Shown here: piece by piece, positions 1 to 64,000 of the stretch
Numbering within the stretch: position 1 is the first letter of the stretch
Layout of the letters: every line of letters begins with the position of its first letter
Source: Leucoraja erinacea
Taxonomy: Eukaryota
Length of the DNA stretch: 64,000 nt
Assembly (NCBI RefSeq): GCF_028641065.1
Contig: NC_073412.1
Span: forward strand, 12,338,001 to 12,402,000
Direction: 5' to 3'
Made by a program: the position numbers and the translations under genes
The notes under the pieces: generated by a model
What the model saw: only the letters and a program-made list of their open reading frames with translations
The model's database searches: none
What the model was told of the DNA's origin: nothing

Positions 1-553
1 AATTGTAGAGATGGTGCAGTACTTAATGTTAATTAGACTGCTCAATTAACCACAAAATGCTGCATTTGGATAAAGTTCATTGACGCACCTTTTTCTTTTG
101 GTTGATGGCAAATGAATGATTAGATCTTATTAGTTATTAGATCTTGAACAGGATGCACAGTGTTAGTGTGCAAATGCTCGTATATTCAAAAAGCTTTGCT
201 CTTTGCTACTTTCAAGGACAAATTAAGCTTCCCCTATTTACTGCGATTAAAACCAATTCAAATGAGGTCATTAAGTAACCATAAACTAAAGTATCATCAG
301 AATCTCAAAAGGATTGGAGTGAATTATTTTTGAAATTATTTCTAAATATAAAAGTTTTTTTTAATGTCAGTAACACACAAATTTGAAAATAATTGCAATC
401 TGAAACCATTAGTCAGTTTTCACATTTAGGCAGTGGATAATGTGCAAACCACATTGCTAGTATTTTCTAACTGCAAGTACTGTGTGTTTTATGTTCATTA
501 CATTAGTTATCTGGAATTTAACAGATGTAATTTAAACTTACCTTTTTCATCAG

Positions 554-719
554 GGAACATCATAATTTTCTTAAGCTATGTCTCAAACTGCTGTCCAACC
601 ATCTGGCCCTGGCTTTAGCTGGCGGTGTAGCTACCAGTATCCTTGGGAGACAGGCCAGACCACTGCGTAATCTGCTTTTCAGACTAATGGACTCCTCTGT
701 TCCTGATGAAATTCAAGAG
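554..719 (+). CDS. HERC1: HERC1 exon (EHHNFLKLCLKLLSNHLALALAGGVATSILGRQARPLRNLLFRLMDSSVPDEIQE)
   Basis: tttttcatcag acceptor, GAG|gtgagt donor; peptide matches HERC1. Confidence 0.95.
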
Positions 720-1970
720 GTGAGTTATTCTAGTCATTCTGTCTTGTTTGAATTTCTTATTGCCGGATTGGGACCTATGCTTTGAGTACCAGAAAGGAGC
801 CAGAACTGAAAGTATGTCTTTTTAAACGTCCCAATTGTATCTACAGGCAGATGTACAGAACCATAGTTGGAACAGATATCATGGGTCTATTTCTATGCTT
901 TACTGTTCAATTTGTTGTCAACCTCCTCTGGCAGCTTGTCTGTATACCCACCATTGTCTGCGGGTAACTCGGCGGGACAGGCAGCATCTCTGGATAGAAG
1001 GGATGTGTGACGTTTCGGGTCGAGACCCTTTAAATCTATACCCATACTCCATATGTGCAGGCCAACCAGCGATTTGTACAACTCTAACATGTCTTCCCAA
1101 ATCCTATACCCACTGCCTCAGCAGATGAAGGAAGGCAAGCACACAGCACATCATCTACATCTGTCGCCAATGATAGAATACATATTTTCAGTTCTTGAGT
1201 TCTATAATTCTTTACATCCAGTAAGAATGTACAACAAGTAGTGGTGCAACCAGCTCTGTTCACCGCCAACGTCTGTCTGAACAACTTGTTTAATAGACTC
1301 GTTCTTCATCTGGTAAACATCGTAGAGAATGCCCTCGAGGAAAGGACAATCAGAATGTAGCTTTGTGCCCCAGAGGAGAAACTCCTTTTATCATTCTAAT
1401 TATTTTTTTTCTTTGAGTTAGGGAAAATCCCTGACTCAATGCAACTGGTCTTCAGTAAATATAATCAGGAAGTATTGTTTGCGTGAATGATAAACAGCTA
1501 TACTGTTCTCAATGATTTCTGGACCAGAGGAATAACAATGAATCAGTGACGTATAACACTGAACAGTGGGACACAGGAACAGACTCTTCAGCCACAATGT
1601 CTACCGAACATGCTGCCAATTTAAACTAATCGCCTCTCGCTGCACGTAGTTAATATCTCTCCATTCCTTGCATATTCAGCAGCTATCTAAAAGCCATTAT
1701 CATACTTGCTTCAACCACCACCCACCCCTGGCAGTGTATTCCAGGCATCTTCCACTCTGTTTATATAAAAAAAATTAAAAAACTTGCTCTGTACATCCCC
1801 GTTTAACTTTCATCCTCTCACCTTAAAGCTTTCTGCTCCCACCTTGCATACTTTCTGCAATGAGGGCGCAAGGCAGTTTCAAATGAATTATCAGCATGAA
1901 TGCAACTTCTGTGTTTTATTGTCTTTTTGTGGGTGTAAAAGATGATAATGGTCATTATGCTCCTGTGCAG

Positions 1971-2096
1971 GCTGTTATAGAGACATTGTCTGTGGGTGCT
2001 ACGATGTTACTTCCACCACTGCGGGAAAGGATGGAGCTGCTACATGCACTGCTTCCACAGGGTCCTGATCGATGGGAAAGCTTAACAAAAGGACAG
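1971..2096 (+). CDS. HERC1: HERC1 exon (AVIETLSVGATMLLPPLRERMELL...KGQ)
   Basis: tgcag acceptor, CAG|gtaa donor, 126 nt. Confidence 0.96.
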
Positions 2097-2279
2097 GTAA
2101 AATCACTTCTTGCAATGTGCATAGATCTTCAAAATGTTTAATTGTTTTACTTCGACTCATTTTTGTTTATTTCTGGCATCTTTTATAACGTGTTATTTTA
2201 AAAAATATCCGCGGGTCCACTCAAAAATACAGACCTGGGTATTGGAGAGACTGTCAAATTAGATTACTCTGATTTTGGA

Positions 2280-2576
2280 GTTTAGAGATACAGCACGGAT
2301 ACAGGCCCTTTGGCCCACTGAGTCTGTGCTGACCAGTGATCACCATACAATAGCATTATCCTACACACTAGGGACAATTAAAATGTTTTACCAAAGCCAA
2401 TGAACCTACAAACCTGCACATCTATGGAGTGTGGGTGGAAACCGGAGCACCCGTGAAAACCCATGTGGTCACAGGGAGACCGTACAAACTCCCTACAGAC
2501 AGCACCCGTAGTCACAATCAAACCAGGGTCTCTGGTGCTGTGAGGCAGCAACTGTACTGCTGTGCCAGCATGCCGC
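2280..2576 (-). mobile_element. HE1-like V-SINE
   Basis: tRNA-like head, V-domain (gagtttgtacg..ctccggtttc), gtatctctaaact tail on the minus strand. Confidence 0.85.
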
Positions 2577-3713
2577 CTCTGATGTCTAGATTATCTAAAT
2601 ATATTTTGCTGTTCCCACTTGTCTGAAAGCGATGCAGTAGAAAAATTGCAACTGAAGTACAACAGCATCTAGTTTCAGCATCACTGAAAACATCATTATC
2701 AACCATGATCCGAGGCCTTGTGTGTAACTGGTCTGGTATTGCACTCTTTCAGCTGCCAGTGCTGCTGTCCGTGGCTGGCTTAAGCCTTTGGTCAGTTGTG
2801 GAGGGCGCGGCTCAGCAGCCAGAAGCTCTATCCGGCCTATCCTAAGAGTAGAGGAGCATTGGGGCCTTTGTCCTGGAAGCTGGAGTAATTTGCAGGCTGA
2901 TAGTGAGGTGGATCTGGACTGGTTATATGAGATTTGTGTGCTGGAATGTGGGGGCATTGTGTTGGAAGTAGGTGAAAGCGCCATAGGGATTATGCCTGCT
3001 GTTATTGTGCAAGAAATGATGGCATGAGGGAATTGAGTTCAGGATCAAGTCGAGGACGTGTAGAATATAGTAGGTATTCCAGTTTGGCACAGTAATGGTG
3101 AAATCTGAGCAAAGGTGGTCCAGGTTTCCCTCCAAAAGGTGTGTTGTCCCTTCATCCAAATCACATCCAAGGACACGGGTGACAAGCTGGAAGTCTCCGG
3201 TTAGCATTTCCAGACTGCTGACCAAGATGTGGTTGTTGTTGTACAACTCCTCCCCCTTCTGTCATGGGGTAGACTAAAGGGCCTGTCCCACTGGCCGTCA
3301 TTTACGCGACAGGCCAGCAGTGACGGTCGCGAGCGTCATCATGTGTCCGCACCGCCGTCTGGAGCACGTGACATCATTTGAAGATAGACACAAAATGCAG
3401 GAGTAACTCAGCGAGACCGCCAGCATCTCTGGAGAGAAAGAATGGATGATGTTTTGGGTCGAGAACCTTCTTCAGTCTGACTAAATAGAGAATAAATCCA
3501 TTATTCTGCCTTGTACTAGCAAATAACAAACAGAATTATTTACATCCTCGACAGTATAGTTGTAATTTACAAAGCTATTAAATTTAATTTTCCGAGCGAC
3601 TGACCATAACAAAAACATGAATATTTTGGGTAAATGCTTGTTGGTCTTTCCACTCTGTTCAAATGTATGGCCATATTATCTTAATAGATTATTATTAATA
3701 CTTTTTTTTCCAG

Positions 3714-3932
3714 AGAATGCAGCTGGATATTATTCTCACCAGCTTGCAGGACCACACCCACGTGGCTTCTTTGCTGGGTTACAGCTCTCCTCCCGATGTT
3801 GAAGCCTCCTCTACAGGGCCAAGTTACAGCAGCTTCCCTGACACATCGTTCACCTCCCAGGCCAGTCATCCTGATACTCATTTGGCAGAGATCTTGATGA
3901 AAACACTGCTGAGGAATTTAGGATTCTACACA
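3714..3932 (+). CDS. HERC1: HERC1 exon (RMQLDIILTSLQDHTH...RNLGFYT)
   Basis: ttttttttccag acceptor, ACA|gtaagc donor, 219 nt. Confidence 0.96.
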
Positions 3933-4096
3933 GTAAGCATCTTCCTAATTACTAATGTGTTGATTTAATTTAATTTTTGTTTTGTTATAACATAGTATTT
4001 GGACAGGAAATTCTTTATACTTAATACAATATCTTCAATAAGTTTGCCCAAAATGTTTTGCCTAACTAATGCTCCTGAGAGTTTTTTTCAAATCCT

Positions 4097-7000
4097 TTGC
4101 GGTCCCCTGCGGTCATCTCCCTCCTAAACAGGTATACCATTTTGGATACTGTTGGGGGAGATGGCTCATCAGGGGAAGGCAGCAGTAGCCAAGTTCATGG
4201 CACCATGGGTGGCTCTGCGGCACAGGAGGGGAGAAAAAAGAGTAGAAGGGCAATAGTAATATGGGATTCAATTGTAAGGAGAATAGATAGGCGTTTCTGC
4301 GGCCGCAAACAAGACTCCAGGATGGTATGTTGCCTCCCTGGTGCAAGGGTCAGGGATGTCACTGAACGGCTGCAGAACATTCTGGAGGGGGAGGGTGAAC
4401 AGCCAGTTGTCGTGGTGCATATTGGCACCAACGATATAGGTAAAAAAAGGGATGAGGTCCTACAAGGTGAATTTAGGGAGCTTGGAGATAAAAGTAGGAC
4501 CTCAAAGGTAATAATACCAGTGCTACGGGCTAGTCAGAGTAGAAATAGGAGGATATTGCAGATGAATACGTGGCTTGAAAAATGGTGCAAGGGGGAGGGA
4601 TTCAAATTTCTAGGGCATTGGAACCAGTTCTGGGGGAGGTGGGACCAGTACAAACAGGACGGTCTGCATCTGGGCTGGAATGGAACCAATGTCCTTGGGG
4701 GAGTGTTTGCTAGTGCTGTCGGGGAGGATTTAATGTGGCAGGGGGATGGGTGCAAGAGCAGAGAGGCAGAGGGGTGTAAAATGAGGGTAGAAGGAATAGG
4801 TAGCAAGGTGAAAAGTAAAAGTGGCAGGCAGACAAAACCAGGGCAAAAATCAAAAAAGGACCACTTTTCAACATAATTGTATAAGGGGTAAGAGTGTTGT
4901 AAAAACAAGCCTTAGGCTTTGTATCTTAATGCAAGGATCATTCGTAATAAGGTGGATGAGTTGAATATGCAGATAGTTATTAATGAATATAGTTGGGATC
5001 ACGGAGACATGGCTCCAGGGTGACCAAGGCTGGGAGCTGAACACCCAGGGATATTCAATATTCAGGAGGGATAGACAGAAAGGAAAAGGAGGTGGGGTAG
5101 CGTTGCTGGTTAGAGAGGAGATTAATGCAATAGAAAGGAAGGACATTAGCTTGGAGGACGTGGAATCGGTATGGGTAGAGCTGCAAAACACTTAAGGGGC
5201 AGAAAACGCTAGTGGGAGTTGTGTACAGGCCACCTAACAGTAGTAGTGGAGTTGGGGATGGCATCAAACAGGAAATTAGAAATGCGTGCAAAAAAGGTAA
5301 AACAATTATAATGGGTGACTTCAATCTACATATAGATTGGGTGAATCAAATTGGCAGGGGTGCTGAGGAAGAGGATTTCTTGTAATGTATGCGGGATAGT
5401 TTTCTAAACTAACATGTAGAGGAACCAACGAGAGAGCAGGCTATTCAAGATAGTCTGGCAAATTATTCTTAGAGGGTCGACGGTGGATATGCAATGGAAG
5501 GCATTTAAAAACTGCATGGATGAACTACAACAATTGTTCATCCCAGTTTGGCAAAAGAATAAATCGGGAAAGGTAGTGCATCCGTGGATAACAAGGGAAA
5601 TCAGGGATAGTATCAAAACAAAAGATGAAGCGTACAAATTAGCCAGAAAAAGCAGCCTACCAGAGGACTGGAAGAAATTCAGAGTCCAGCAGAGGCTTAA
5701 TTAGGAAAGGGAAAATAGATTATGAAAGAAAACTGGCAGGGAACATAAAAATTGACTGCAAAAGTTTTTATAGATATGTGAAGAGGAAAAGATTAGTTAA
5801 AACAAATGTAGGTCCCTTGCAGTCAGAAACAGGCGAATTGATCATGGGGAACAAGGACATGGCAGACAAATTGAATAACTACTTTGGTTCCGTCTTCACT
5901 AAGGAAGACATAAATAATCTGGCGGCAATAGCAAGGGACCGGGGGTTAAATGAGATGGAGGAACTGAGTGAAATCCAGGTTAGCTGGGAAGTGGTGTTAG
6001 GTAAATTGAATGGATTAAAGGCCGATAAATCCCCAGGGCCAGATAAGTTGCATCCCAGAGTACTTAAGGAAGTAGCCGCAGAAGTAGTGGATACACGTGA
6101 TAAATTTTCAAAACTCTTTAGATTCTGGAGTAGTTCCTGAGGACTGGAGGGTAGCTAATGTAACCCCACTTTTTAAAAAGGGAGGGAGAGAGAAAACGGA
6201 GAATTACAGACCAGTTAGTCTAACATTGGTGGTGGGGAAAATTCTGGAGTCAGTTATTAAAGATGGGATAGCAGCACATTTGGAAAGTGGTGAATTCATT
6301 GGACAAAGTCAGCATGGATTTATGAAAGGTAAATCATGTCTGACGAATCTTATAGAATAGTAATTAGTAAAGTGGATAATGGAGAACCAGTGGATGTGTT
6401 ATATTGGGACTTTCAGAAGGCTTTCGACAAGGCTTTCGACAAGGTCCCACATAAGAGATTAGAATACAAACTTAAGGCACACGGTATTGGGGGTTCAGTA
6501 TTGATGTGGATAGAGAACTGGCTGGCAGACAGGAAGCAAAGAATAGGAGTAAACGGATCCTTTTCAGAATGGCAGGCAGTGACTAGTGGGGTACCGCAAG
6601 GCTCAAGGCTGGGACCCCAGCTATTTACAATATATATTAATGATCTGGATGAGGGAATTGAATGCAACATCTCCAAGTTTGCGGATGACATGAAGCTGGG
6701 GGGCAGTGTTAGTTGTGAGGAGGATGCTAGGAGGCTGCAAGGTGACTTGGATAGGTTGGGTGAGTGGGCAAATGCACGGCAAATGCAGTATAATGTGGAT
6801 AAATGTGTTATCCAGTTTGGTGGCAAAAACAGGAAAGTAGACTATTATCTGAATGGTGGCCGATTAGGAAAAGGAGAGATGCAACGAGATCTGGGTGTCA
6901 TGGTACACCAGTCATTGAGTGTAAGAATGCAGGTGCAGCATGCAGTGAAGAAAGCAAATGGTATGTTAGCATTCATAGCAAAAGGATTTCAGTATAAGAG

Positions 7001-7595
7001 CAGGGAGGTTCTACTGCAGTTGTACAGGGTCTTTGTGAGACCTGGAGTATTACATACAGTTTTGGTCTCCTAATCTGAGGAAAGACATTCTTGCCATAGA
7101 GGGAGTGCAGAGAAGGTTCACCAGACTGATTCCTGGGATGGCAGGACTTTCATATGAAGAAAGACTGGGTAGACTCGGCTTGTACACACTAGAATTTAGA
7201 AGATTGAGGGGGGATCTTATAGAAACTTACAAAATTCTTAAGGGGTTGGACAGGCTAGATGCTGGAAGCTTATTCCCGATGTTGGGAAAGTCCAGAACTA
7301 GGGGTCACAATTTAAGGATAAGAGGGAAGTATTTTAGGACTGAGATGAGAAAATCATTTTTTATACAGAGAGTGGTGAATCTGTGGAATTCTCTGCCACA
7401 GAAGGTAATTGAGGCCAGTTCATTGGCTAGATTTAAGAGGGAGTTAGATGTGGCCCTTGTGGCTAAAGGGATCAGGGGGTATGGAGAGAAGGTAGGGATG
7501 GGATACTGAGTTGGATGATCAGCCATGATCATATCGAATGGCGATGCAGGCTCGAAGGGCCGAATGGCCTACTCCACCTATTTTCTATGTTTGTA
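4097..7595 (+). mobile_element. CR1-clade LINE (HER1-like), 5'-truncated and decayed: ORF1 esterase, ORF2 endonuclease + RT
   Basis: ORF1 IVIWDSIVR / VVHIGTND / DGLHL (SGNH esterase); ORF2 IVGITETW, MGDFN, KSPGPD, YRPVSL, GVPQGS, FADD; stops and frameshifts; 3' UTR ending ttctatgt. Confidence 0.93.
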
Positions 7596-8737
7596 TGAAA
7601 GAAAAGCAAGGGAGAATGTGACATAATTTGTCATCAGCTATCTTGCAGGAATATTGCACCTGTATTTATTCTATTTGACAATTGGATGATCCTTGTATAA
7701 GATGGTTATCAGCCAGAGTCCTTTTACCTATTGGCATGATTTAACCCATGTGTGTGTTAAGTAGGTGGTACTTTTTTATTTTCTCAACTATTATGTGCAA
7801 GAGTGTCTTAATTTTCCATATATAACACAGGTGAGGCTTGAGGATCAGACGTGATGGGAAGTGTGCAGGAAGGAACTGTAGATGCTGGTTTACACTGACT
7901 GTAGACACAAAATGCTGGAGTAACTCAGTGGGTCAGGCAGTATCTTTGAATAACGGTATAGGTGACGTTTCAGGTCGGAGCCCTTCTTCCGTTTGAATTT
8001 GGCTTTGAAAATTCTATTGTTGAAGAATTTCTGGTCAGAGAAATGTCAGCTTGTTGGTCTAATATAATTGACACAAAGCCAAGGACAAAGACAAAGAATA
8101 TTATTTGAGACATGGAAGCAGGGAAGTTAGAAAATCATAAGATTAAATGGAGTCAATCTAATATGGTGAAATGGAAATTGTGTATGACAAAGCTAATAGA
8201 TTTTTGAAGAAATAACTACCAAGGTGAATAAAGGAGAACAAATCGATGTATGTTTGCATTTTTAAAGTGCATTTGGTAAGATTCCATGCAAGAAGTTGTT
8301 ATACAAGGTTAAGCTTCAAAGATGTTGGCATGAATTAAAGGTTTATTTACGAGGAGGAAGCTAGATTGTAGATATAAGCAGGTAATTTCTGAAAGGCTGT
8401 GGGGCACTGTAAAGATGATTGCCTGCTATTTACAATCTGTCTAATGACTTAATTACTCCAGCTTCTGTGTCTACGGTTTAAACCAGCATCTGCAGTTCCT
8501 TCCTACTTGGTTGAGTTGACTGATTGTCGCATCCAGTTGCTGTTGATGGAAAACTTGGTAGGAAGGCAAACGGATGAAATTCAAACTTTTTGAGGAAGTA
8601 CGACAGACATAGAGAATAAACAAGAAGACGGATAATGTTTAATGTGGACAAATGCAGAATTGTCCACAGAGTAATAGAAAATTAGAAAATATTTTTTAAA
8701 GTGGGTGAGTAATAAATATTGGTGTCTGGAAGAGTTA

Positions 8738-9045
8738 AGGGCCTGTCCCACTGTACAAGGTAATTCAAGAGTTCTCCCGAGTTTCCCCTGATTTGAACTT
8801 GGAGAATTACGGTAAAAGCTGTTCGTAGGTACTCGGGGGCTCACGTGGACATTTTTCACAGTGCTAAAAGAACTTCATGAGTTTCCTCGCTTCCCGAGTA
8901 CCTGCCGTTAGCATTACGAGCCGCTACGGGACATCCACGAGCTCCGACGTAGCCGCTACGTACATTCTATGTACTTACCATGAGTTTGATTTTTTTTTAA
9001 ACTCAGGAGAACTCTTGAATTACCTCGTACAGTGGGACAGGCCTT
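8738..9045. mobile_element. PIF/Harbinger-type MITE
   Basis: ~40-bp TIR starting AGGGCCTGTCCCACT; TTA on both sides. Confidence 0.85.
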
Positions 9046-9108
9046 TTAGGGTGTCACAAAGTGATTACATGATGCAGCAAGCAGTCAAGTCAAGAGAGTT
9101 TATTGTCA

Positions 9109-9319
9109 GTTACACAAAAAAAAGCTGGAGAAACTCAGCGGGTGCAGCAGCATCTATGGAGCGAAGGAAATGGGCAACGTTTCGGGCCGAAACCCTTGGT
9201 TTCGGCCCGAAACGTTGCCTATTTCCTTCGCTCCATAGATGCTGCTGCACCTGCTGAGTTTCTCCAGCTTTTTTTTGTGTAACCTTCGATTCTCCAGCAT
9301 CTGCAGTTCCTTCTTAAAC
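9109..9319. mobile_element. PLE-derived fold-back insertion; 14-bp TSD
   Basis: TSD agagtttattgtca at 9095-9108 and 9320-9333; ~85-bp near-perfect inverted arms plus a ~36-nt unpaired tail. Confidence 0.88.
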
Positions 9320-11225
9320 AGAGTTTATTGTCATGTGTCCCAGATAGGACAATGGAATTCTTGCTTGCTGCAGCACAACAGAATATAGTAAGCAAAAAGT
9401 TCAGTTCAGTATACACATAAATAAGCAGATAAAGTGCAAGAGACTGTTACAGCTCAGAGTCTGTTTGTTGGCGAGTTTAATAGCCTGATGGCTGTGAGGA
9501 AGTAGCTGTTCCTGAACCTGGTTAAGAAGGTAATTAGCAGGTTTATTTTTTATTTTTGAGCGATTGGGCCACAACACTGAGGAAAGGGGTTGTATAGGGG
9601 GGGATACAGTGGCTTCTCATTGTCCAAGGAAAGAAAGTGGATGCTCAATCAACAAGTATATTCAAGGAAAGGCAATGTGCTGCAGTAACTCAGTGGGTCA
9701 GGCAGCATCTCTGGAGAACGTGGATAGCTGGTGTTTTGGTTCAGGATCCTTCTTCAATAGCATCCAGAGAACGTATTAAAGACTTGGAGTGATAGATATA
9801 TTTGGGCACTGAGAAAGAATATCTGAACAGGGTGGGCAAGTAGTATTATTGACTAATTCTTATTTAATGGTGGAAATTAAAACAACGTTGGAAGAATATG
9901 GCAGATCAAGCAGCAGCAATGGAGGCAAAGATGTGGGGCGACATTTTGGGTCAAGATTCTGTAATGGAAGTGAGTCTTGATATTGGCTTATTATTGTGAC
10001 ATGCACTGAGAACATTATGTGCTATCCAGTCAAATTATGCCTTGCGTGAGTACAGTCGAGCTGTGCACTAGTACAACAGGTATAGAATATTGTGTCGTAC
10101 TGTTATAGGGTTAAGTTGAAGGAAGTGCAGATTGAAAAACAAAGTGGAAGATCGGGCCTACATCCTAGCTTCTGTGAGGACCATTTGGTCGGATAGCAGT
10201 GGGACAGATGATGTTCTTGAATCTGGTGCTGCGTGTTTTCAAGCTTTTACATTTGAGAAAATGATTGGGTTTAAAATGGTCCTTGAATATATTGGCCGCT
10301 TTCCTGACGGAATGTGAAATGTAGATGAGGAAGAGGCTGATTTGTGTGATGGACTGAGCTACATCCATACAGTAAATTTCTGTAATTTTTGTGATATTGG
10401 ACACAGCTGTTGCCAAACGAAGCTGAGATGGAATCAATAGGATGTTTTCTATGGTGCATCTGTAGAAGCTGCCAAGAGTAATTGGAAACAAGCTGAACTT
10501 CCTTATTCTTGCGAGGAAGTAGAGGCATTAGCGTGCTTTCTTACTCGTAGCTTCAACGTGATTAGTCCAGGACAAATTGTTGGTGGTATTTACGCCTTGA
10601 AGCTATTGAGCATCTCTACTTCAGTACCATTGATGCTGACTGGGGTTGTGTGCACCAATTAGCAAGACATGAATTCAGTGGGTGAGACCAGGCAGACAAA
10701 ATGAGCCTGACAAGGCTGTCCTGTTTCCGGATCACAGGTGAGAGATAAAATTGGGCAGTATGGGTTGAGGGTCTGTGGTTAGAGGCGAGAATTTCTGATG
10801 ACGTGAGACATATAACAATCTGGGAGATGGTGGCCTGATGTTCGCGAATGGGGTTAAGGTATGAGGTTTCAGAATGAAAGGCAGCTGGCCTTTTCCAGGT
10901 GGAGGTCAGAGCACCAGACTCCAACGGCAACCCCATTGTCTACAGGTTTCATGACCACCTTGGAATTGGTTTAAAGCGAGCAGAGGACTGCTTGTTTGGA
11001 GTGAGTAAGCTTGGAACGGGCGAGGGGAGTGAACAGACGCAGATGTCAGTGTTGAGTAAGCAAGTGGAAATGAAGAGATCCACAGAGGGCGCTGTTCAAG
11101 AGAAAGTTGTAACTTGAGAAGGAGGAGGAAACTTAAAAGGGCAAATACCCAATTCTTTTGTTTTTTGTTTCTTGTTTAAAAGTCATTAAATTGCTGCATT
11201 AAATATGATTATTATTCCTCTCTAG

Positions 11226-11378
11226 GATCAAGCTTTTGGAGAACTCGAAAAAAATAGTGACAAGCAACTATTGGGAACTTCATCAGCAGAAAACAGCCAG
11301 CCAGCTCACTTACACGAGCTCCTGTGCTCCCTGCAGAAGCAACTTCTGGCATATTGCCACAGCAACAGTGTCAATGAG
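11226..11378 (+). CDS. HERC1: HERC1 exon (DQAFGELEKNSDK...SNSVNE)
   Basis: ctctctag acceptor, GAG|gtaaac donor, 153 nt. Confidence 0.95.
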
Positions 11379-11468
11379 GTAAACATGGATTGCATTCAGC
11401 GTTTACTCAGCAATGTACATTTGAGATATCATCTTTTGTTACATGTAAAACTCTGCATGTGTTTTTAG

Positions 11469-11601
11469 AGCTCCAGCAGCGTGGCATTGTTACACAAACA
11501 CCTTCAGCTCTTGCTGCCTCATGCAACTGAGATTTACACCCGTTCTGCAACGCTGCTGAAGGAAAGCTCCTGGAATGGAAGTGTCCGGGACAAGCTTCAA
11601 G
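11469..11601 (+). CDS. HERC1: HERC1 exon (SSSSVALLHKHLQLLLPH...RDKLQ)
   Basis: tttttag acceptor after a 90-nt intron, G|gtac donor. Confidence 0.95.
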
Positions 11602-11681
11602 GTACAAATGACGTATTTGAACAAAACGTAGAACAGTACAGCACAAGAACAGGCCCTTCGGCCCACCGGTGGCTGCATTGA

Positions 11682-11985
11682 TTTAGTTTAGTTTAGAAAT
11701 ACAGCGCGGAAACAGGCCCTTTGGCCTACCGGGTCTGCACCGACCAGCGATCCCTGCACATTAACACTATCCTACACACACACACACTAGGGACAATGTT
11801 TACATTTACCAAGTCAATTTCCCTATATACCTGTACGTCTTTGGAATGTGGGATGAATGCGAAGATCTCTGAGAAAACCATGCAGGTCACGGGGAGACAG
11901 ACAAACTCCGTACAGACAGTAGTTGGGATCGAGCCCGGGTCTCTGAGGCTGCAAGGCAGCAACTCTATCGCTGTGTCACCGTGAG
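11682..11985 (-). mobile_element. HE1-like V-SINE
   Basis: Same family; (ctaaa)n tail. Confidence 0.87.
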
Positions 11986-12394
11986 GCCAATCTACATTAT
12001 TTGCATAGGGAGGAACTACAGATGCTGGTTTACATCAAAGATAGACACACATTGCTGGAGTAACTCAGTGGGATCAGCAGCATCTATGCAGAGAAGGAAT
12101 GGGTGACGTTTCAGGTCGAGACCCTTGAAATCTAATTGCATTTGTCCTGCGAAATCCACCATATTTCTCCATTTCCTGCCCGTTCATGTCTTGTCGAAGT
12201 ACTTCTTAAAAGTTGTCGTCATTTCGGGCGGTACATACAAGGCACATATCACGGACTATTACGGGCGAGAAAAGGCCAGAACATATCAGGGCTGGCGACA
12301 GATGACCTCGGGAAGGGTGGAGTCTATAATGGCCATTGTTGGCTGGGGAAGTTGAGCTTATTGAGTAAGGATACTTGATTTGAAGTTGCATATA

Positions 12395-14120
12395 AACATA
12401 GAAAATAGGTGCAGGAGGAGGCCATTTGGCCCTTCGAGCCAGCACCGCCATTCATTGTGATCATGGCTGATCGGCCCCAATCGTTCCGTGCCTGCCTTCT
12501 CCCCATATCACTTGATTCCACTAGCCCCTAGAGCTCTATCTAACTCTCTCTTAAATCCATCCAGTGACTTGGCCTCCACTGCCCCCTGTGGCAGGGAATT
12601 CTACGAATTCACAACTCTCTGGGTGAAAAAGCTTTTTCCCACCTCAGTCTTAAATGGCTTCCCCTTTATTCTAAGACTGTGGGCCTTGGTTCGCCCGACA
12701 TTGGGAACAGTTGATAATAGAATTTGGAGAACTGTGTTTTGAGCAGAAAGAAAAAACAGATAAATTATAGAAAATAGGTGCAGGAGTTGGCCATTCGGCC
12801 CTTCGAGCCAGCACCGCCATTCAATGTGATCATGGCTGATAGGGTTCTTAAAGATAGCGGAGTCATGGGGATATGGGGAGAGAGCAGGATCGGGGTACTA
12901 ATTGTGGATGATCAGCCATGATTGCATTGATTGGCGGTGCTGGCTCGAAGGGCCAAATGGCCTACTCCTGCAGCTATGGTATATTGTCTAATGATCATCT
13001 AAAATCAGGACTCCGTTTTGGCTTTTTCCCCATATCTCTTGATTCCGTTAGCCCTAAGAGCTAAATCTAACTCTCTTGAAAACATCTAGTGAATTGGCCT
13101 CCACTGCCTTCTGTGGCAGAGAATTCCACAGATTCACAAGTCTCTAGGTGAAAAAGTTTTTTTCTCATCTCAGTCCTAAATGACCTACCCCCTTATTCTT
13201 AAACTGTGACACCTGGTTCTGGACTGCCCCCAACATCAGGAACATTTTTCCTGCATCTACCCTGTCCAATCCCCTAAGAATTGTATATGTTTCTATAAGA
13301 TATCCTCTCATCCTTCTAAATTCCAGCGAAACCAAGCCCAGTTGACCCATTCTTTCATCACCTGTCAGTTCCGCTATCCCGGGAATTAACCTGGTGAACC
13401 TACGCTGCACTTCTTCAATTGCAATAATGTCCTTCCTCAAATTAGGAGACCAAAATTGTACACAATACTCCAGGTGTGGTGTCATCAGGGCCCTGTACAA
13501 CTGCAGTAGGACCTCTTAGTTCCTAAACTCAAATCCTCTTGCAATGAAGGCCAACATGCCATTAGCTTTCTTCACTGCCAGCTGTACCTGCATGCATAAG
13601 GGCCTGTCCCACTTTGGCATAATTTACGCGACATCATTTACGCGTCACGACGCACGACGTGCGCATCATGCCGCGCATGTGATGCGTGCATGGTGCGCAT
13701 TACGCGCGCATGGTGCATGGTGACGTAGGCAGTGACGCGCTGTCGCGCGCCGTGCCCCGGAATGTTATGATGTACAAAATATTTACGCGCCATCTGCAAG
13801 ATGCGCAAATGACCCCCAAGTGGGACAGGCCCTTAACTTTCAGTGACTGATGTACGAGCACACCCAGGTCTTGTTGCACCTCCCCTTCTCCTAATCTAAC
13901 ACCATTCAGATATTCTGCCTTCCTGTTCTTGACACCAAAGTGGACAACCTCACATTTATCCACATTTATCCTGCATCTGCCATGCTTCTGCCCATTCACC
14001 CAACCTATCAAAGTCACCCTGCAAAGTTACCCTGCAGCCTCATGGCATCCTCCTAGCAGCTCATACTGCCACCCAGCTTTGTGTTTTCCACAAACTTAGA
14101 GATGTTACATTTAATTCCCT
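12395..14120 (-). mobile_element. Cluster of CR1 3' fragments, mostly minus strand, with a nested Harbinger MITE
   Basis: LEYCVQFWSP and RRFTRLIPG on the minus strand; repeated CR1 3' UTR motif gccattcggcccttcgagcc. Confidence 0.88.
13599..13833. mobile_element. PIF/Harbinger-type MITE nested in CR1
   Basis: TIR AGGGCCTGTCCCACTT / AAGTGGGACAGGCCCT; CpG-rich interior. Confidence 0.83.
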
Positions 14121-14444
14121 CGTCTTGTCTAAATTCTTTAAATTCCTAAATACAATCTGACTAATATTGTGGATGTTATCTTCAGAGACTTGGATGTGTC
14201 AATGTAAGTTAGATCTGGTGACCTGATTTCTGTTGTGCATATACACTTTCCATTGATAATGCCGAGGTTGTAGATGAAGATCGCTCCTACTGTAATTATA
14301 GCTACTTGAGCTGAGCATCTTTGATTTTAAGATGTCTTTGAAGTTAGTGAAGCACCATCTGGACTGTTAGCGCAAGTGATTTTCTTCTAATGGAATTAGG
14401 TTCCATCTGACAACTATTGCTGCTATGCAAGTTCTTGTTTTTAC

Positions 14445-14731
14445 TTTAGTTTCGAGATATAATGGGGAAACGGGCACTTTAGCCCATCAAGTCCACGCCG
14501 ACCAGTGATCACCTGTACACCAGTTCTATCCTAGACACTAGGGACAATTTACAAAAGCCAATTAACCTATAAACCTGCTAACCTTTGGAAAGCCAGAGGA
14601 ACATGGATAAAACCCGTGCAGTCATAGGGAGAACGTACAAACTCCGTATAGACAGCACCCGGACGCAGGATCAAACCCGAATCTCTGGCGCTGGAAGGCA
14701 GCAACTCTAACACTGTGCCATTGTGCCACCC
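14445..14731 (-). mobile_element. HE1-like V-SINE
   Basis: Same family. Confidence 0.85.
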
Positions 14732-15004
14732 TCGTTCGTCCAAGTAGTGAATCTAGCCTCCCTGATTGCTCAGCCAGAAAATTGAGTTACAAAGTGTTAT
14801 AGACTAATGTAATTTAACTTGGATGTGGGGAAATATAAATTTGGTTTACCAACAATGGATAATGTCATTTTCTGTTTTTATTGTTTGAATGTTGCCCAAG
14901 TTATTGTTTTAAGATCAACGTTTGAAACTGGAAACCAGCTTTTTGTGTAAGTAAATACATTAATAATTCTTTCAAATACCTACATGGAATTACTTTCCTT
15001 GCAG

Positions 15005-15196
15005 GAGTCCTGTATGGATCGGCAGCTGGGAGCATGGTGTGTCAGATCATTAATTCTCTATTGTTGCTGCCTGTCTCTGTGGCGCGGCCTTTGCTAAGCC
15101 ACCTGCTGGATTTACTACCATCATTGGATCGTTTAAACCGACTTTTACCGGCGGCAGGCTTTTTAGAGGAACAGGAGCTGCAATGGCCACTGCATG
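15005..15196 (+). CDS. HERC1: HERC1 exon (VLYGSAAGSMVCQIINSLLLLP...QELQWPLH)
   Basis: ttcctttgcag acceptor, G|gtaag donor. Confidence 0.95.
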
Positions 15197-15382
15197 GTAA
15201 GAAAGGTACTTTTACACGTGGGCTGTTAATAATCTGCTAACTTAGTATTTTTGCATTATCGGGAAATAATTGAATGTTATTCATTAATAAGTTACTTGAG
15301 TGGGATCAAAATGTAGCATAAAATCTGAGAATGGAATATTTAAAAAGTATATATAATGGTAAACTGTTCAATTTGCAATTAG

Positions 15383-15604
15383 GTAATCCTGAATGTGTTG
15401 ACCCTGAGGATTTGGCCATTCCACACCCTGCCCAGTCTTGGGTCTGGATGGTGGATCTGGAGAGAACGGTTGCACTACTCGTGGGCCGATGTCTTGGTGG
15501 AATGTTGCAGGGTTCACCGACGTCACCAGAGGAACAAGACACGGCTCACTGGTTGAAAACGCCGCTCTTCAGCAATGGATTGGAAATGGATCACTCTCAG
15601 CTAG
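15383..15604 (+). CDS. HERC1: HERC1 exon (NPECVDPEDL...WVWMVDLERTVALL...DHSQL)
   Basis: attag acceptor, G|gtaaaa donor, phase 1-1. Confidence 0.94.
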
Positions 15605-15838
15605 GTAAAAGTAATTTCAACATTCGGTGATTTAGCTCAGAAGTATATTGAAGCGTAACTTTCCTTTTCGTTCCTGATAAAGCTATTTCAGTTGTGGAGA
15701 ACATGCTCACTGTGCTCTACTGTAGTGGCAGCTTGCAGACTGCAATAATAACTTTTTGGAAGCAGATTTTTCCATAGAAAATTGACAATGCTGGAGGCCT
15801 TAAGATGCATTAAGGTGGATAAATCCCTGGGATCTGAT

Positions 15839-16221
15839 GCCCAACGCATCACCGGTTCCTCGCTCCTCTCCATTGAGTCTGTCCAAAGCAAGCGCTGTCT
15901 GCGGAGGGCGCTCAGCATCGCCAAGGACTGCTCTCACCCCAACCATGGACTGTTTACCCTCCTACCATCCGGGAGGCGCTACAGGTCTCTCCGTTGCCGA
16001 ACCAGCAGGTCGAGGAACAGCTTCTTTCCGGCGGCTGTCACTCCACTCAACAACGTACCTCGGTGACTGCCAATCACCACCCCCCCCCCCCCGGACACTT
16101 ATTATTATTTATTCAAATCGTTTGCTATGTCGCTCATCCAGGGAGATGCTAAATGCGTTTTGTTGTCTCTGTACTGTACACTGACAATGACAATTAAAAT
16201 TGAATCTGAATCTGAATCTGA
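15839..16221 (+). mobile_element. Rex1/Babar-like LINE 3' end nested in a CR1 fragment
   Basis: DCSHPNHGLFTLLPSGRRYRSLRCRTSR.RNSFFP; (tgaatc)n tail. Confidence 0.8.
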
Positions 16222-18117
16222 AGTGTATCCTATGACATTATGAGAAGCTAGGGAAGAAATTCCCTGGTCCCTGACAGAGATATTTGTGTCATTGATAGCC
16301 ATGGGTGCGGTACTGCAAGGCTGAAGGGCAGCTAATGTTGTGCCACTACTTAAGAGAGGCTGCAATGAAAAGGCTTGGAACTGGTGAACTTGACGTTATT
16401 GGAGGATAAGTTATTGGAGGGGTTGAGCAAACCACGGGGCCAATCTCCACTTGCATATCTTACTCCCAAATTAACTGTATATTAAATATTAAAAAACACG
16501 AAACTTTATCCTTTAAACTTTACTAATAAATACTAATAAATACTGTACACTCAGCTCCCAGAATCCTTAACCTGAAGGTAAAAATGTAAACCCGGTCCTC
16601 TTCCACCAATCAAAGGCTTCCAGCAGACTCCTTCTCTGGAACGTTGCCGATTTCGGTGTCAGGTACGCCTCCCCTCGTACCAACGGCTCCCTGGGCCTCT
16701 GTGAAAACAAGCCCCGCGATGTATTTTATACTTACAGCACAGGTACTCCTCCCCTCGCACCAACGGCTCCCTGGGCCTCTGTGAAACATGATTTGGAGTT
16801 TATTCAAAACATATGAATTTAAAATGTAAATTAAAATAAACATTTAATTCTATCTATTTATTTATTTATTGAATGACTTTGTAAATATTTGATTAGTGTA
16901 TAAATGTAAATAATTTGGTGTACATATAGCTGCTGGTGTCCATATGGTGTACATGTAGCTGCTAAATTTGTATAAGATAATTATAAGCAGTTGAATAAGG
17001 GGTGGGAATTAATAAGCTTTGGCTTATTAATTCCTTTTCGGACAAACAATTTCATTTATTTATAGATATTTTTTATGACACTTTATAAATATTTTTCTTT
17101 TGTTTTGTATGCTGTTTCACACTTTCTTTTTATTCTTTTATTCTGTTCAAAATAATGAAATTAATTTTTTTTTTAAATTGACATGTTTAGTTAAAGTAAT
17201 CAAAAGAAAAATCTTGTTTGCGGAGTCAGGAACAGATATAATTAATTTCAAAGAAAGAAGCGTCAGTTAGAATAGAAAAGGTTTCATAACTAAATAATCA
17301 TGGGGTTATGAGGCTAGGGGAATGGATAAAGGCTTATGGGAGAAGGCAGGAAATTGTGATTAAGAGGCAGAGATCAGCCATGAGTGAATGGCGGAGTAGA
17401 CTCCATGGGCCGAATGGCCTAATTCTACTCTTGTAACTATCTTTCTGGGGAATATGACATGGTCACCTGAGCTGTGAATTCTGAGATTCTAAGAAATGTT
17501 GAATGATTGTGAGTGAAGGATGACTATTAGTTATTGCATGTAGTTATTTAAGATTGTATTCTTATCAATATAATGAATGTAAAAATTAAAGTGTTGGAAC
17601 AAAATAGATTCATTATGTACATTGGGCATCCAACCTGTTTAGTTCTTGCATTATATTCACTATTGTAGTTAGAAGGTCCAGCACAAATTATTCTAAGCAT
17701 TAAATATTTTTACCAACAATAAGATTTATCCCCATATTATTGCCTCTACATACCAAGCTTGATTTACCATGTGAAATAGATTTAGTCATATCAAAAGTAT
17801 TAAGACACCAGTTGGTCCTGATATCAAAGTTTAGTTCACAGATACAGCATCGAAAAAGGCCCTCTGGTCCACGAGCCCACATTAACCATCCATCACCCGT
17901 TCACACTAGTCTATGTTATCCTCTCTGCCATGAGAGGCAATTTAAAGAGACTAATTGATTTACTGTCCTGCACTTCTTTGGGATGTTGGAGAAAACCAAA
18001 GCACTGGCAGGAAACCCATTTGGTCACCGGGAGAATGTGCAATCTCCACACAAACAGCACTGAAGATCAGGATCACACTCTTTCTTAAATTGGATTATGT
18101 ACCACTTGTACACCTTA

Positions 18118-18635
18118 TCATATGCCTATTAACATCTGATCTTGGATATGTGTGTGTGTTTGTTCGTGTGTGTGGGTGTGTGTTTGTTCGTGTGTGTATT
18201 TGTTGTATGTGTGTATAATCACATCTTCTCGAAAAAAAAACACACGCTAACGATTAAATTTTTACATATTTCGCTAGAGATTTTACCCCTGAATCTGAAA
18301 TCGCTGCATCTGAAAAATTAATGCTTTATTCCTCCCAATTATTAATGAAAATTTTCAAGAATCTGAAAAGAATTTGGGGGAAAAAACCCACTGTCTTCTT
18401 GCTCGCGCTGCAAGTGACGTAAACCCCCCCTCACGTGGGGGCAACGGGTAGGGGACTGGTGCATTGGGGGGAGCATGCAGCCGGGAGCGGGGGAGCATTG
18501 CATTCTGGAACCAGCCCTACCCTATGACGACCCACCCCCGCCGCTCCCTCTCTGCCCTCCTGCCTCCCGTGGTGGCTACAGGTGGGGGACGGCTGCGTTG
18601 GGGGAGCAGACACAACGGGTTTGCACTTGGTCTAG
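18118..18635 (+). mobile_element. Probable non-autonomous Helitron
   Basis: A|TC start, GT-rich microsatellite near the 5' end, GC-rich body, CTAG|T end; no TIR or TSD seen. Confidence 0.45.
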
Positions 18636-18727
18636 TTTAATCTATAAATTTTGGAAGGATTTTAAATGCAGATTTGAAAGTCTAGCTTATTGTACAACTG
18701 GTAAGATAAAGTTATTTGTTTGTACAG

Positions 18728-18901
18728 ATAAATGCATGAGCTCTCTGCTAGAAGTTGCACTGTCTGGAAATGAAGAACAGAAACCTTTTGAATATAGCCT
18801 TGGAGCAGAGAACGTAATGCTTGTTGATCTGGCTTTGGGCTCCAGCAAAGAACCTGTCAATGCTCTGTGGCTCAAAATGCAGGACTATGCGGTCACCAAA
18901 G
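18728..18901 (+). CDS. HERC1: HERC1 exon (KCMSSLLEVALSGNEEQKPF...MQDYAVTK)
   Basis: tttgtacag acceptor, G|gtatgt donor. Confidence 0.95.
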
Positions 18902-20090
18902 GTATGTGAAGTGGTTTAAAACTTTAGCTATGTGTATTTGTCTAATTATATCCATATGCACTACACACACTTTGAGAAATAATAACATGTTCAATAGCAA
19001 TTTTCTCTTAAAAAAATATTCCGCAATAGTTCACACACAAGGATGACCGAAACCAAGATTGAAAACAAATTTCAGTATCATTTTAAATATGCAAAGAGAT
19101 ATAGGTTATTGAGGTGACAATGGCTAGAGTTGGAATTCTATGAAAGGGGGCTAAGATAATTGAAGGTTCTATCCATCGATAGGTGGGTTGAATTATCAGG
19201 AGTGTGATCTGAGGAACAGCAAATGTAGACAAAGAATTTGAAGCTTTTTGAGATTATAGAGATAAGGAACCCACTCTGGAATCCTACTCTATTTTAAATT
19301 CATACTTTGTCAACAAGGGAACAAATAAATAAGGCACATATTAAAGTTTTAATGAATTGCAACTTGTGGGGTTAGCAAGAAAGGTTTGGGAGACCAGCAA
19401 GTTGTGCTCTGGGCAATTCTGCTGATAACATAGATAAGGGACTTGAAAGCAGCGATGCTGCACTGAGATGATAGATGGGTGTGGTGGTGATAGAACAGGA
19501 GATGAAGCTCTGTTTAAGATAAAAATGGTGGAAACTGTTGAATTACCATTCAACAGTAACTATTTGGACAATAAAACCATTGCAGCAACAAGGTCCTGGA
19601 GCTTTACAAGATACAAGATACAAGATACAATTTAATTGTCATTTGGACCCCTTGAGGTCCAAACGAAATGCCGTTTCTGCAGCCATACATTACAAACAAA
19701 TAGACCCAAGACACAACATAATTTACATAAACATCCATCACATTGCTGTGATGGAAGGCCAAAAAAACTTAACTGAGCAGGTTAGTTTGACTTGTGAGTG
19801 TTCAGTTAAAGAAAGTGCTATCTCATCTAGGTTTTGGAGTTAAAGCAAAATATTTATTTATTTACGGGATAAGCGCATTCTGGGAACATCTGACATTGAA
19901 GTCGTGATCTGCTGGGAAACTGGAAATGCGTCAATCATCTGGATCGCACTTTGTATTAACATTAAACAAAAGATATTCCATTCCACGGTAGGAGCGTTAA
20001 CACTTAAAAACACAGGTTTCCCAGGCTAATCTGAAATGTATGCGAATTACTTACCAATAGATTTATTGACGTTATAAATATATTTTCCAG

Positions 20091-20205
20091 ATTGGGATAG
20101 TGCTGTACTTGGCAACGAGACCTTGTTGGATACAGCTTCAAGATTTGTCCTTGCAGCTCTTTTGAAGCACACTAGTTTACTCAATCAAGTATGTGGGGAG
20201 AGCAG
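20091..20205 (+). CDS. HERC1: HERC1 exon (WDSAVLGNETLLDTASRFVLAALLKHT...CGES)
   Basis: ttttccag acceptor, AG|gtaaa donor. Confidence 0.95.
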
Positions 20206-21104
20206 GTAAATAAAATGAGATGTTTTCATTTGTTAATAAACCAGATTTGGTAGGACTGTTCTTTTTTTGAGTATAATTTCCAATTTAACAAGTCATTTGC
20301 GTCAACACAATGAGGGGAATGGGTTTGGATGACATATTATATTAAAAAAATCTTTAATAATTGCACACAGTAGAGACCAAGTACATCATTCACGTCAAAC
20401 TGGTTTACAGAGTGAAGAACAATCGGGACAGGATGGTGAACAAGAAGCAAGGTGAAAGAGAAGGGGTTTATGCATACACTCTAAGGAATAGGAGTAGAAT
20501 TAGACCATTCGCCCCATCAAATCTACTCTGCCATTTAATCATGGCTGACCCATCTCTCCCTCCGAACCCCATTCTCCTGCCTTCTCCCCATAACGTCTGA
20601 CACCCGTACTAATCAAGAATCTATCTATCTCTACCTTAAAAATATCCACTAACTTGGCCTCCACAGCCTTCTGTGGCAAGGAATTCCACCGATTCACCAC
20701 TCTGACAAGAAATGTCTTCTCATCTCCTTCCTAAAAGAACGAACGTCCTATAATTCTGAGGCTATGACCTCGAGTTCTAGACTCTCCAACTAGTGGAAGC
20801 ATCCACTCTATCCAAGCCTTTCACTATGTTTCAATGAGGTCCCCACTCAGATGAGTATAACAGCAGTGTCTCTTTGTCTCTGTCTCACTCAGTGCCAGTC
20901 CTTCCTGTCCTGCCTGCTTGCCTTTCTCTCTCACTCGCTCTTTCTCACTCACTTTTTCTCTCTCTACTGTTGTCATATCTACCCACTCACGCGCCCCCTG
21001 CCAGTTCTTCCCTTCTCTCTCTTTCTGCCAGCTGCCTACGTCTCCATTCGCTACCTTATTCCCATTTCTCTGCCCGCTTCTCTGCCCACTCCCCAACCCC
21101 ACAA

Positions 21105-21970
21105 ATATACTATACAATACAATTTATTTGTCACTTGAACCACATAGAGGCTCAAATGGGATGTTGTTTCTGCAGTCATACACACAAGAAAAAAAGACCC
21201 AAGACACAACACAATTTACACAGACATCCATCACAGCGCATCTCCTCCTCGCTGCGATGGAACGCAAAATAACTTATCTCTCCCCTGCACTCCCCATTCC
21301 CCTCCCGATGTCAGAGTCAAAGCCCCCGGCGGGCGATGGCAATTGTCCCGCGGCCATGAGCGCCGTGCCGGGCGATGCAAGGCCGCGCTCCGGGTCTTGT
21401 TAGAGCCCCCGGCGGGCGCTAGCAAAGTCCCGCAGCCGTTGAAGCCACGCCGGGCGATGTTAGGCCCCGCTCCAGGCACTCCTCGACCCCGCGACTCGGG
21501 CGGGAGAAGTCGCAGTTGCGGAAGCCCCGAAAAGCGGTCTCCCAGCAGCGACCCGTCCACCGGACCTGCGGTTCCGATATTAGGGTCGGGTCGCAGCACG
21601 CGCGGTAAGCACAGCTCCAATCTCCGAAGGGCCAGCTCCGTGAGCAGTGCGTAGGTCCACAGCTCCGCACTGGAGCCCGAACTTGTTCCTGCTGGAGGCC
21701 GCTCCACGTTGCACCCACACACAACACAGACCCGACAGGGAAAACAGGTTCACCGTGCACACAGNNNNNNNNNNNNNNNNNNNNNNNNNNNNNNNNNNNN
21801 NNNNNNNNNNNNNNNNNNNNNNNNNNNNNNNNNNNNNNNNNNNNNNNNNNNNNNNNNNNNNNNNNNNNNNNNNNNNNNNNNNNNNNNNNNNNNNNNNNNN
21901 NNNNNNNNNNCAAAAAGACAGACGGACTGCAGAGGCCGCTGTGACGTGAGTAGCGCCGCCCACCGGTTGG
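21105..21970 (-). mobile_element. GC-rich non-autonomous retroelement (contains assembly gap)
   Basis: Near-identical block with 30000-30316; (ttgta)n-type tail. Confidence 0.7.
21765..21910. other. Assembly gap (146 N)
   Basis: Run of n. Confidence 1.
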
Positions 21971-22074
21971 AGGATAGCTTGCTACCATTGCAGTAAAGAA
22001 CTATTTATGGATGGTTTTATACAAACTGTTTTGGCTTTGAGGTCTTAACCTAAGGTTTCTTCAGCTATAACCAA

Positions 22075-22985
22075 GCAATTTGACCCATCAAGCCTACTCT
22101 GCCATTCATAGAGACATAGATGCATAGACAATAGGTGCAGGAGTAGGCCATTTGGCCCTTCGAGCCAGCACCGCCATTCAATATCATCATGGCTGATATC
22201 CAGAATCAGTACCCCATTCCTGCCTTCTCCCCATACCACTTGATTCCTCTAGCCCTAGGAGCTCTAACTATTTATATTCCTTTCCGTTGTTTAATTCTGA
22301 GGCTATGATCTCTGGTCCGAGACTCCTCCACTAGTGGAAACATCCTCTCCACTCATTTCTGGGATCATACTTGTACGCATCCTCTGGACCCTCTCCAGAG
22401 CCAGCACATCCTTCCTCAGATATGGGGTCCAAAATTGCTCACAATACTCCAAACATGGCCTTATAGAGCCTCAGCATTACATCCCAGTTTTTGTATTCTA
22501 TCCCTCTTGACATGAATGCTCGCATTGTGCTTGCCTTCCTTACTTCCGATCCAACTTGCAAATTAACTTTTTGGGAATTCTGCACCAGCACTCCCTTTGC
22601 ACGTACGCCTTTAATCCTACTATCAAAATGCATGACTTCACACTCTGCTACGCTGTATTCCAACTGCCACTTCTCTCTGCCCACTCTCCTAACCTGTCCC
22701 AAGTCCTTCTGCAAAGTCCCTCCTTTCTCTACACTACCTGCCCCACCACCTATCTTCATATCATCTGCAAACTTGGCCACAAAGCCTTCAATCCCCCTCA
22801 TCCAAATCATTAACATACAAGGTGAAGATTAGCGGCCATAGCACCGACACCTGCGGAACTCCACTAGTCACTGAACCAGAAAAGACCCCCTTTATTGCCA
22901 CTCTTTGCATTCGACCATTCAATCAACCTGCAATCCATGCTACCATCTCCCCTTTGATACCATGAGCTTTCATCTTCCGCAGCCT
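22075..22985 (-). mobile_element. CR1 LINE fragment (RT C-terminus + 3' UTR)
   Basis: KFADDMKIGG on the minus strand; CR1 3' UTR. Confidence 0.85.
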
Positions 22986-23670
22986 CTCGGAGGGGAAATA
23001 AATAAAGAAAATTGATAATTAGAAAAGGGCTAGGATGTGCAAAAGGTTAACAATGACTGATTTCTGCCAGTGGATGAGAGCAGAATTCTCCAGCTAGGAT
23101 AGAGAGCATGGGTATAAATATCGATGTTGGTGCTTGCTTTACTTTATAGTTATAAATGGGGAGGTCTTGCCAGATCTTTACTTTTGGATGATCCATTCAA
23201 TTTCCATTAAGTAATGCCAAATGTGTAAATGACTTTATATTCTTGCCATCCAAGACTCCTATGATTTAATTTTCAGAGTGGCAACTTTCTATCATGCATC
23301 CTCCCACAGTTCTTATGTCAGCTGTTGTAGGGTATATATGGCAGGAGTCTTTACTAAAACAATTAGCTCATGGTAGTTCCTGTTAACCAGCAGTTTTAAC
23401 AGCAGCTGACACATTCCATATGTACTGCTTCCTCATCAACCATGAGACTTTCCAGCTGGACTGAACGTCGTCAGGCTTCTTCATATCAGCTTTGCAAATA
23501 CCATTGGCACAATGGCGGATTAGGCTGAAAGACTGTATTGTCGCAATATGTCCTCTGTACATTTGTAAATCTTTGTTTTTGTGAAATAAATTATCTGAAT
23601 CTTGTTCCAATAGACATTTATGTTTAGCACCATTTTTAGTCACCTAATTTTTTTCAATCTTTTACCTTAG

Positions 23671-23791
23671 ATACCAACCTAGTAAAGCACTTGCAGAAAT
23701 ATATCGTTGCGTTTACAAGGTCCGTAACAGATTACTAGCATGTAAAAACATGGAGCTTATCCAGACACAGTCACCTTCCAATGAAAGGAGG
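23671..23791 (+). CDS. HERC1: HERC1 exon (YQPSKALAEIYRCVYKVRNRLLACKN...ERR)
   Basis: ttaccttag acceptor, AGG|gtaagt donor. Confidence 0.95.
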
Positions 23792-24840
23792 GTAAGTTCA
23801 TGTAAAAAGATTTTAAATGCATCAGTGTTTTGTTATTGGAACACCCTTCCAGGTAGCTTTGAGTGGAATAGTTTGTACATTCGACAGTGGAAGCTTACAC
23901 CACATCAAGAAAGTATTTGATCTTTCTTGCTTATGACAGCTCATCACAACAGGAATTCGAAACTGATCCCACTGCCCTGCCATTACTCCATTGCCTTACC
24001 TTTGTTTTCATACATTTCATAGCCCTTTTAAATGGTTTTGAATGATTTTTTTCCTCTTAATTCTTATCCCCTCTTCTCATTCATTTTTCTGATTTTCTCA
24101 GTTACTATCTCCTTTTGAAAAAACGTTTGCCTAACCACCCATCAACTAGACCTTCATAGCATGCTTTTGTCATTTAATTTAATCTAAGCTTTCTGCTTCT
24201 CCAGATATTTGTAATATTCCTGCTTCCCATTAAGCTTAATGTCACTCAACTACCATATTCATTTAAACATGCCCCATGTGCTTTGTTTTATAAAATATAT
24301 CACCAACTTTGTTTCTGTTTAGTGGCATCTTTGTGTTTGAAAATTGTTACACGATGGAAAGCCATTGTTATGGGAAATTATCTATCTGTGGTGGGGACTG
24401 GCAGGAGTCCAGCCAAAAACTAGTGGGACACAAGTTGTGTGCTCTAGACGTGTTTATTCTTCTGCATACAGCTCCCTACTCCTCAGCTGGCACGGGCATT
24501 GCCCAGCCTTAAATAACAACTCAGATACCGACCCCGTGACTCGTGCCTCCCCCACCAAGAAGCCGTCCTCTAGAGCCGATGGTTCGTCGTGACCTTGGGT
24601 TGCTATCAGGTGCCGCCACATATCTCTCTTGTGGTTGCAATGTGTTGGAAACTTTCCAGCATGCTTTTTATGATTGGCTCCATTCAACTCAGATTTTTAG
24701 CATAGAAGAACAGCTTTCAGCTAAGTCTATTCAAATAAATCTTTGCATGATGTAAAAATATTTTTAATGAAAGTATCGTTGAGCTTTAAAATGGACAATA
24801 GGAAAAGTATCACTAAAGTAAGTGTTCCTTCTCTTTCAAG

Positions 24841-25012
24841 TTGTCGGAGAATAAAGAGTCAACAGATGCTGACCTTCAGGAGCAATCTTTCACTCGCACC
24901 ATTGATGAAGAAGCTGAGATGGAAGAGCAAGCAGATCGGGATCGTGAAGATGAGCACCAGGGACAAGAGGAGGAAGAGGAAGAAAGGGAACAAGAGGTCA
25001 TGACTGCCGGAA
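24841..25012 (+). CDS. HERC1: HERC1 exon (LSENKES...SFTRTIDEEAEMEEQA...VMTAG)
   Basis: ctttcaag acceptor, A|gtaag donor; acidic segment. Confidence 0.95.
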
Positions 25013-25926
25013 GTAAGAAAGTCCTCCCTGAAATTAATCCTTAAGTCTCATTTAAGGATTGCCATTGCTTACTTGAATGTATTATTGCTATGCTGTGATA
25101 ATCTATATGGTAGGCACCCTCTGGTTTAAGCCTTGTATCAGAGTGATTAATTAATTGTATTAATTAATTGTCTTAAATCGTATGAAATACTTGATCAATC
25201 CAGCACTAGTTGTAGAAAATGGCATTTCGTCTTGCAGGCTGGATGGAAATAGCATGATAAAATGCTAACAACTATATGTTTATGCACTGAATTATTTAAT
25301 TCCCAACAGCCAAAGTCAAAGACTATCACCAAACAAAGTGAGGAGGAAGGTGACCGAGAGCAATTCTCTCGGGTTTAGACTAGCAGATGTGCATGATTAA
25401 TTGCTAGGTAAATCCTATAGGAAAAACTTCCTAAAGCAAATATTCAAAGTTTGAATCTAATCAGTGCAGAGGATCTTCACTGATGGTTATTCCACCAACT
25501 GGTACTGCTTGGTATGTGAAATAAATTTTAATAAAATGATTATTTGTCTTATAATGTTTATTTTATTGGTGAAATGGGTGGATTCTCCCTGTAGTGAGGC
25601 CTACTTTCGTTTTGGGCTAGTATTCTTTAGACTTTTCAGTTTAAAGCCTCGCGTTTGGACTTTAGCAGAGAATGAATCTCCCTGTTTATCCAAGTGTTCT
25701 GGCTCTGATAACTGCAGAGACTTGATGGATGCAAGATGACATTGGAATGGAACGACTCTTTGCCGGCTGGTCCCAGAGGAGGATCCACTATTATCCACTA
25801 CTATCATTTCACTCTTCTTCGTTTACATGTGTATGGTTTAATTGTACTCATGTACACTATGATTGACTGGATAACATGCAGAACATGCAGTTTTTCCTGT
25901 GTATCTCAGTACACGTAATCATAATA

Positions 25927-27563
25927 CAGGTGCACAACCTTTTATCCGACAGCCTTGGGACCAGACACTTTTCGTAATTCAGAATTTGTCGGTCTTTGGA
26001 ATGGAAATTTTTTAGCGTAGATTTTAATGGCTGGCTCAGTGGTAGAGTGCTCGGCTCATATCCGCAAGGTCGCGAGTTTGCGCCTTGATCCCGGCAGTTA
26101 CTCGGTCGCGAGTTTGAGTCTTCAATGTCGTTTTTTCTTGCAGAATAAATATCTGTATGAAATGCAGTGTGTTGAATGAATTCCTGAATTTGTAAATGTG
26201 CCCGCAGCATTGAATCGCCTCTCGCACCCGTGTCACCCTAGCGGGGCTACATGCCCTTAGGCGGCCTAGCTCGGGGATTCTTGAATCCCCGAGCTAGGTC
26301 GCGAGTTTGCGCCTCGATCCTGGCAGTTACTCGGTCGCGAGTTTGAGTCTTCAATGTAGTTTTTTCTTGCAGAATAAATGTTTGTATGAAATGCAGTGTA
26401 GGAGAGGTGTACTGACTGTGTGGGCAGAACTTTGGAAGTGATTGCCCACCAGTCTCCCTGTCCCTGGGATAGCAGGGGGCGATCAAACAGCACAATACCC
26501 CCCTCCCCCTCCAACTCCAGAGGAATCCGCTCCCCGATGGGCCGCTACGGCGACAAGTGGCAGTTTGCCCACAGCCCGAGCTGCGCCACCCCAAGAATAA
26601 GACGTACCTTGCATACCATCAGCTTCTGCCCCTACGTGTTCCTCTGGAGTTGGAGCGGGGCTGGGCTGGAGTTGCTGCTGGCTGTGGGTCTCTGGGATCT
26701 CCGTGCTTGCAGAGTGCCTGGGGGTCGGTGTCCCGTTGGTCCTGACGTCTCCGGCCACCCCCCTGGACAGTAGCTGAGACTGGGAACTGTACCGCCCTTG
26801 CCCCCTCCCTCTGCAACTGCAAACAACCCCACTCTCCTGCAAGGGCGGTACAGTTCCCGGAGGATAGCAGGTGGCCGGAGACGTCAGGACCAACAGGAAC
26901 CCGCTCCCCGATGGGCCCCTACGACGCCCCGAGCTGCGCCCCATCATCCGCAACCCATGTTCCTCTGTAGTTGGAGCGGGGCTGGGCTGGGCTGCTGTTG
27001 GCTGTGGGTCTCTGGGATCTCCGTGCTTGCGGTGGGCCTGGTGGTCGACGTCCAATTGGTCCTGACGTCTCCGGTGACTGCACTGACCTGCTGCCATCGC
27101 CGACGTGAAGACAGTACAAAGCCCCCGCGCCGGTGCAATGAGCGGGGAGCTGGAGAGGGGAGGGAAGGGGTCACACACATGGCCGGGAAGCAGAGGGGTG
27201 TAGGTGGGGTGAAACTGAAGGGAGCGACAATCTGCTGCTGCCTGCACGCTGAGTTAAAAAGTTCCCACGCAAGACTCACGATACACTGTGTATCGTGTCT
27301 ACCGTGGGAACTTTTTAACTCAGCGGGCAGGTAGCAGCATATTGTCAATTATTAACCTTCCCGCGCAATATACCCTCACCTTCTCTTTTATGAATGGGGA
27401 TTTAGTTCCCCTTTCTTCGAGGACCGACCGGAGGTTCCGCTGTCACCTCTGCGGGCCGCCCTCGGTGAACGTTTTCAAGGACCTTTCTTCAAGGACCGAA
27501 AAAAATGTCCGCTATTCGGAGGTTTTCGTTATTTGGATCTTCGGATAAAAGGTTGTGCACCTG
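25927..27563. mobile_element. Non-autonomous Tc1/mariner-superfamily (pogo/Tigger-like) composite element
   Basis: Perfect TIR CAGGTGCACAACCTTTTATCCGA, TA on both sides; no transposase ORF recognised. Confidence 0.85.
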
Positions 27564-27766
27564 TAATGAACTAAACTTTAGGGGAGAAAAACTAAATGTT
27601 CATGTTAATTGGCCCTTATCAACACCGTTCGTTGTAATACTGTGTATGTGCGCGTTTGTGTGGTGGTCTGTGGGTGAGTGTGTGTGTGTGGTGTATTATG
27701 GTTACCGTATCAAGGGATGTAGGCCGAAGGGCCAGTTTTGTTCTGCACTCTTCTATGTTCTATATA

Positions 27767-29181
27767 CAGTGTCCTCTATAATGTTTGGGAAAAGACCCAT
27801 CATTTATTTATTTGCCTCTGTACTCCACAATTTGAGATTTGTAGTAGGAAAAATTCACATGTGGTTAAAGTGAACATTGCAGATTTTAATAAAGGCCGCT
27901 TTAGCAGCTGCGGCTCGCCTGCAGTCTGTCTGTTTTTTTGTTGTTCTTTTTTGTCCTGTTTTAGCGGCGACCCGGCCTCGGCGACCCGGCCTTGGAGCTG
28001 GGGCAGCGGCCACCCGGCCTCGGAGCTGGGGCAGTGTTCCGGCGGCAGCGGCCACTCGACCCGACCGCGGGCCTAGTGGACGACATCGTCGGCAGCTCCT
28101 GGGGCACAGGTGACCTGTTTTCCGGAGCTTCTGCGACAACAGCTGCGTCCGCTGGACTGGAGGGCGGCAGCTTCGACCACCCTGGGCCGCGGAGTTGAAC
28201 CGGCCCGTTCGCGGAGCTCGGATTCAGCCGCGGGACTGACATTACTTACCATCGCCCGGCGGGGTCATAACATCTGAAGCCTGGATGGCCTCGGCGCAGA
28301 GGGAGAATAAGAAGGGAAGAAACAAAGACTTAAGATTTTTGCCTTCCATCACAGTGAGGAGGTGCCTGGTGAACTCACTGCGGTGGATGTTAATTTGTGT
28401 TTATTGTGTGTTTTTGTCATTTTTACTATATGTACGACTGCAAGGCAACAAAATTTCATTCAGACTGCAAGGTGTGAATGACAATAAAGGCTACTTGACT
28501 TGACTTGACTTTTATACATTTTGGTTTGACCATATAGAAATTACAGCAGTGTTTATACATAGTCCCCCTCCATTTCAGGGCACCATAATGTTTGGGAAAC
28601 AGCAATGTCATGTAAATGAAAGTAGTCATGTTTAGTACTTTGTTGCATATCCTTTGCAATGACAGCCTGAAGTTTGGGATTCATGGACATCACCAGTTGC
28701 TGGGTGTCTTCTCTGGTGATGCTCTGCCAGGCCTGCATTGAAGCCATCTTTAGCTTATGCTTGTTTTGGGGGCTAGTCCCCTTCAGTTTTCTCTTCAGCA
28801 TATAAACAGTCCTCATGTTGATAAACAGCAATAAAAGTTTCCAAAGGTGATGGGAAGACTGGAGGAAAGACTAGGTGCTGAGAGCCCTCCTATACCTGCA
28901 TTAATGAGGCAACTAAACACACCTGAGCAATTACAAACACCTGTGAAGCCATGTGTCCCAAACATTATGGTGCCCTAAAATGGTGGGACTATGTAGCCCC
29001 GCTGCTGTAATTTCTACATGGTGAAACCAAAATGTATAAATATACCCTTTATTAAAACCTGACAATGTGCACTTTAACCACATGTGATTTTTTTTTTTTC
29101 TATTACAAATCTCAAATTGTGGAGTACAGAGGCAAATAAATAAATGATGGGTCTTTGTCCCAAACATTATGGAGGGCACTG
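27767..29181 (-). mobile_element. Tc1-like IR/DR transposon, internally deleted; left TIR interrupted by a retro-insertion
   Basis: TA-CAGTG...CACTG-TA; long TIRs with inner/outer repeat ataatgtttggga; transposase C-terminal remnant LKRKLKG..P.NK..LK....AWQSI....LV.SM...LQAVI. Confidence 0.88.
27893..28510 (+). mobile_element. GC-rich non-autonomous retroelement with AATAAA and (cttga)n tail
   Basis: Interrupts the Tc1 TIR; related copies at 21105-21970, 30000-30316 and 19608-19770 (all minus). Confidence 0.7.
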
Positions 29182-29663
29182 TATAACCTTTTCATAATTT
29201 GGGCGTGGCCTGTAATTACAAACATAATTTGCTTCTTGTTATCTGAATCACATTTCACCAATTAGCCTGAAAAATAAAGTTTCAAACAGTTTTCTTAAAA
29301 GCAAGGGCTGTAGTTACACCTCAAAATTAAAGTAATGCTACTCTCAAATAGCAAATGATCACAGCAGTAATTTTAACACACAAACATTTTGCTTAACCGG
29401 ATGAATAATGAAGAGTGTGATGTATGAGCCAAAGCTTAATATAAAAATCTAACAACTTAAGCTCCTTAATATATATTCTATTTAATTATCTTCCCACAAT
29501 ATGGTTTCTGCCCCAAATCAAAAGTAATTGTCCATTAGTTGCCTTTTCCTCATTTATACTATTTTGAACATGCCACTAGAAATTTCAGGTCATTTTGTTG
29601 CTATGCTTCTGCTGGCTTTTAATGATTGTTGTGTTTGTTTGTGTTTTGTGTTGCATGTTACAG

Positions 29664-29985
29664 AAATCTTTCAATGTTTCCTATCAGCCCGTGAAGTTGC
29701 CCGCGGCCGTGACCGGGAGAGATTGAGCAGCACGCCTGGAATCGGCACGGGTCCCGCTGTCCGGCTGGACGATCCACCATCTCAGCTGAGAGAAGAGCGG
29801 CGAGTCAGCACTGGGCTTGCAGAAGGACAGGACCATTACACAGCAGCGTGCAACTCTGTTATTCATCGCTGTACACTGCTTATTCTGGGAGTCACCCCGG
29901 CCATACAAGAGTTGCACCAAAAGGACGAGGGGCTAAAAGGAAATGGTATTTCCGGAGTTATTGACGGACTTGGTTTTATGACCAG
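29664..29985 (+). CDS. HERC1: HERC1 exon (IFQCFLSAREVAR...YTAACNSVIHRC...FMT)
   Basis: ttacag acceptor, AG|gttggt donor, 322 nt. Confidence 0.94.
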
Positions 29986-31105
29986 GTTGGTAACTTATTT
30001 TATACAATACAATACTGTTTATTGTCATTTGAACCTCAAATGAAGTTCAAATGAAATTTGATTTCTGCAGTCATACAACAAGAAAAGAACCAAGACACAC
30101 ACCAACACAATTTACACAAACGTCCATCACAGTGAATCTCCTCCTCACTGTGATGGAAGGCAAGTCTTGTCTCTCCCCTGCTCTCCATTCTTTTCCCGAT
30201 GTCAAAGTCAAAGCCCCCGGCGGGCGATGGTAAGTCCTGCGACCATGAAGGCCGCGCCGGGTGATGCAAGGCCGTGCTCCGGGTCTTGACGTTGGAGCCC
30301 CCGGCGGGCGCTAGCATTTGTAAATGATATAACCATAACTGTTTCATGAATGTCCATCAGATAGAGAAAAAAAAGTAATTGACGTATATTAGGCAGATAT
30401 GGGCCAGACACTGGCACAGATAGGCAGCTTGGTTGGCAGCAAAATACAGTGTTGGAGGATCTTGTCTGTTCAGACAGTGTCTGTGGAGGCAATTGATGGG
30501 TGACTTTTGGGTCGGGACTCATCTTCAGACTGCTTGGGCCAAATTCCTGCTTCCTGGCTTTATAACTCTGAGTTACATTGGAATTTTTCACAGTGCACTC
30601 CAGAAAACATCTTGTCTTAATCCCTCTAGCACAGTATGTATATGTAATTGGAACTGTAGTTATACAGTTGGAGCTTTTACAGGAAACCAGACCAGTAAAC
30701 CCACTTTGCGAAGCCAAGGCTCTTCATTTATGATTGCACTAAAAAACAAAATACTTTTGTTTTGGAAAACTTTTTAACATCTTACAGTAACAGTCAGAAA
30801 GGTTTCCTGGGCGAGCATATCTATAACCATGCAAACAAGGAATTGTATTACATGTATGAGAAAATCATCTGAATTAAAATCTCTACAACAGTTTCTTATT
30901 GAACTGGGACGCTGGATTCTTCTAAATTACACTTATAAATGTATTGCATTTTGTTAAGTACTCGTTATGTTGGTCTTAATTACATTTCATTGGATATTAT
31001 CTTAAAACTATTTCACTGTTGAATTACAATGTGTATCAGAGCAATAATGTTGTGCGTATATAACGTGTGGAGAACATCCGTGATAACACTACTTGTTTCT
31101 TCTAG

Positions 31106-31226
31106 GAGTGAAAGCTTGACAGCAGAAACCCATTCCGTGCAATCAAATTCTACCTATAAACTGACTAAATCAAGAAGTGAATCAGACTTGTCTCAGCCCG
31201 ACTCAGACGAGGAAGTCTGTGCTTTT
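31106..31226 (+). CDS. HERC1: HERC1 exon (SESLTAE...KSRSESDLSQPDSDEEVCAF)
   Basis: ttcttctag acceptor, TTT|gtgagt donor. Confidence 0.94.
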
Positions 31227-31581
31227 GTGAGTATTACAGTCATGAAGGCTGCTTCAGTTATGAGGAATGTTAACACACGAAAACAACTGCCACTGGGCTA
31301 GTGCTGGTTTGAATTGGACCGGACATGCTTTGAATAGTTGGTGTCACTTATATATGTGATATGTCATATCTATCAGTGATGTCCCCATGTACCTGCTGCC
31401 ATTGTCCTATTTGTGATGGCAGTTGCTGTAAATCAGGTTTATTATATTGGAACTTTGATGCTTTGGTAAAAACGTGCCACCTTTAAAGAGTGCTTTTTTG
31501 TCCTTTTGCTGATTCTAACTCGGCTAATTTTACAAGACGCACAATGATACAGAAAATGTGTTCCAAAGCATTCAAAACCAA

Positions 31582-33867
31582 AGTGGCACAGTGGTAGCTG
31601 CCTTATAGCGCCAGAGGACCGGGTTCAATCCTAACATTGGGTGCTGTCTGTATTGAGTTTGTACGTTCTCCCCTTGACAACCGGGTTTTCACCGGGTGCT
31701 CCGATTTCTTCCTTCATTCGAAAGACATACTGGTTTGTACGTTAATTCGCTTCACTAAATTGAGTCCCTAGTGTGTAGGATAGAACTAGTGTACGGGGAT
31801 TGCTGGTCAACACGCACTCGGTGGGCTGAAGGGTCTGTTTCCATGCTGTATCTCTAAACTAAACATTGAAGATGCTATTGGAGCACCCTTGGCTAGGATC
31901 ACCTGGCAATTACATTTTTGGATCATGTTGCATCCTTTAAGACATGAAATTTGGCTGGCCATTTCAAATTTGTGTGTAGTCCTCACTACCCTGACATGAA
32001 GGTGCAATCGGTGATTCAAGTCGTGATGTAAATTTCCGTTCAAATACTATTTAGAATATTGTGTGGAGAGTTGGACGTGTTGTCCTAATACACTGAATGT
32101 TAAAAATTGCCGCCTCTGCCCAAACAAAGTGTTGTCCCAATCCCCCCTCCCACCCCCCCCCCCCCTCACTAACCTGACTACTATGATATCTCCCCCCTGA
32201 TCTTTCCCCTGACCTCAAGTCGGCAATCCGTCAATGTCACTTTGTCTAAATCCTGGAAGTGGATTGTGTGAACACCTTCAGAAGACTTAGTTCAAGAAGA
32301 AGAACCACCATATTATCAAGGACAGTTAAAGATGGACAATAAATATTGGCTTTGTCAATGATGCATGCATTTAGTTTAGTTTAGAGATACAGCACGGAAA
32401 CAGGCCCATCGGCCCACCGGGTCCACGCGACCAGCGATCCCCGCACATTAACACTATCCTACACCCACTGGGGACTATTTTTACATTTACCAAGCCAATT
32501 AACCTACAAACCTGTACGCCTTTGGAATGTGTGAGGAAACCGAAGATCACGAAGAAAACCCATGCAGGTCACTGGGAGAACGTACAAACTCCGTACAGAC
32601 TGCACCCGTAATTGGGATCGGAACTGGTTTTCCGGCGCTGCATTCACTGTATGGCAGCAACTCTACTACTGAGCCACCGTGACTTTCAAATATGAACAAA
32701 AAAACCCAAAGCCTATGCCACTTCCGTTAGTCTAAGACCATAAAGAATGAAGAGGAATCCAAGCAGAAGAGGAAGCAAAATGAGGAAAACTCCCTGCAGC
32801 CTGGGCTCTGTGATCATTGTTGATGAATATCACTTAACTTAACTATTCTCAAACTATTTGCCTATTATCCCACACTTCTGCCTTGCCGCTCACCAATTTG
32901 AAACATTAGACAATTTTGCCATTTATTTTCCCCCCAACACCAATGTAAATTCAAATCCAAAGTTGTCAATTCAGTAATACATCCTGAATACAACTAATGA
33001 TTGTTTTACACTCCTTTATCCCGATTACATAATTCCGTAGTTCTGACCAGTGAGCATATAAGGGCAGCACGGAGGCACAGCTGGTCGAACTGCTGCCTCA
33101 CAGCAGCAGAGATCCACGTTCAATCCTGACCATGAATGCTGACTGTGTAGAGTTTGCACGTTCTACCAGTGCTCCAGTTTCCACCCACATCCCAAAGACG
33201 TGAGGGTTTGTAGGTTTATTGGCCTCTGCAAATGCCCCTAGTGTATAAGGTGTAGATGAGAGAGTGCGATAACATAGAACTAGTATGAATGGGTGATCAA
33301 TGGTCAGCGTGGACTTGGTAGGATGGACAGCTTGTTTTCATGCTGTGTCTTTAAACTAAACTAAACTAAACTAAAGATAAAGGTGCGCGCATTGTATAAC
33401 TATTTCAGATGTACAAAAATTTGTATGAACATATGTTTAATAAAACAGGGTTTTCTTTCATTATGCAGTAGGTGTATCAATTCTATATATGATTAAAACC
33501 TACATTAACTTAAATTTTAATCATGATTGTGTTTTGTAAACTTAAAACTGTAGTATCCTTATGGTTATGTATAATTTAGATCTGGCGATGTAAATTGACG
33601 TAAGTTTATCAATGAGGTTACTGTAAATCTGAAGGCAGTGGTTTAATTTAGTTTAGAGATACAGCTCGGAAACAGGCCCTTCGGCCCACTAAATCCATGG
33701 TGACCAGCGACCCACGCACATTAACACTTTCCTACACACATTAGGGACAATTTCTTGCACTTACATCAAGCCAATTAAACTACAAACCTGCACGTCTTTG
33801 GAATGTGGGAGGAAACTGGAGATCTCGGTGAAAACCCATGCAAGTCATAGGGAAAACGTACAAACTC
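31582..33867. mobile_element. Four HE1-like V-SINEs in alternating orientation (31582-31864 +, 32370-32682 -, 33062-33374 +, 33642-33867 - partial)
   Basis: A-box/B-box heads, V-domain, (ctaaa)n tails. Confidence 0.87.
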
Positions 33868-33966
33868 TTTCAGTATGTTAAATGACAACACTCTTTTAGC
33901 TGAAATAGCATTCTATTTTATGTGATCTGTGTCTTAAAAGCTCTTAATTTTATTCTTTGTGTAAAG

Positions 33967-34018
33967 AACTCCAGAAGAAATGTGGATATGGATTTAACAT
34001 CAGTTCAACGAAAACGTG
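33967..34018 (+). CDS. HERC1: HERC1 short exon (NSRRNVDMDLTSVQRKR)
   Basis: aag acceptor, G|gtgagt donor; 52 nt keeps the frame; matches recalled RRNVDLDL...RKRG. Confidence 0.88.
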
Positions 34019-35618
34019 GTGAGTCGATTGTGTTATTCTTAGGATATTTTTGTAATTTGGATGTTAGTGCAGTGGTGAAATTTGCAAAAGTACCCCGTAC
34101 ATTTCTGTTTAATTTATTTAATCAGATTGTATTAAGTAATCAGATTATTAAATTTGTAGCATTGGTGTCATATGTTAGGTGGTTAGAGCATCTTATCTTT
34201 GCCTTCTGTTTAATTTCAAGCTCTTAACTCTGTCGTATCAGCTTTTAATTTACTTGTCCCAGCTGGTGCTTAATTTAGGACAATAATCATAGTCTTTCTG
34301 TTCAGGAAATGTATTTGAGTGTATACTTTGTGACTTGTACATTATGTTAACAAAAGCAATTTGTGTAGAATAGTACATTTTAGGTCAATCTTAATGTTAA
34401 TTCAATAAAATATTCAAATTGTGTGATGCTTCATAATACTTGCATAATGTTAAAATTGCGTGGGAGACAATAATTGGTGTGGCATGGCATTAATTATTTC
34501 TACAGTTAGTTTAAACTGCTGTTTGAAACTTTCTAATGGCTGATCAACTTTCATGGATATTTAATGCCTGACGCATCTAACTGGCTTTAATTATAAGCAT
34601 GTGTTGTATCAAATGTTTCCTTTTGTCTTCTGATTTTGTGTGGTAGTGTGTTTACTCCTTGTTGGCCAGTTGAGTCCCAGAACCAAGAGGAGCTGCAAGC
34701 AAGTAAATGATGGCATGTTTAACTTTATTAAAACTTCAAGCTTGACCATGTATTTTATGGCAATGAAGTATATACTGTCATTTAACTGTGCATTGGTTTG
34801 TTCCATCTGTTCAGCCAGTCGGCCAGATCGTTATCTGTGTGGCTTTGCCTTGGTGACGGTCCTCAGTTTTAGCGTTGATCTCTGAACGCCATATCCCTGG
34901 ATTCACAAATTCAAAAAACGATGAATCTTTGAATCGAATAATCACTGACATCTGCCATAATCCCCTTGGATGGAGAATTCCAAAGATTCATCATCTCTTG
35001 GTGAAGGGATTTCTTCTCATCTCAGTCCTGTGGCCAAGCTGTTATATTCGTTAAGACATTTCTTCTGCATCCCTGTCAAGGCCCTGTAGAATTTTTGTTT
35101 TGCTGTGAAATTGCTTGTCTTTCAAATAATTACCATAGAATATAGGCCCAGTTGCTGAGGCCAATTGGCCTTCATCCCAGCAGTATTTTAGTGTGAATCT
35201 TTGTTGCACTGCTTACTTCTGAAAGTATATCCAGTGATCAGATACGACAGCAGACATTTACCTGTTCTAGAATACAGAGAAAACGTTCTTGGGATTCTCT
35301 TGTTACAGCGTTTATAGCATCGTTTGGATTTGCAATGAGCTTGCGCAACAGTTGCAAAAGCATTTTGTAGAATTTTAAACAAAGGATCTTTAAGGTCTCT
35401 TGGTTGGTCAATAATTGTCCTCTCAGTTCACACCTCACAATCCTTCTAAATGTTCTGTGTGGTTTGGAATAAACGGAGGTCCTGGCAGTTTGTGCTGCTT
35501 TGATTTGCTTTTTGCATGATCATTATCTTTGTTGTTTTTGATCTGTTAGATTCAATATCTAACAATGAAGTTTGTGGTTTTCTACACTGACTTATTTCCA
35601 TTATTCTCTGCTCCACAG

Positions 35619-35887
35619 GACCTCCTTATAGCACCGATTCCCTGAGAACTTCTTGGACGTGGCTGAAATACAGTAGAGATGCATCCTATGATACTTCCCC
35701 CTTGTCTAATACAGTGGAATTTGATTTGAACCAGTCATTCGGAATTCACGCCTTTATTGATAATGTGGTTAATTTTGTGAGTGGAGGCGTTGGCACTTCC
35801 CCAGCTTTTAAAGAGCCCGAAGAAAATATGTCCTCCAATCCTCAAGCCATCATCATTGCAATGGAACAGCAGCAGATGAGGTCTGAG
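35619..35887 (+). CDS. HERC1: HERC1 exon (PPYSTDSL...NVVNFVSG...AMEQQQMRSE)
   Basis: ctccacag acceptor, GAG|gtaagt donor. Confidence 0.94.
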
Positions 35888-36119
35888 GTAAGTAGTAGGT
35901 ATTCGTGTTTGCTTTTTATCGAGTTAAACACGTCAGCTATAATAATGAATATGCCCCATAGATTCACAAGAATTCTGAATTGATACTGGGCAAAATAAAT
36001 ATGAAGAAAGACTTAAAAAGGAACTTCCTTCATTTGACTGCCACAGAGTACAGAACAATATGCTAGAAGTGTTTTGAATGATGGAAAGTTGATAGAAATG
36101 TACTGTTTGCTGTACCTAT

Positions 36120-36755
36120 CACTGGGTACTGGGCCTGTACTCGCTGGAGTTTAGAACAATGAGGGGGGACCACATTGAAACTTACCGAATATACCGAGCC
36201 TGGATAGAGTGGATGTGGAGTGGATGTATCCACTGGTGAGAGAGTTATGCATAGAAACAGGTGTAGGAGTAGGCCATTCGGCCCTTCGAGCCTGCACCGC
36301 CATTTAATATGATCATGGCTGATCATCCAACTCGGTATCCTGTACCTGCCTTCTCCATACCATCTGATCCCTTTAGCCACAAGGGCCACATCTAACTCCC
36401 TCTTAAATATAGCCAATGAACTGGCCTCAACTGCCTTGTGCACCAGAAGCCATAGCCTCAGAATAAAAGGACGTATCTTTAGAAAGGAAATGAGGAGGAA
36501 TTTCTTTGCATGAATCTGTGGAATTTCTTTGGTGATGAATCTGTGGAATTGATTGCCACAGAAGCTATGGAGGCAAAGCTATTCGGCATTTTTAAGGTGC
36601 TCATGGCCAAATTCTTGATTAGCACGGGTGTCGGAGATAATGTGGAGAAGGCAGGAGAATGGGGTTGTGAGGAAAAGATAGATCAGCCATGATTGAATGG
36701 CAGAGTAGACCTGATGGTCTGAATGGCCTAATGCTGCTACTATAACATGAACTTA
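36120..36755 (+). mobile_element. CR1 3' fragment with an opposite-strand CR1 3' end nested at ~36249-36440
   Basis: CR1 3' UTR motifs on both strands. Confidence 0.8.
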
Positions 36756-37265
36756 TCAGGTCATTTCTGGAATGATAGATCACTGGTACAATATTAAATG
36801 GAGGAGATAATTGCTGAGGTGTGTGAGGCTGCAGATCTCATCTTCAGCATTCAATGTCAAATTGGATGGGTACATGAAGGAAAGGATGGTGATGTGATTG
36901 GTAGCAGAGGAGCCAGATATGATTAGACTATTTGCTCATGCAGCCTACTTTGGTAACGGATGTTGGATCCAGTGTCTCAACACTTTTGTGTGGGATATAA
37001 TTAATTTAATTATAACAATTAATCACAGTGAAGTTGTGCTAAAGCTACGGATTCCGTGATCTTTAGCCTCACCAATGGCCTACGATGATTAAACCTCCCC
37101 TCTTTTTCTCTCCTTCCCAAACTAACACCCATGAGGTCCCACCAATCCAAGCCTTGTATCTCATGAATACCTATTGCAGACCAACCTCCCTGCACTCTCC
37201 CACCTCCATACCATGCACAACTTGGACATGACCTTGCCTATTCTATTTTTAAGTAGTTGGCACCA

Positions 37266-37574
37266 GGGCAGCACAGTGGCGCTGCGGTAAAGTTGTTGCC
37301 TAAAGTAGCACCAGAGATCCGGGTTCGATCCTGACCATGGGTGTCTATCTGTTGGTGGTTTGTACGTTCTCCCTGTGACTGCATGGGTTTTCGCCGGGTG
37401 TTCTGGTTTCTTCTCACACTCCAAAGATGTACAGGTTTGTAGGTTAATTGGCTTTGGAAAATTTTTAAATTGTCCCTAGTGTGTAGGATAGTGTTAATGT
37501 ATGGCGTGACCACTGGTCAGCATGGACTCGTTGGGCCGAAGGGCCTGTTTCCGCACTGTATCTCCATACTAAAC
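37266..37574 (+). mobile_element. HE1-like V-SINE
   Basis: gtggcgctgcggt A-box, gggttcgatcc B-box, V-domain. Confidence 0.87.
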
Positions 37575-37749
37575 TAGTTAACATATGTATGAAATTTTTA
37601 AACATGGTGTGCAGTGAAATAATGGTCAATAATCGTTAATGTCAAGTTTATTTTTGGATAAATTTTAATTAATGTTAATGCAAAGAATCAAACTAAATGA
37701 TTAGAATTTAAGATTCTATAACTTCACATTTATGTTTAATGCATTGTAG

Positions 37750-37965
37750 CTTCGACTGGCATCGCTTCATCAAATCCTGGTGTTGCTTTCTGGAATGGAG
37801 GAAAAGGGCAGCCAGTTTGCAGGAAGCAGTTGCCTGGCATCATGGTTCCACTCTGCTTCTTTGCTCACTTCAGTCCGACTGCAATTTCTTGCAGGATGCT
37901 TTGGCCTGGGCACAGTCGGAAATATAGAAATCAACGGTGAAAGTGTTCAACTGCATCACTATCAG
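37750..37965 (+). CDS. HERC1: HERC1 exon (LRLASLHQILVLLSGMEEKG...LHHYQ)
   Basis: ttgtag acceptor, CAG|gtaaaa donor. Confidence 0.95.
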
Positions 37966-37968
37966 GTA

Positions 37969-38197
37969 AAAAAGGACACAAAGCACTGGAGTAACTCAGT
38001 GTTTCAGGCAGCATCCCTGGAGAATATGAATAGGTGACGTTTTGAGTCGGGAACCTTCTTCAGATTCAGTCTGAAGAAGGGTCCTGACCCGAAACGTCAC
38101 CTATCCATGTTCGCGTGAGATGCTGCCCGACCTAGCAAGTTACTTCAGCATTTTTTTTTAATGTAAACCAGCATCTATAGGTCCTTGTTTCTGCATT
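37969..38197. mobile_element. PLE-derived fold-back insertion with hammerhead-like core; 13-bp TSD
   Basis: TSD tcactatcaggta at 37956-37968 and 38198-38210; inverted arms; CTGAAGA...GAAACGTC at 38071-38098. Confidence 0.85.
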
Positions 38198-38339
38198 TCA
38201 CTATCAGGTACACGTTTATTATGAATAGCAAGTCTGCAAGAGAGGAAATAATCTTAAATTCCATGATAACATAAAAATAACATCAACACAGTTAATGAAG
38301 GTAAAAATTTAAGTGCAAATAGGCTCTTTGTTTCTTAAT

Positions 38340-39245
38340 ATAAATTCAAGCGTTTTGCCAAACACTTGCTCAGTCTGCCAAAGCCTATTTGGATCTCCCA
38401 TTTGCTAGCCATTTGAACTATTCTTCCCATTCCCACATCAACCTGTGTCCTTGGCTTCCTCCATTGCCAGAGGGAGACCACACACAGACTGGAGAATCGG
38501 CACCTCGTATTCTGCTTGGGTAGCTTACAACCCAAAAAATAAACATTTAAAATCTTCAATGTTTCCAATTTCTGTTAACTTATCAAAAATTAGAGAAGTT
38601 AATGTTGGGTTTAAGCTACCCAAGAGGAATATGAGGTGCTGTTCCTCCAGTTTGCGCATGGCCTCACTCTGGCAATGGAGGAGGCTTGAATCTTCTACCC
38701 CTAGACTGTCTCCCTTGCTCCATCCAGGGACTCCAGCAGTCTTTCCATGACAGCAGAAGGTTTATGAGCACTTCATCTAACCTCATTTACTACATCCAGT
38801 GTTCCCGATGTGGCCCCCTTACATCGGTGAGACCAAGCGTTGACTTGGAGGCTGTTTTGCCGAACATTTGAGCTTGGTCCGCCTAGACCTACAGAATCTC
38901 CTGGTTCCATCCATTTTAACTCTCCTTCCCATATCCATACTGACCTTTCTGTCCTAGGCCTCCCCCATTACCAGAATGAGGCCACATGCAAACTGGAGGA
39001 ATAGCACCTCACATTCCGCTGGGATAGCTTACTACCCAACATTGAATTCTCCAATGTTGAAGAAGGGTTTCGGCCCGAAACGTTGCCTATTTCCTTCGCT
39101 CCATAGATGCTGCTGCACCCGCTGAGTTTCTCCAGCTTTTTTGTGTAACCATTGAATTCTCCAATGTTGGGCAACCTGACAACCACCCAGCTACCCAGAG
39201 ATGCTGCCTGATCAGCTGAGTTACTCCAGCACTTTGTCTATTTTT
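38340..39245 (+). mobile_element. Rearranged Penelope-like GIY-YIG fragments
   Basis: SSNLIYYIQCSRCG, ETKR, pseudo-LTR pieces. Confidence 0.75.
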
Positions 39246-39717
39246 GTCACATTCGTATTTTCCCGCATGGTTTATAAATGAATATTTCTATATGTTTAAT
39301 GTAAAAATATATTCTCATGAGTAGCTGTTAGAAGTGATTTAGTTTGTCAATCTGGCCCTTTATAACAAATTTGTACACCATGTGTTTTACCCTGACTACT
39401 GGCATTTTTTTTGATTGAGAAGTTAATCATGTGCCTCATCTGCCCTCTGAGATGAATAAAACAAAGGGGCTATGTTGAAGAGGAGCAGAAGTTTTTCTGG
39501 TGATATCATTCCTTCTAGCAATTTTGCTAAACAAATTATCTTCATTTCTTGATAGTTCTGATTTTTCTATTAGTTACTGCATTTCCCTGTGTTATGAGCA
39601 ATGACAGACAATACTTCTCTGCCTGTGAGGTGCTTCTGGATCTAAATTAAACCGTATTTCTTTTCTTTTCAATTCCAGTATGTTTGTAAATATTATTGGT
39701 GTATAGTTAGTGTGTTA

Positions 39718-39935
39718 AGGGCCTGTTCCACTTTCACGACCTAATTCATGACCTTTTTTTACTTGTGGACATTTTTCATCATGTTGAAAAAACGCCCCAA
39801 CCTACTTGATGCCACGAGTACCTACGACTAGCATCACAACTTACCTACGACCTCGTGACGGCTATGCTGCCAGTATGAGTCACGGGCAAACTCGGCAGAA
39901 GTCGTGAATTAGGTCGTAAAAGTGGGACAGGCCCT
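39718..39935. mobile_element. PIF/Harbinger-type MITE
   Basis: TIR agggcctgttccactttcacgacctaattc / gaattaggtcgtaaaagtgggacaggccct; TTA TSD. Confidence 0.85.
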
Positions 39936-39983
39936 TTATAAGATCAATAAATTTTTACCAAACTTTTTAATTTGTTCATTCAG

Positions 39984-40104
39984 GATGGCATAAGAGCTGC
40001 TAAGAGAACCATTCAGATGGACATCCAGGATGCAGTTCACAAGATCTACCAGCAGCTGTCTGCTATTCTTGAGCGGGCTTTACAGGCAAACAAGCACCAC
40101 ATTG
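39984..40104 (+). CDS. HERC1: HERC1 exon (DGIRAAKRTIQ...LERALQANKHHI)
   Basis: ttcattcag acceptor, G|gtaag donor. Confidence 0.95.
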
Positions 40105-41910
40105 GTAAGGGACTGGACTGTATCATAAAAACTGAAAGATATTGAGAAGCTGATTAAACAACGCAATTACAAATTTACTTTCCTCTCTTTAAGCAGCATT
40201 ATTTTTGGAAAGGTTTCAAGAATAAAACTAATGTAAACACATAATTAGCAGGATACTTTACATATAATAATGAATAATATTATTTGCAATATAATTTATT
40301 ATAATGTCATAAACATTAGCAATATAGAATATTTTTTTCCAATTTCCGAATTCTTCATTCTGTTCTGAATCCTCAAACCCTAAATGAAGGAACCCCCAGA
40401 TTATACCAGCGTTCCTTTCCTGATCACTTGTCTGAAGCTGAACTGTTAGTAAGCCGGAAAGTGTGTGGGAGAGAATCGTAGAGATAGCTGTGACAGGAGC
40501 CTCAATGATCTAGTGAGAATGAATGAGTGACCAGCTGGGCTCAACTCAGCTATATTGTTGTGGCTCAAGGATAGGAGAGAAGGCAACCTGAAATGCCCTC
40601 TTCCCACCACACACAAGAAACAGAATATCCATCCCCATCTATCCCGCCAGTCTCCCAAACACTTACTCATCTATACGGGTGTCAATAATTTGGCTGTTTG
40701 TAAACAGGAAGAGATGCAGGTCCAATTCTTTATTCCATTCTAAAATAGCCAACGAACAGAGATTAGAATATGTAGGAAAGAACTGCAGATGCTGGTTTAA
40801 ATCTCTGATAGACACAAAATGCTGGAGTAACTCAGCAGGACAGGAAGAGAAGGAATAGGTGATGCTTGGGGTCAACATCCTCTTCAGACTGATTTATCTT
40901 TTATTTAACATTTAGTTAGCATTTAGCATTCCTGATTTTTTAAAATCCTATATAAAATTGAGATTTCTGTATGTCGATATTGATATCCCACACAACTCTG
41001 CTCTAGGGGCAGAATTAGGTCATTCGGCCCATCGAGCTAGATACAGCTCTAGGGGCTAGTGGAGTCAAGGGATATGGGGAGAAGGCAGACACGGGTTATT
41101 GATAGGGGCCGATCAGCCATGATCACAATGAATGGCGGTGCTGGCTCGAAGGGCCAAATGGCCTCCTCCTGCACCTATTTTCTATGTTTTATGAGGCTAT
41201 TCCACCATTCAATCATGGCTGATCTATCTTTCCCTCTCAACCCTATTCTTCTGCCTTCTCCCTATAACTCCTGACACCTGTACTAATCAAGGATCTATCA
41301 ATCTCTGTCTTACAAAATATCCATTGACTTGGCCTCCACAGCCTTTTGTGACAATAAATTCCACAGATTCACCTCCCTCTAACTAAAGAAATTCCTCATC
41401 TCCTTTCTAAAACTATGTCTTTTTATTCTGAGTCCCGCTGAGTTACTCCAGCTTTTTGTGTCTATCCTTTTATTCTGAAGCAATAGCATCTGGTCCGAAA
41501 CTCTCCCACTAGTGGAAACATCATCTCCACATCCACTCTAACCAGGCTTATTGGTTCTGAACTAGAAGTCCATTTTCTGTCTGTGCATGAAGCTAATGGA
41601 AGTGGGTTGTTGAAGATGAACCAGCGTTTTGTAATTGCTGATCTCTGCCAGGAAATGCCAAGCACCGTTGTAATTTCATAGTTAAATTTATAGATTCCTA
41701 ATGGGATGTTGTGTGTCCCTCCGCTGTGAGTCCAAGTACTCTCGTCTGCTATCTGCTAACATTAGGAAAAAAAGACGCATCTTATTAAATTTGATTTTCA
41801 TACAATGAGTTAAGAATGTTTTATTGTTATATGTCCCAGATAGAACAATGAAATTCTTACTTGCAGCAGCACAACAGAATATGTAAACATAGTACACTGT
41901 AAACAATATA

Positions 41911-42122
41911 ATTATTATTTTCTTATTTATATAGCACATTTTCAGTCAACTTGCATTGACCCCAAAGTGCTTCACATAATTACATTACATTACACACGGG
42001 CACAGGTGGGTGAAGTGTCTTGCCCCAAGGACACAACGACAGTATGCACTCCAAGCGGGATTTGAACCGGCTACCTTCCGGTCGCCAGCCGAACTCTTAG
42101 CCCATTGTGCTATCTGTCGTCC
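41911..42122 (-). mobile_element. tRNA-derived CORE-type SINE with L2-like tail
   Basis: Minus strand: tagcacaatgg A-box, ggttcaaatcc B-box, gttgtgtccttggggcaagacactt CORE-like block, gaagcactttg...tgctatataaat tail. Confidence 0.65.
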
Positions 42123-42160
42123 CCAAAAACGAGAGAGAGAGAGACAAAACGTTCAGTCTG

Positions 42161-42163
<3 letters not shown>

Positions 42164-42245
<82 letters not shown>
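42164..42245. repeat. (AC)n microsatellite, ~41 units
   Basis: Seen directly. Confidence 0.99.
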
Positions 42246-42246
<1 letters not shown>

Positions 42247-42514
42247 AAACAATAATAGTGCAATGAGAACAATAATAGTCTATGCAGCTCGAGCTTATTT
42301 ACCCTTCCCTGCTCTGCAATCACCATTCCCTCTTCCACAGCCTTTCCAAATTGAAATTGTGTGTTGAACTCGTATTTTACATTTTTATAGTGAATTATGC
42401 AAGATATTCTTGAATAAAGAATGCAAATATGTTAGAACTATGGTGGATTAGTGTTTATTAGTATTGTTAACAATGAATGCTCGTATTTTTATTCATGTTT
42501 GATATTCTTTTCAG

Positions 42515-42752
42515 GAGCACAACAACGCCTTTTACTGGTGACAGTTTTTGCACTTAGTGTGCGTTATCACCCTGTAGATGTCTCCTTGGCAATCTCCAGT
42601 GGCTTGTTGAATGTATTGTCCCAGTTGTGTGGCACCGATACTATGCTGGGACAGCCACTGCAGTTGTTACAAAAGCCCGGCATTTCACAGCTCAGCACAG
42701 CGTTAAAGGTAGCCAGCACCAGATTACTTCAGATTCTAGCCATTACCACAGG
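42515..42752 (+). CDS. HERC1: HERC1 exon (AQQRLLLVTVFALSV...RLLQILAITT)
   Basis: cttttcag acceptor, GG|gtaagt donor. Confidence 0.96.
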
Positions 42753-43469
42753 GTAAGTATCATGTTTATTTTTTTTTTATCAGTAATTAGTTTGGAATAG
42801 AAATATTATGGTTGAGTTGATCTGTAAGATCAGAGGAACTGGCAGCCGGTTAGTGTGTATTGAGTATTCAGTAAAATCGCAAAGATCATTCTAAAAGAAT
42901 CCTTAAACTAATTTTTATAAGGAGAGGAAAAAAACCCAAATGTTTATAATGAAAATTTCATCCCAGGCATTTAGTTATCTTCATTCATTCCATGGTAGAT
43001 ACAAATGCGGGAGAAGCTCAGTGGGTGAGGCAGCATCTAGGGAGCGAAGGAATAGAGTCGAGACCCTTCTTCAGATCCTCATTCATCCACGACTCAGTTT
43101 TGGATGTCAGTGTTTGTGTGATTTGGATAATACAGTCTTTTAGCATTAAATAAAATGGTGAAATGTGAGTTATTGTTAAATGAGATGAGCTGAATAACTA
43201 GAATGGTATTCAGACAGTTATGTAAAAGGTGCACCTATCTTTTTTTGTTGGGGTGGGGGGGTAAGTTGATGTAGGCAGATCTGGTTTGCATGTAGTTTTC
43301 AGGGGCAGAAAGATGGTTTCACTTGCACTGAATAGAGTTTTGTGGCTCACTGTTTGGATTAGGCTAACCAAACCTATTACACCCTAATCGTGCTCTCCAT
43401 TGTAACCAGTGGAAGATTTAGATACGCGTAAATCTTTTTTGAACTCTTTCAAGCTTATCCATTCAGCCA

Positions 43470-44690
43470 TCTCTCCTTGGATCCCATGTGATCTAACCTT
43501 CCAGAGCAGCCTACCATGCGGAACCAAGTCGAACGTCTTATTGAACTCCATGTACACAACATCTACAGATCTGCCTTCATCAACCTTTTTGGTCGCTTAT
43601 TGAAAAAAATCAATCAGATTTATGAGACACGACCTCCCACGAACAATACCATGCTGACTATCCCTAATCAATCGTTGCCCATCCAAATGCATGTATATCC
43701 TATCCCTCAGTATACTCTCCAGTAACTTACTAACTACAGATGTTAAGCTCACCAGCCTATAGCTCCCAGCATTTTCCGTGCAGCCCTTCTTGAAAAGAGG
43801 CACAACATTTGCCACCCTCCAGTCTTCCGGCACCTCTCCTAACCATATAACAATTACAGCACGGAAACAGGCCATCTCGGCCCTACAAGTCCATGCCGAA
43901 CAAATTTTTTTTCCCCTTAGTTCCACCTGCCTGCACTCATACCATAACCCTCCATTCCCTTCTCATCCATATGCCTATCCAATTTATTTGGTTAAATGAT
44001 ACCAATGAACCTGCCTCCCAGTCAACTGTTCCTTTCCCATCTAATAACCTGCTCCAGTCAACTTGAGCGAGACCTTCTCTCATACCCTCAAAGTTGGCCT
44101 TACCCCAGTTGAGCATTTTAACACATGGACCCTCTCCGTCCCGATCCATAACTATCTTAAACCTAATTGAACTGTGGTCACTGGTCCCAAAAGGCTCCTC
44201 CACACACACTTCATTAACTTGCCCTTCCCAATTTCCCAATACTTGATCCAGTGTTGCCCTCTCATGTGTGGGGGGGCTCTACATACTGCTTAAGAAAACT
44301 CTCCTGAACACTTTTGAGGAATTGCACCCCATCTGTACCCTTCACGCTATGATTTTCCCGGTCTATATTGGGAATGTTAAAATCCCCTACTGCAACAACC
44401 TTATTTGACCTGCAGCTGTCTGCAATCTCCCGGCACATTTGTTCTTCAAATTCCCGTTGACTATTCGGGGGTCTGTAGTACACCCCCAACAAAGTGATCA
44501 TCCCATTCTTGTTCCTCAGCACCACCCATATAGCCTCACTAGACGAACCGTCCGTAATGTCTGTGGTGGAACAAGGTTGTCTGAATACAGCCGTGACATC
44601 CTCCTTAACCAACAATGCCACCTCCCACCTCTCTTTCCCTCACCTGCCTGTGCCGAAGCTCCTGTACCCTGGAACATTGAGCTGCCACTT
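43470..44690 (-). mobile_element. CR1 LINE ORF2 fragments (endonuclease and RT N-part)
   Basis: YYRPPNS, VGDFN, SDH, VPEDWRVANVVPLFKKG on the minus strand. Confidence 0.88.
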
Positions 44691-45638
44691 GCACGATATG
44701 TTTTGTGAAAAGCCAAATAGACTCTTCAGAATTTCCAGTCCTGAGTCTCGGAAAGTATGCATCCTATAGTAACCCACATTACCTCTTTTTTTTGCCCTTT
44801 TTTTAAGTAGCTTTACCAACCTGTTGTTGAATTTGCTGATGGAGCCATCATCGCAGCTTCCTAGAACTCTTCATTTTGCACACTGACTGCATTCCAAAGA
44901 GTTAGTTTTATAATCATAAATGAATCTGGCACTTTGTAGATTCTCAAAATATGTTGAGCATAGTGAAGGTCAGTGTGTCTATGCTACGCTTTATCATTCT
45001 GCATTCTAAAGTTATCTGAAACCTCAAAAATAGAAACATTCCTAACTCTGCAGTCTCTTCCATAGTTTATGTTATATGTAAATTAGGCCACTCAATCATG
45101 ACAAGATCTATCTTTCCCTCACAACCCCATTCTCCTGCCTTCTCCCAATAACCCCTAACACACAAACTAATCAAGAATCTGTCAATCTCCACATTAAAAA
45201 TATCCATTGAAGGCCTCTGTGGCAATGAATTCCGCAGATTCATCACCCTCTGACTCAAATTCCTCCATCTTGTTTCTCAAAGTACGTCCTTTTATTCTGA
45301 CGCTATGTCCTCTGGTCCCGTACTCTCGCACTAGCGGAAACATTCTCTCCACTATCAAGCCTTTCTTCACATAACCGATATGCCGAATCAAGTAAATTAA
45401 TCTGGTACACTCCTACAAATCCCAACTGCCTTTCTTGAAAATGTATGAAAATGAAGTTATGTTACATTGTGATGCATGGACACCGTATGCACTGCAATGT
45501 AAGCTGAATCTTCCATCCATTAAATGCTGTGGCTCAGAAATCCATGGAGCAGTGTGAAAATGTAATGAACACTAAAATGGTTTCTTTTGCACCATTTCAG
45601 ATTTACAATTGTGCTTCCTTTGTGCTTTATTCTTCTAG

Positions 45639-45811
45639 AACGTACGCAGACAAGCTGAGCCCGAAGGTGGTTCAGTCCCTGTTGGATCTGCTGTGCAGTC
45701 AGCTGAAGAACCTGCTCTCCCAGGCTGGAGTGCAGCTAACACCCTTGCACGGAAACAGAGAGAACAAACTGGATGACACTGGCGAGACTGAGGATGCAAA
45801 GGATTTTCGAG
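45639..45811 (+). CDS. HERC1: HERC1 exon (TYADKLSPKVVQSLLDLLCSQLK...KDFR)
   Basis: tcttctag acceptor, G|gtatga donor. Confidence 0.95.
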
Positions 45812-47006
45812 GTATGAAGCATATGTAGCTTTACAGTACGTGTTAAAATTAAGGGTAGATGAGGTAAAGGGAGGTACATGTAATAATGTGCGGGAGTTAG
45901 CCAATAGACCAAATCACTACAGTTTGAATTCAGTTTGAATTCTACTATGGTAGCCTTTATATGCTCCAAGACCTCATTACCTTTTTGTTCTTCCACTGGG
46001 TTTAATGGGATCTTGTCCAAATAATACATAGAGAGCCATCAGCAGTGTTATATGGCACCAAGATGCCTTTGTGAGTTGGTCTACTTTGCTTGAATTTGGC
46101 CCATATTCCTCTAAATCTTTCCTATCCATATTACTGTCTTTTTAAACAATGTGTGTTCCTGGTTCTACACAGGCACATGAACAGGCAGGGCCAAAGGGCA
46201 TGTTTTATTTCTCTGATTCTAAGTCCTCCTATCTTGGCAACACTGTTGTGAATCCTTTGTGCCTTCAATCTGGATGAATCATATCCTTGCGACCAGACTT
46301 GCACTCAATCTCACCAATGTCTTGCACATGTATAACACGATGCCCCAACTCATGACGGCAATCGAGCCAAACATCTCTACCCCACCCTTTTTGAGTATAA
46401 TGCCACTTTCAGGGAACTATGTACCCGGTGTCTTTCTGTTCTCCAGCATTCTCCTCGTCTCTGTCGGGTCAAAGAGACTACAGGAGACAGACACAAAAGG
46501 CTGGAGTATCTCAGCGGGTCAGGAGGCGGGTCAAAGAATAATAATAAAGTGTTTAAGATTTCTGAAAATTCATTGACCAGGTGCTCAGAAGGAAGCCAGT
46601 TGGCATATCGTTGGCCAGCCAGGGTACTAACCTTCTAACTGAACTAATTTTCTGTGCAGACACCCCCCAATTTCCAAAAGGTATACATTCCTGAAAAATA
46701 TTTCAATCCATGGATTTTAATAAATTGGAAAGGGTGGGCAATGTGCATAAAATATATTTTGATGCAACGTATGCCTATAAGTGAAATTGGTATGCTGTTC
46801 AGACACTAAAATATAAATTAGTAAATGGGGACAGTGCTTTATAGTCAACATTCGTAAATCAAACGTTCATAAATCAAGATCTAATTTTCCTGCCTTCTTG
46901 GCATAAAAGATAAATTGTTGATACCCCGGTTGTAAGCTTTATTGATTTCAGAAATGTGCACAGAATAGAGAAAGCAGTTTATTTAACTCTTATCTTTACT
47001 TTCCAG

Positions 47007-47162
47007 CAATTCTTCGGAAGCAGCACACTGCTGAGCTGCAGCTGGGGGATTTTCTTGTTTTCCTACGCAGAGTTGTGTCTTCAAAGGCTATTCAGTCGAA
47101 AATGGCCTCGCCTAAATGGACGGAAGTGCTACTTAACATTGCGGCTCAGAAGTATTTTTCAG
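47007..47162 (+). CDS. HERC1: HERC1 exon (ILRKQHTAELQLGDFLVFLRRVV...QKYFS)
   Basis: tttccag acceptor, G|gtac donor. Confidence 0.95.
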
Positions 47163-47473
47163 GTACGCAGCTTCTCAGCTCTTGAACGCAGAAACTGGAT
47201 AACATAGGAGAATCTCTCCGGGTGTCTTGCATGGCCATTCTGTTGGCCTTAGAGTGTGGTTAGGAAGCTCTGCATGGCTGCAGCACCTTGTGCTGGAATG
47301 CAGTAATTGTTGCTGTTATATCAGATGGTTTGCAAACAAATTTCAAACTTCTGAAGCTCTTGTTATAGAGATTTATTTTGCACCCATGACAAAATGCATG
47401 CGATATAGAAACGATATATACAGGTACAAAGTTTGAATTCTTATATTTGCTGTTGCTTATCTAATGTTTAATC

Positions 47474-49390
47474 TGAAACTTATAAGATCATTAAGGGCTT
47501 GGACACGCTAGAGGCAGGAAACATGTTCCCGATGTTGGGGGAGTCACAGTTTACAAATAAGGAGTAAGCCATTTAGAACGGAGACGAGGAACTTTTTCTC
47601 ACAGTGGCGAGCCTATGGAATTCTCTGCCTCGGAGGGCGGTGGAGGCAGGTTCTCTGGATGCTTTCAAGAGAGAGCTAGATAAGGCTCTTAAAAATAGCG
47701 GAGTTAGGGGATATGGGGAGAAGGCAAGAATGGGGTACTGATTGGGGATGATCAGCTATGATCACATTGAATGGCGGTGCTAGCTCGAAGGGCCGAATGG
47801 CCCTCTCCTGCACGTATTGTCTATTGTCTATTCTTTTCATTCTACCTCTGCCAATTCATCCAAATTAGCAAAGTGTTGTGGTATATTGTTCAATAATTTC
47901 ATTGCTTCAAGGTCCAGGAACAGCTTCTTCCTAATGACCATCATGGTATTGAACACTAAACCACTTGGGTTGCACGAGGGACTTTGACAATCTCCTATCT
48001 ACCTGTTCAAGAAGGAACTGCAGATGCCGAAAAATCGAAGGTAGACAAAATGCTGGAGAAACTCAGCGGGTGCGGCAACATCTATGGAGCGAAGGAAATA
48101 GGTAACGTTTCGAGACGAAACGTTGCCTATTTCCTTCGCTCCATAGATGCTGCCGCACCGGCTGAGTTTCTTCAGCATTTTTGCCTACCTCCTATCTACC
48201 TGCACATAATCCATATCCCTCCATTCCCAGCATATCCATATGCCTATCCAAAAGTGTCTTAAATCTGCCTCAACCCACCAACCCTGTAAACTTTGCCCCT
48301 CGCACCTTAAAGCTCTGCCCTCTAGTATTAAATTCTTCCATTCGGGGGATAAAGGTTCTGACTGTCTATCCTCTCCGCCTCTCATAATGTTATATATTTC
48401 TATCGGGTCTCCCCGCAGTCTCTGGCATTCCGGAGAACCAATCCAAGACTGCCCAACTTTTCCCTGCAGCTAATGCCCTCTAATCCAGGCAGCATTCTGG
48501 TAACTCTCCTCTGTATCCTTTCCAAAGCCTCCATATCCTTCCTATAATGGGGCAACCAGAACTGCATTCAATACTCCAAATGTGGCCTAACCAGTCTTAT
48601 AAAGCTGCATCATGACTTCCAAACTCTTATACTCAATGGCCCGACCTATGAAACCAAGCATTTTATATACATCCTTACCACTTTATGTACTTGTGTTGCC
48701 ACTTTCAAGAAGTCATGGACTTGGACTCCAAGAGTCCAACTATGTACATCAATGCTGTTAAGGGCCATGCCATTAATTGTATATTTTCTCCATACATTTG
48801 ACCTCGTAAAGTGCTCACACTTGCTCAGTGGAGTTGCACTGCTTAAAATCAAACTTAATTTAACTATTATTTGAAAATGTATATGCTACGCGAAACTGGC
48901 CCTGTGGCAAGAGGAACCAGAAAATGGGCAATACTTGGGCGTTAAGGAAGGTATTTGATGAGACCACACACTCTTGTTTAGAAGGATGAGAGGTGGTTTA
49001 GAAGGAGAGGGAGTTTAGAAGGATGAGAGGGGATCTCATTGAAATATAAGATTGTTAAGGGTTTGGACACGCTAGAGGCAGGAAACATTTTCCCGATGTT
49101 GGGGGGAGTCCAGAACCAGGGGCCACAGTTTAAGAATAAGGAGTAAGCCATTTAGAATGGAGACGAGGAAACACTTTTTCTCACAGAGAGTGGTGAGTCT
49201 GTGGAATTCTCTGCCTCAGAGGGTGGTGGAGGTGGGTTCTCTGGATGCTTTCAAGCGAGAGCTAGATAGGGCTCTTAACAATAGCGGAATCAGGGGATAT
49301 GGGGAGAAGGCAGGAATGGGGTACTGATTGGGGATGATCAGCCATGATCACAGTGAATGGCGGTGCTGGCCTACTCCTGCATCTATTGTC
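47474..49390. mobile_element. Cluster of CR1 3' fragments (47474-47831 +, ~48200-48830 -, 48977-49390 +)
   Basis: CR1 3' coding and UTR similarity to the 7105-7590 copy. Confidence 0.8.
48006..48188. mobile_element. PLE-derived fold-back insertion; 14-bp TSD
   Basis: TSD ctcctatctacctg at 47992-48005 and 48189-48202; inverted arms. Confidence 0.87.
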
Positions 49391-50174
49391 TGGTTGCACA
49401 AGATTAGGTTGTAGATTGCAAGAAGGGCAGGAAAAGTTGGCAGTGGGATATAAGAACTGCCATATGACTGGGCATAAAGGTGATGGATGAGATACAAGCG
49501 GAAGTGCATCATTATTATCAATGTTCATTGGAAGAATGGAAAAGCAGATTTAGTTTTCATAAAAACTGCGACACTGGTATCTTGAGGGATGTGGGGACGA
49601 AGTGTTAAAGCAATATTAATGCCTAAGTTCAGCTGTGAATGGTGAATGGCTCCTGGGTCCAGTGATTACCGAGTTAAAGTGCTGCAAAACTCAACACTGG
49701 TAACCCAATTTAAGGAGCTTTCCCGATGAGAACTTAGATTCACATTGCAGTCCAAATGTATTAGCATTCTGTACTCAAAATGGTTGAGGTAGGCTTCCTA
49801 GACAAATTGATGTAGTGTACTTGGTCTAAGTTGTTATCCCTGGCAAATGTTAATACTGGGATAATGCAAAACTCTGCATCTAGTTCTTCCCTGTGCTGCA
49901 CTAAACACATGTAGAATATGTCTGATAAAGGTTTGCAATTATTAATAAATGCCTCTGCCATTTCAGGAAGATTGTAATGCTCAAAACTGTTCCTTTCAAA
50001 TGTTTCTATATATGTAGATAACATTGAAGCTTATTACGTGTACATTTCTTATAATCAATTACGATTTAGCAGTACACATGATCAAAAGCCACCATTTGAT
50101 TGTTTGCATGAATCTCTTGTGCTTCCTGAATTCATTGCAAACCGCACCAGCAAACCATGTCCTCTGTCGTGCAG

Positions 50175-50281
50175 GTGTCCCACTGGCTGGCAACCTCAGA
50201 ACCAGATTGCTGGCCCTTCATGTTCTGGAGGCAGTGTTGCCTGCCTGTGAGTCGAGTGTAGAAGACGATCAGATGATACAG
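50175..50281 (+). CDS. HERC1: HERC1 exon (VPLAGNLRTRLLALHVLEAVLPACE...QMIQ)
   Basis: gtgcag acceptor, CAG|gtaag donor. Confidence 0.95.
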
Positions 50282-50571
50282 GTAAGGTAGCTACTCTTGG
50301 GAATTATATCTTTAGAGTGGTGTTAGAAATGCTTCCGTATCATGTACTGAAAGGTTGGGATAGTCCTAGCCTCACCTATCTCCTCTGGCAGCTTGTTCCA
50401 TACACTCCGAAAACGTACAGGTTTGTAGGTTAATTGGCTTGGTAAATGTAAAATTGTCCCTAGTGTGTGTAGGATAGTGTTACTGTGCGGGGATCGCTGG
50501 TCGGAGCGGACCCGGTCAGCCAAAGGGTCTGTTTCCACACTGTATCACTAAACTAAACCCAGTTAAGGAAG

Positions 50572-52462
50572 ATGATTGACACAAAAAGCTGCAGTAACTC
50601 AGCAGGACAGGCAGCATCCCTGGAGGGAAGGAATGGGTGACGTTTCAAGTCGAGACCCTTCTTCAGAACGGTTAGGGATAAGGGAAACAAGAGATATAGA
50701 TGGTGATGTGGAGAGATAAAGAACAATGAATGAAAGATATGCAAAAATGTAATGATGATAAAGGAAACAGGCCATTGCAAGCTTTGTAGGGTGAAAATGA
50801 GAAGCTAGTGCCACTTGGGTGTGGGAGGGATAGAAAGAGAGGGAATGCCGGGGCTGCCTGCATTGAGAGAAATCAATATTCATACCACTGGGCTGTAAGC
50901 TGTCCAAGCGAAATATGAGATGCAGCTCCACCAATTTGTGTTTAGCCTCACTCTGACAACGGAGGAGTCCGAGGACAGAAAGGTCTGTGTAGGAATGGGA
51001 AGGAGAATGAAAGTGTCCAGAAATCGGGAGATCAGGTTGGTTCAGGCAGACTGAGCAAAAGGTGTTCTGCCAACCGATTGTCTAGTCTGCGTTTGGTCTC
51101 GCTGATGTAAAGGAGTCCACATCTGTAACAACGGATACAGTAGATGAGGTTGGAGGCCGTGCAAGTGAACCTCGGCCTAACCTGAAAGGACTGTCGGGGT
51201 CCCTGGACAGTCGAGGGAGGACGTATAGCGACAGGTGTTGCATCTTCTGCTATTGCAGGGGAAGGTACCTGTTGAGGGGGTGGTTTGGGTGGGAAGAGAT
51301 GAGAACCAGGTAGTGGCGGAGGGAACGGTCTCTGTGGAAGGCGGAATGGGGTGGAGATGGGAAAATGTGGCTAATCCATCCCGTTGGAGGTGGCGGAAAT
51401 TTTGGAGGATTATGTGTTGTATGTGATAGCTGATGGGGTAAGGACTAGGGGAACTCTGTCTCTATTACGACTAGTAGGAAGCGAGCAAGGGAAGAGCTGC
51501 GGGGTACCAAGGAGACACGAGTGAGGGCCTCATCGATGATGGGAGAGGGGATTCCCCGTTCCCTGAAGAATGAGCTCATCTCAGATGTTCTAGTATGGAA
51601 CACCTCATCTTGCGTGCAGATGCGGCGTAGACGGAGGAATTTGGAGTAGGGGGTAATCTTTGCAGGAAGCAGGGTGGGGAGAAGTGTAGTCGAGATAGTT
51701 GTGGGAGTCAGTGGGTTTGTATTAGACGTCATTCAATAGTCTATTTCCTGTGATGGAGACTGAGCAATCGGGAAAGGGGAGGGTGGTGTGGGAGATGGTC
51801 CAAGTAAATTTGAGTGCAGGATGAAAATTTGTGGTAAAGTTGAAGTCCTTGAGTTCTGCATGGGTGCAGGAGGTAGCAGTAATGGAGATAGAGTTTGGGG
51901 ATAGGGCCAGTGCAGCCTAGAACAGGGATTGTTCAATGTACCCTACAAAGAGGCAGGCATAGCTGGGGCCCGTGCGAGTGCCCATAGCTACGCCTTGGAC
52001 TTGGAGGAAGTGGGAGGAGTCAAAGGAGAAGTTGTTGAGGGGAGGACCAGCTCCGCTGTTAGTAGAGGGAAATTGGATGGTTCTGTGGTCGAGGAAGTAA
52101 CGGAGGGCTTTAAGGCCTTCCTGGTGTGGGATGGAGGTGTAGAGGTGTAGAGTGACTGAACATCAATAGCAAAGATGAGGGAGTGGGGGCTCGGAAAACA
52201 GGTCATTAAAAAGACGAAGGGCGTGCGAGGTATTATTGGACCAGGGGGGTTAGGATGGAGTCGAGGTATGTGGACATAATTTCCATGGGACAGGAGCAGG
52301 CAGAAACAATGGGTCTGCCAGGGCAGTTGTGTTTGTGGATTTTGGGGAGAAGGTAAAACCAGGCTGTGCGGGGCTGGGAGATAATACCGTTGGAGGTTGT
52401 GGAACGCAGACAGCCAGAAGTGATGAAATCAGTAATGGTGTTTGAAATTAAAGCCTGGAAGA
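50572..52462 (-). mobile_element. Penelope-like element, 5'-truncated and decayed: RT, GIY-YIG endonuclease, pseudo-LTR with hammerhead-like motif
   Basis: FYLLPKIHKHNCPGRPIVSACSCP, IDVQSLYTS, PYSKFLRLRRIC, C-terminal LIFRLDSLQPSGMNIDFS; 3' UTR contains CTGAAGAAGGGTCTCGACTTGAAACGTC (minus, ~50639-50666). Confidence 0.9.
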
Positions 52463-52513
52463 TGATTAGTGTGCAGAGTTTACTAAAGTTCTGGTAGTGC
52501 AATAGTGGTTTAC

Positions 52514-52837
52514 TGGGGAGTCCAGAACGAGGGGGTCACAGTTTAAGAATAAGAGGTAAGGCATTTAGGACTGATATGAGGAAAAACGTTTTCACTGAGA
52601 GTTGTGAATCTGTGGAATTCTCTGCCACGGAAGGCGGTGGAGACCAATTCACTGGATGTTTTCGAGAGAGTTAGATTTGGCTCCCGGGGCTTAGGGAATC
52701 AAGGGATATGGGGGGAAAAGCCAGAATGGCGTACTGATTTTGGATGATCAGCTGTGATCATATTGAATGGCGGTGCTGGCTCGATGGGCCGAATGGCCTA
52801 CTCCTGCACCTATTTTTTCTGTCTATGTTTCTATTGT
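52514..52837 (+). mobile_element. CR1 3' end
   Basis: Similar to 7290-7590; ttctatgt-type tail. Confidence 0.82.
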
Positions 52838-52887
52838 CAGGTGCAAAGCACAGTAATTATTTTTGGATGTTTGTATTGTTTTTCCAG

Positions 52888-52998
52888 GTGGTGGAACACC
52901 TATTCTTGCTCATCTCTAATTGCATGTGGGAGGCCCCCATTTCCCAGGCAAAACACACAATTCAGGTCAAGGAGAAGGAGCAGCCAACAAAACTACAG
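52888..52998 (+). CDS. HERC1: HERC1 exon (VVEHLFLLISNCMWE...TKLQ)
   Basis: tttttccag acceptor, CAG|gtac donor. Confidence 0.94.
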
Positions 52999-53889
52999 GT
53001 ACCACACCCTACATGTTCTTGATTAGTACGGGTGTCAGGGGGGGATGGGGTAGAGGGGGAAAGATAGATAGCCATGATAGAATGGCAGAGTAAACTTGAT
53101 GGGCCAAATGGCCTAATTCTGTTCCTAGAACTTATGAACGTATGTTCTTTTACTGACCATGTACATCACCACACTTGTGCATATGACAATACACTTTCCC
53201 CTTTAGTCTTATAAACAATTAATGTATTTTAAATCAGTTCAAACTGAGATTAAAAGTTCAAAATGTAAACCACTGCATGGAAATTGGAAGAGCAATAAGG
53301 ACGTCAATCCGAGTAAAGGAAATGGGATTAAGGCTGCTTGTTGAAGATGTTCATTGTGGATGGATGGCAGGTGGCCAGAACACCAGCATTTGTTTAATGA
53401 CTTATTAGAATAGAACTCAGAAATTTCTACCCGTTTTAAATCTTGACCGTCTATGGATCACTGTCTAATGGCAAATATAAAGCCATATTAAAAAGGACAC
53501 TCGGAGATTTCAGTATAGTGTTTTCGGGTTAGATTCTAATTTGACTATTACTGAAATCCAGGGACCAGCAAATAATTTGTAAAATTTGTAAGGAAGAGAA
53601 TTAGTAAAATAGTGAGTAGAAGTTGGGTGGAATGTGAAATAATAGAAGCATTGCCGCAAAATCGAGAAACAACAAATATTTAAGCATTTCACAATTCACC
53701 TGAATTCCCACAGGTTTATTCACATTTAAAAGTAGGAAAGGAACTGAACTCTTGCTACTGCGGCTCAATGTTTGCAAGATGACCAAAGGATTCCCCCTCC
53801 TGCAGGTTGGGAAGTCCAGATATGTGAGAAACTTTGAGGTTGTGTAGAATTTGATAGCTAGACCCAAATTGGTTTTTTTCCCCCACCTC

Positions 53890-54057
53890 TGTGTATGAAG
53901 GAACTGCAGATGCAGGTTTAAACTGAAGATAGACGCAAAAATCTGAGTAACTCATCGGGCCAGACTGAAGAAGGGTCTCGACCCGAAACTTCACCCATTC
54001 CTTCTCTCCAGAGATGTTGCCTGTCCCACTGAGTTACTCCAGCTTTTTGTGTCTGTC
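53890..54057. mobile_element. PLE pseudo-LTR fold-back copy with hammerhead-like core on +
   Basis: CTGAAGAAGGGTCTCGACCCGAAACTTC at 53965-53992. Confidence 0.75.
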
Positions 54058-54432
54058 TTTATTGCCCCTCTGTTTGCTGACCAACAATGGCCAAGAAAAC
54101 CATTTAAAAAGATTGGGGCTGATTACAAGATGACCTCTGATTACACAGAGGAAGGAGGAACATGAAAGAGGAAAAAACTGCATTGGAGCAATTGGGGAAT
54201 AGAAGAACACTGGCGTGGGGTAGAGAGGAGAGAAAGGATTACCGCGAAGGATATGATGGCAGTGCATCAAAAGGGAGAGTTGTCTGTGGTTGTGGGAGCT
54301 CAGGTGGTCCAGCAAAGGTTTAAATCCAGTCAGACCCCCAGGAAGTGTTTCACTGTCTTGCTCACAGCTGACACTGAAATGTACTTACCTGCTAACTCCA
54401 ATTATATGCTGGTTTATCATGTTTACCTACAA

Positions 54433-54656
54433 CAAGTGTTCCCAGCCTGGGGTAAATTTACCCCCAGAGGATAAATTCCGCCTACCCAGGGGGTAACTGT
54501 GTGGATTTGTACATATTTTTTCCTCATTGATTGACTGTGGTTCTGGTACACCAGTATCTATTCATCATTAGTTGTTCATAAATAAGTGAACAGACATTGT
54601 TAAATGCTATTAAAGTTGCCTGGGGTAAACGGGACGAAAAAGGTTGGGAACTACTG
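54433..54656. mobile_element. hAT (Charlie-like) MITE
   Basis: Imperfect TIR caagtgttcccagcct / aggttgggaactactg; 8-bp TSD acctacaa at 54425-54432 and 54657-54664. Confidence 0.85.
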
Positions 54657-55507
54657 ACCTACAACCTTTCAATCCAAACTAATCATCAACATCTGAGATT
54701 GGATTACATTTATATGTAACAACCACTGACACACCTGTCAAAAACTGCTCATTTCTGTGACCCCCCCCCCCCCCGAAGCACAATCAGTTAAATGTAAATT
54801 AGTTGCCATTGAGTCAATTTGTGTTTATCATTCATGAATCACTGTCCCTCTTCCCTCTCTTGTGTGGAGTTTGAATATTCCTTTAAAGTGAATTGAATTG
54901 ATTGAATATTGTCACATGCAACAAGCCACAGTGACATTCTTTGCTTGCAAACCAAAGGTAGGCAAATAGCTGCTACATAAAGGGTACTGACAAAGTTACA
55001 AAGTATCCTGCACTAAGCCTACCCTTATTCTGCCCCGTCCCCACGGTGGTTTCCACACGTCAAGTCTTCCTTTGTTCTTCCCCCCCCCCCCCCCACTCAG
55101 GGAGGTCCTCCTTTGTGTGTGTATCACACGCCCCTCACAGCGGTCTTCCCATGCCAGATCCTCCAATGTTCCCCGTGGCCCGTGCTCTGTCTCCCACGTG
55201 GCCTGTCCTTGGCGGCCGGCGCCCTCAACGATCGACCTCGATGACTGCTGCACCAAACTCCTCCATGAGCACCGCCGGGTCCCCCCCCCCCCCGGACGAC
55301 TCCGCGGCCCAGGCCCCAGCCGCGGGCTCTGTTGATGCGCGAGGCTCGTCAACCCGCAAGGCTCCCGCCCCAAATGTTGGATCAGGCTTGAATTATGCAA
55401 GTCTGTGCCCGTTGTGAAAACGTTGTTGCCAGGATATATATGTTGTATAATTATCCTGTACTGTTAGAAACTTGCTTAATGATTATATATTTTTGTAACT
55501 ATAATAG

Positions 55508-55684
55508 AAGCAAGGAGAAATAGAAGAAGAAGACGAAAATCTTCCTATCCAAGAAGTATCCTTTGATCCTGAGAAAACTCAGTGTTGTGCGGTGGAGAAT
55601 GGACAAGTACTGACCCATGGGAGTGGTGGAAAGGGCTATGGTCTCGCATCGACTGGCATTGCTTCTGGATGCTATCAGTGGAAG
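55508..55684 (+). CDS. HERC1: HERC1 exon, start of SPRY/B30.2 region (KQGEIEEEDENLPIQEVSFDPEK...GCYQWK)
   Basis: aatag acceptor, AAG|gtac donor. Confidence 0.94.
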
Positions 55685-55831
55685 GTACATCTAAATTAAA
55701 TGCAGAAAATGTAAAACAAATATTTAAGAGTAGCAAATTTTGAATTCTGTCTGCATAGAAATGCGTGCATTGTATTGTGTCACTTTAATATATATTTCGA
55801 GAGTATCACACCTTCCAAATTTCTTTCCTAG

Positions 55832-56071
55832 TTTTATATAGTGAAGGAGAATCGAGGTAATGAAGGCACGTGTGTTGGAGTATCACGCTGGCCTGTGCAT
55901 GATTTCAACCATCGGACTACCTCGGACATGTGGCTGTACAGGGCTTACAGCGGTAATCTTTACCACAATGGTGAACAGACACTGACTCTCTTCAGCTTTA
56001 CACAAGGAGACCACATAACATGCGTCCTCGACATGGAGGCCAGGACAATCTCATTTGGGAAAAACGGAGAG
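55832..56071 (+). CDS. HERC1: HERC1 exon, SPRY domain (FYIVKENRGNEGTCVGVS...ISFGKNGE)
   Basis: ttcctag acceptor, GAG|gtaaac donor. Confidence 0.96.
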
Positions 56072-56685
56072 GTAAACACTCTCAATGTCCTTGGTATTTG
56101 TGAACTCTATATGCCAATAAAAGTGGTTTATTGCAAACATCCCCCCCCCCCCCCCCCCCCCCCCCCCCGCCTCCTCTGCAAATTCCAAACAAATTGCAAA
56201 ATAGGATTAACTTTGAAATTTGAATATAAACAAAAGCATAAAAAAGGAGCAGGAGTAGATAATGCAGCCCTTCAAGCCTGTTGCACCATGTAATGAGATC
56301 ATGGCTATTCATCTACTTCAATATTATGGTCAGCTTTCTCCCCATAAACCTTGAGCGCTCTACTCCAAATAATTCCAACTTTTTAAAAAAGTATATTTAA
56401 TGATTTGGCTTCAACAGCGCTTTGTCAAAGAGAATTTCTTGTTTTCACCTCTCACTGGGAGAAGAAATTTGTCCTCATTTGAGTTTTAAACATCTTACTC
56501 CTTGATCTGCTATGACTCCTCATTCTTGCGCTCCCTGGCATTACGAATGTCCTTCCTGTAACAAACCTTTCCAATCCTGTTTGTGTTGGAGTAGTCTATG
56601 AGATTCGTCAAATGACTCAATCTCTCTCCATTAGTCAGTCTACTACCTCAGGAATCAGTTTTGTGCTGATATCTTAATTGACCAT

Positions 56686-57185
56686 AGATAGATACAAAAT
56701 GCTGGAGTAACTCGGCGGGTCAGACAGCATCTCTGGAGAAAAAAAATAGGTGTTGTTTCGGGTTGAGACCCTTCAGACTGAGAGGCAGGGGAAAGGGGAG
56801 CGAGAGATATAGAAGGTGATGTGGAGAGATATAAAACAAATGAATGAAAGATATGCAAAAAAAGTAACAATGATAAAGGAAACGGGCCTTGCTGTTTGCA
56901 AGGTGAGAATGAGAAGCTGGTGGGGAGGGACGGAGAGAGAGGGAATGCAGGGATTACTTGAAGATCGAGAAATCAATATTCGGACCACTGGGTTGTAAAC
57001 GACCCAAGCGAAATATGAGATGCTGTTCCTTTGTGTTTAGCCTCACTCTGACAATGGAAGAGACCGAGGACAGAAAGGTCAGTGTGGGAATGGGAATGAA
57101 AGTGTTTGGCAACAGGGAGATCGTGTGGGTCCAGGCGGACTGAGCGAAGGTGTCCAGCGAAACATTCGCCCAGTCTACGACCATA
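56686..57185 (-). mobile_element. Penelope-like 3' fragment (GIY-YIG end + pseudo-LTR)
   Basis: RRLGECFAGHLRSV, HFHSHSH, HLIFRLGRLQPSG; similar to 50572-51100. Confidence 0.87.
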
Positions 57186-57939
57186 TCCACACAGGAACGC
57201 CTTCGAACCCACAATGTTTATGTCAAACATGACGCCAATTTAAACTAATCTCTGCTAATAACCTTTCATAATTTATAAAATATGCTCCTCATTTGCAGAA
57301 GATAGACACAAAGCTGGAGTAACTCAGTGGGTCAGGCATCATTTCTACAGAAAAGGAATAGGGTGACGTTTTGGGTCGAGACCTTTATTCAGGTCTTGTA
57401 TTCCCAGTTTATTGACCAGACAGGAAAACTTCCAGGGTTACCCTGCCAACTGAGCTTTTGTTATACCAATCAGACATGATTTATGCCTCTGCCAATGGTG
57501 CTAGTTTACTTTTCTCTCTGCTGGCTAAATAATCTCAGTTGCAATCTATATACCGATAGATTGTAGAACAGGTTGGTGTTGAACCAGGAAGCTTTGCGGC
57601 AAAGGGCACCGTGTACTTTCATGCTTTAATATGCCATTAAGATTCCTTACTGTTGGCTACAGGCTGGAATTAATTATCAGTTGACATGAACATTTTATTT
57701 TAAAGTGCAGCATGCACAGAATATAAACGACTAAAGAGCTGAGAACTCCAATATTTTTCAGACTTTTGTGCAGAAATGCGTTTTTTTTAACATCAGTCTG
57801 GATATTACTGACATTTAATTATGTAATGTGCGCCTGCTGGAAATTGCTTACAGATACAGTTCCAAATTGTTGCTGTTTTCACGGATGTGTTACTGAAGCA
57901 GCTTTTCTTAATTAAATGTCCCACTTTATTTCCATTTAG

Positions 57940-58023
57940 GAACCTAAGTTAGCGTTTGAAGATGTGGATGCAGCAGAGTTGTACCCTTGTGTCATGTTCT
58001 ACAGCAGTAATCCTGGTGAAAAG
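57940..58023 (+). CDS. HERC1: HERC1 exon, SPRY domain end (EPKLAFEDVDAAELYPCVMFYSSNPGEK)
   Basis: catttag acceptor, AAG|gtaa donor. Confidence 0.96.
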
Positions 58024-58238
58024 GTAAAGACAATTTACCCACTGGCAGGTCCCCTGTGGGTTTTCTTGAATTAAATCAAACGTGAAGCTGTATTTTGGAA
58101 TGATTTGAAAAGGGCTTCATGAATGTGTTTTGCCAGGAAAATGGCGGCTGTTTTGGGGTCGTCCGAAAAGAAGTTAAAATATCAAATCTGAACCCAATCC
58201 AGCCCACCTCCAGGTTTCCTCCTCTTGCTGGCCATTCA

Positions 58239-58842
58239 GGGGCGGCATGGTGGCACAGCTGTAGAGTTGATGCCTTACAGCACCAGATACCCGAGTTCCA
58301 CCCTGACTACAGCTGCTTTCTGCACACGGAGTTTATACATTCTCCCCGTGACCTGCGTGGGTTTTCTCCGGGTGCTCCGGTTTCCCCCCCACACAGGTCT
58401 GTAGGTCAATTGGCTTTGGTAAATATTGTAAATATTTTGGAGGATAGTGCGGGTGTACGGGGATCACTGGTTAGTGCGGATTCGGTAGGCTGAAGGGCCT
58501 GTTTCTGCACTGTATCTCTAAATTAAACTAAAAGGGCAACATGAAAATGAGTTGCATGTTTTTAGTTTAGAGATGAGGCGTGGAAACAGGGACCGAGTCC
58601 GTGCCAACTAGTGAACCCGTTCACTAGTTCTATCCTACACACTACCGACAATTTTGCAGAATCCAATTAACCAACAACCCTGCATGTCTTTGGAATGTGC
58701 AAGGAAACCGGAGTACCTGGAGAAAACCCAAGCGGTCACAGGGAGAACGTATAAACTTCATATGTACAGCACCCATAGTCGGGATCGAACAAGGCTCTCT
58801 GGCATTGCAAGGCAGCAACTGTACTATTGGGCCACAGTGCCG
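58239..58842. mobile_element. Two HE1-like V-SINEs, tail-to-tail inverted (58239-58532 +, 58561-58842 -)
   Basis: Family motifs on opposite strands, ~30 nt apart. Confidence 0.85.
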
Positions 58843-60449
58843 CTAGTTGAAATGCTGAGTGGAGAAAATGTGAAGAGTGCAAGTAAGCATTCCCTTGTGA
58901 TGGCCTTTTGTTAACGAGAGTCAATCGTGTGTTGTTGGGATTATACAGCATAGAAACAGGCCATTCGTCCCACTGTATAGACGTGGACACACATCTTTCC
59001 ACACTTGGCCAATTGCCTTCATGCCTGGGTGATCGAAATGCTTGTCTTGATGCTTAAATGCTATTAGCCACTCTGCTTCTTGGTGCTTAGCTGGTCAATA
59101 TGTTGCAGCCTCGTGTGTCTGCCTCCTGCTGGTCTTAGTGATTTGGCTGAACTTTCTGAGCAGCTGTATCATTCAGATATGCCTGATGCAAGAATACGTA
59201 TCGTGCCTTTATCACAGCTTTCAGCTCAACTCATGATTACGATCATTATCAAGAGGCTATTAAACACCTGCTGCAGTTCTATATAAAAACACACAAAATG
59301 CTAAGTAACACAGCAGGCTAATAATGTCTCTGGAGAACATGGATAGGCAATGTTTTTTGGACTCTTATTCAGACTGATTGTATGGGGAGGGACAAGCCTG
59401 GCAGGTGATAGGTGGACACAAAGTGCTGGAGTAACTCAGCGGGCCAGGCAGCATCTCTGGAGAACAACGAATGCTAACATTCTGGGAGCCCGAAACGCCA
59501 CTCATCCTTTTCTCCTGAGATGCTGCCTGATCTGTTGAGATACTCTGGCATTTAGTGTCTATCGTTGGTTCCTTTCTACACAAGTTCTGCAGATGCAGAT
59601 GAGGAGGCTTGATTGACAAATGTGTGCGCGAAGGCCAGCGATGAAAAGAAGATAACAGATTGTGAGATATGTAGAGGAGGCATGAAATGTGAAGCCAGAG
59701 GAAAGAATATAGGTGGAAGGGGATGGAAGGAAAGTGGGCGGCAGTGTGGAAGAAATAGATGCATTAAGGTGCGGCAAGGGTAGAGAGGGGAGTAAAGAGG
59801 GCGGAGAGGGTGGGAGTATTGGCCAGCGGGGTGTTATTGGTTACTTACTGACATTGGAAAATTTCATGTTCATACTGTTGTGTTATGAGCTAAAGGAAAA
59901 ATGTATGGAAGAAAGATTATAGTCCGGCAGGGTATTCTTCATTCGTTACATGATATACATGTTGGACTGATTTGGTGAAAGCGAGAGAATGCAGTGCTGC
60001 TGTAGATGGTTTCCCTACCCCTGTTAGACTAAGATCAAGGCTGAAGCTAAAGAGAACTGACAGTTTAATTTGTAAATACACAAGTCCTAGATTACTGCAG
60101 AATGAGAGGAGACAGTGGTTTGCGGAGAATGTAAGTAATTAAGCAAAGCGATATTTCCATTTAGTAGCCAGCATGCACTGGGGGACCACTGTCACTGAGC
60201 TCAGCTGCCAGTATTGAACAACTGAGTATATGAACAACCAGTTCATGGTGCCCTGGCATAGTGAAGGTTGTTTGAATGTGAGCCTAGACTATTATTGACC
60301 CGGAAACAGTGTCGTGGGGTGACGCCTGTATGGTCGTGAGTATTCTCCCAAAGAGTCGTACCTTTTTCTGGTCACCGCTGAAAATCTTCGGCGTCCTGCT
60401 GCAACTATGCAGTACTGGTAGACGCCAAAAAACTGGGACAGGCCCTTTA

Positions 60450-61672
60450 GTTTAATACCGTCTTTGACTTCCCTTGTCAGCCACGGTCGCCACATGGGAA
60501 ATCTTTCTTCCTCTGGGATGAAATGACCCCGCATCTTCCGAATTCCTGTCAGCGTCCCTTTCCAATGAACTTTAGCCACCCCCTCTCTCATGCCTCTAGT
60601 TACCTTTACTCAACAGTAATATCAACACATCTAATTCCATCTTCTCCCTCTCAGACTGCAGGTTGAATTTTATCATATTATGGTCACTACCTCCTAGGGA
60701 TTCCTTTACCTTGAGCTCCTAATCAAATCCAGTTTGTAGAGTAGACGAAAAGGCTGGAGAAACTCAGCGGGTGAGGCAGCATTTATGGAGCGAAGGAAAT
60801 GGGCGACGTTTCGGGTCGAGACCCTATTTCCTTCACTCCATAAATGCTGCCTCACCTGCTGAGTTTCTCCAGCATTTTTGTCTACCTTCAATTTTCCAGC
60901 ATCTGACGTTCCTTCTTAACCAAATCCAGAAGTGACTTTACGCAAGTAGGCTCGACTACAAGCTGCTCTAAGAAACCATCTCATGGCACGCTACAAATTC
61001 CTTCTCTTGGAATCTATGGTTTTCCCAGTTTACCTGCACATTGAAATCCCCCATGACCACTATAACATTGCCTGCCGTTTATGCTGATTTTATCTCCTGA
61101 TTTAATTTGTTCGCTACATCCTGGCTACAGTTCGGAGGCATGTATATAACTCCCAACAGGTCTTTTTAGCCCTTGCGGTTTCTTAGCTCTACCCATGAGG
61201 ATAATACATCTTCTGATCCTATGTCATCGCAAGGACTGAATTCATTTCTTACCAGGAGAGCTACCCCACCCCTTCTGCCCACCTGTCTGTCTTTCTGATG
61301 GAATGTAACCTATTTAAGGCATGTCTGATGCCCACATCATCATACCTACCAATTTCTAACTGGTCTATAAGCACATTCACTTTGTTCCATACACTGCGCG
61401 CATTCAATATAATAGTTCAGTATTCATCAGCCCTCTTCTCAAAACCCTTTTCACCCAGAGAGTTGTGATTTTGTGGAATTCCATGCCACAGAGGGCAGTG
61501 GAGGCAAAGTCACTGGATGGATTTAAAAGATAGTTAGATAGAGCTCCAGGGGCTAGTGGAATCAAGGGATATGGGGAGAAGGCAGGCATGGGTTATTGAT
61601 TGGGGACAATGAATGGCGGTGCTGGCTCGAGGGGCCGAATGGCCTCCTCCTGCACCTATTTTCTATGTTTCT
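60450..61672. mobile_element. CR1 endonuclease-region fragment (-) and CR1 3' end (+, 61447-61672)
   Basis: Reverse complement of atgggggatttcaa (MGDFN); CR1 3' UTR. Confidence 0.78.
60740..60920. mobile_element. PLE-derived fold-back insertion within a CR1 fragment
   Basis: Inverted arms gctggagaaactcagc / gctgagtttctccagc. Confidence 0.8.
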
Positions 61673-62965
61673 AAAAAATGTGTGTTCAATATTAGACCTT
61701 CAGTTTACTAACTCTGAGCCATAGGTTCAAAGACACTCTGGTGACAAGAATGTGACCTTATTTATGACCAGCATGTGATATTTTCATGCCCGCTTTCTCA
61801 AAAATAATTGCTTTTTTGGCTCATAACCTTAAATTAGCTGCCAAGCTTCTTACATTACAACAGTGACTGGACTTTAAAAGTGATTAGTTGTCTGACAAGC
61901 CCTTGTTGAAATCCTGAAAAACGGCATGTAAGTGCAAGTTTGTTCCAATGAAGGACCTGGCTTTTCTCAGCATCTCTTTTTCAGAACCATACAGTTATTC
62001 AGCACGGAAACAAGCCCTTTGACACAACTTGCCCAAGCTAACCAAGATGCCCCATCTAAGCTAGTCCTATTTGCCCATGTTTGGCCCATATCCCTCACCC
62101 TTTCCTCTCTGTGTCTTTTAAATGCTGTTATAGTATACCTGCCTCAAACACATCCTCTGGCAGTTCGATCCAGATATGCAGCACCCTTTGAGTGGAAAAA
62201 GTTGTCTCTAAGGTTCCTATTAAATCTTTTCCCCTCTCACCATAAATCTTTGTCCTCTGATTCCTGATTCCCATACCTAGGGTAAAGGAATCTGTGTTCA
62301 CGGTATCTTATTCTTTTATGAATGTATACACTGCCTTTAGATCACTCCTCTCCCTCCTGTGTTCTAAGGAATAAAATCCATGCCTGCCCAATCTCCCGCA
62401 AAAGCTCCGGCCCTTGAGTCCTAGCAACATCTTCATAAATCATCTCCACACTACTCCCCACTATTTTTATTAGGTAGCGTTTGTATTTTAGGAAATCAAA
62501 ACGTTCTAGAGTTTCCAAAAGCCTTCTGCATACTTAAATCCAGTCATCAGTTACTGGAGAGATTCCTTTGCTCAATGCAAACTGACCGATGATTCTCCCA
62601 GTTTTTTATTGCAAAATATATAATTGAAACATGCAAAGAATAAACTTTAACATTAAACTACAAGTAGAGAGGACAGGGATTCCAGTATTAAATACACCGG
62701 CCAAGTCTGGCTCATTACGGCCTCAATTGGAGGCTTGCTAAATATTTCAGGAAGAAGAAAGTTTTTGTGCAAGGGAATAAGTCCAATATTGAGAGCCAGA
62801 CAGTTAAGTAGCTTTCACGTGGGCAATTAAATTATTCAGTCCAAAATTTCCTTGGAGCTCCATCTGTTCCTCTGCTGTTGTAACATCTTAAATTACTGTA
62901 TATACAGTCGGATTCTCACTGTGCCTTCAGGTTACAACCTGAAACTAATTGTGGACAAGACTTAA

Positions 62966-63270
62966 GGGTGACACGGGTGCGCAACTGTAATAGTTGCTGC
63001 CTTGCAATCCCAGAGACCTAGGTTTGATCCTGACTACGGGTGCTGTCTGTACAGAGTTTGTACGTTCTCCCCGTGGCCTGCATGGATTTTCCCCGGATGT
63101 TCCGGTTTCCTCCCACACTCCAAAGAAGTACAGGTTTGTGGGCTGATTGGCTTTAAAATTGTAAATTATCCCAAGTGTGTGTAGGATAGTGTTATTGTGC
63201 AAGGATTACTGGTTGGCGCGGACTCGGTGGGCTGAAAGGTCTAGTTCCGCCCTGTATCTCTAAACTAAAC
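62966..63270 (+). mobile_element. HE1-like V-SINE
   Basis: Same family. Confidence 0.86.
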
Positions 63271-63445
63271 TTAATGATGTTTCTCTCCATGTAAAGCAAA
63301 CAAGTCGTGCATCTGAGCGTGTTTTCAGCTGATATTAGAGTAGATTGTTTTTGCCAATTTTTGCCAATATGGTCAACAAGGGTACGGTAAAAGCAATGTT
63401 GAAGCATGAGCTTGAAGCGAGTAAGCAGGAGCTGCAGCCACACAC

Positions 63446-63523
63446 CCATGTCGGCCAGTCCAATACCTCTGGAATCCACATTCCCAATATATCACTTTCA
63501 CTCGCAAAGTCCTGGCCAAACAT
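63446..63523 (-). pseudogene. HERC1: Antisense, 5'-truncated fragment of a downstream HERC1 exon (MFGQDFASESDILGMWIPEVLDWPTW) with its GT donor
   Basis: Minus-strand translation closely matches recalled human HERC1 MFGQDLTSDNDILGMWIPEVLDWPTW (about residue 2950). TGG is followed by gtgtgt; there is an in-frame TAA four codons upstream and no homology beyond it. Confidence 0.8.
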
Positions 63524-64000
63524 GGTTAAACGTTAAAAATCACTGCACATTGCCATCAGTTGATCTTTCTTCATCTATAGACTTGACTTTGCAAAGATCA
63601 TGGTAGAATGAAGTTATGTAAAATTAGATATATTTATTGACTACAATTTATTAATAATGCAAACTGCACTGAACCAAGCTAAATGGCTAATTACAGTACT
63701 AGAATATAGAGCAGGCCCATCGACCCATACTGTGCCAAACATGATGCCAAGTTAAACTGTTCTCCTCTGCCAGCACATGATCCATATGCCTTTGTTCCCT
63801 CCATATTCATGTGCCTATCTATAAGCCTCTTAAATCCCACAATGTATCTGCCTCCACCACAACCCCTGGCTGTGTGTGCGTGCGTGTGAGACAAAAAGGC
63901 ACTAGTGGATGCCACTCCGTTTGTATTATGTTTTGGGTTTCTTTCCATGTGCACAATGTAAGTGCACTACAATCGGGACTTAAAGACAGATGGCAATAGG

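Follow-up and report, generated by a model that had tools for sequence, protein, structure and literature searches.

A minimal hammerhead motif in a Penelope-like pseudo-LTR family of Leucoraja erinacea, and the likely origin of its short copies from uncut RNA

Next to a coding exon of HERC1 in the skate Leucoraja erinacea lies a short repeat with the letters of a hammerhead ribozyme. This locus raises the question of which ribozyme class the motif belongs to, which element brought it there, and whether the RNA from which the repeat was copied had been cut by it; the role of the ribozyme for Penelope elements is described as still an open question in the accessible text of PMC8557442. We analysed the window, that is, the whole stretch of 64,000 nucleotides of contig NC_073412.1 (positions 12,338,001 to 12,402,000, forward strand), together with copies from the rest of the genome. 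Positions are those of the window unless a locus is named.

The motif and its insertion beside HERC1

The initial annotation had read at 38067-38102, on the plus strand, the succession CUGANGA, stem II, GAAA, palindromic ACGU and GUC, and the letters are as it gave them (Table 1). The motif at 38071 holds all 11 of the 11 core positions (CUGANGA, GAAA, NUH), a helix II of at least 4 bp, the G10.1-C11.1 pair and the unpaired nucleotide 9/10.1, and is closed by a helix I of 2 bp only, to which the folding model assigns a probability of 0. Among 348 motif-spanning copies of the family (filtered at 21 of 28 letters and including 30 loci picked by their exact motif) the third position of helix I is an A-C mismatch in 243, and the 15.2-16.2 pair is C-G in 223, the remainder being mostly CpG decay.

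Table 1. Coordinates of the features in the window.
Feature	Position	Strand	Remark
HERC1 coding exon, 72 codons	37750..37965	+	at its end homologues continue into the next exon (39981)
Target-site duplication, left copy, 13 bp	37956..37968	+	last 10 nt of the HERC1 exon and GTA of the donor
Left arm: inverted pseudo-LTR-end copy without tail	37969..38064	-	carries a motif with C3 at 38063
Right arm: short pseudo-LTR-end copy	38066..38197	+	begins 5 nt ahead of C3
Helix I, 2 bp	38069-38070 with 38099-38100	+	
C3-A9 core CUGANGA	38071-38077	+	part of the minimal hammerhead motif 38071..38098
Inserted A after A9	38078	+	fits the published consensus
Stem II	38079-38090	+	closed by G38079-C38090, 4-5 bp
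GAAA box	38091-38094	+	
C15.2-G16.2 pair	38095-38096	+	within the palindromic ACGU 38094-38097
U16.1 and C17	38097 and 38098	+	GUC = 38096-38098; predicted cut after 38098
Right-arm optional tail, ~40 nt	about 38160-38197	+	boundary judged by eye
Target-site duplication, right copy	38198..38210	+	second candidate donor CAG/GTACAC, 242 nt downstream of the first
Decayed 5'-truncated Penelope-like coding copy	50571..52520	-	RT, Cys-rich linker, GIY-YIG endonuclease, 3' UTR, pseudo-LTR end
Motif copy in the coding copy's 3' UTR	50639..50666	-	11/11 core, helix I reduced to 1 bp
Third window copy with 11/11 core	53965..53992	+	palindrome broken at 16.2

Minimal hammerheads were defined as a class by Cervera and De la Peña in 2014, with the inserted nucleotide and the palindrome as marks (PMC4209133). 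In the accessible text of that work they have the same core, the same inserted nucleotide after A9, the same G10.1-C11.1 pair and palindromic 15.2-16.2 pair and, like the skate motif, no helix III; their placement in both pseudo-LTRs, their many single truncated copies and their opposite-strand pairs are likewise shared, and the Latimeria, Culex and Xenopus rows of Fig. S3 come near in layout. The proposal of a minimal hammerhead in a Penelope-like pseudo-LTR is borne out by this fit, and the two caveats that had been attached to it fall away: the extra A is itself part of the published consensus, and a helix I of 2 bp, at the short end of the published range, has counterparts in the Culex and D. 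virilis rows. Judged on these features of the sequence, the motif almost certainly belongs to the Penelope minimal hammerhead class. The class has been known since 2014; the new part is the host lineage, the 56-motif alignment and Table S1 of PMC4209133 holding no cartilaginous fish, and the very high copy number.

Canonical type I hammerheads such as Schistosoma Sm-alpha and the amniote HH9/HH10 share with this motif the catalytic core, the type I topology and the intronic position; in contrast to them it has neither a helix III stem-loop nor a 6-bp helix I with tertiary loop contacts, it has no Rfam match (hammerhead is absent among the 18 matches of the window at E up to 5), and, unlike HH9/HH10, it is not a conserved single-copy host ribozyme. 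A loose core pattern by itself is just modestly over chance within the window, with 3 matches versus 0.61 expected and at least 3 in 3 of 100 shuffles.

The assignment to HERC1 is confirmed, with its mapped exons on the plus strand of the window. The further statement that the repeat is spread through HERC1 introns stands for the copies up to 57.4 kb, which lie between mapped exons, and not for those beyond 58 kb, past the last mapped exon. The motif sits in the right arm of an insertion of 229 bp (37969-38197) that is arranged head to head and flanked by 13-bp direct repeats; the motif of the left arm is damaged by the loss of G12 and of one stem II pair. The 229-nt hairpin lies between two candidate HERC1 donors, CAG/GTAAAA and CAG/GTACAC (37956-38210), the second of which, if used, would bring in stop codons, and the locus is an example of a retroelement insertion doubling the splice donor of an essential-type gene. 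Folded in place, both arms are predicted to form one hairpin of -106 kcal/mol with a stem II probability of 0, and the isolated right arm gives a predicted probability of 0.57-0.67; the inverted partner arm is predicted by this model to sequester the 38071 motif, and a dimer mechanism is not supported for this copy. Of the five subfamilies, the copy falls in the oldest one; it differs by 12.8% from its column majorities, and is likely an inactive relic that was likely copied from uncut RNA.

Identity of the insertion with a MITE (DNA transposon) was rejected, since the two arms, derived from retroelement 3' ends, differ in length and the duplications vary, with 8-16 nt where found. Non-LTR retrozymes (PMC7229834; bioRxiv 10.64898/2026.07.22.740005) are, in the accessible parts of these sources, likewise hammerhead-bearing non-coding derivatives of Penelope pseudo-LTRs; they are head-to-tail tandem hammerhead units, whereas the copies here stand alone or in head-to-head pairs, and their 3' ends are those set by the parent element. 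This identity was also rejected, since the 38067 locus is head-to-head and 1 direct repeat was found among 109 copies starting at the motif edge. Tandem retrozymes, searched for with minimal models, are reported from one chondrichthyan genome in the accessible text of Li, Clavereau and Pollet (2026, bioRxiv 10.64898/2026.07.22.740005). A short tandem of motif-headed units with a common non-family flank occurs at two skate loci (L166:7311-7373 and L209:6934-6990) and is possibly a small retrozyme-like or satellite derivative.

The window holds more head-to-head pairs of the same repeat, at 9119-9274, 48034-48193, 59408-59568 and 60741-60891, three of which score in Rfam, under the gathering score, as microRNA precursor hairpins. 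We rejected the Rfam microRNA matches (MIR1507 and others, all under the gathering score) as head-to-head pairs folding as hairpins, and such pairs are a likely source of false microRNA annotation. At 38486-38653 and 39058-39245 Penelope ORF-end fragments form an inverted-repeat structure (Rfam MIR2606-like hairpin), and a young copy lies inside an older ORF end with a 12-bp duplication, which suggests an insertion into the element's own ORF-UTR junction. A decayed LINE with a GDSL-esterase ORF1 and RT fragments, which we take to be CR1-like, lies at 4079-7509.

Copies in the genome and their parent element

Copies were counted in an unselected sample of 944 kb, composed of the window, a total of 200 kb flanking it and 68 evenly placed 10-kb stretches. 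A descriptor search, which the initial annotation had proposed as a check, was run with a strict definition (core, stem II of at least 4 bp, 15.2-16.2 pair, NUH, helix I of at least 2 bp) and gave 31 matches in the sample, 30 of them from this Penelope-like family, with none in the reversed sequence and none in each of 5 shuffles. Extrapolation from the sample leads to ~70,000 descriptor-complete motifs genome-wide, a figure obtained with our own descriptor that is above the highest counts of PMC4209133, ~9,000 for Xenopus tropicalis with the descriptor and assemblies used there. One exact 28-mer variant of the motif was counted 15,042 times across the 2.19-Gb genome, against none in the reversed control, and a 46-mer of the young subfamily has 34,899 exact occurrences. 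The downstream part of the repeat gave 402 matches in the 944 kb, which extrapolates to roughly 0.9 million when each arm of a pair is counted.

Within the window there are 26 pseudo-LTR-end matches, 17 on the minus and 9 on the plus strand (too few for a test of bias), of which 15 retain at least 21 of the 28 letters of the motif and 3 have a complete core of 11 positions, the one at 38071 being the sole copy to pass the strict descriptor. The "more than ten short copies" counted earlier exist as decayed homologues (15 of 26 recognisable) and not as intact motifs, for which the counts are three with full core and one descriptor-complete.

The same motif had been reported at 50639-50666 on the minus strand, and it does sit in the 3' UTR of a decayed copy with RT and GIY-YIG, interrupted by numerous stops and frameshifts. 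With this coding copy as query the young subfamily was found. Translation of a young copy gives an RT followed by a C-terminal GIY-YIG with CCHH (motifs read by eye, with CxxC inside GIY-YIG), with Pfam E values of 1e-6 for RT and 3e-3 for GIY-YIG, both under the Pfam cut-offs, and with a CX4CxxC linker (CNRKRCNTC). Since a CX2-5CxxC linker marks Neptune/Nematis and is missing from Penelope/Poseidon in the accessible text of PMC8557442, the parent element appears Neptune-like. A search of the PDB found no relative at E 0.1.

In 10 of 12 fetched young near-full-length loci two same-strand motifs lie 3.7-4.1 kb apart, so that for the family the motif is found in both pseudo-LTRs of a Penelope-like ORF; it follows the stop codon of the element by ~120-190 nt, and in the tandem units of young loci an ATG stands 164 nt after C3. 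A sense motif lies 525-529 nt upstream in 13 of 30 young loci picked by their 5' ORF. None of the 12 young loci holds an unbroken single ORF, and one further candidate tandem (L121) was rejected, having proved to be a segmental duplication including its flanks. Partial tandems, inverted 5' copies, the optional tail and the target duplication are all present in the family; for the old subfamily of the 38071 copy the link to an ORF is plausible in 1 of 38 copies only. The ORF region of the young element (L222:1646-5310) measures ~3.7 kb and has a long Pro/His-rich N-terminal part, and all young copies read carry frameshifts in C-rich runs, which may be genuine or stem from errors of assembly.

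Where the insertions begin and end

The ends of the insertions were mapped with an anchor on the part after the predicted cut only. From the unselected sample 329 of the 402 matches were kept by score and flank, and an independent young set consisted of 96 of the first 100 young copies listed, on a single contig. The 3' ends of the 329 copies form two clusters, 163 at 56-68 nt and 101 at 91-105 nt past the predicted cut, with the two sites at about 60-68 and 95-104 nt, which match the priming sites and tail described for PAc, a Poseidon element of Anolis carolinensis (PMC11167929). At the 5' side 98 of the 329 begin at -5..0 of C3 and 1 begins at the predicted cut. Among the 96 young copies (of the first 100 listed) 43 start at -5..+2 of C3 and none within 2 nt of the predicted cut; 7 start at -6..-15, 1 between -16 and -174, and 27 beyond, into the ORF. 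In this set the end rate per nt at risk is 0.09 at the motif edge versus 0.0002 past -15, where there is 1 end in 4,391 copy-nt over ~160 nt.

The upstream flanks of the 109 copies that start at -6..+1 are unique in 64, an inverted partner in 40, shared in 4 and a direct repeat in 1. A repeat of at least 8 nt was found in 19 of these copies (2.7 in permutations), and in 14 the target duplication directly abuts the motif edge (0.3 in permutations). Because the starts pile up at the 5' edge of the motif and none of the 96 lies at the cut, it is likely that the short copies derive from RNA still holding the whole motif.

Several other sources of the pile-up were considered and rejected. Differences between subfamily UTRs do not account for it, as just 4 of the 109 upstream flanks are alike, inverted arms aside. 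Another cutting register (a GUC including C3, or an upstream AUC) has no fitting pairing, and 0 of the 96 young copies start at +1. For a 3' splice site CAG/U before the core (pyrimidine tract, D. virilis intron), the pattern joining ORF end to motif gave 1 match genome-wide, no exon is captured between the edge and the duplications adjoining it, and the 15 RNA joints listed of 185 include none of this kind; splicing is compatible with these negatives because these elements retain introns.

We propose that RNA starts at the first bases of the hammerhead and that priming 100-140 nt downstream would yield an integrated strong-stop-like cDNA, a proposal to which we give even odds. A transcription start is favoured by the initiator-like context and by the sharp drop of ends upstream, and disfavoured by the spread of the ends, by -2 being their commonest position and by the missing cap-G at -4. 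Subfamilies whose UTRs differ share the letters directly ahead of C3, and these letters fit the initiator consensus YYANWYY. Genome-wide, 3,869 exact matches lose identity at -2 and 2,393 at -3; copies starting at -3 are preceded by G in 32 of 100 (p=0.18), so that there is no significant cap-like excess at -4. Before copies starting at -2, G stands in 44 of 100 versus 30 expected (p=0.002, letters counted by hand), which could be a non-templated or cap-derived base.

The strongest competitor of a transcription start, although we consider it unlikely, is a stop or template switch of the reverse transcriptase, with RNA structure, a bound protein or exonuclease trimming as the cause of the pile-up. 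It would accommodate the gradual climb of the end rate from 0.017 per nt at +12 to 0.09 per nt at the motif edge, the scatter of ends across ~8 nt, the 40 of 109 copies that run on into an inverted arm, and the missing clear cap-G. However, the helices would already be unwound once the enzyme reaches C3, past -15 there is but a single end over ~160 nt, and the kept letters before C3 with their fit to the initiator consensus argue against it.

Cutting, constraint and a scheme for the family

In the accessible text of PMC11167929 (Frangieh et al. 2024) the PAc hammerhead needs the protein of the element in order to cut, and insertion in vitro can do without the hammerhead; uncut RNA is the insertion substrate, and no RNA-seq ends lie at the cut. 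As is proposed for the skate family, the hammerhead lies upstream of two internal reverse-transcription start sites, which set an optional tail of 30-40 nt. The two elements differ in that the PAc ORF starts at stem II, whereas here the ATG lies past the tail, and in the Neptune-type linker of the skate element, PAc being a Poseidon. For minimal hammerheads a monomer was without activity and dimers were of low activity (accessible text of PMC4209133). The ribozyme of the skate family probably cuts RNA, be it weakly, with the aid of protein or as a dimer. On the clustering of short-copy 5' ends at the ribozyme edge the accessible text of PMC11167929 holds no statement that we could find, and a literature search run without Repbase, Dfam and subscription journals gave no paper on it or on this family.

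A ribozyme active in vivo that cuts the tandem RNA at both pseudo-LTRs, and so supplies the transposition template, circularised or not (the 2014 model), is improbable on the distribution of the ends. Two identical motifs do flank each young unit, the core is unchanged in the five subfamilies, and no 5' end at the cut is expected from a circle; yet 1 of the 329 copies and none of the 96 young ones (taken from the first 100 listed) begins at the cut, and a circle fails to account for the ends at -5..+2. Genome-wide a purine occurs at position 17 in 822 cases versus 555 at 16.1, a small excess which could speak for cutting, but the 10 of the 822 that were checked comprise only 1 clean start at the cut, besides 4 fold-back joins at a local palindrome, 2 deletions and 3 substitutions. 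Three RNA runs (by species label, possibly of a related species) are uninformative on starts or cuts because they are dominated by reads of the pseudo-LTR end, with a depth in run X24 of more than 1,200 there versus mostly less than 20 in the 5' ORF; of the 6 begin or end places listed for them none is at the cut, which as weak data also speaks against cutting.

The 348 copies comprise five subfamilies of 194, 62, 38, 23 and 13 copies, with 18 unclustered. Greater conservation of the core than of its flank, and covariation in stem II, had both been put forward as checks. Between the subfamilies the majority letter changes in 0 of 11 core columns versus 13 of 57 downstream (Fisher p=0.078), which is suggestive of constraint on the core but not significant, and in single copies after insertion the core decays like the flank, including CpG loss at G12. 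The changes between subfamilies in helix I and stem II (U-A to U-G, seen in helix I of the young subfamily, and C-G to U-G) keep the pairing and are one-sided wobbles; no two-sided compensatory pair was found among the five subfamilies. In the context of the young family stem II has a predicted probability of 0.01-0.09 and helix I of 0, and two motifs folded together are predicted to form a plain duplex of stem II arms, a result which fits a ribozyme in need of help, or one not folding. In the young subfamily (L222:1482-1530) the folding model has the purine run of the core pair with a pyrimidine run located 35-40 nt farther downstream, a pairing that by this prediction would switch the ribozyme fold off; the pyrimidine run is not conserved in the subfamily of the 38071 copy.

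The short helix I, the preference of the folding models for other pairings, the lack of significant core constraint and a downstream leader conserved nearly like the core could also be read as a motif of hammerhead descent that no longer cuts and is kept as a promoter part or protein-binding leader. We regard this as less probable still than cutting in vivo, given that the 11 catalytic positions and all helix pairs survive while loop and downstream positions change, and that the comparable motif of PAc cuts once its protein is added (accessible text of PMC11167929). Co-option of the 38067 copy by HERC1, e.g. for pre-mRNA cutting or donor choice, is extremely improbable. In its favour, the copy is sense to HERC1, lies ~100 nt from a splice donor and is the sole descriptor-complete one of 26 despite its old subfamily; against it, the copy has a predicted stem II probability of 0 inside its hairpin and CpG-type decay in its loop, and is matched by 30 such complete copies per 944 kb.

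We propose a scheme, with a probability of roughly 0.6 as a whole, in which the hammerhead of a Neptune-like pseudo-LTR, internal priming, and uncut RNA starting at the motif edge would together produce the short copies. The RNA would begin near the A within the conserved CAGU, which resembles an initiator. By analogy with PAc, the element protein would nick DNA and prime reverse transcription inside the RNA at the two 3' sites, and copying would then proceed back through the intact hammerhead. On RNA with the edge start it would run off after ~100-140 nt, leading to the mass of short copies, and on read-through tandem RNA it would go on into the ORF. Head-to-head pairs like the one at 37969-38197 would arise from priming of both strands. 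Cutting, if any, would serve another step, such as the trimming of tandem transcripts or translation control, and not the making of short copies.

The genome holds a young family (96-99% identical copies, ~35,000 exact 46-mers) in which the ends of the insertions can be taken to document the RNA templates, and these ends point to uncut RNA with its 5' end at the edge of the ribozyme. If the scheme is true, hundreds of thousands of ribozyme-headed mini-copies would have arisen without a separate SINE master, and their ends would be genome-scale evidence of a Penelope hammerhead left uncut on the RNA used for insertion.

Follow-up and report, generated by a model that had tools for sequence, protein, structure and literature searches.

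An inverted, 5′-truncated HERC1 exon end with its splice donor inside a HERC1 intron

Results

HERC1 is a conserved neuronal ubiquitin ligase. As listed in Table 1, the window (the whole stretch of 64,000 nucleotides analysed here) carries the middle part of this gene on the plus strand, as identified by a window exon matching proteins named HERC1. The in-order exons end within the SPRY region (PDB 4qt6 match). The intron that follows is at least 5.9 kb long, which is comparable to the other introns of this locus (the longest is about 7.3 kb). The earlier note expected the next exon (VKICDMQMRG) to follow on the plus strand, but this exon is not within the window. A small HERC1 exon (RRNVDMDLTSVQRKRG) at 33973-34020 was missed by the first tblastn search and was recovered in a later one.

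Several other elements were observed along the window. Its repeats look like those of rays or skates. A scaffold gap of 146 N (21765-21910) falls within a repeat-like region of high GC content (about 21150-22000). The 7.3-kb intron holds a long decayed LINE at 4079-7506, presumably of the CR1-like family, in which esterase-like, endonuclease-like, and reverse-transcriptase-like frames were recognized by eye. The region 60741-60885 is 84.6% identical to its own reverse complement and has many relatives in the window; a MITE-like hairpin or a pair of SINE-like heads is the likely identity. It has a weak Rfam match to MIR1507, under the gathering score. The Rfam scan of the window gave three sub-threshold miRNA-like matches, none of them inside the inverted piece described below.

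Table 1. Features of the host gene, the inverted HERC1 piece, and its flanks.
Feature	Position	Strand	Remark
HERC1 host gene	585..58023	+	about 25 exons in order, placed by tblastn of HERC1 proteins
Last HERC1 exon in order	57941..58023	+	end of the SPRY region; the inverted piece sits in the following intron
SINE-like repeat	62966..63270	+	72-81% like 13 other window matches
TTAA after the SINE tail	63271..63274	+	candidate left end; forms, with 63526-63529, a candidate 4-bp target-site duplication noticed post hoc
Unique stretch, presumably copied intron	63275..63430	-	no significant homology to distant vertebrates
Splice donor GT (63445-63444) with the start of its intron	63431..63445	-	alike in L001, partly in L002
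Last 80 nt of a HERC1 exon from further downstream, 26 intact codons	63446..63525	-	whole exon about 221-227 nt
Right junction, TTAAACGTTAA	63526..63536	+	exon homology stops; no window repeat covers it

An inverted, 5′-truncated HERC1 exon end with its donor is real in the sequence of the intron after the last in-order exon. The minus strand at 63523-63446 translates as MFGQDFASESDILGMWIPEVLDWPTW, and GTGTGT follows directly; the earlier note had given this reading correctly and had also assigned the peptide to HERC1. The assignment was borne out in a search with a 41-residue query, which 58 of the 60 candidates passed (E-values from 7e-11 to 9e-8), one of them being named HERC1 (P0049). The genomic read-through ORFs all continue with "WVC" (58 of 58), that is, they read into the same donor. 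A metagenome scan yielded six loci from 107 stretches. Two of these, L001 and L002, are vertebrate genomic HERC1 loci in which the exon is intact, with a length of 221 and 227 nt, respectively, while L003-L006 are short matches. The piece is 84.2% identical in DNA to the intact exon of L001 (95 columns, E = 4e-23) and 87.4% identical to that of L002 (87 columns, E = 4e-25). What the window matches is the last 80 nt of the exon plus about 15 intron bases. Past these bases the intron shows no significant homology, with 29 and 114 of 500 shuffles scoring as well. Thus, of the extent 63271-63545 proposed at the outset, homology is demonstrated down to about 63431, while position 63271 belongs to the tail of a SINE-like repeat starting at 62966.

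This piece is the sole minus-strand HERC1 match within the window; the other exons are all on the plus strand. It is also out of order, as had been claimed. The protein P0005 extends 428 residues beyond the last plus-strand exon without containing the peptide of the piece, which puts the source exon 428 residues or more past this last plus-strand exon. The earlier figure of about 750 residues C-terminal of that exon, which is presumed here from human HERC1, goes beyond this computed minimum. In the PDB, no HERC1 structure was found that covers the region of the peptide. The protein searches yielded no full-length HERC1, and the Atlas gave no entry.

The first intron bases after the donor are alike across distant vertebrates (63431-63445 of the minus strand, L001 1125-1141, and L002 581-600), and GTGTGT..CTGCAGC is common to the window and L001 at the donor. 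In the window, L001, and L002, these bases each form a modest predicted stem of -12 to -13 kcal/mol, values taken without a shuffle control. The similarity may reflect a splicing element that has been conserved at the true HERC1 exon.

Further searches addressed the occurrence of the piece elsewhere. A genome scan gave three short bacterial matches among 19 stretches. A search of predicted proteins for the read-through ORF of the copy or of the parent gave no candidate, and exact look-ups found none (0 of 2 and 0 of 8); these absences carry no weight. The DNA of 61700-64000 is present, in whole or in part, in 20 of the 24 public sequencing runs listed, from eight studies, and this presence is not specific to the junction. 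Five of the runs listed (organisms A and B) contain at least half of the words of 61700-64000, and the best of them may be the source sample. None of the runs listed as containing this DNA is an RNA run.

Where is the rest of the exon? The exon homology stops sharply at 63525, in agreement with the earlier description of a truncated copy that ends abruptly. Against the minus strand of 63524-63750, the 143-149 nt that are missing from the exon align no better than against shuffled sequences (56 and 79 of 200 shuffles were as good). Protein and DNA profiles of the 5′ part run across the window gave best E-values of 0.17 and 0.03, both elsewhere, and in the protein profile the frames upstream of the ATG rank only 699th, 1112th, and 1380th of 2027 scored. 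An apparent faint likeness upstream of the ATG, the stretch GATGAAGAA ("DEE"), was considered as a decayed 5′ exon and was rejected by the shuffles and the profile ranks; the weakest shuffle counts were 9-11 of 200 among 10 comparisons. An exon split by a new intron was rejected as well, because a TAA stands in frame three codons upstream of the ATG and no AG adjoins the ATG. The sharp mid-exon end, with no 5′ remnant beside it, is what would be expected of a fragment that was copied rather than of an exon that has decayed.

Two simple origins are excluded. A spliced mRNA would read on from the last codon as CAT GT.. ("HVC", as in L001 and L002), while GTGTGT stands there instead. Thus, the retained intron junction excludes a spliced mRNA as the template and rejects a spliced retrocopy. 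The retained donor had been taken as an argument for a DNA-level event; it excludes spliced mRNA but leaves unspliced pre-mRNA as a template, and patches templated by RNA are reported in PMC5110952. A simple inversion broken at 63525, also proposed earlier, would place the 5′ part of the exon on the plus strand between 58024 and 63445. That part is not there: no significant match to it was found in 58030-63445. The preceding exon and the two following exons of the source exon are likewise absent from the window.

By self-comparison, the nearest repeats end at 63279 and start at 63735, so that the right junction at 63525 lies in unique DNA, more than 200 bp from either. No fold-back was found across it, the longest exact inverted match being 8 nt. 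The junction shares no direct repeat of at least 8 nt with 58030-63445, and the matches of 5-7 nt do not exceed the chance expectation. No poly(A) was found, the longest T runs on the plus strand of 58030-63445 being 6 nt, and no target-site duplication of 5 bp or longer was established. The near-palindrome that had been noticed at the stop of the homology is there, but it is weak by itself: a 6-nt palindrome lies within 12 nt at 839 of 9120 sampled positions (9.2%). A pair of TTAA within 12 nt occurs less often, at 16 of 9120 positions, but this feature was chosen after the fact. A TTAA pair at the SINE end and at the junction has a chance of 0.7-3% under strict ends and of 11% under loose ends, and it was noticed post hoc. 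Perhaps this pair is a duplicated target, which would define a 251-bp insert at 63275-63525. The target site of the SINE itself accounts for it as well. ACTTAA flanks the SINE-like repeat at 62960-62965 and at 63269-63274 as a candidate target-site duplication.

How old is the piece? Its 26 codons differ from L001 and from L002 by eight synonymous and three non-synonymous codons each. Among 61 homologues, F6 is the only residue that is unseen (at most one unusual residue in 26), and it may stem from decay or be the normal residue in this species. The decay amounts to about 1.5% per non-synonymous site (one change per 65 sites), with a 95% bound of about 7%. Because decay is nearly absent, the piece is either young or a true exon misplaced by the assembler; both fit the same data.

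Discussion

The explanation I lean towards is a recent templated insertion from later in HERC1, generated by template switching or break repair and probably neutral. A replication fork or a broken end in the host intron would have switched to the opposite strand further down HERC1, copied a few hundred bases there, and returned to the original site. Such an event may have been a switch of the FoSTeS/MMBIR type, or else end-joining in which a patch was copied from a template. The junction would then be real DNA, the insert would span about 251 bp (63275-63525) between the two copies of a duplicated TTAA, and the intact parent exon would lie 12 kb or more downstream. The antisense fragment left behind would be ignored by the spliceosome, and the host intron would be spliced normally since the piece is antisense. 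The mid-exon cut, the exon joined to its own intron, the junction in unique DNA, and the orderly host gene speak for a templated insertion. On the other side, the near-pristine piece equally fits a misassembled true exon, and the left end is only a candidate.

An assembly chimera is the first rival to be weighed, and I consider it rather unlikely. The true downstream exon and a stretch of its intron could have been misjoined in inverted orientation, or a contig end could have been flipped. The nearly pristine state of the piece fits such an error, the assembly is scaffolded (the 146-N gap), and the left side of the piece adjoins a SINE-like repeat, a usual site of misjoins. However, the right junction lies in unique sequence without a gap or fold-back, which would be atypical of a repeat-driven misjoin, and about 25 other exons are in order.

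It is improbable that the insertion, while real, was templated by RNA. In that case, a LINE enzyme would have reverse-transcribed an unspliced HERC1 pre-mRNA, and the product would have served as a patch. The 5′ truncation and the run from exon into intron fit a nascent transcript, LINE reverse-transcriptase remnants are plentiful in the window, and RNA-derived patches that include intronic sequence are reported in PMC5110952. Against this, poly(A) is lacking (T runs of at most 6 nt on the plus strand of 58030-63445), as is an established target-site duplication of 5 bp or longer, and a same-gene template would more simply point to local DNA switching.

Could the piece act on its own transcript? 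A functional antisense element, in which the copy pairs with the end of the parent exon and its donor, thereby hiding the donor or looping out the intervening exons, and tunes exon skipping, circle formation, or A-to-I editing, is quite improbable. The predicted duplexes are strong, at -141 and -137 kcal/mol with the distant L001 and L002 exons and at -201 kcal/mol with a perfect partner over 95 nt. The CHM gene offers a precedent in which skipping of exon 12 was observed and a hairpin predicted (PMC8756506). However, the partner is estimated to be 12-25 kb away in HERC1, against a loop of 274 nt in CHM. This estimate uses 40.9 bp per residue, which gives about 12 kb as a minimum (428 residues) and about 25 kb for the presumed residue figure from human HERC1. 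With so distant a partner, the host intron would probably be spliced out first, and pairing must compete with its removal. Moreover, a duplex over the donor would block, and not help, back-splicing from that exon. By masking the donor, such a duplex would rather favour the skipping or circularization of preceding exons. The boldest form of this idea is a fixed long-range antisense "clamp", kept in related species, on a donor 12-25 kb downstream, which would loop exons out and cause regulated skipping or circular RNA; it seems just as improbable.

The least probable alternative, the edge of a larger rearrangement in which an inverted block with the true exon starts in 58024-63445, a second break lies at 63525, and the HERC1 allele is broken, draws on the undefined left end (up to 5.4 kb of the intron could be an inverted block) and on the absence of the next plus-strand exon from the window, but it requires two events, a single inversion being excluded, and the preceding exon and two following exons of the source are absent from the window.

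Templated insertion also agrees with what is known from other loci. In human CHM, a 1,752-bp inverted duplication of exon 12 with microhomologies was attributed to FoSTeS/MMBIR; the duplication was pathogenic, skipping of exon 12 was observed, and a hairpin with a 274-nt loop was predicted (PMC8756506). As in this case, a HERC1 exon end is inverted within an intron of its own gene together with splice signals, a replication-based origin can be proposed, and a hairpin is possible. Unlike in CHM, where a whole exon lies 693 nt downstream of its parent with validated junctions, the HERC1 piece comprises 80 nt plus the donor, lies upstream of its parent by an estimated 12 kb or more, and is known from sequence alone.

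Templated insertions of 73-414 bp have been described in cell lines; those of class 2 lack poly(A) and long duplications, bear marks of end-joining, and leave the donor site intact, and RNA can serve as a template (PMC5110952). The HERC1 piece is like class 2 in being copied, short, and similar in size, without poly(A) or a clear long duplication. It differs in that those insertions come from distant loci and were confirmed by PCR, their donor sites being intact, whereas here the template is of the same gene and the parent lies beyond the window. By analogy, the HERC1 piece may belong with CHM-type and class 2 insertions. It shares 5′ truncation and an antisense position in an intron with processed retropseudogenes as commonly understood and with class 1 templated insertions (PMC5110952). 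In contrast to both, it retains an intron junction and has neither poly(A) nor a duplication of 5 bp or longer. In a literature search for HERC1 inversion, exon duplication, and circular RNA, no report of this piece was found among the papers listed, as judged by titles or the starts of abstracts.

ADAR editing-complementary sequences and inverted-repeat loop-outs involve intronic sequence that is complementary to an exon. The HERC1 piece is like the editing-complementary elements, in sequence, in being intronic and complementary to the end of an exon and its donor, but its estimated partner is not close by.

What the piece means depends on its origin. Should it be an assembly error, it would point to a faulty spot in the HERC1 model. 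If it is neutral, it is a further example of the small inverted copies that are left in large genes by repair and replication, with no use beyond that of a marker. It would matter more if it were fixed and altered splicing, since it would then be a natural test of the distance over which an exon can still pair with its antisense copy while transcription is under way. If the clamp were true, HERC1 would possess a built-in splice switch that arose from a repair scar.
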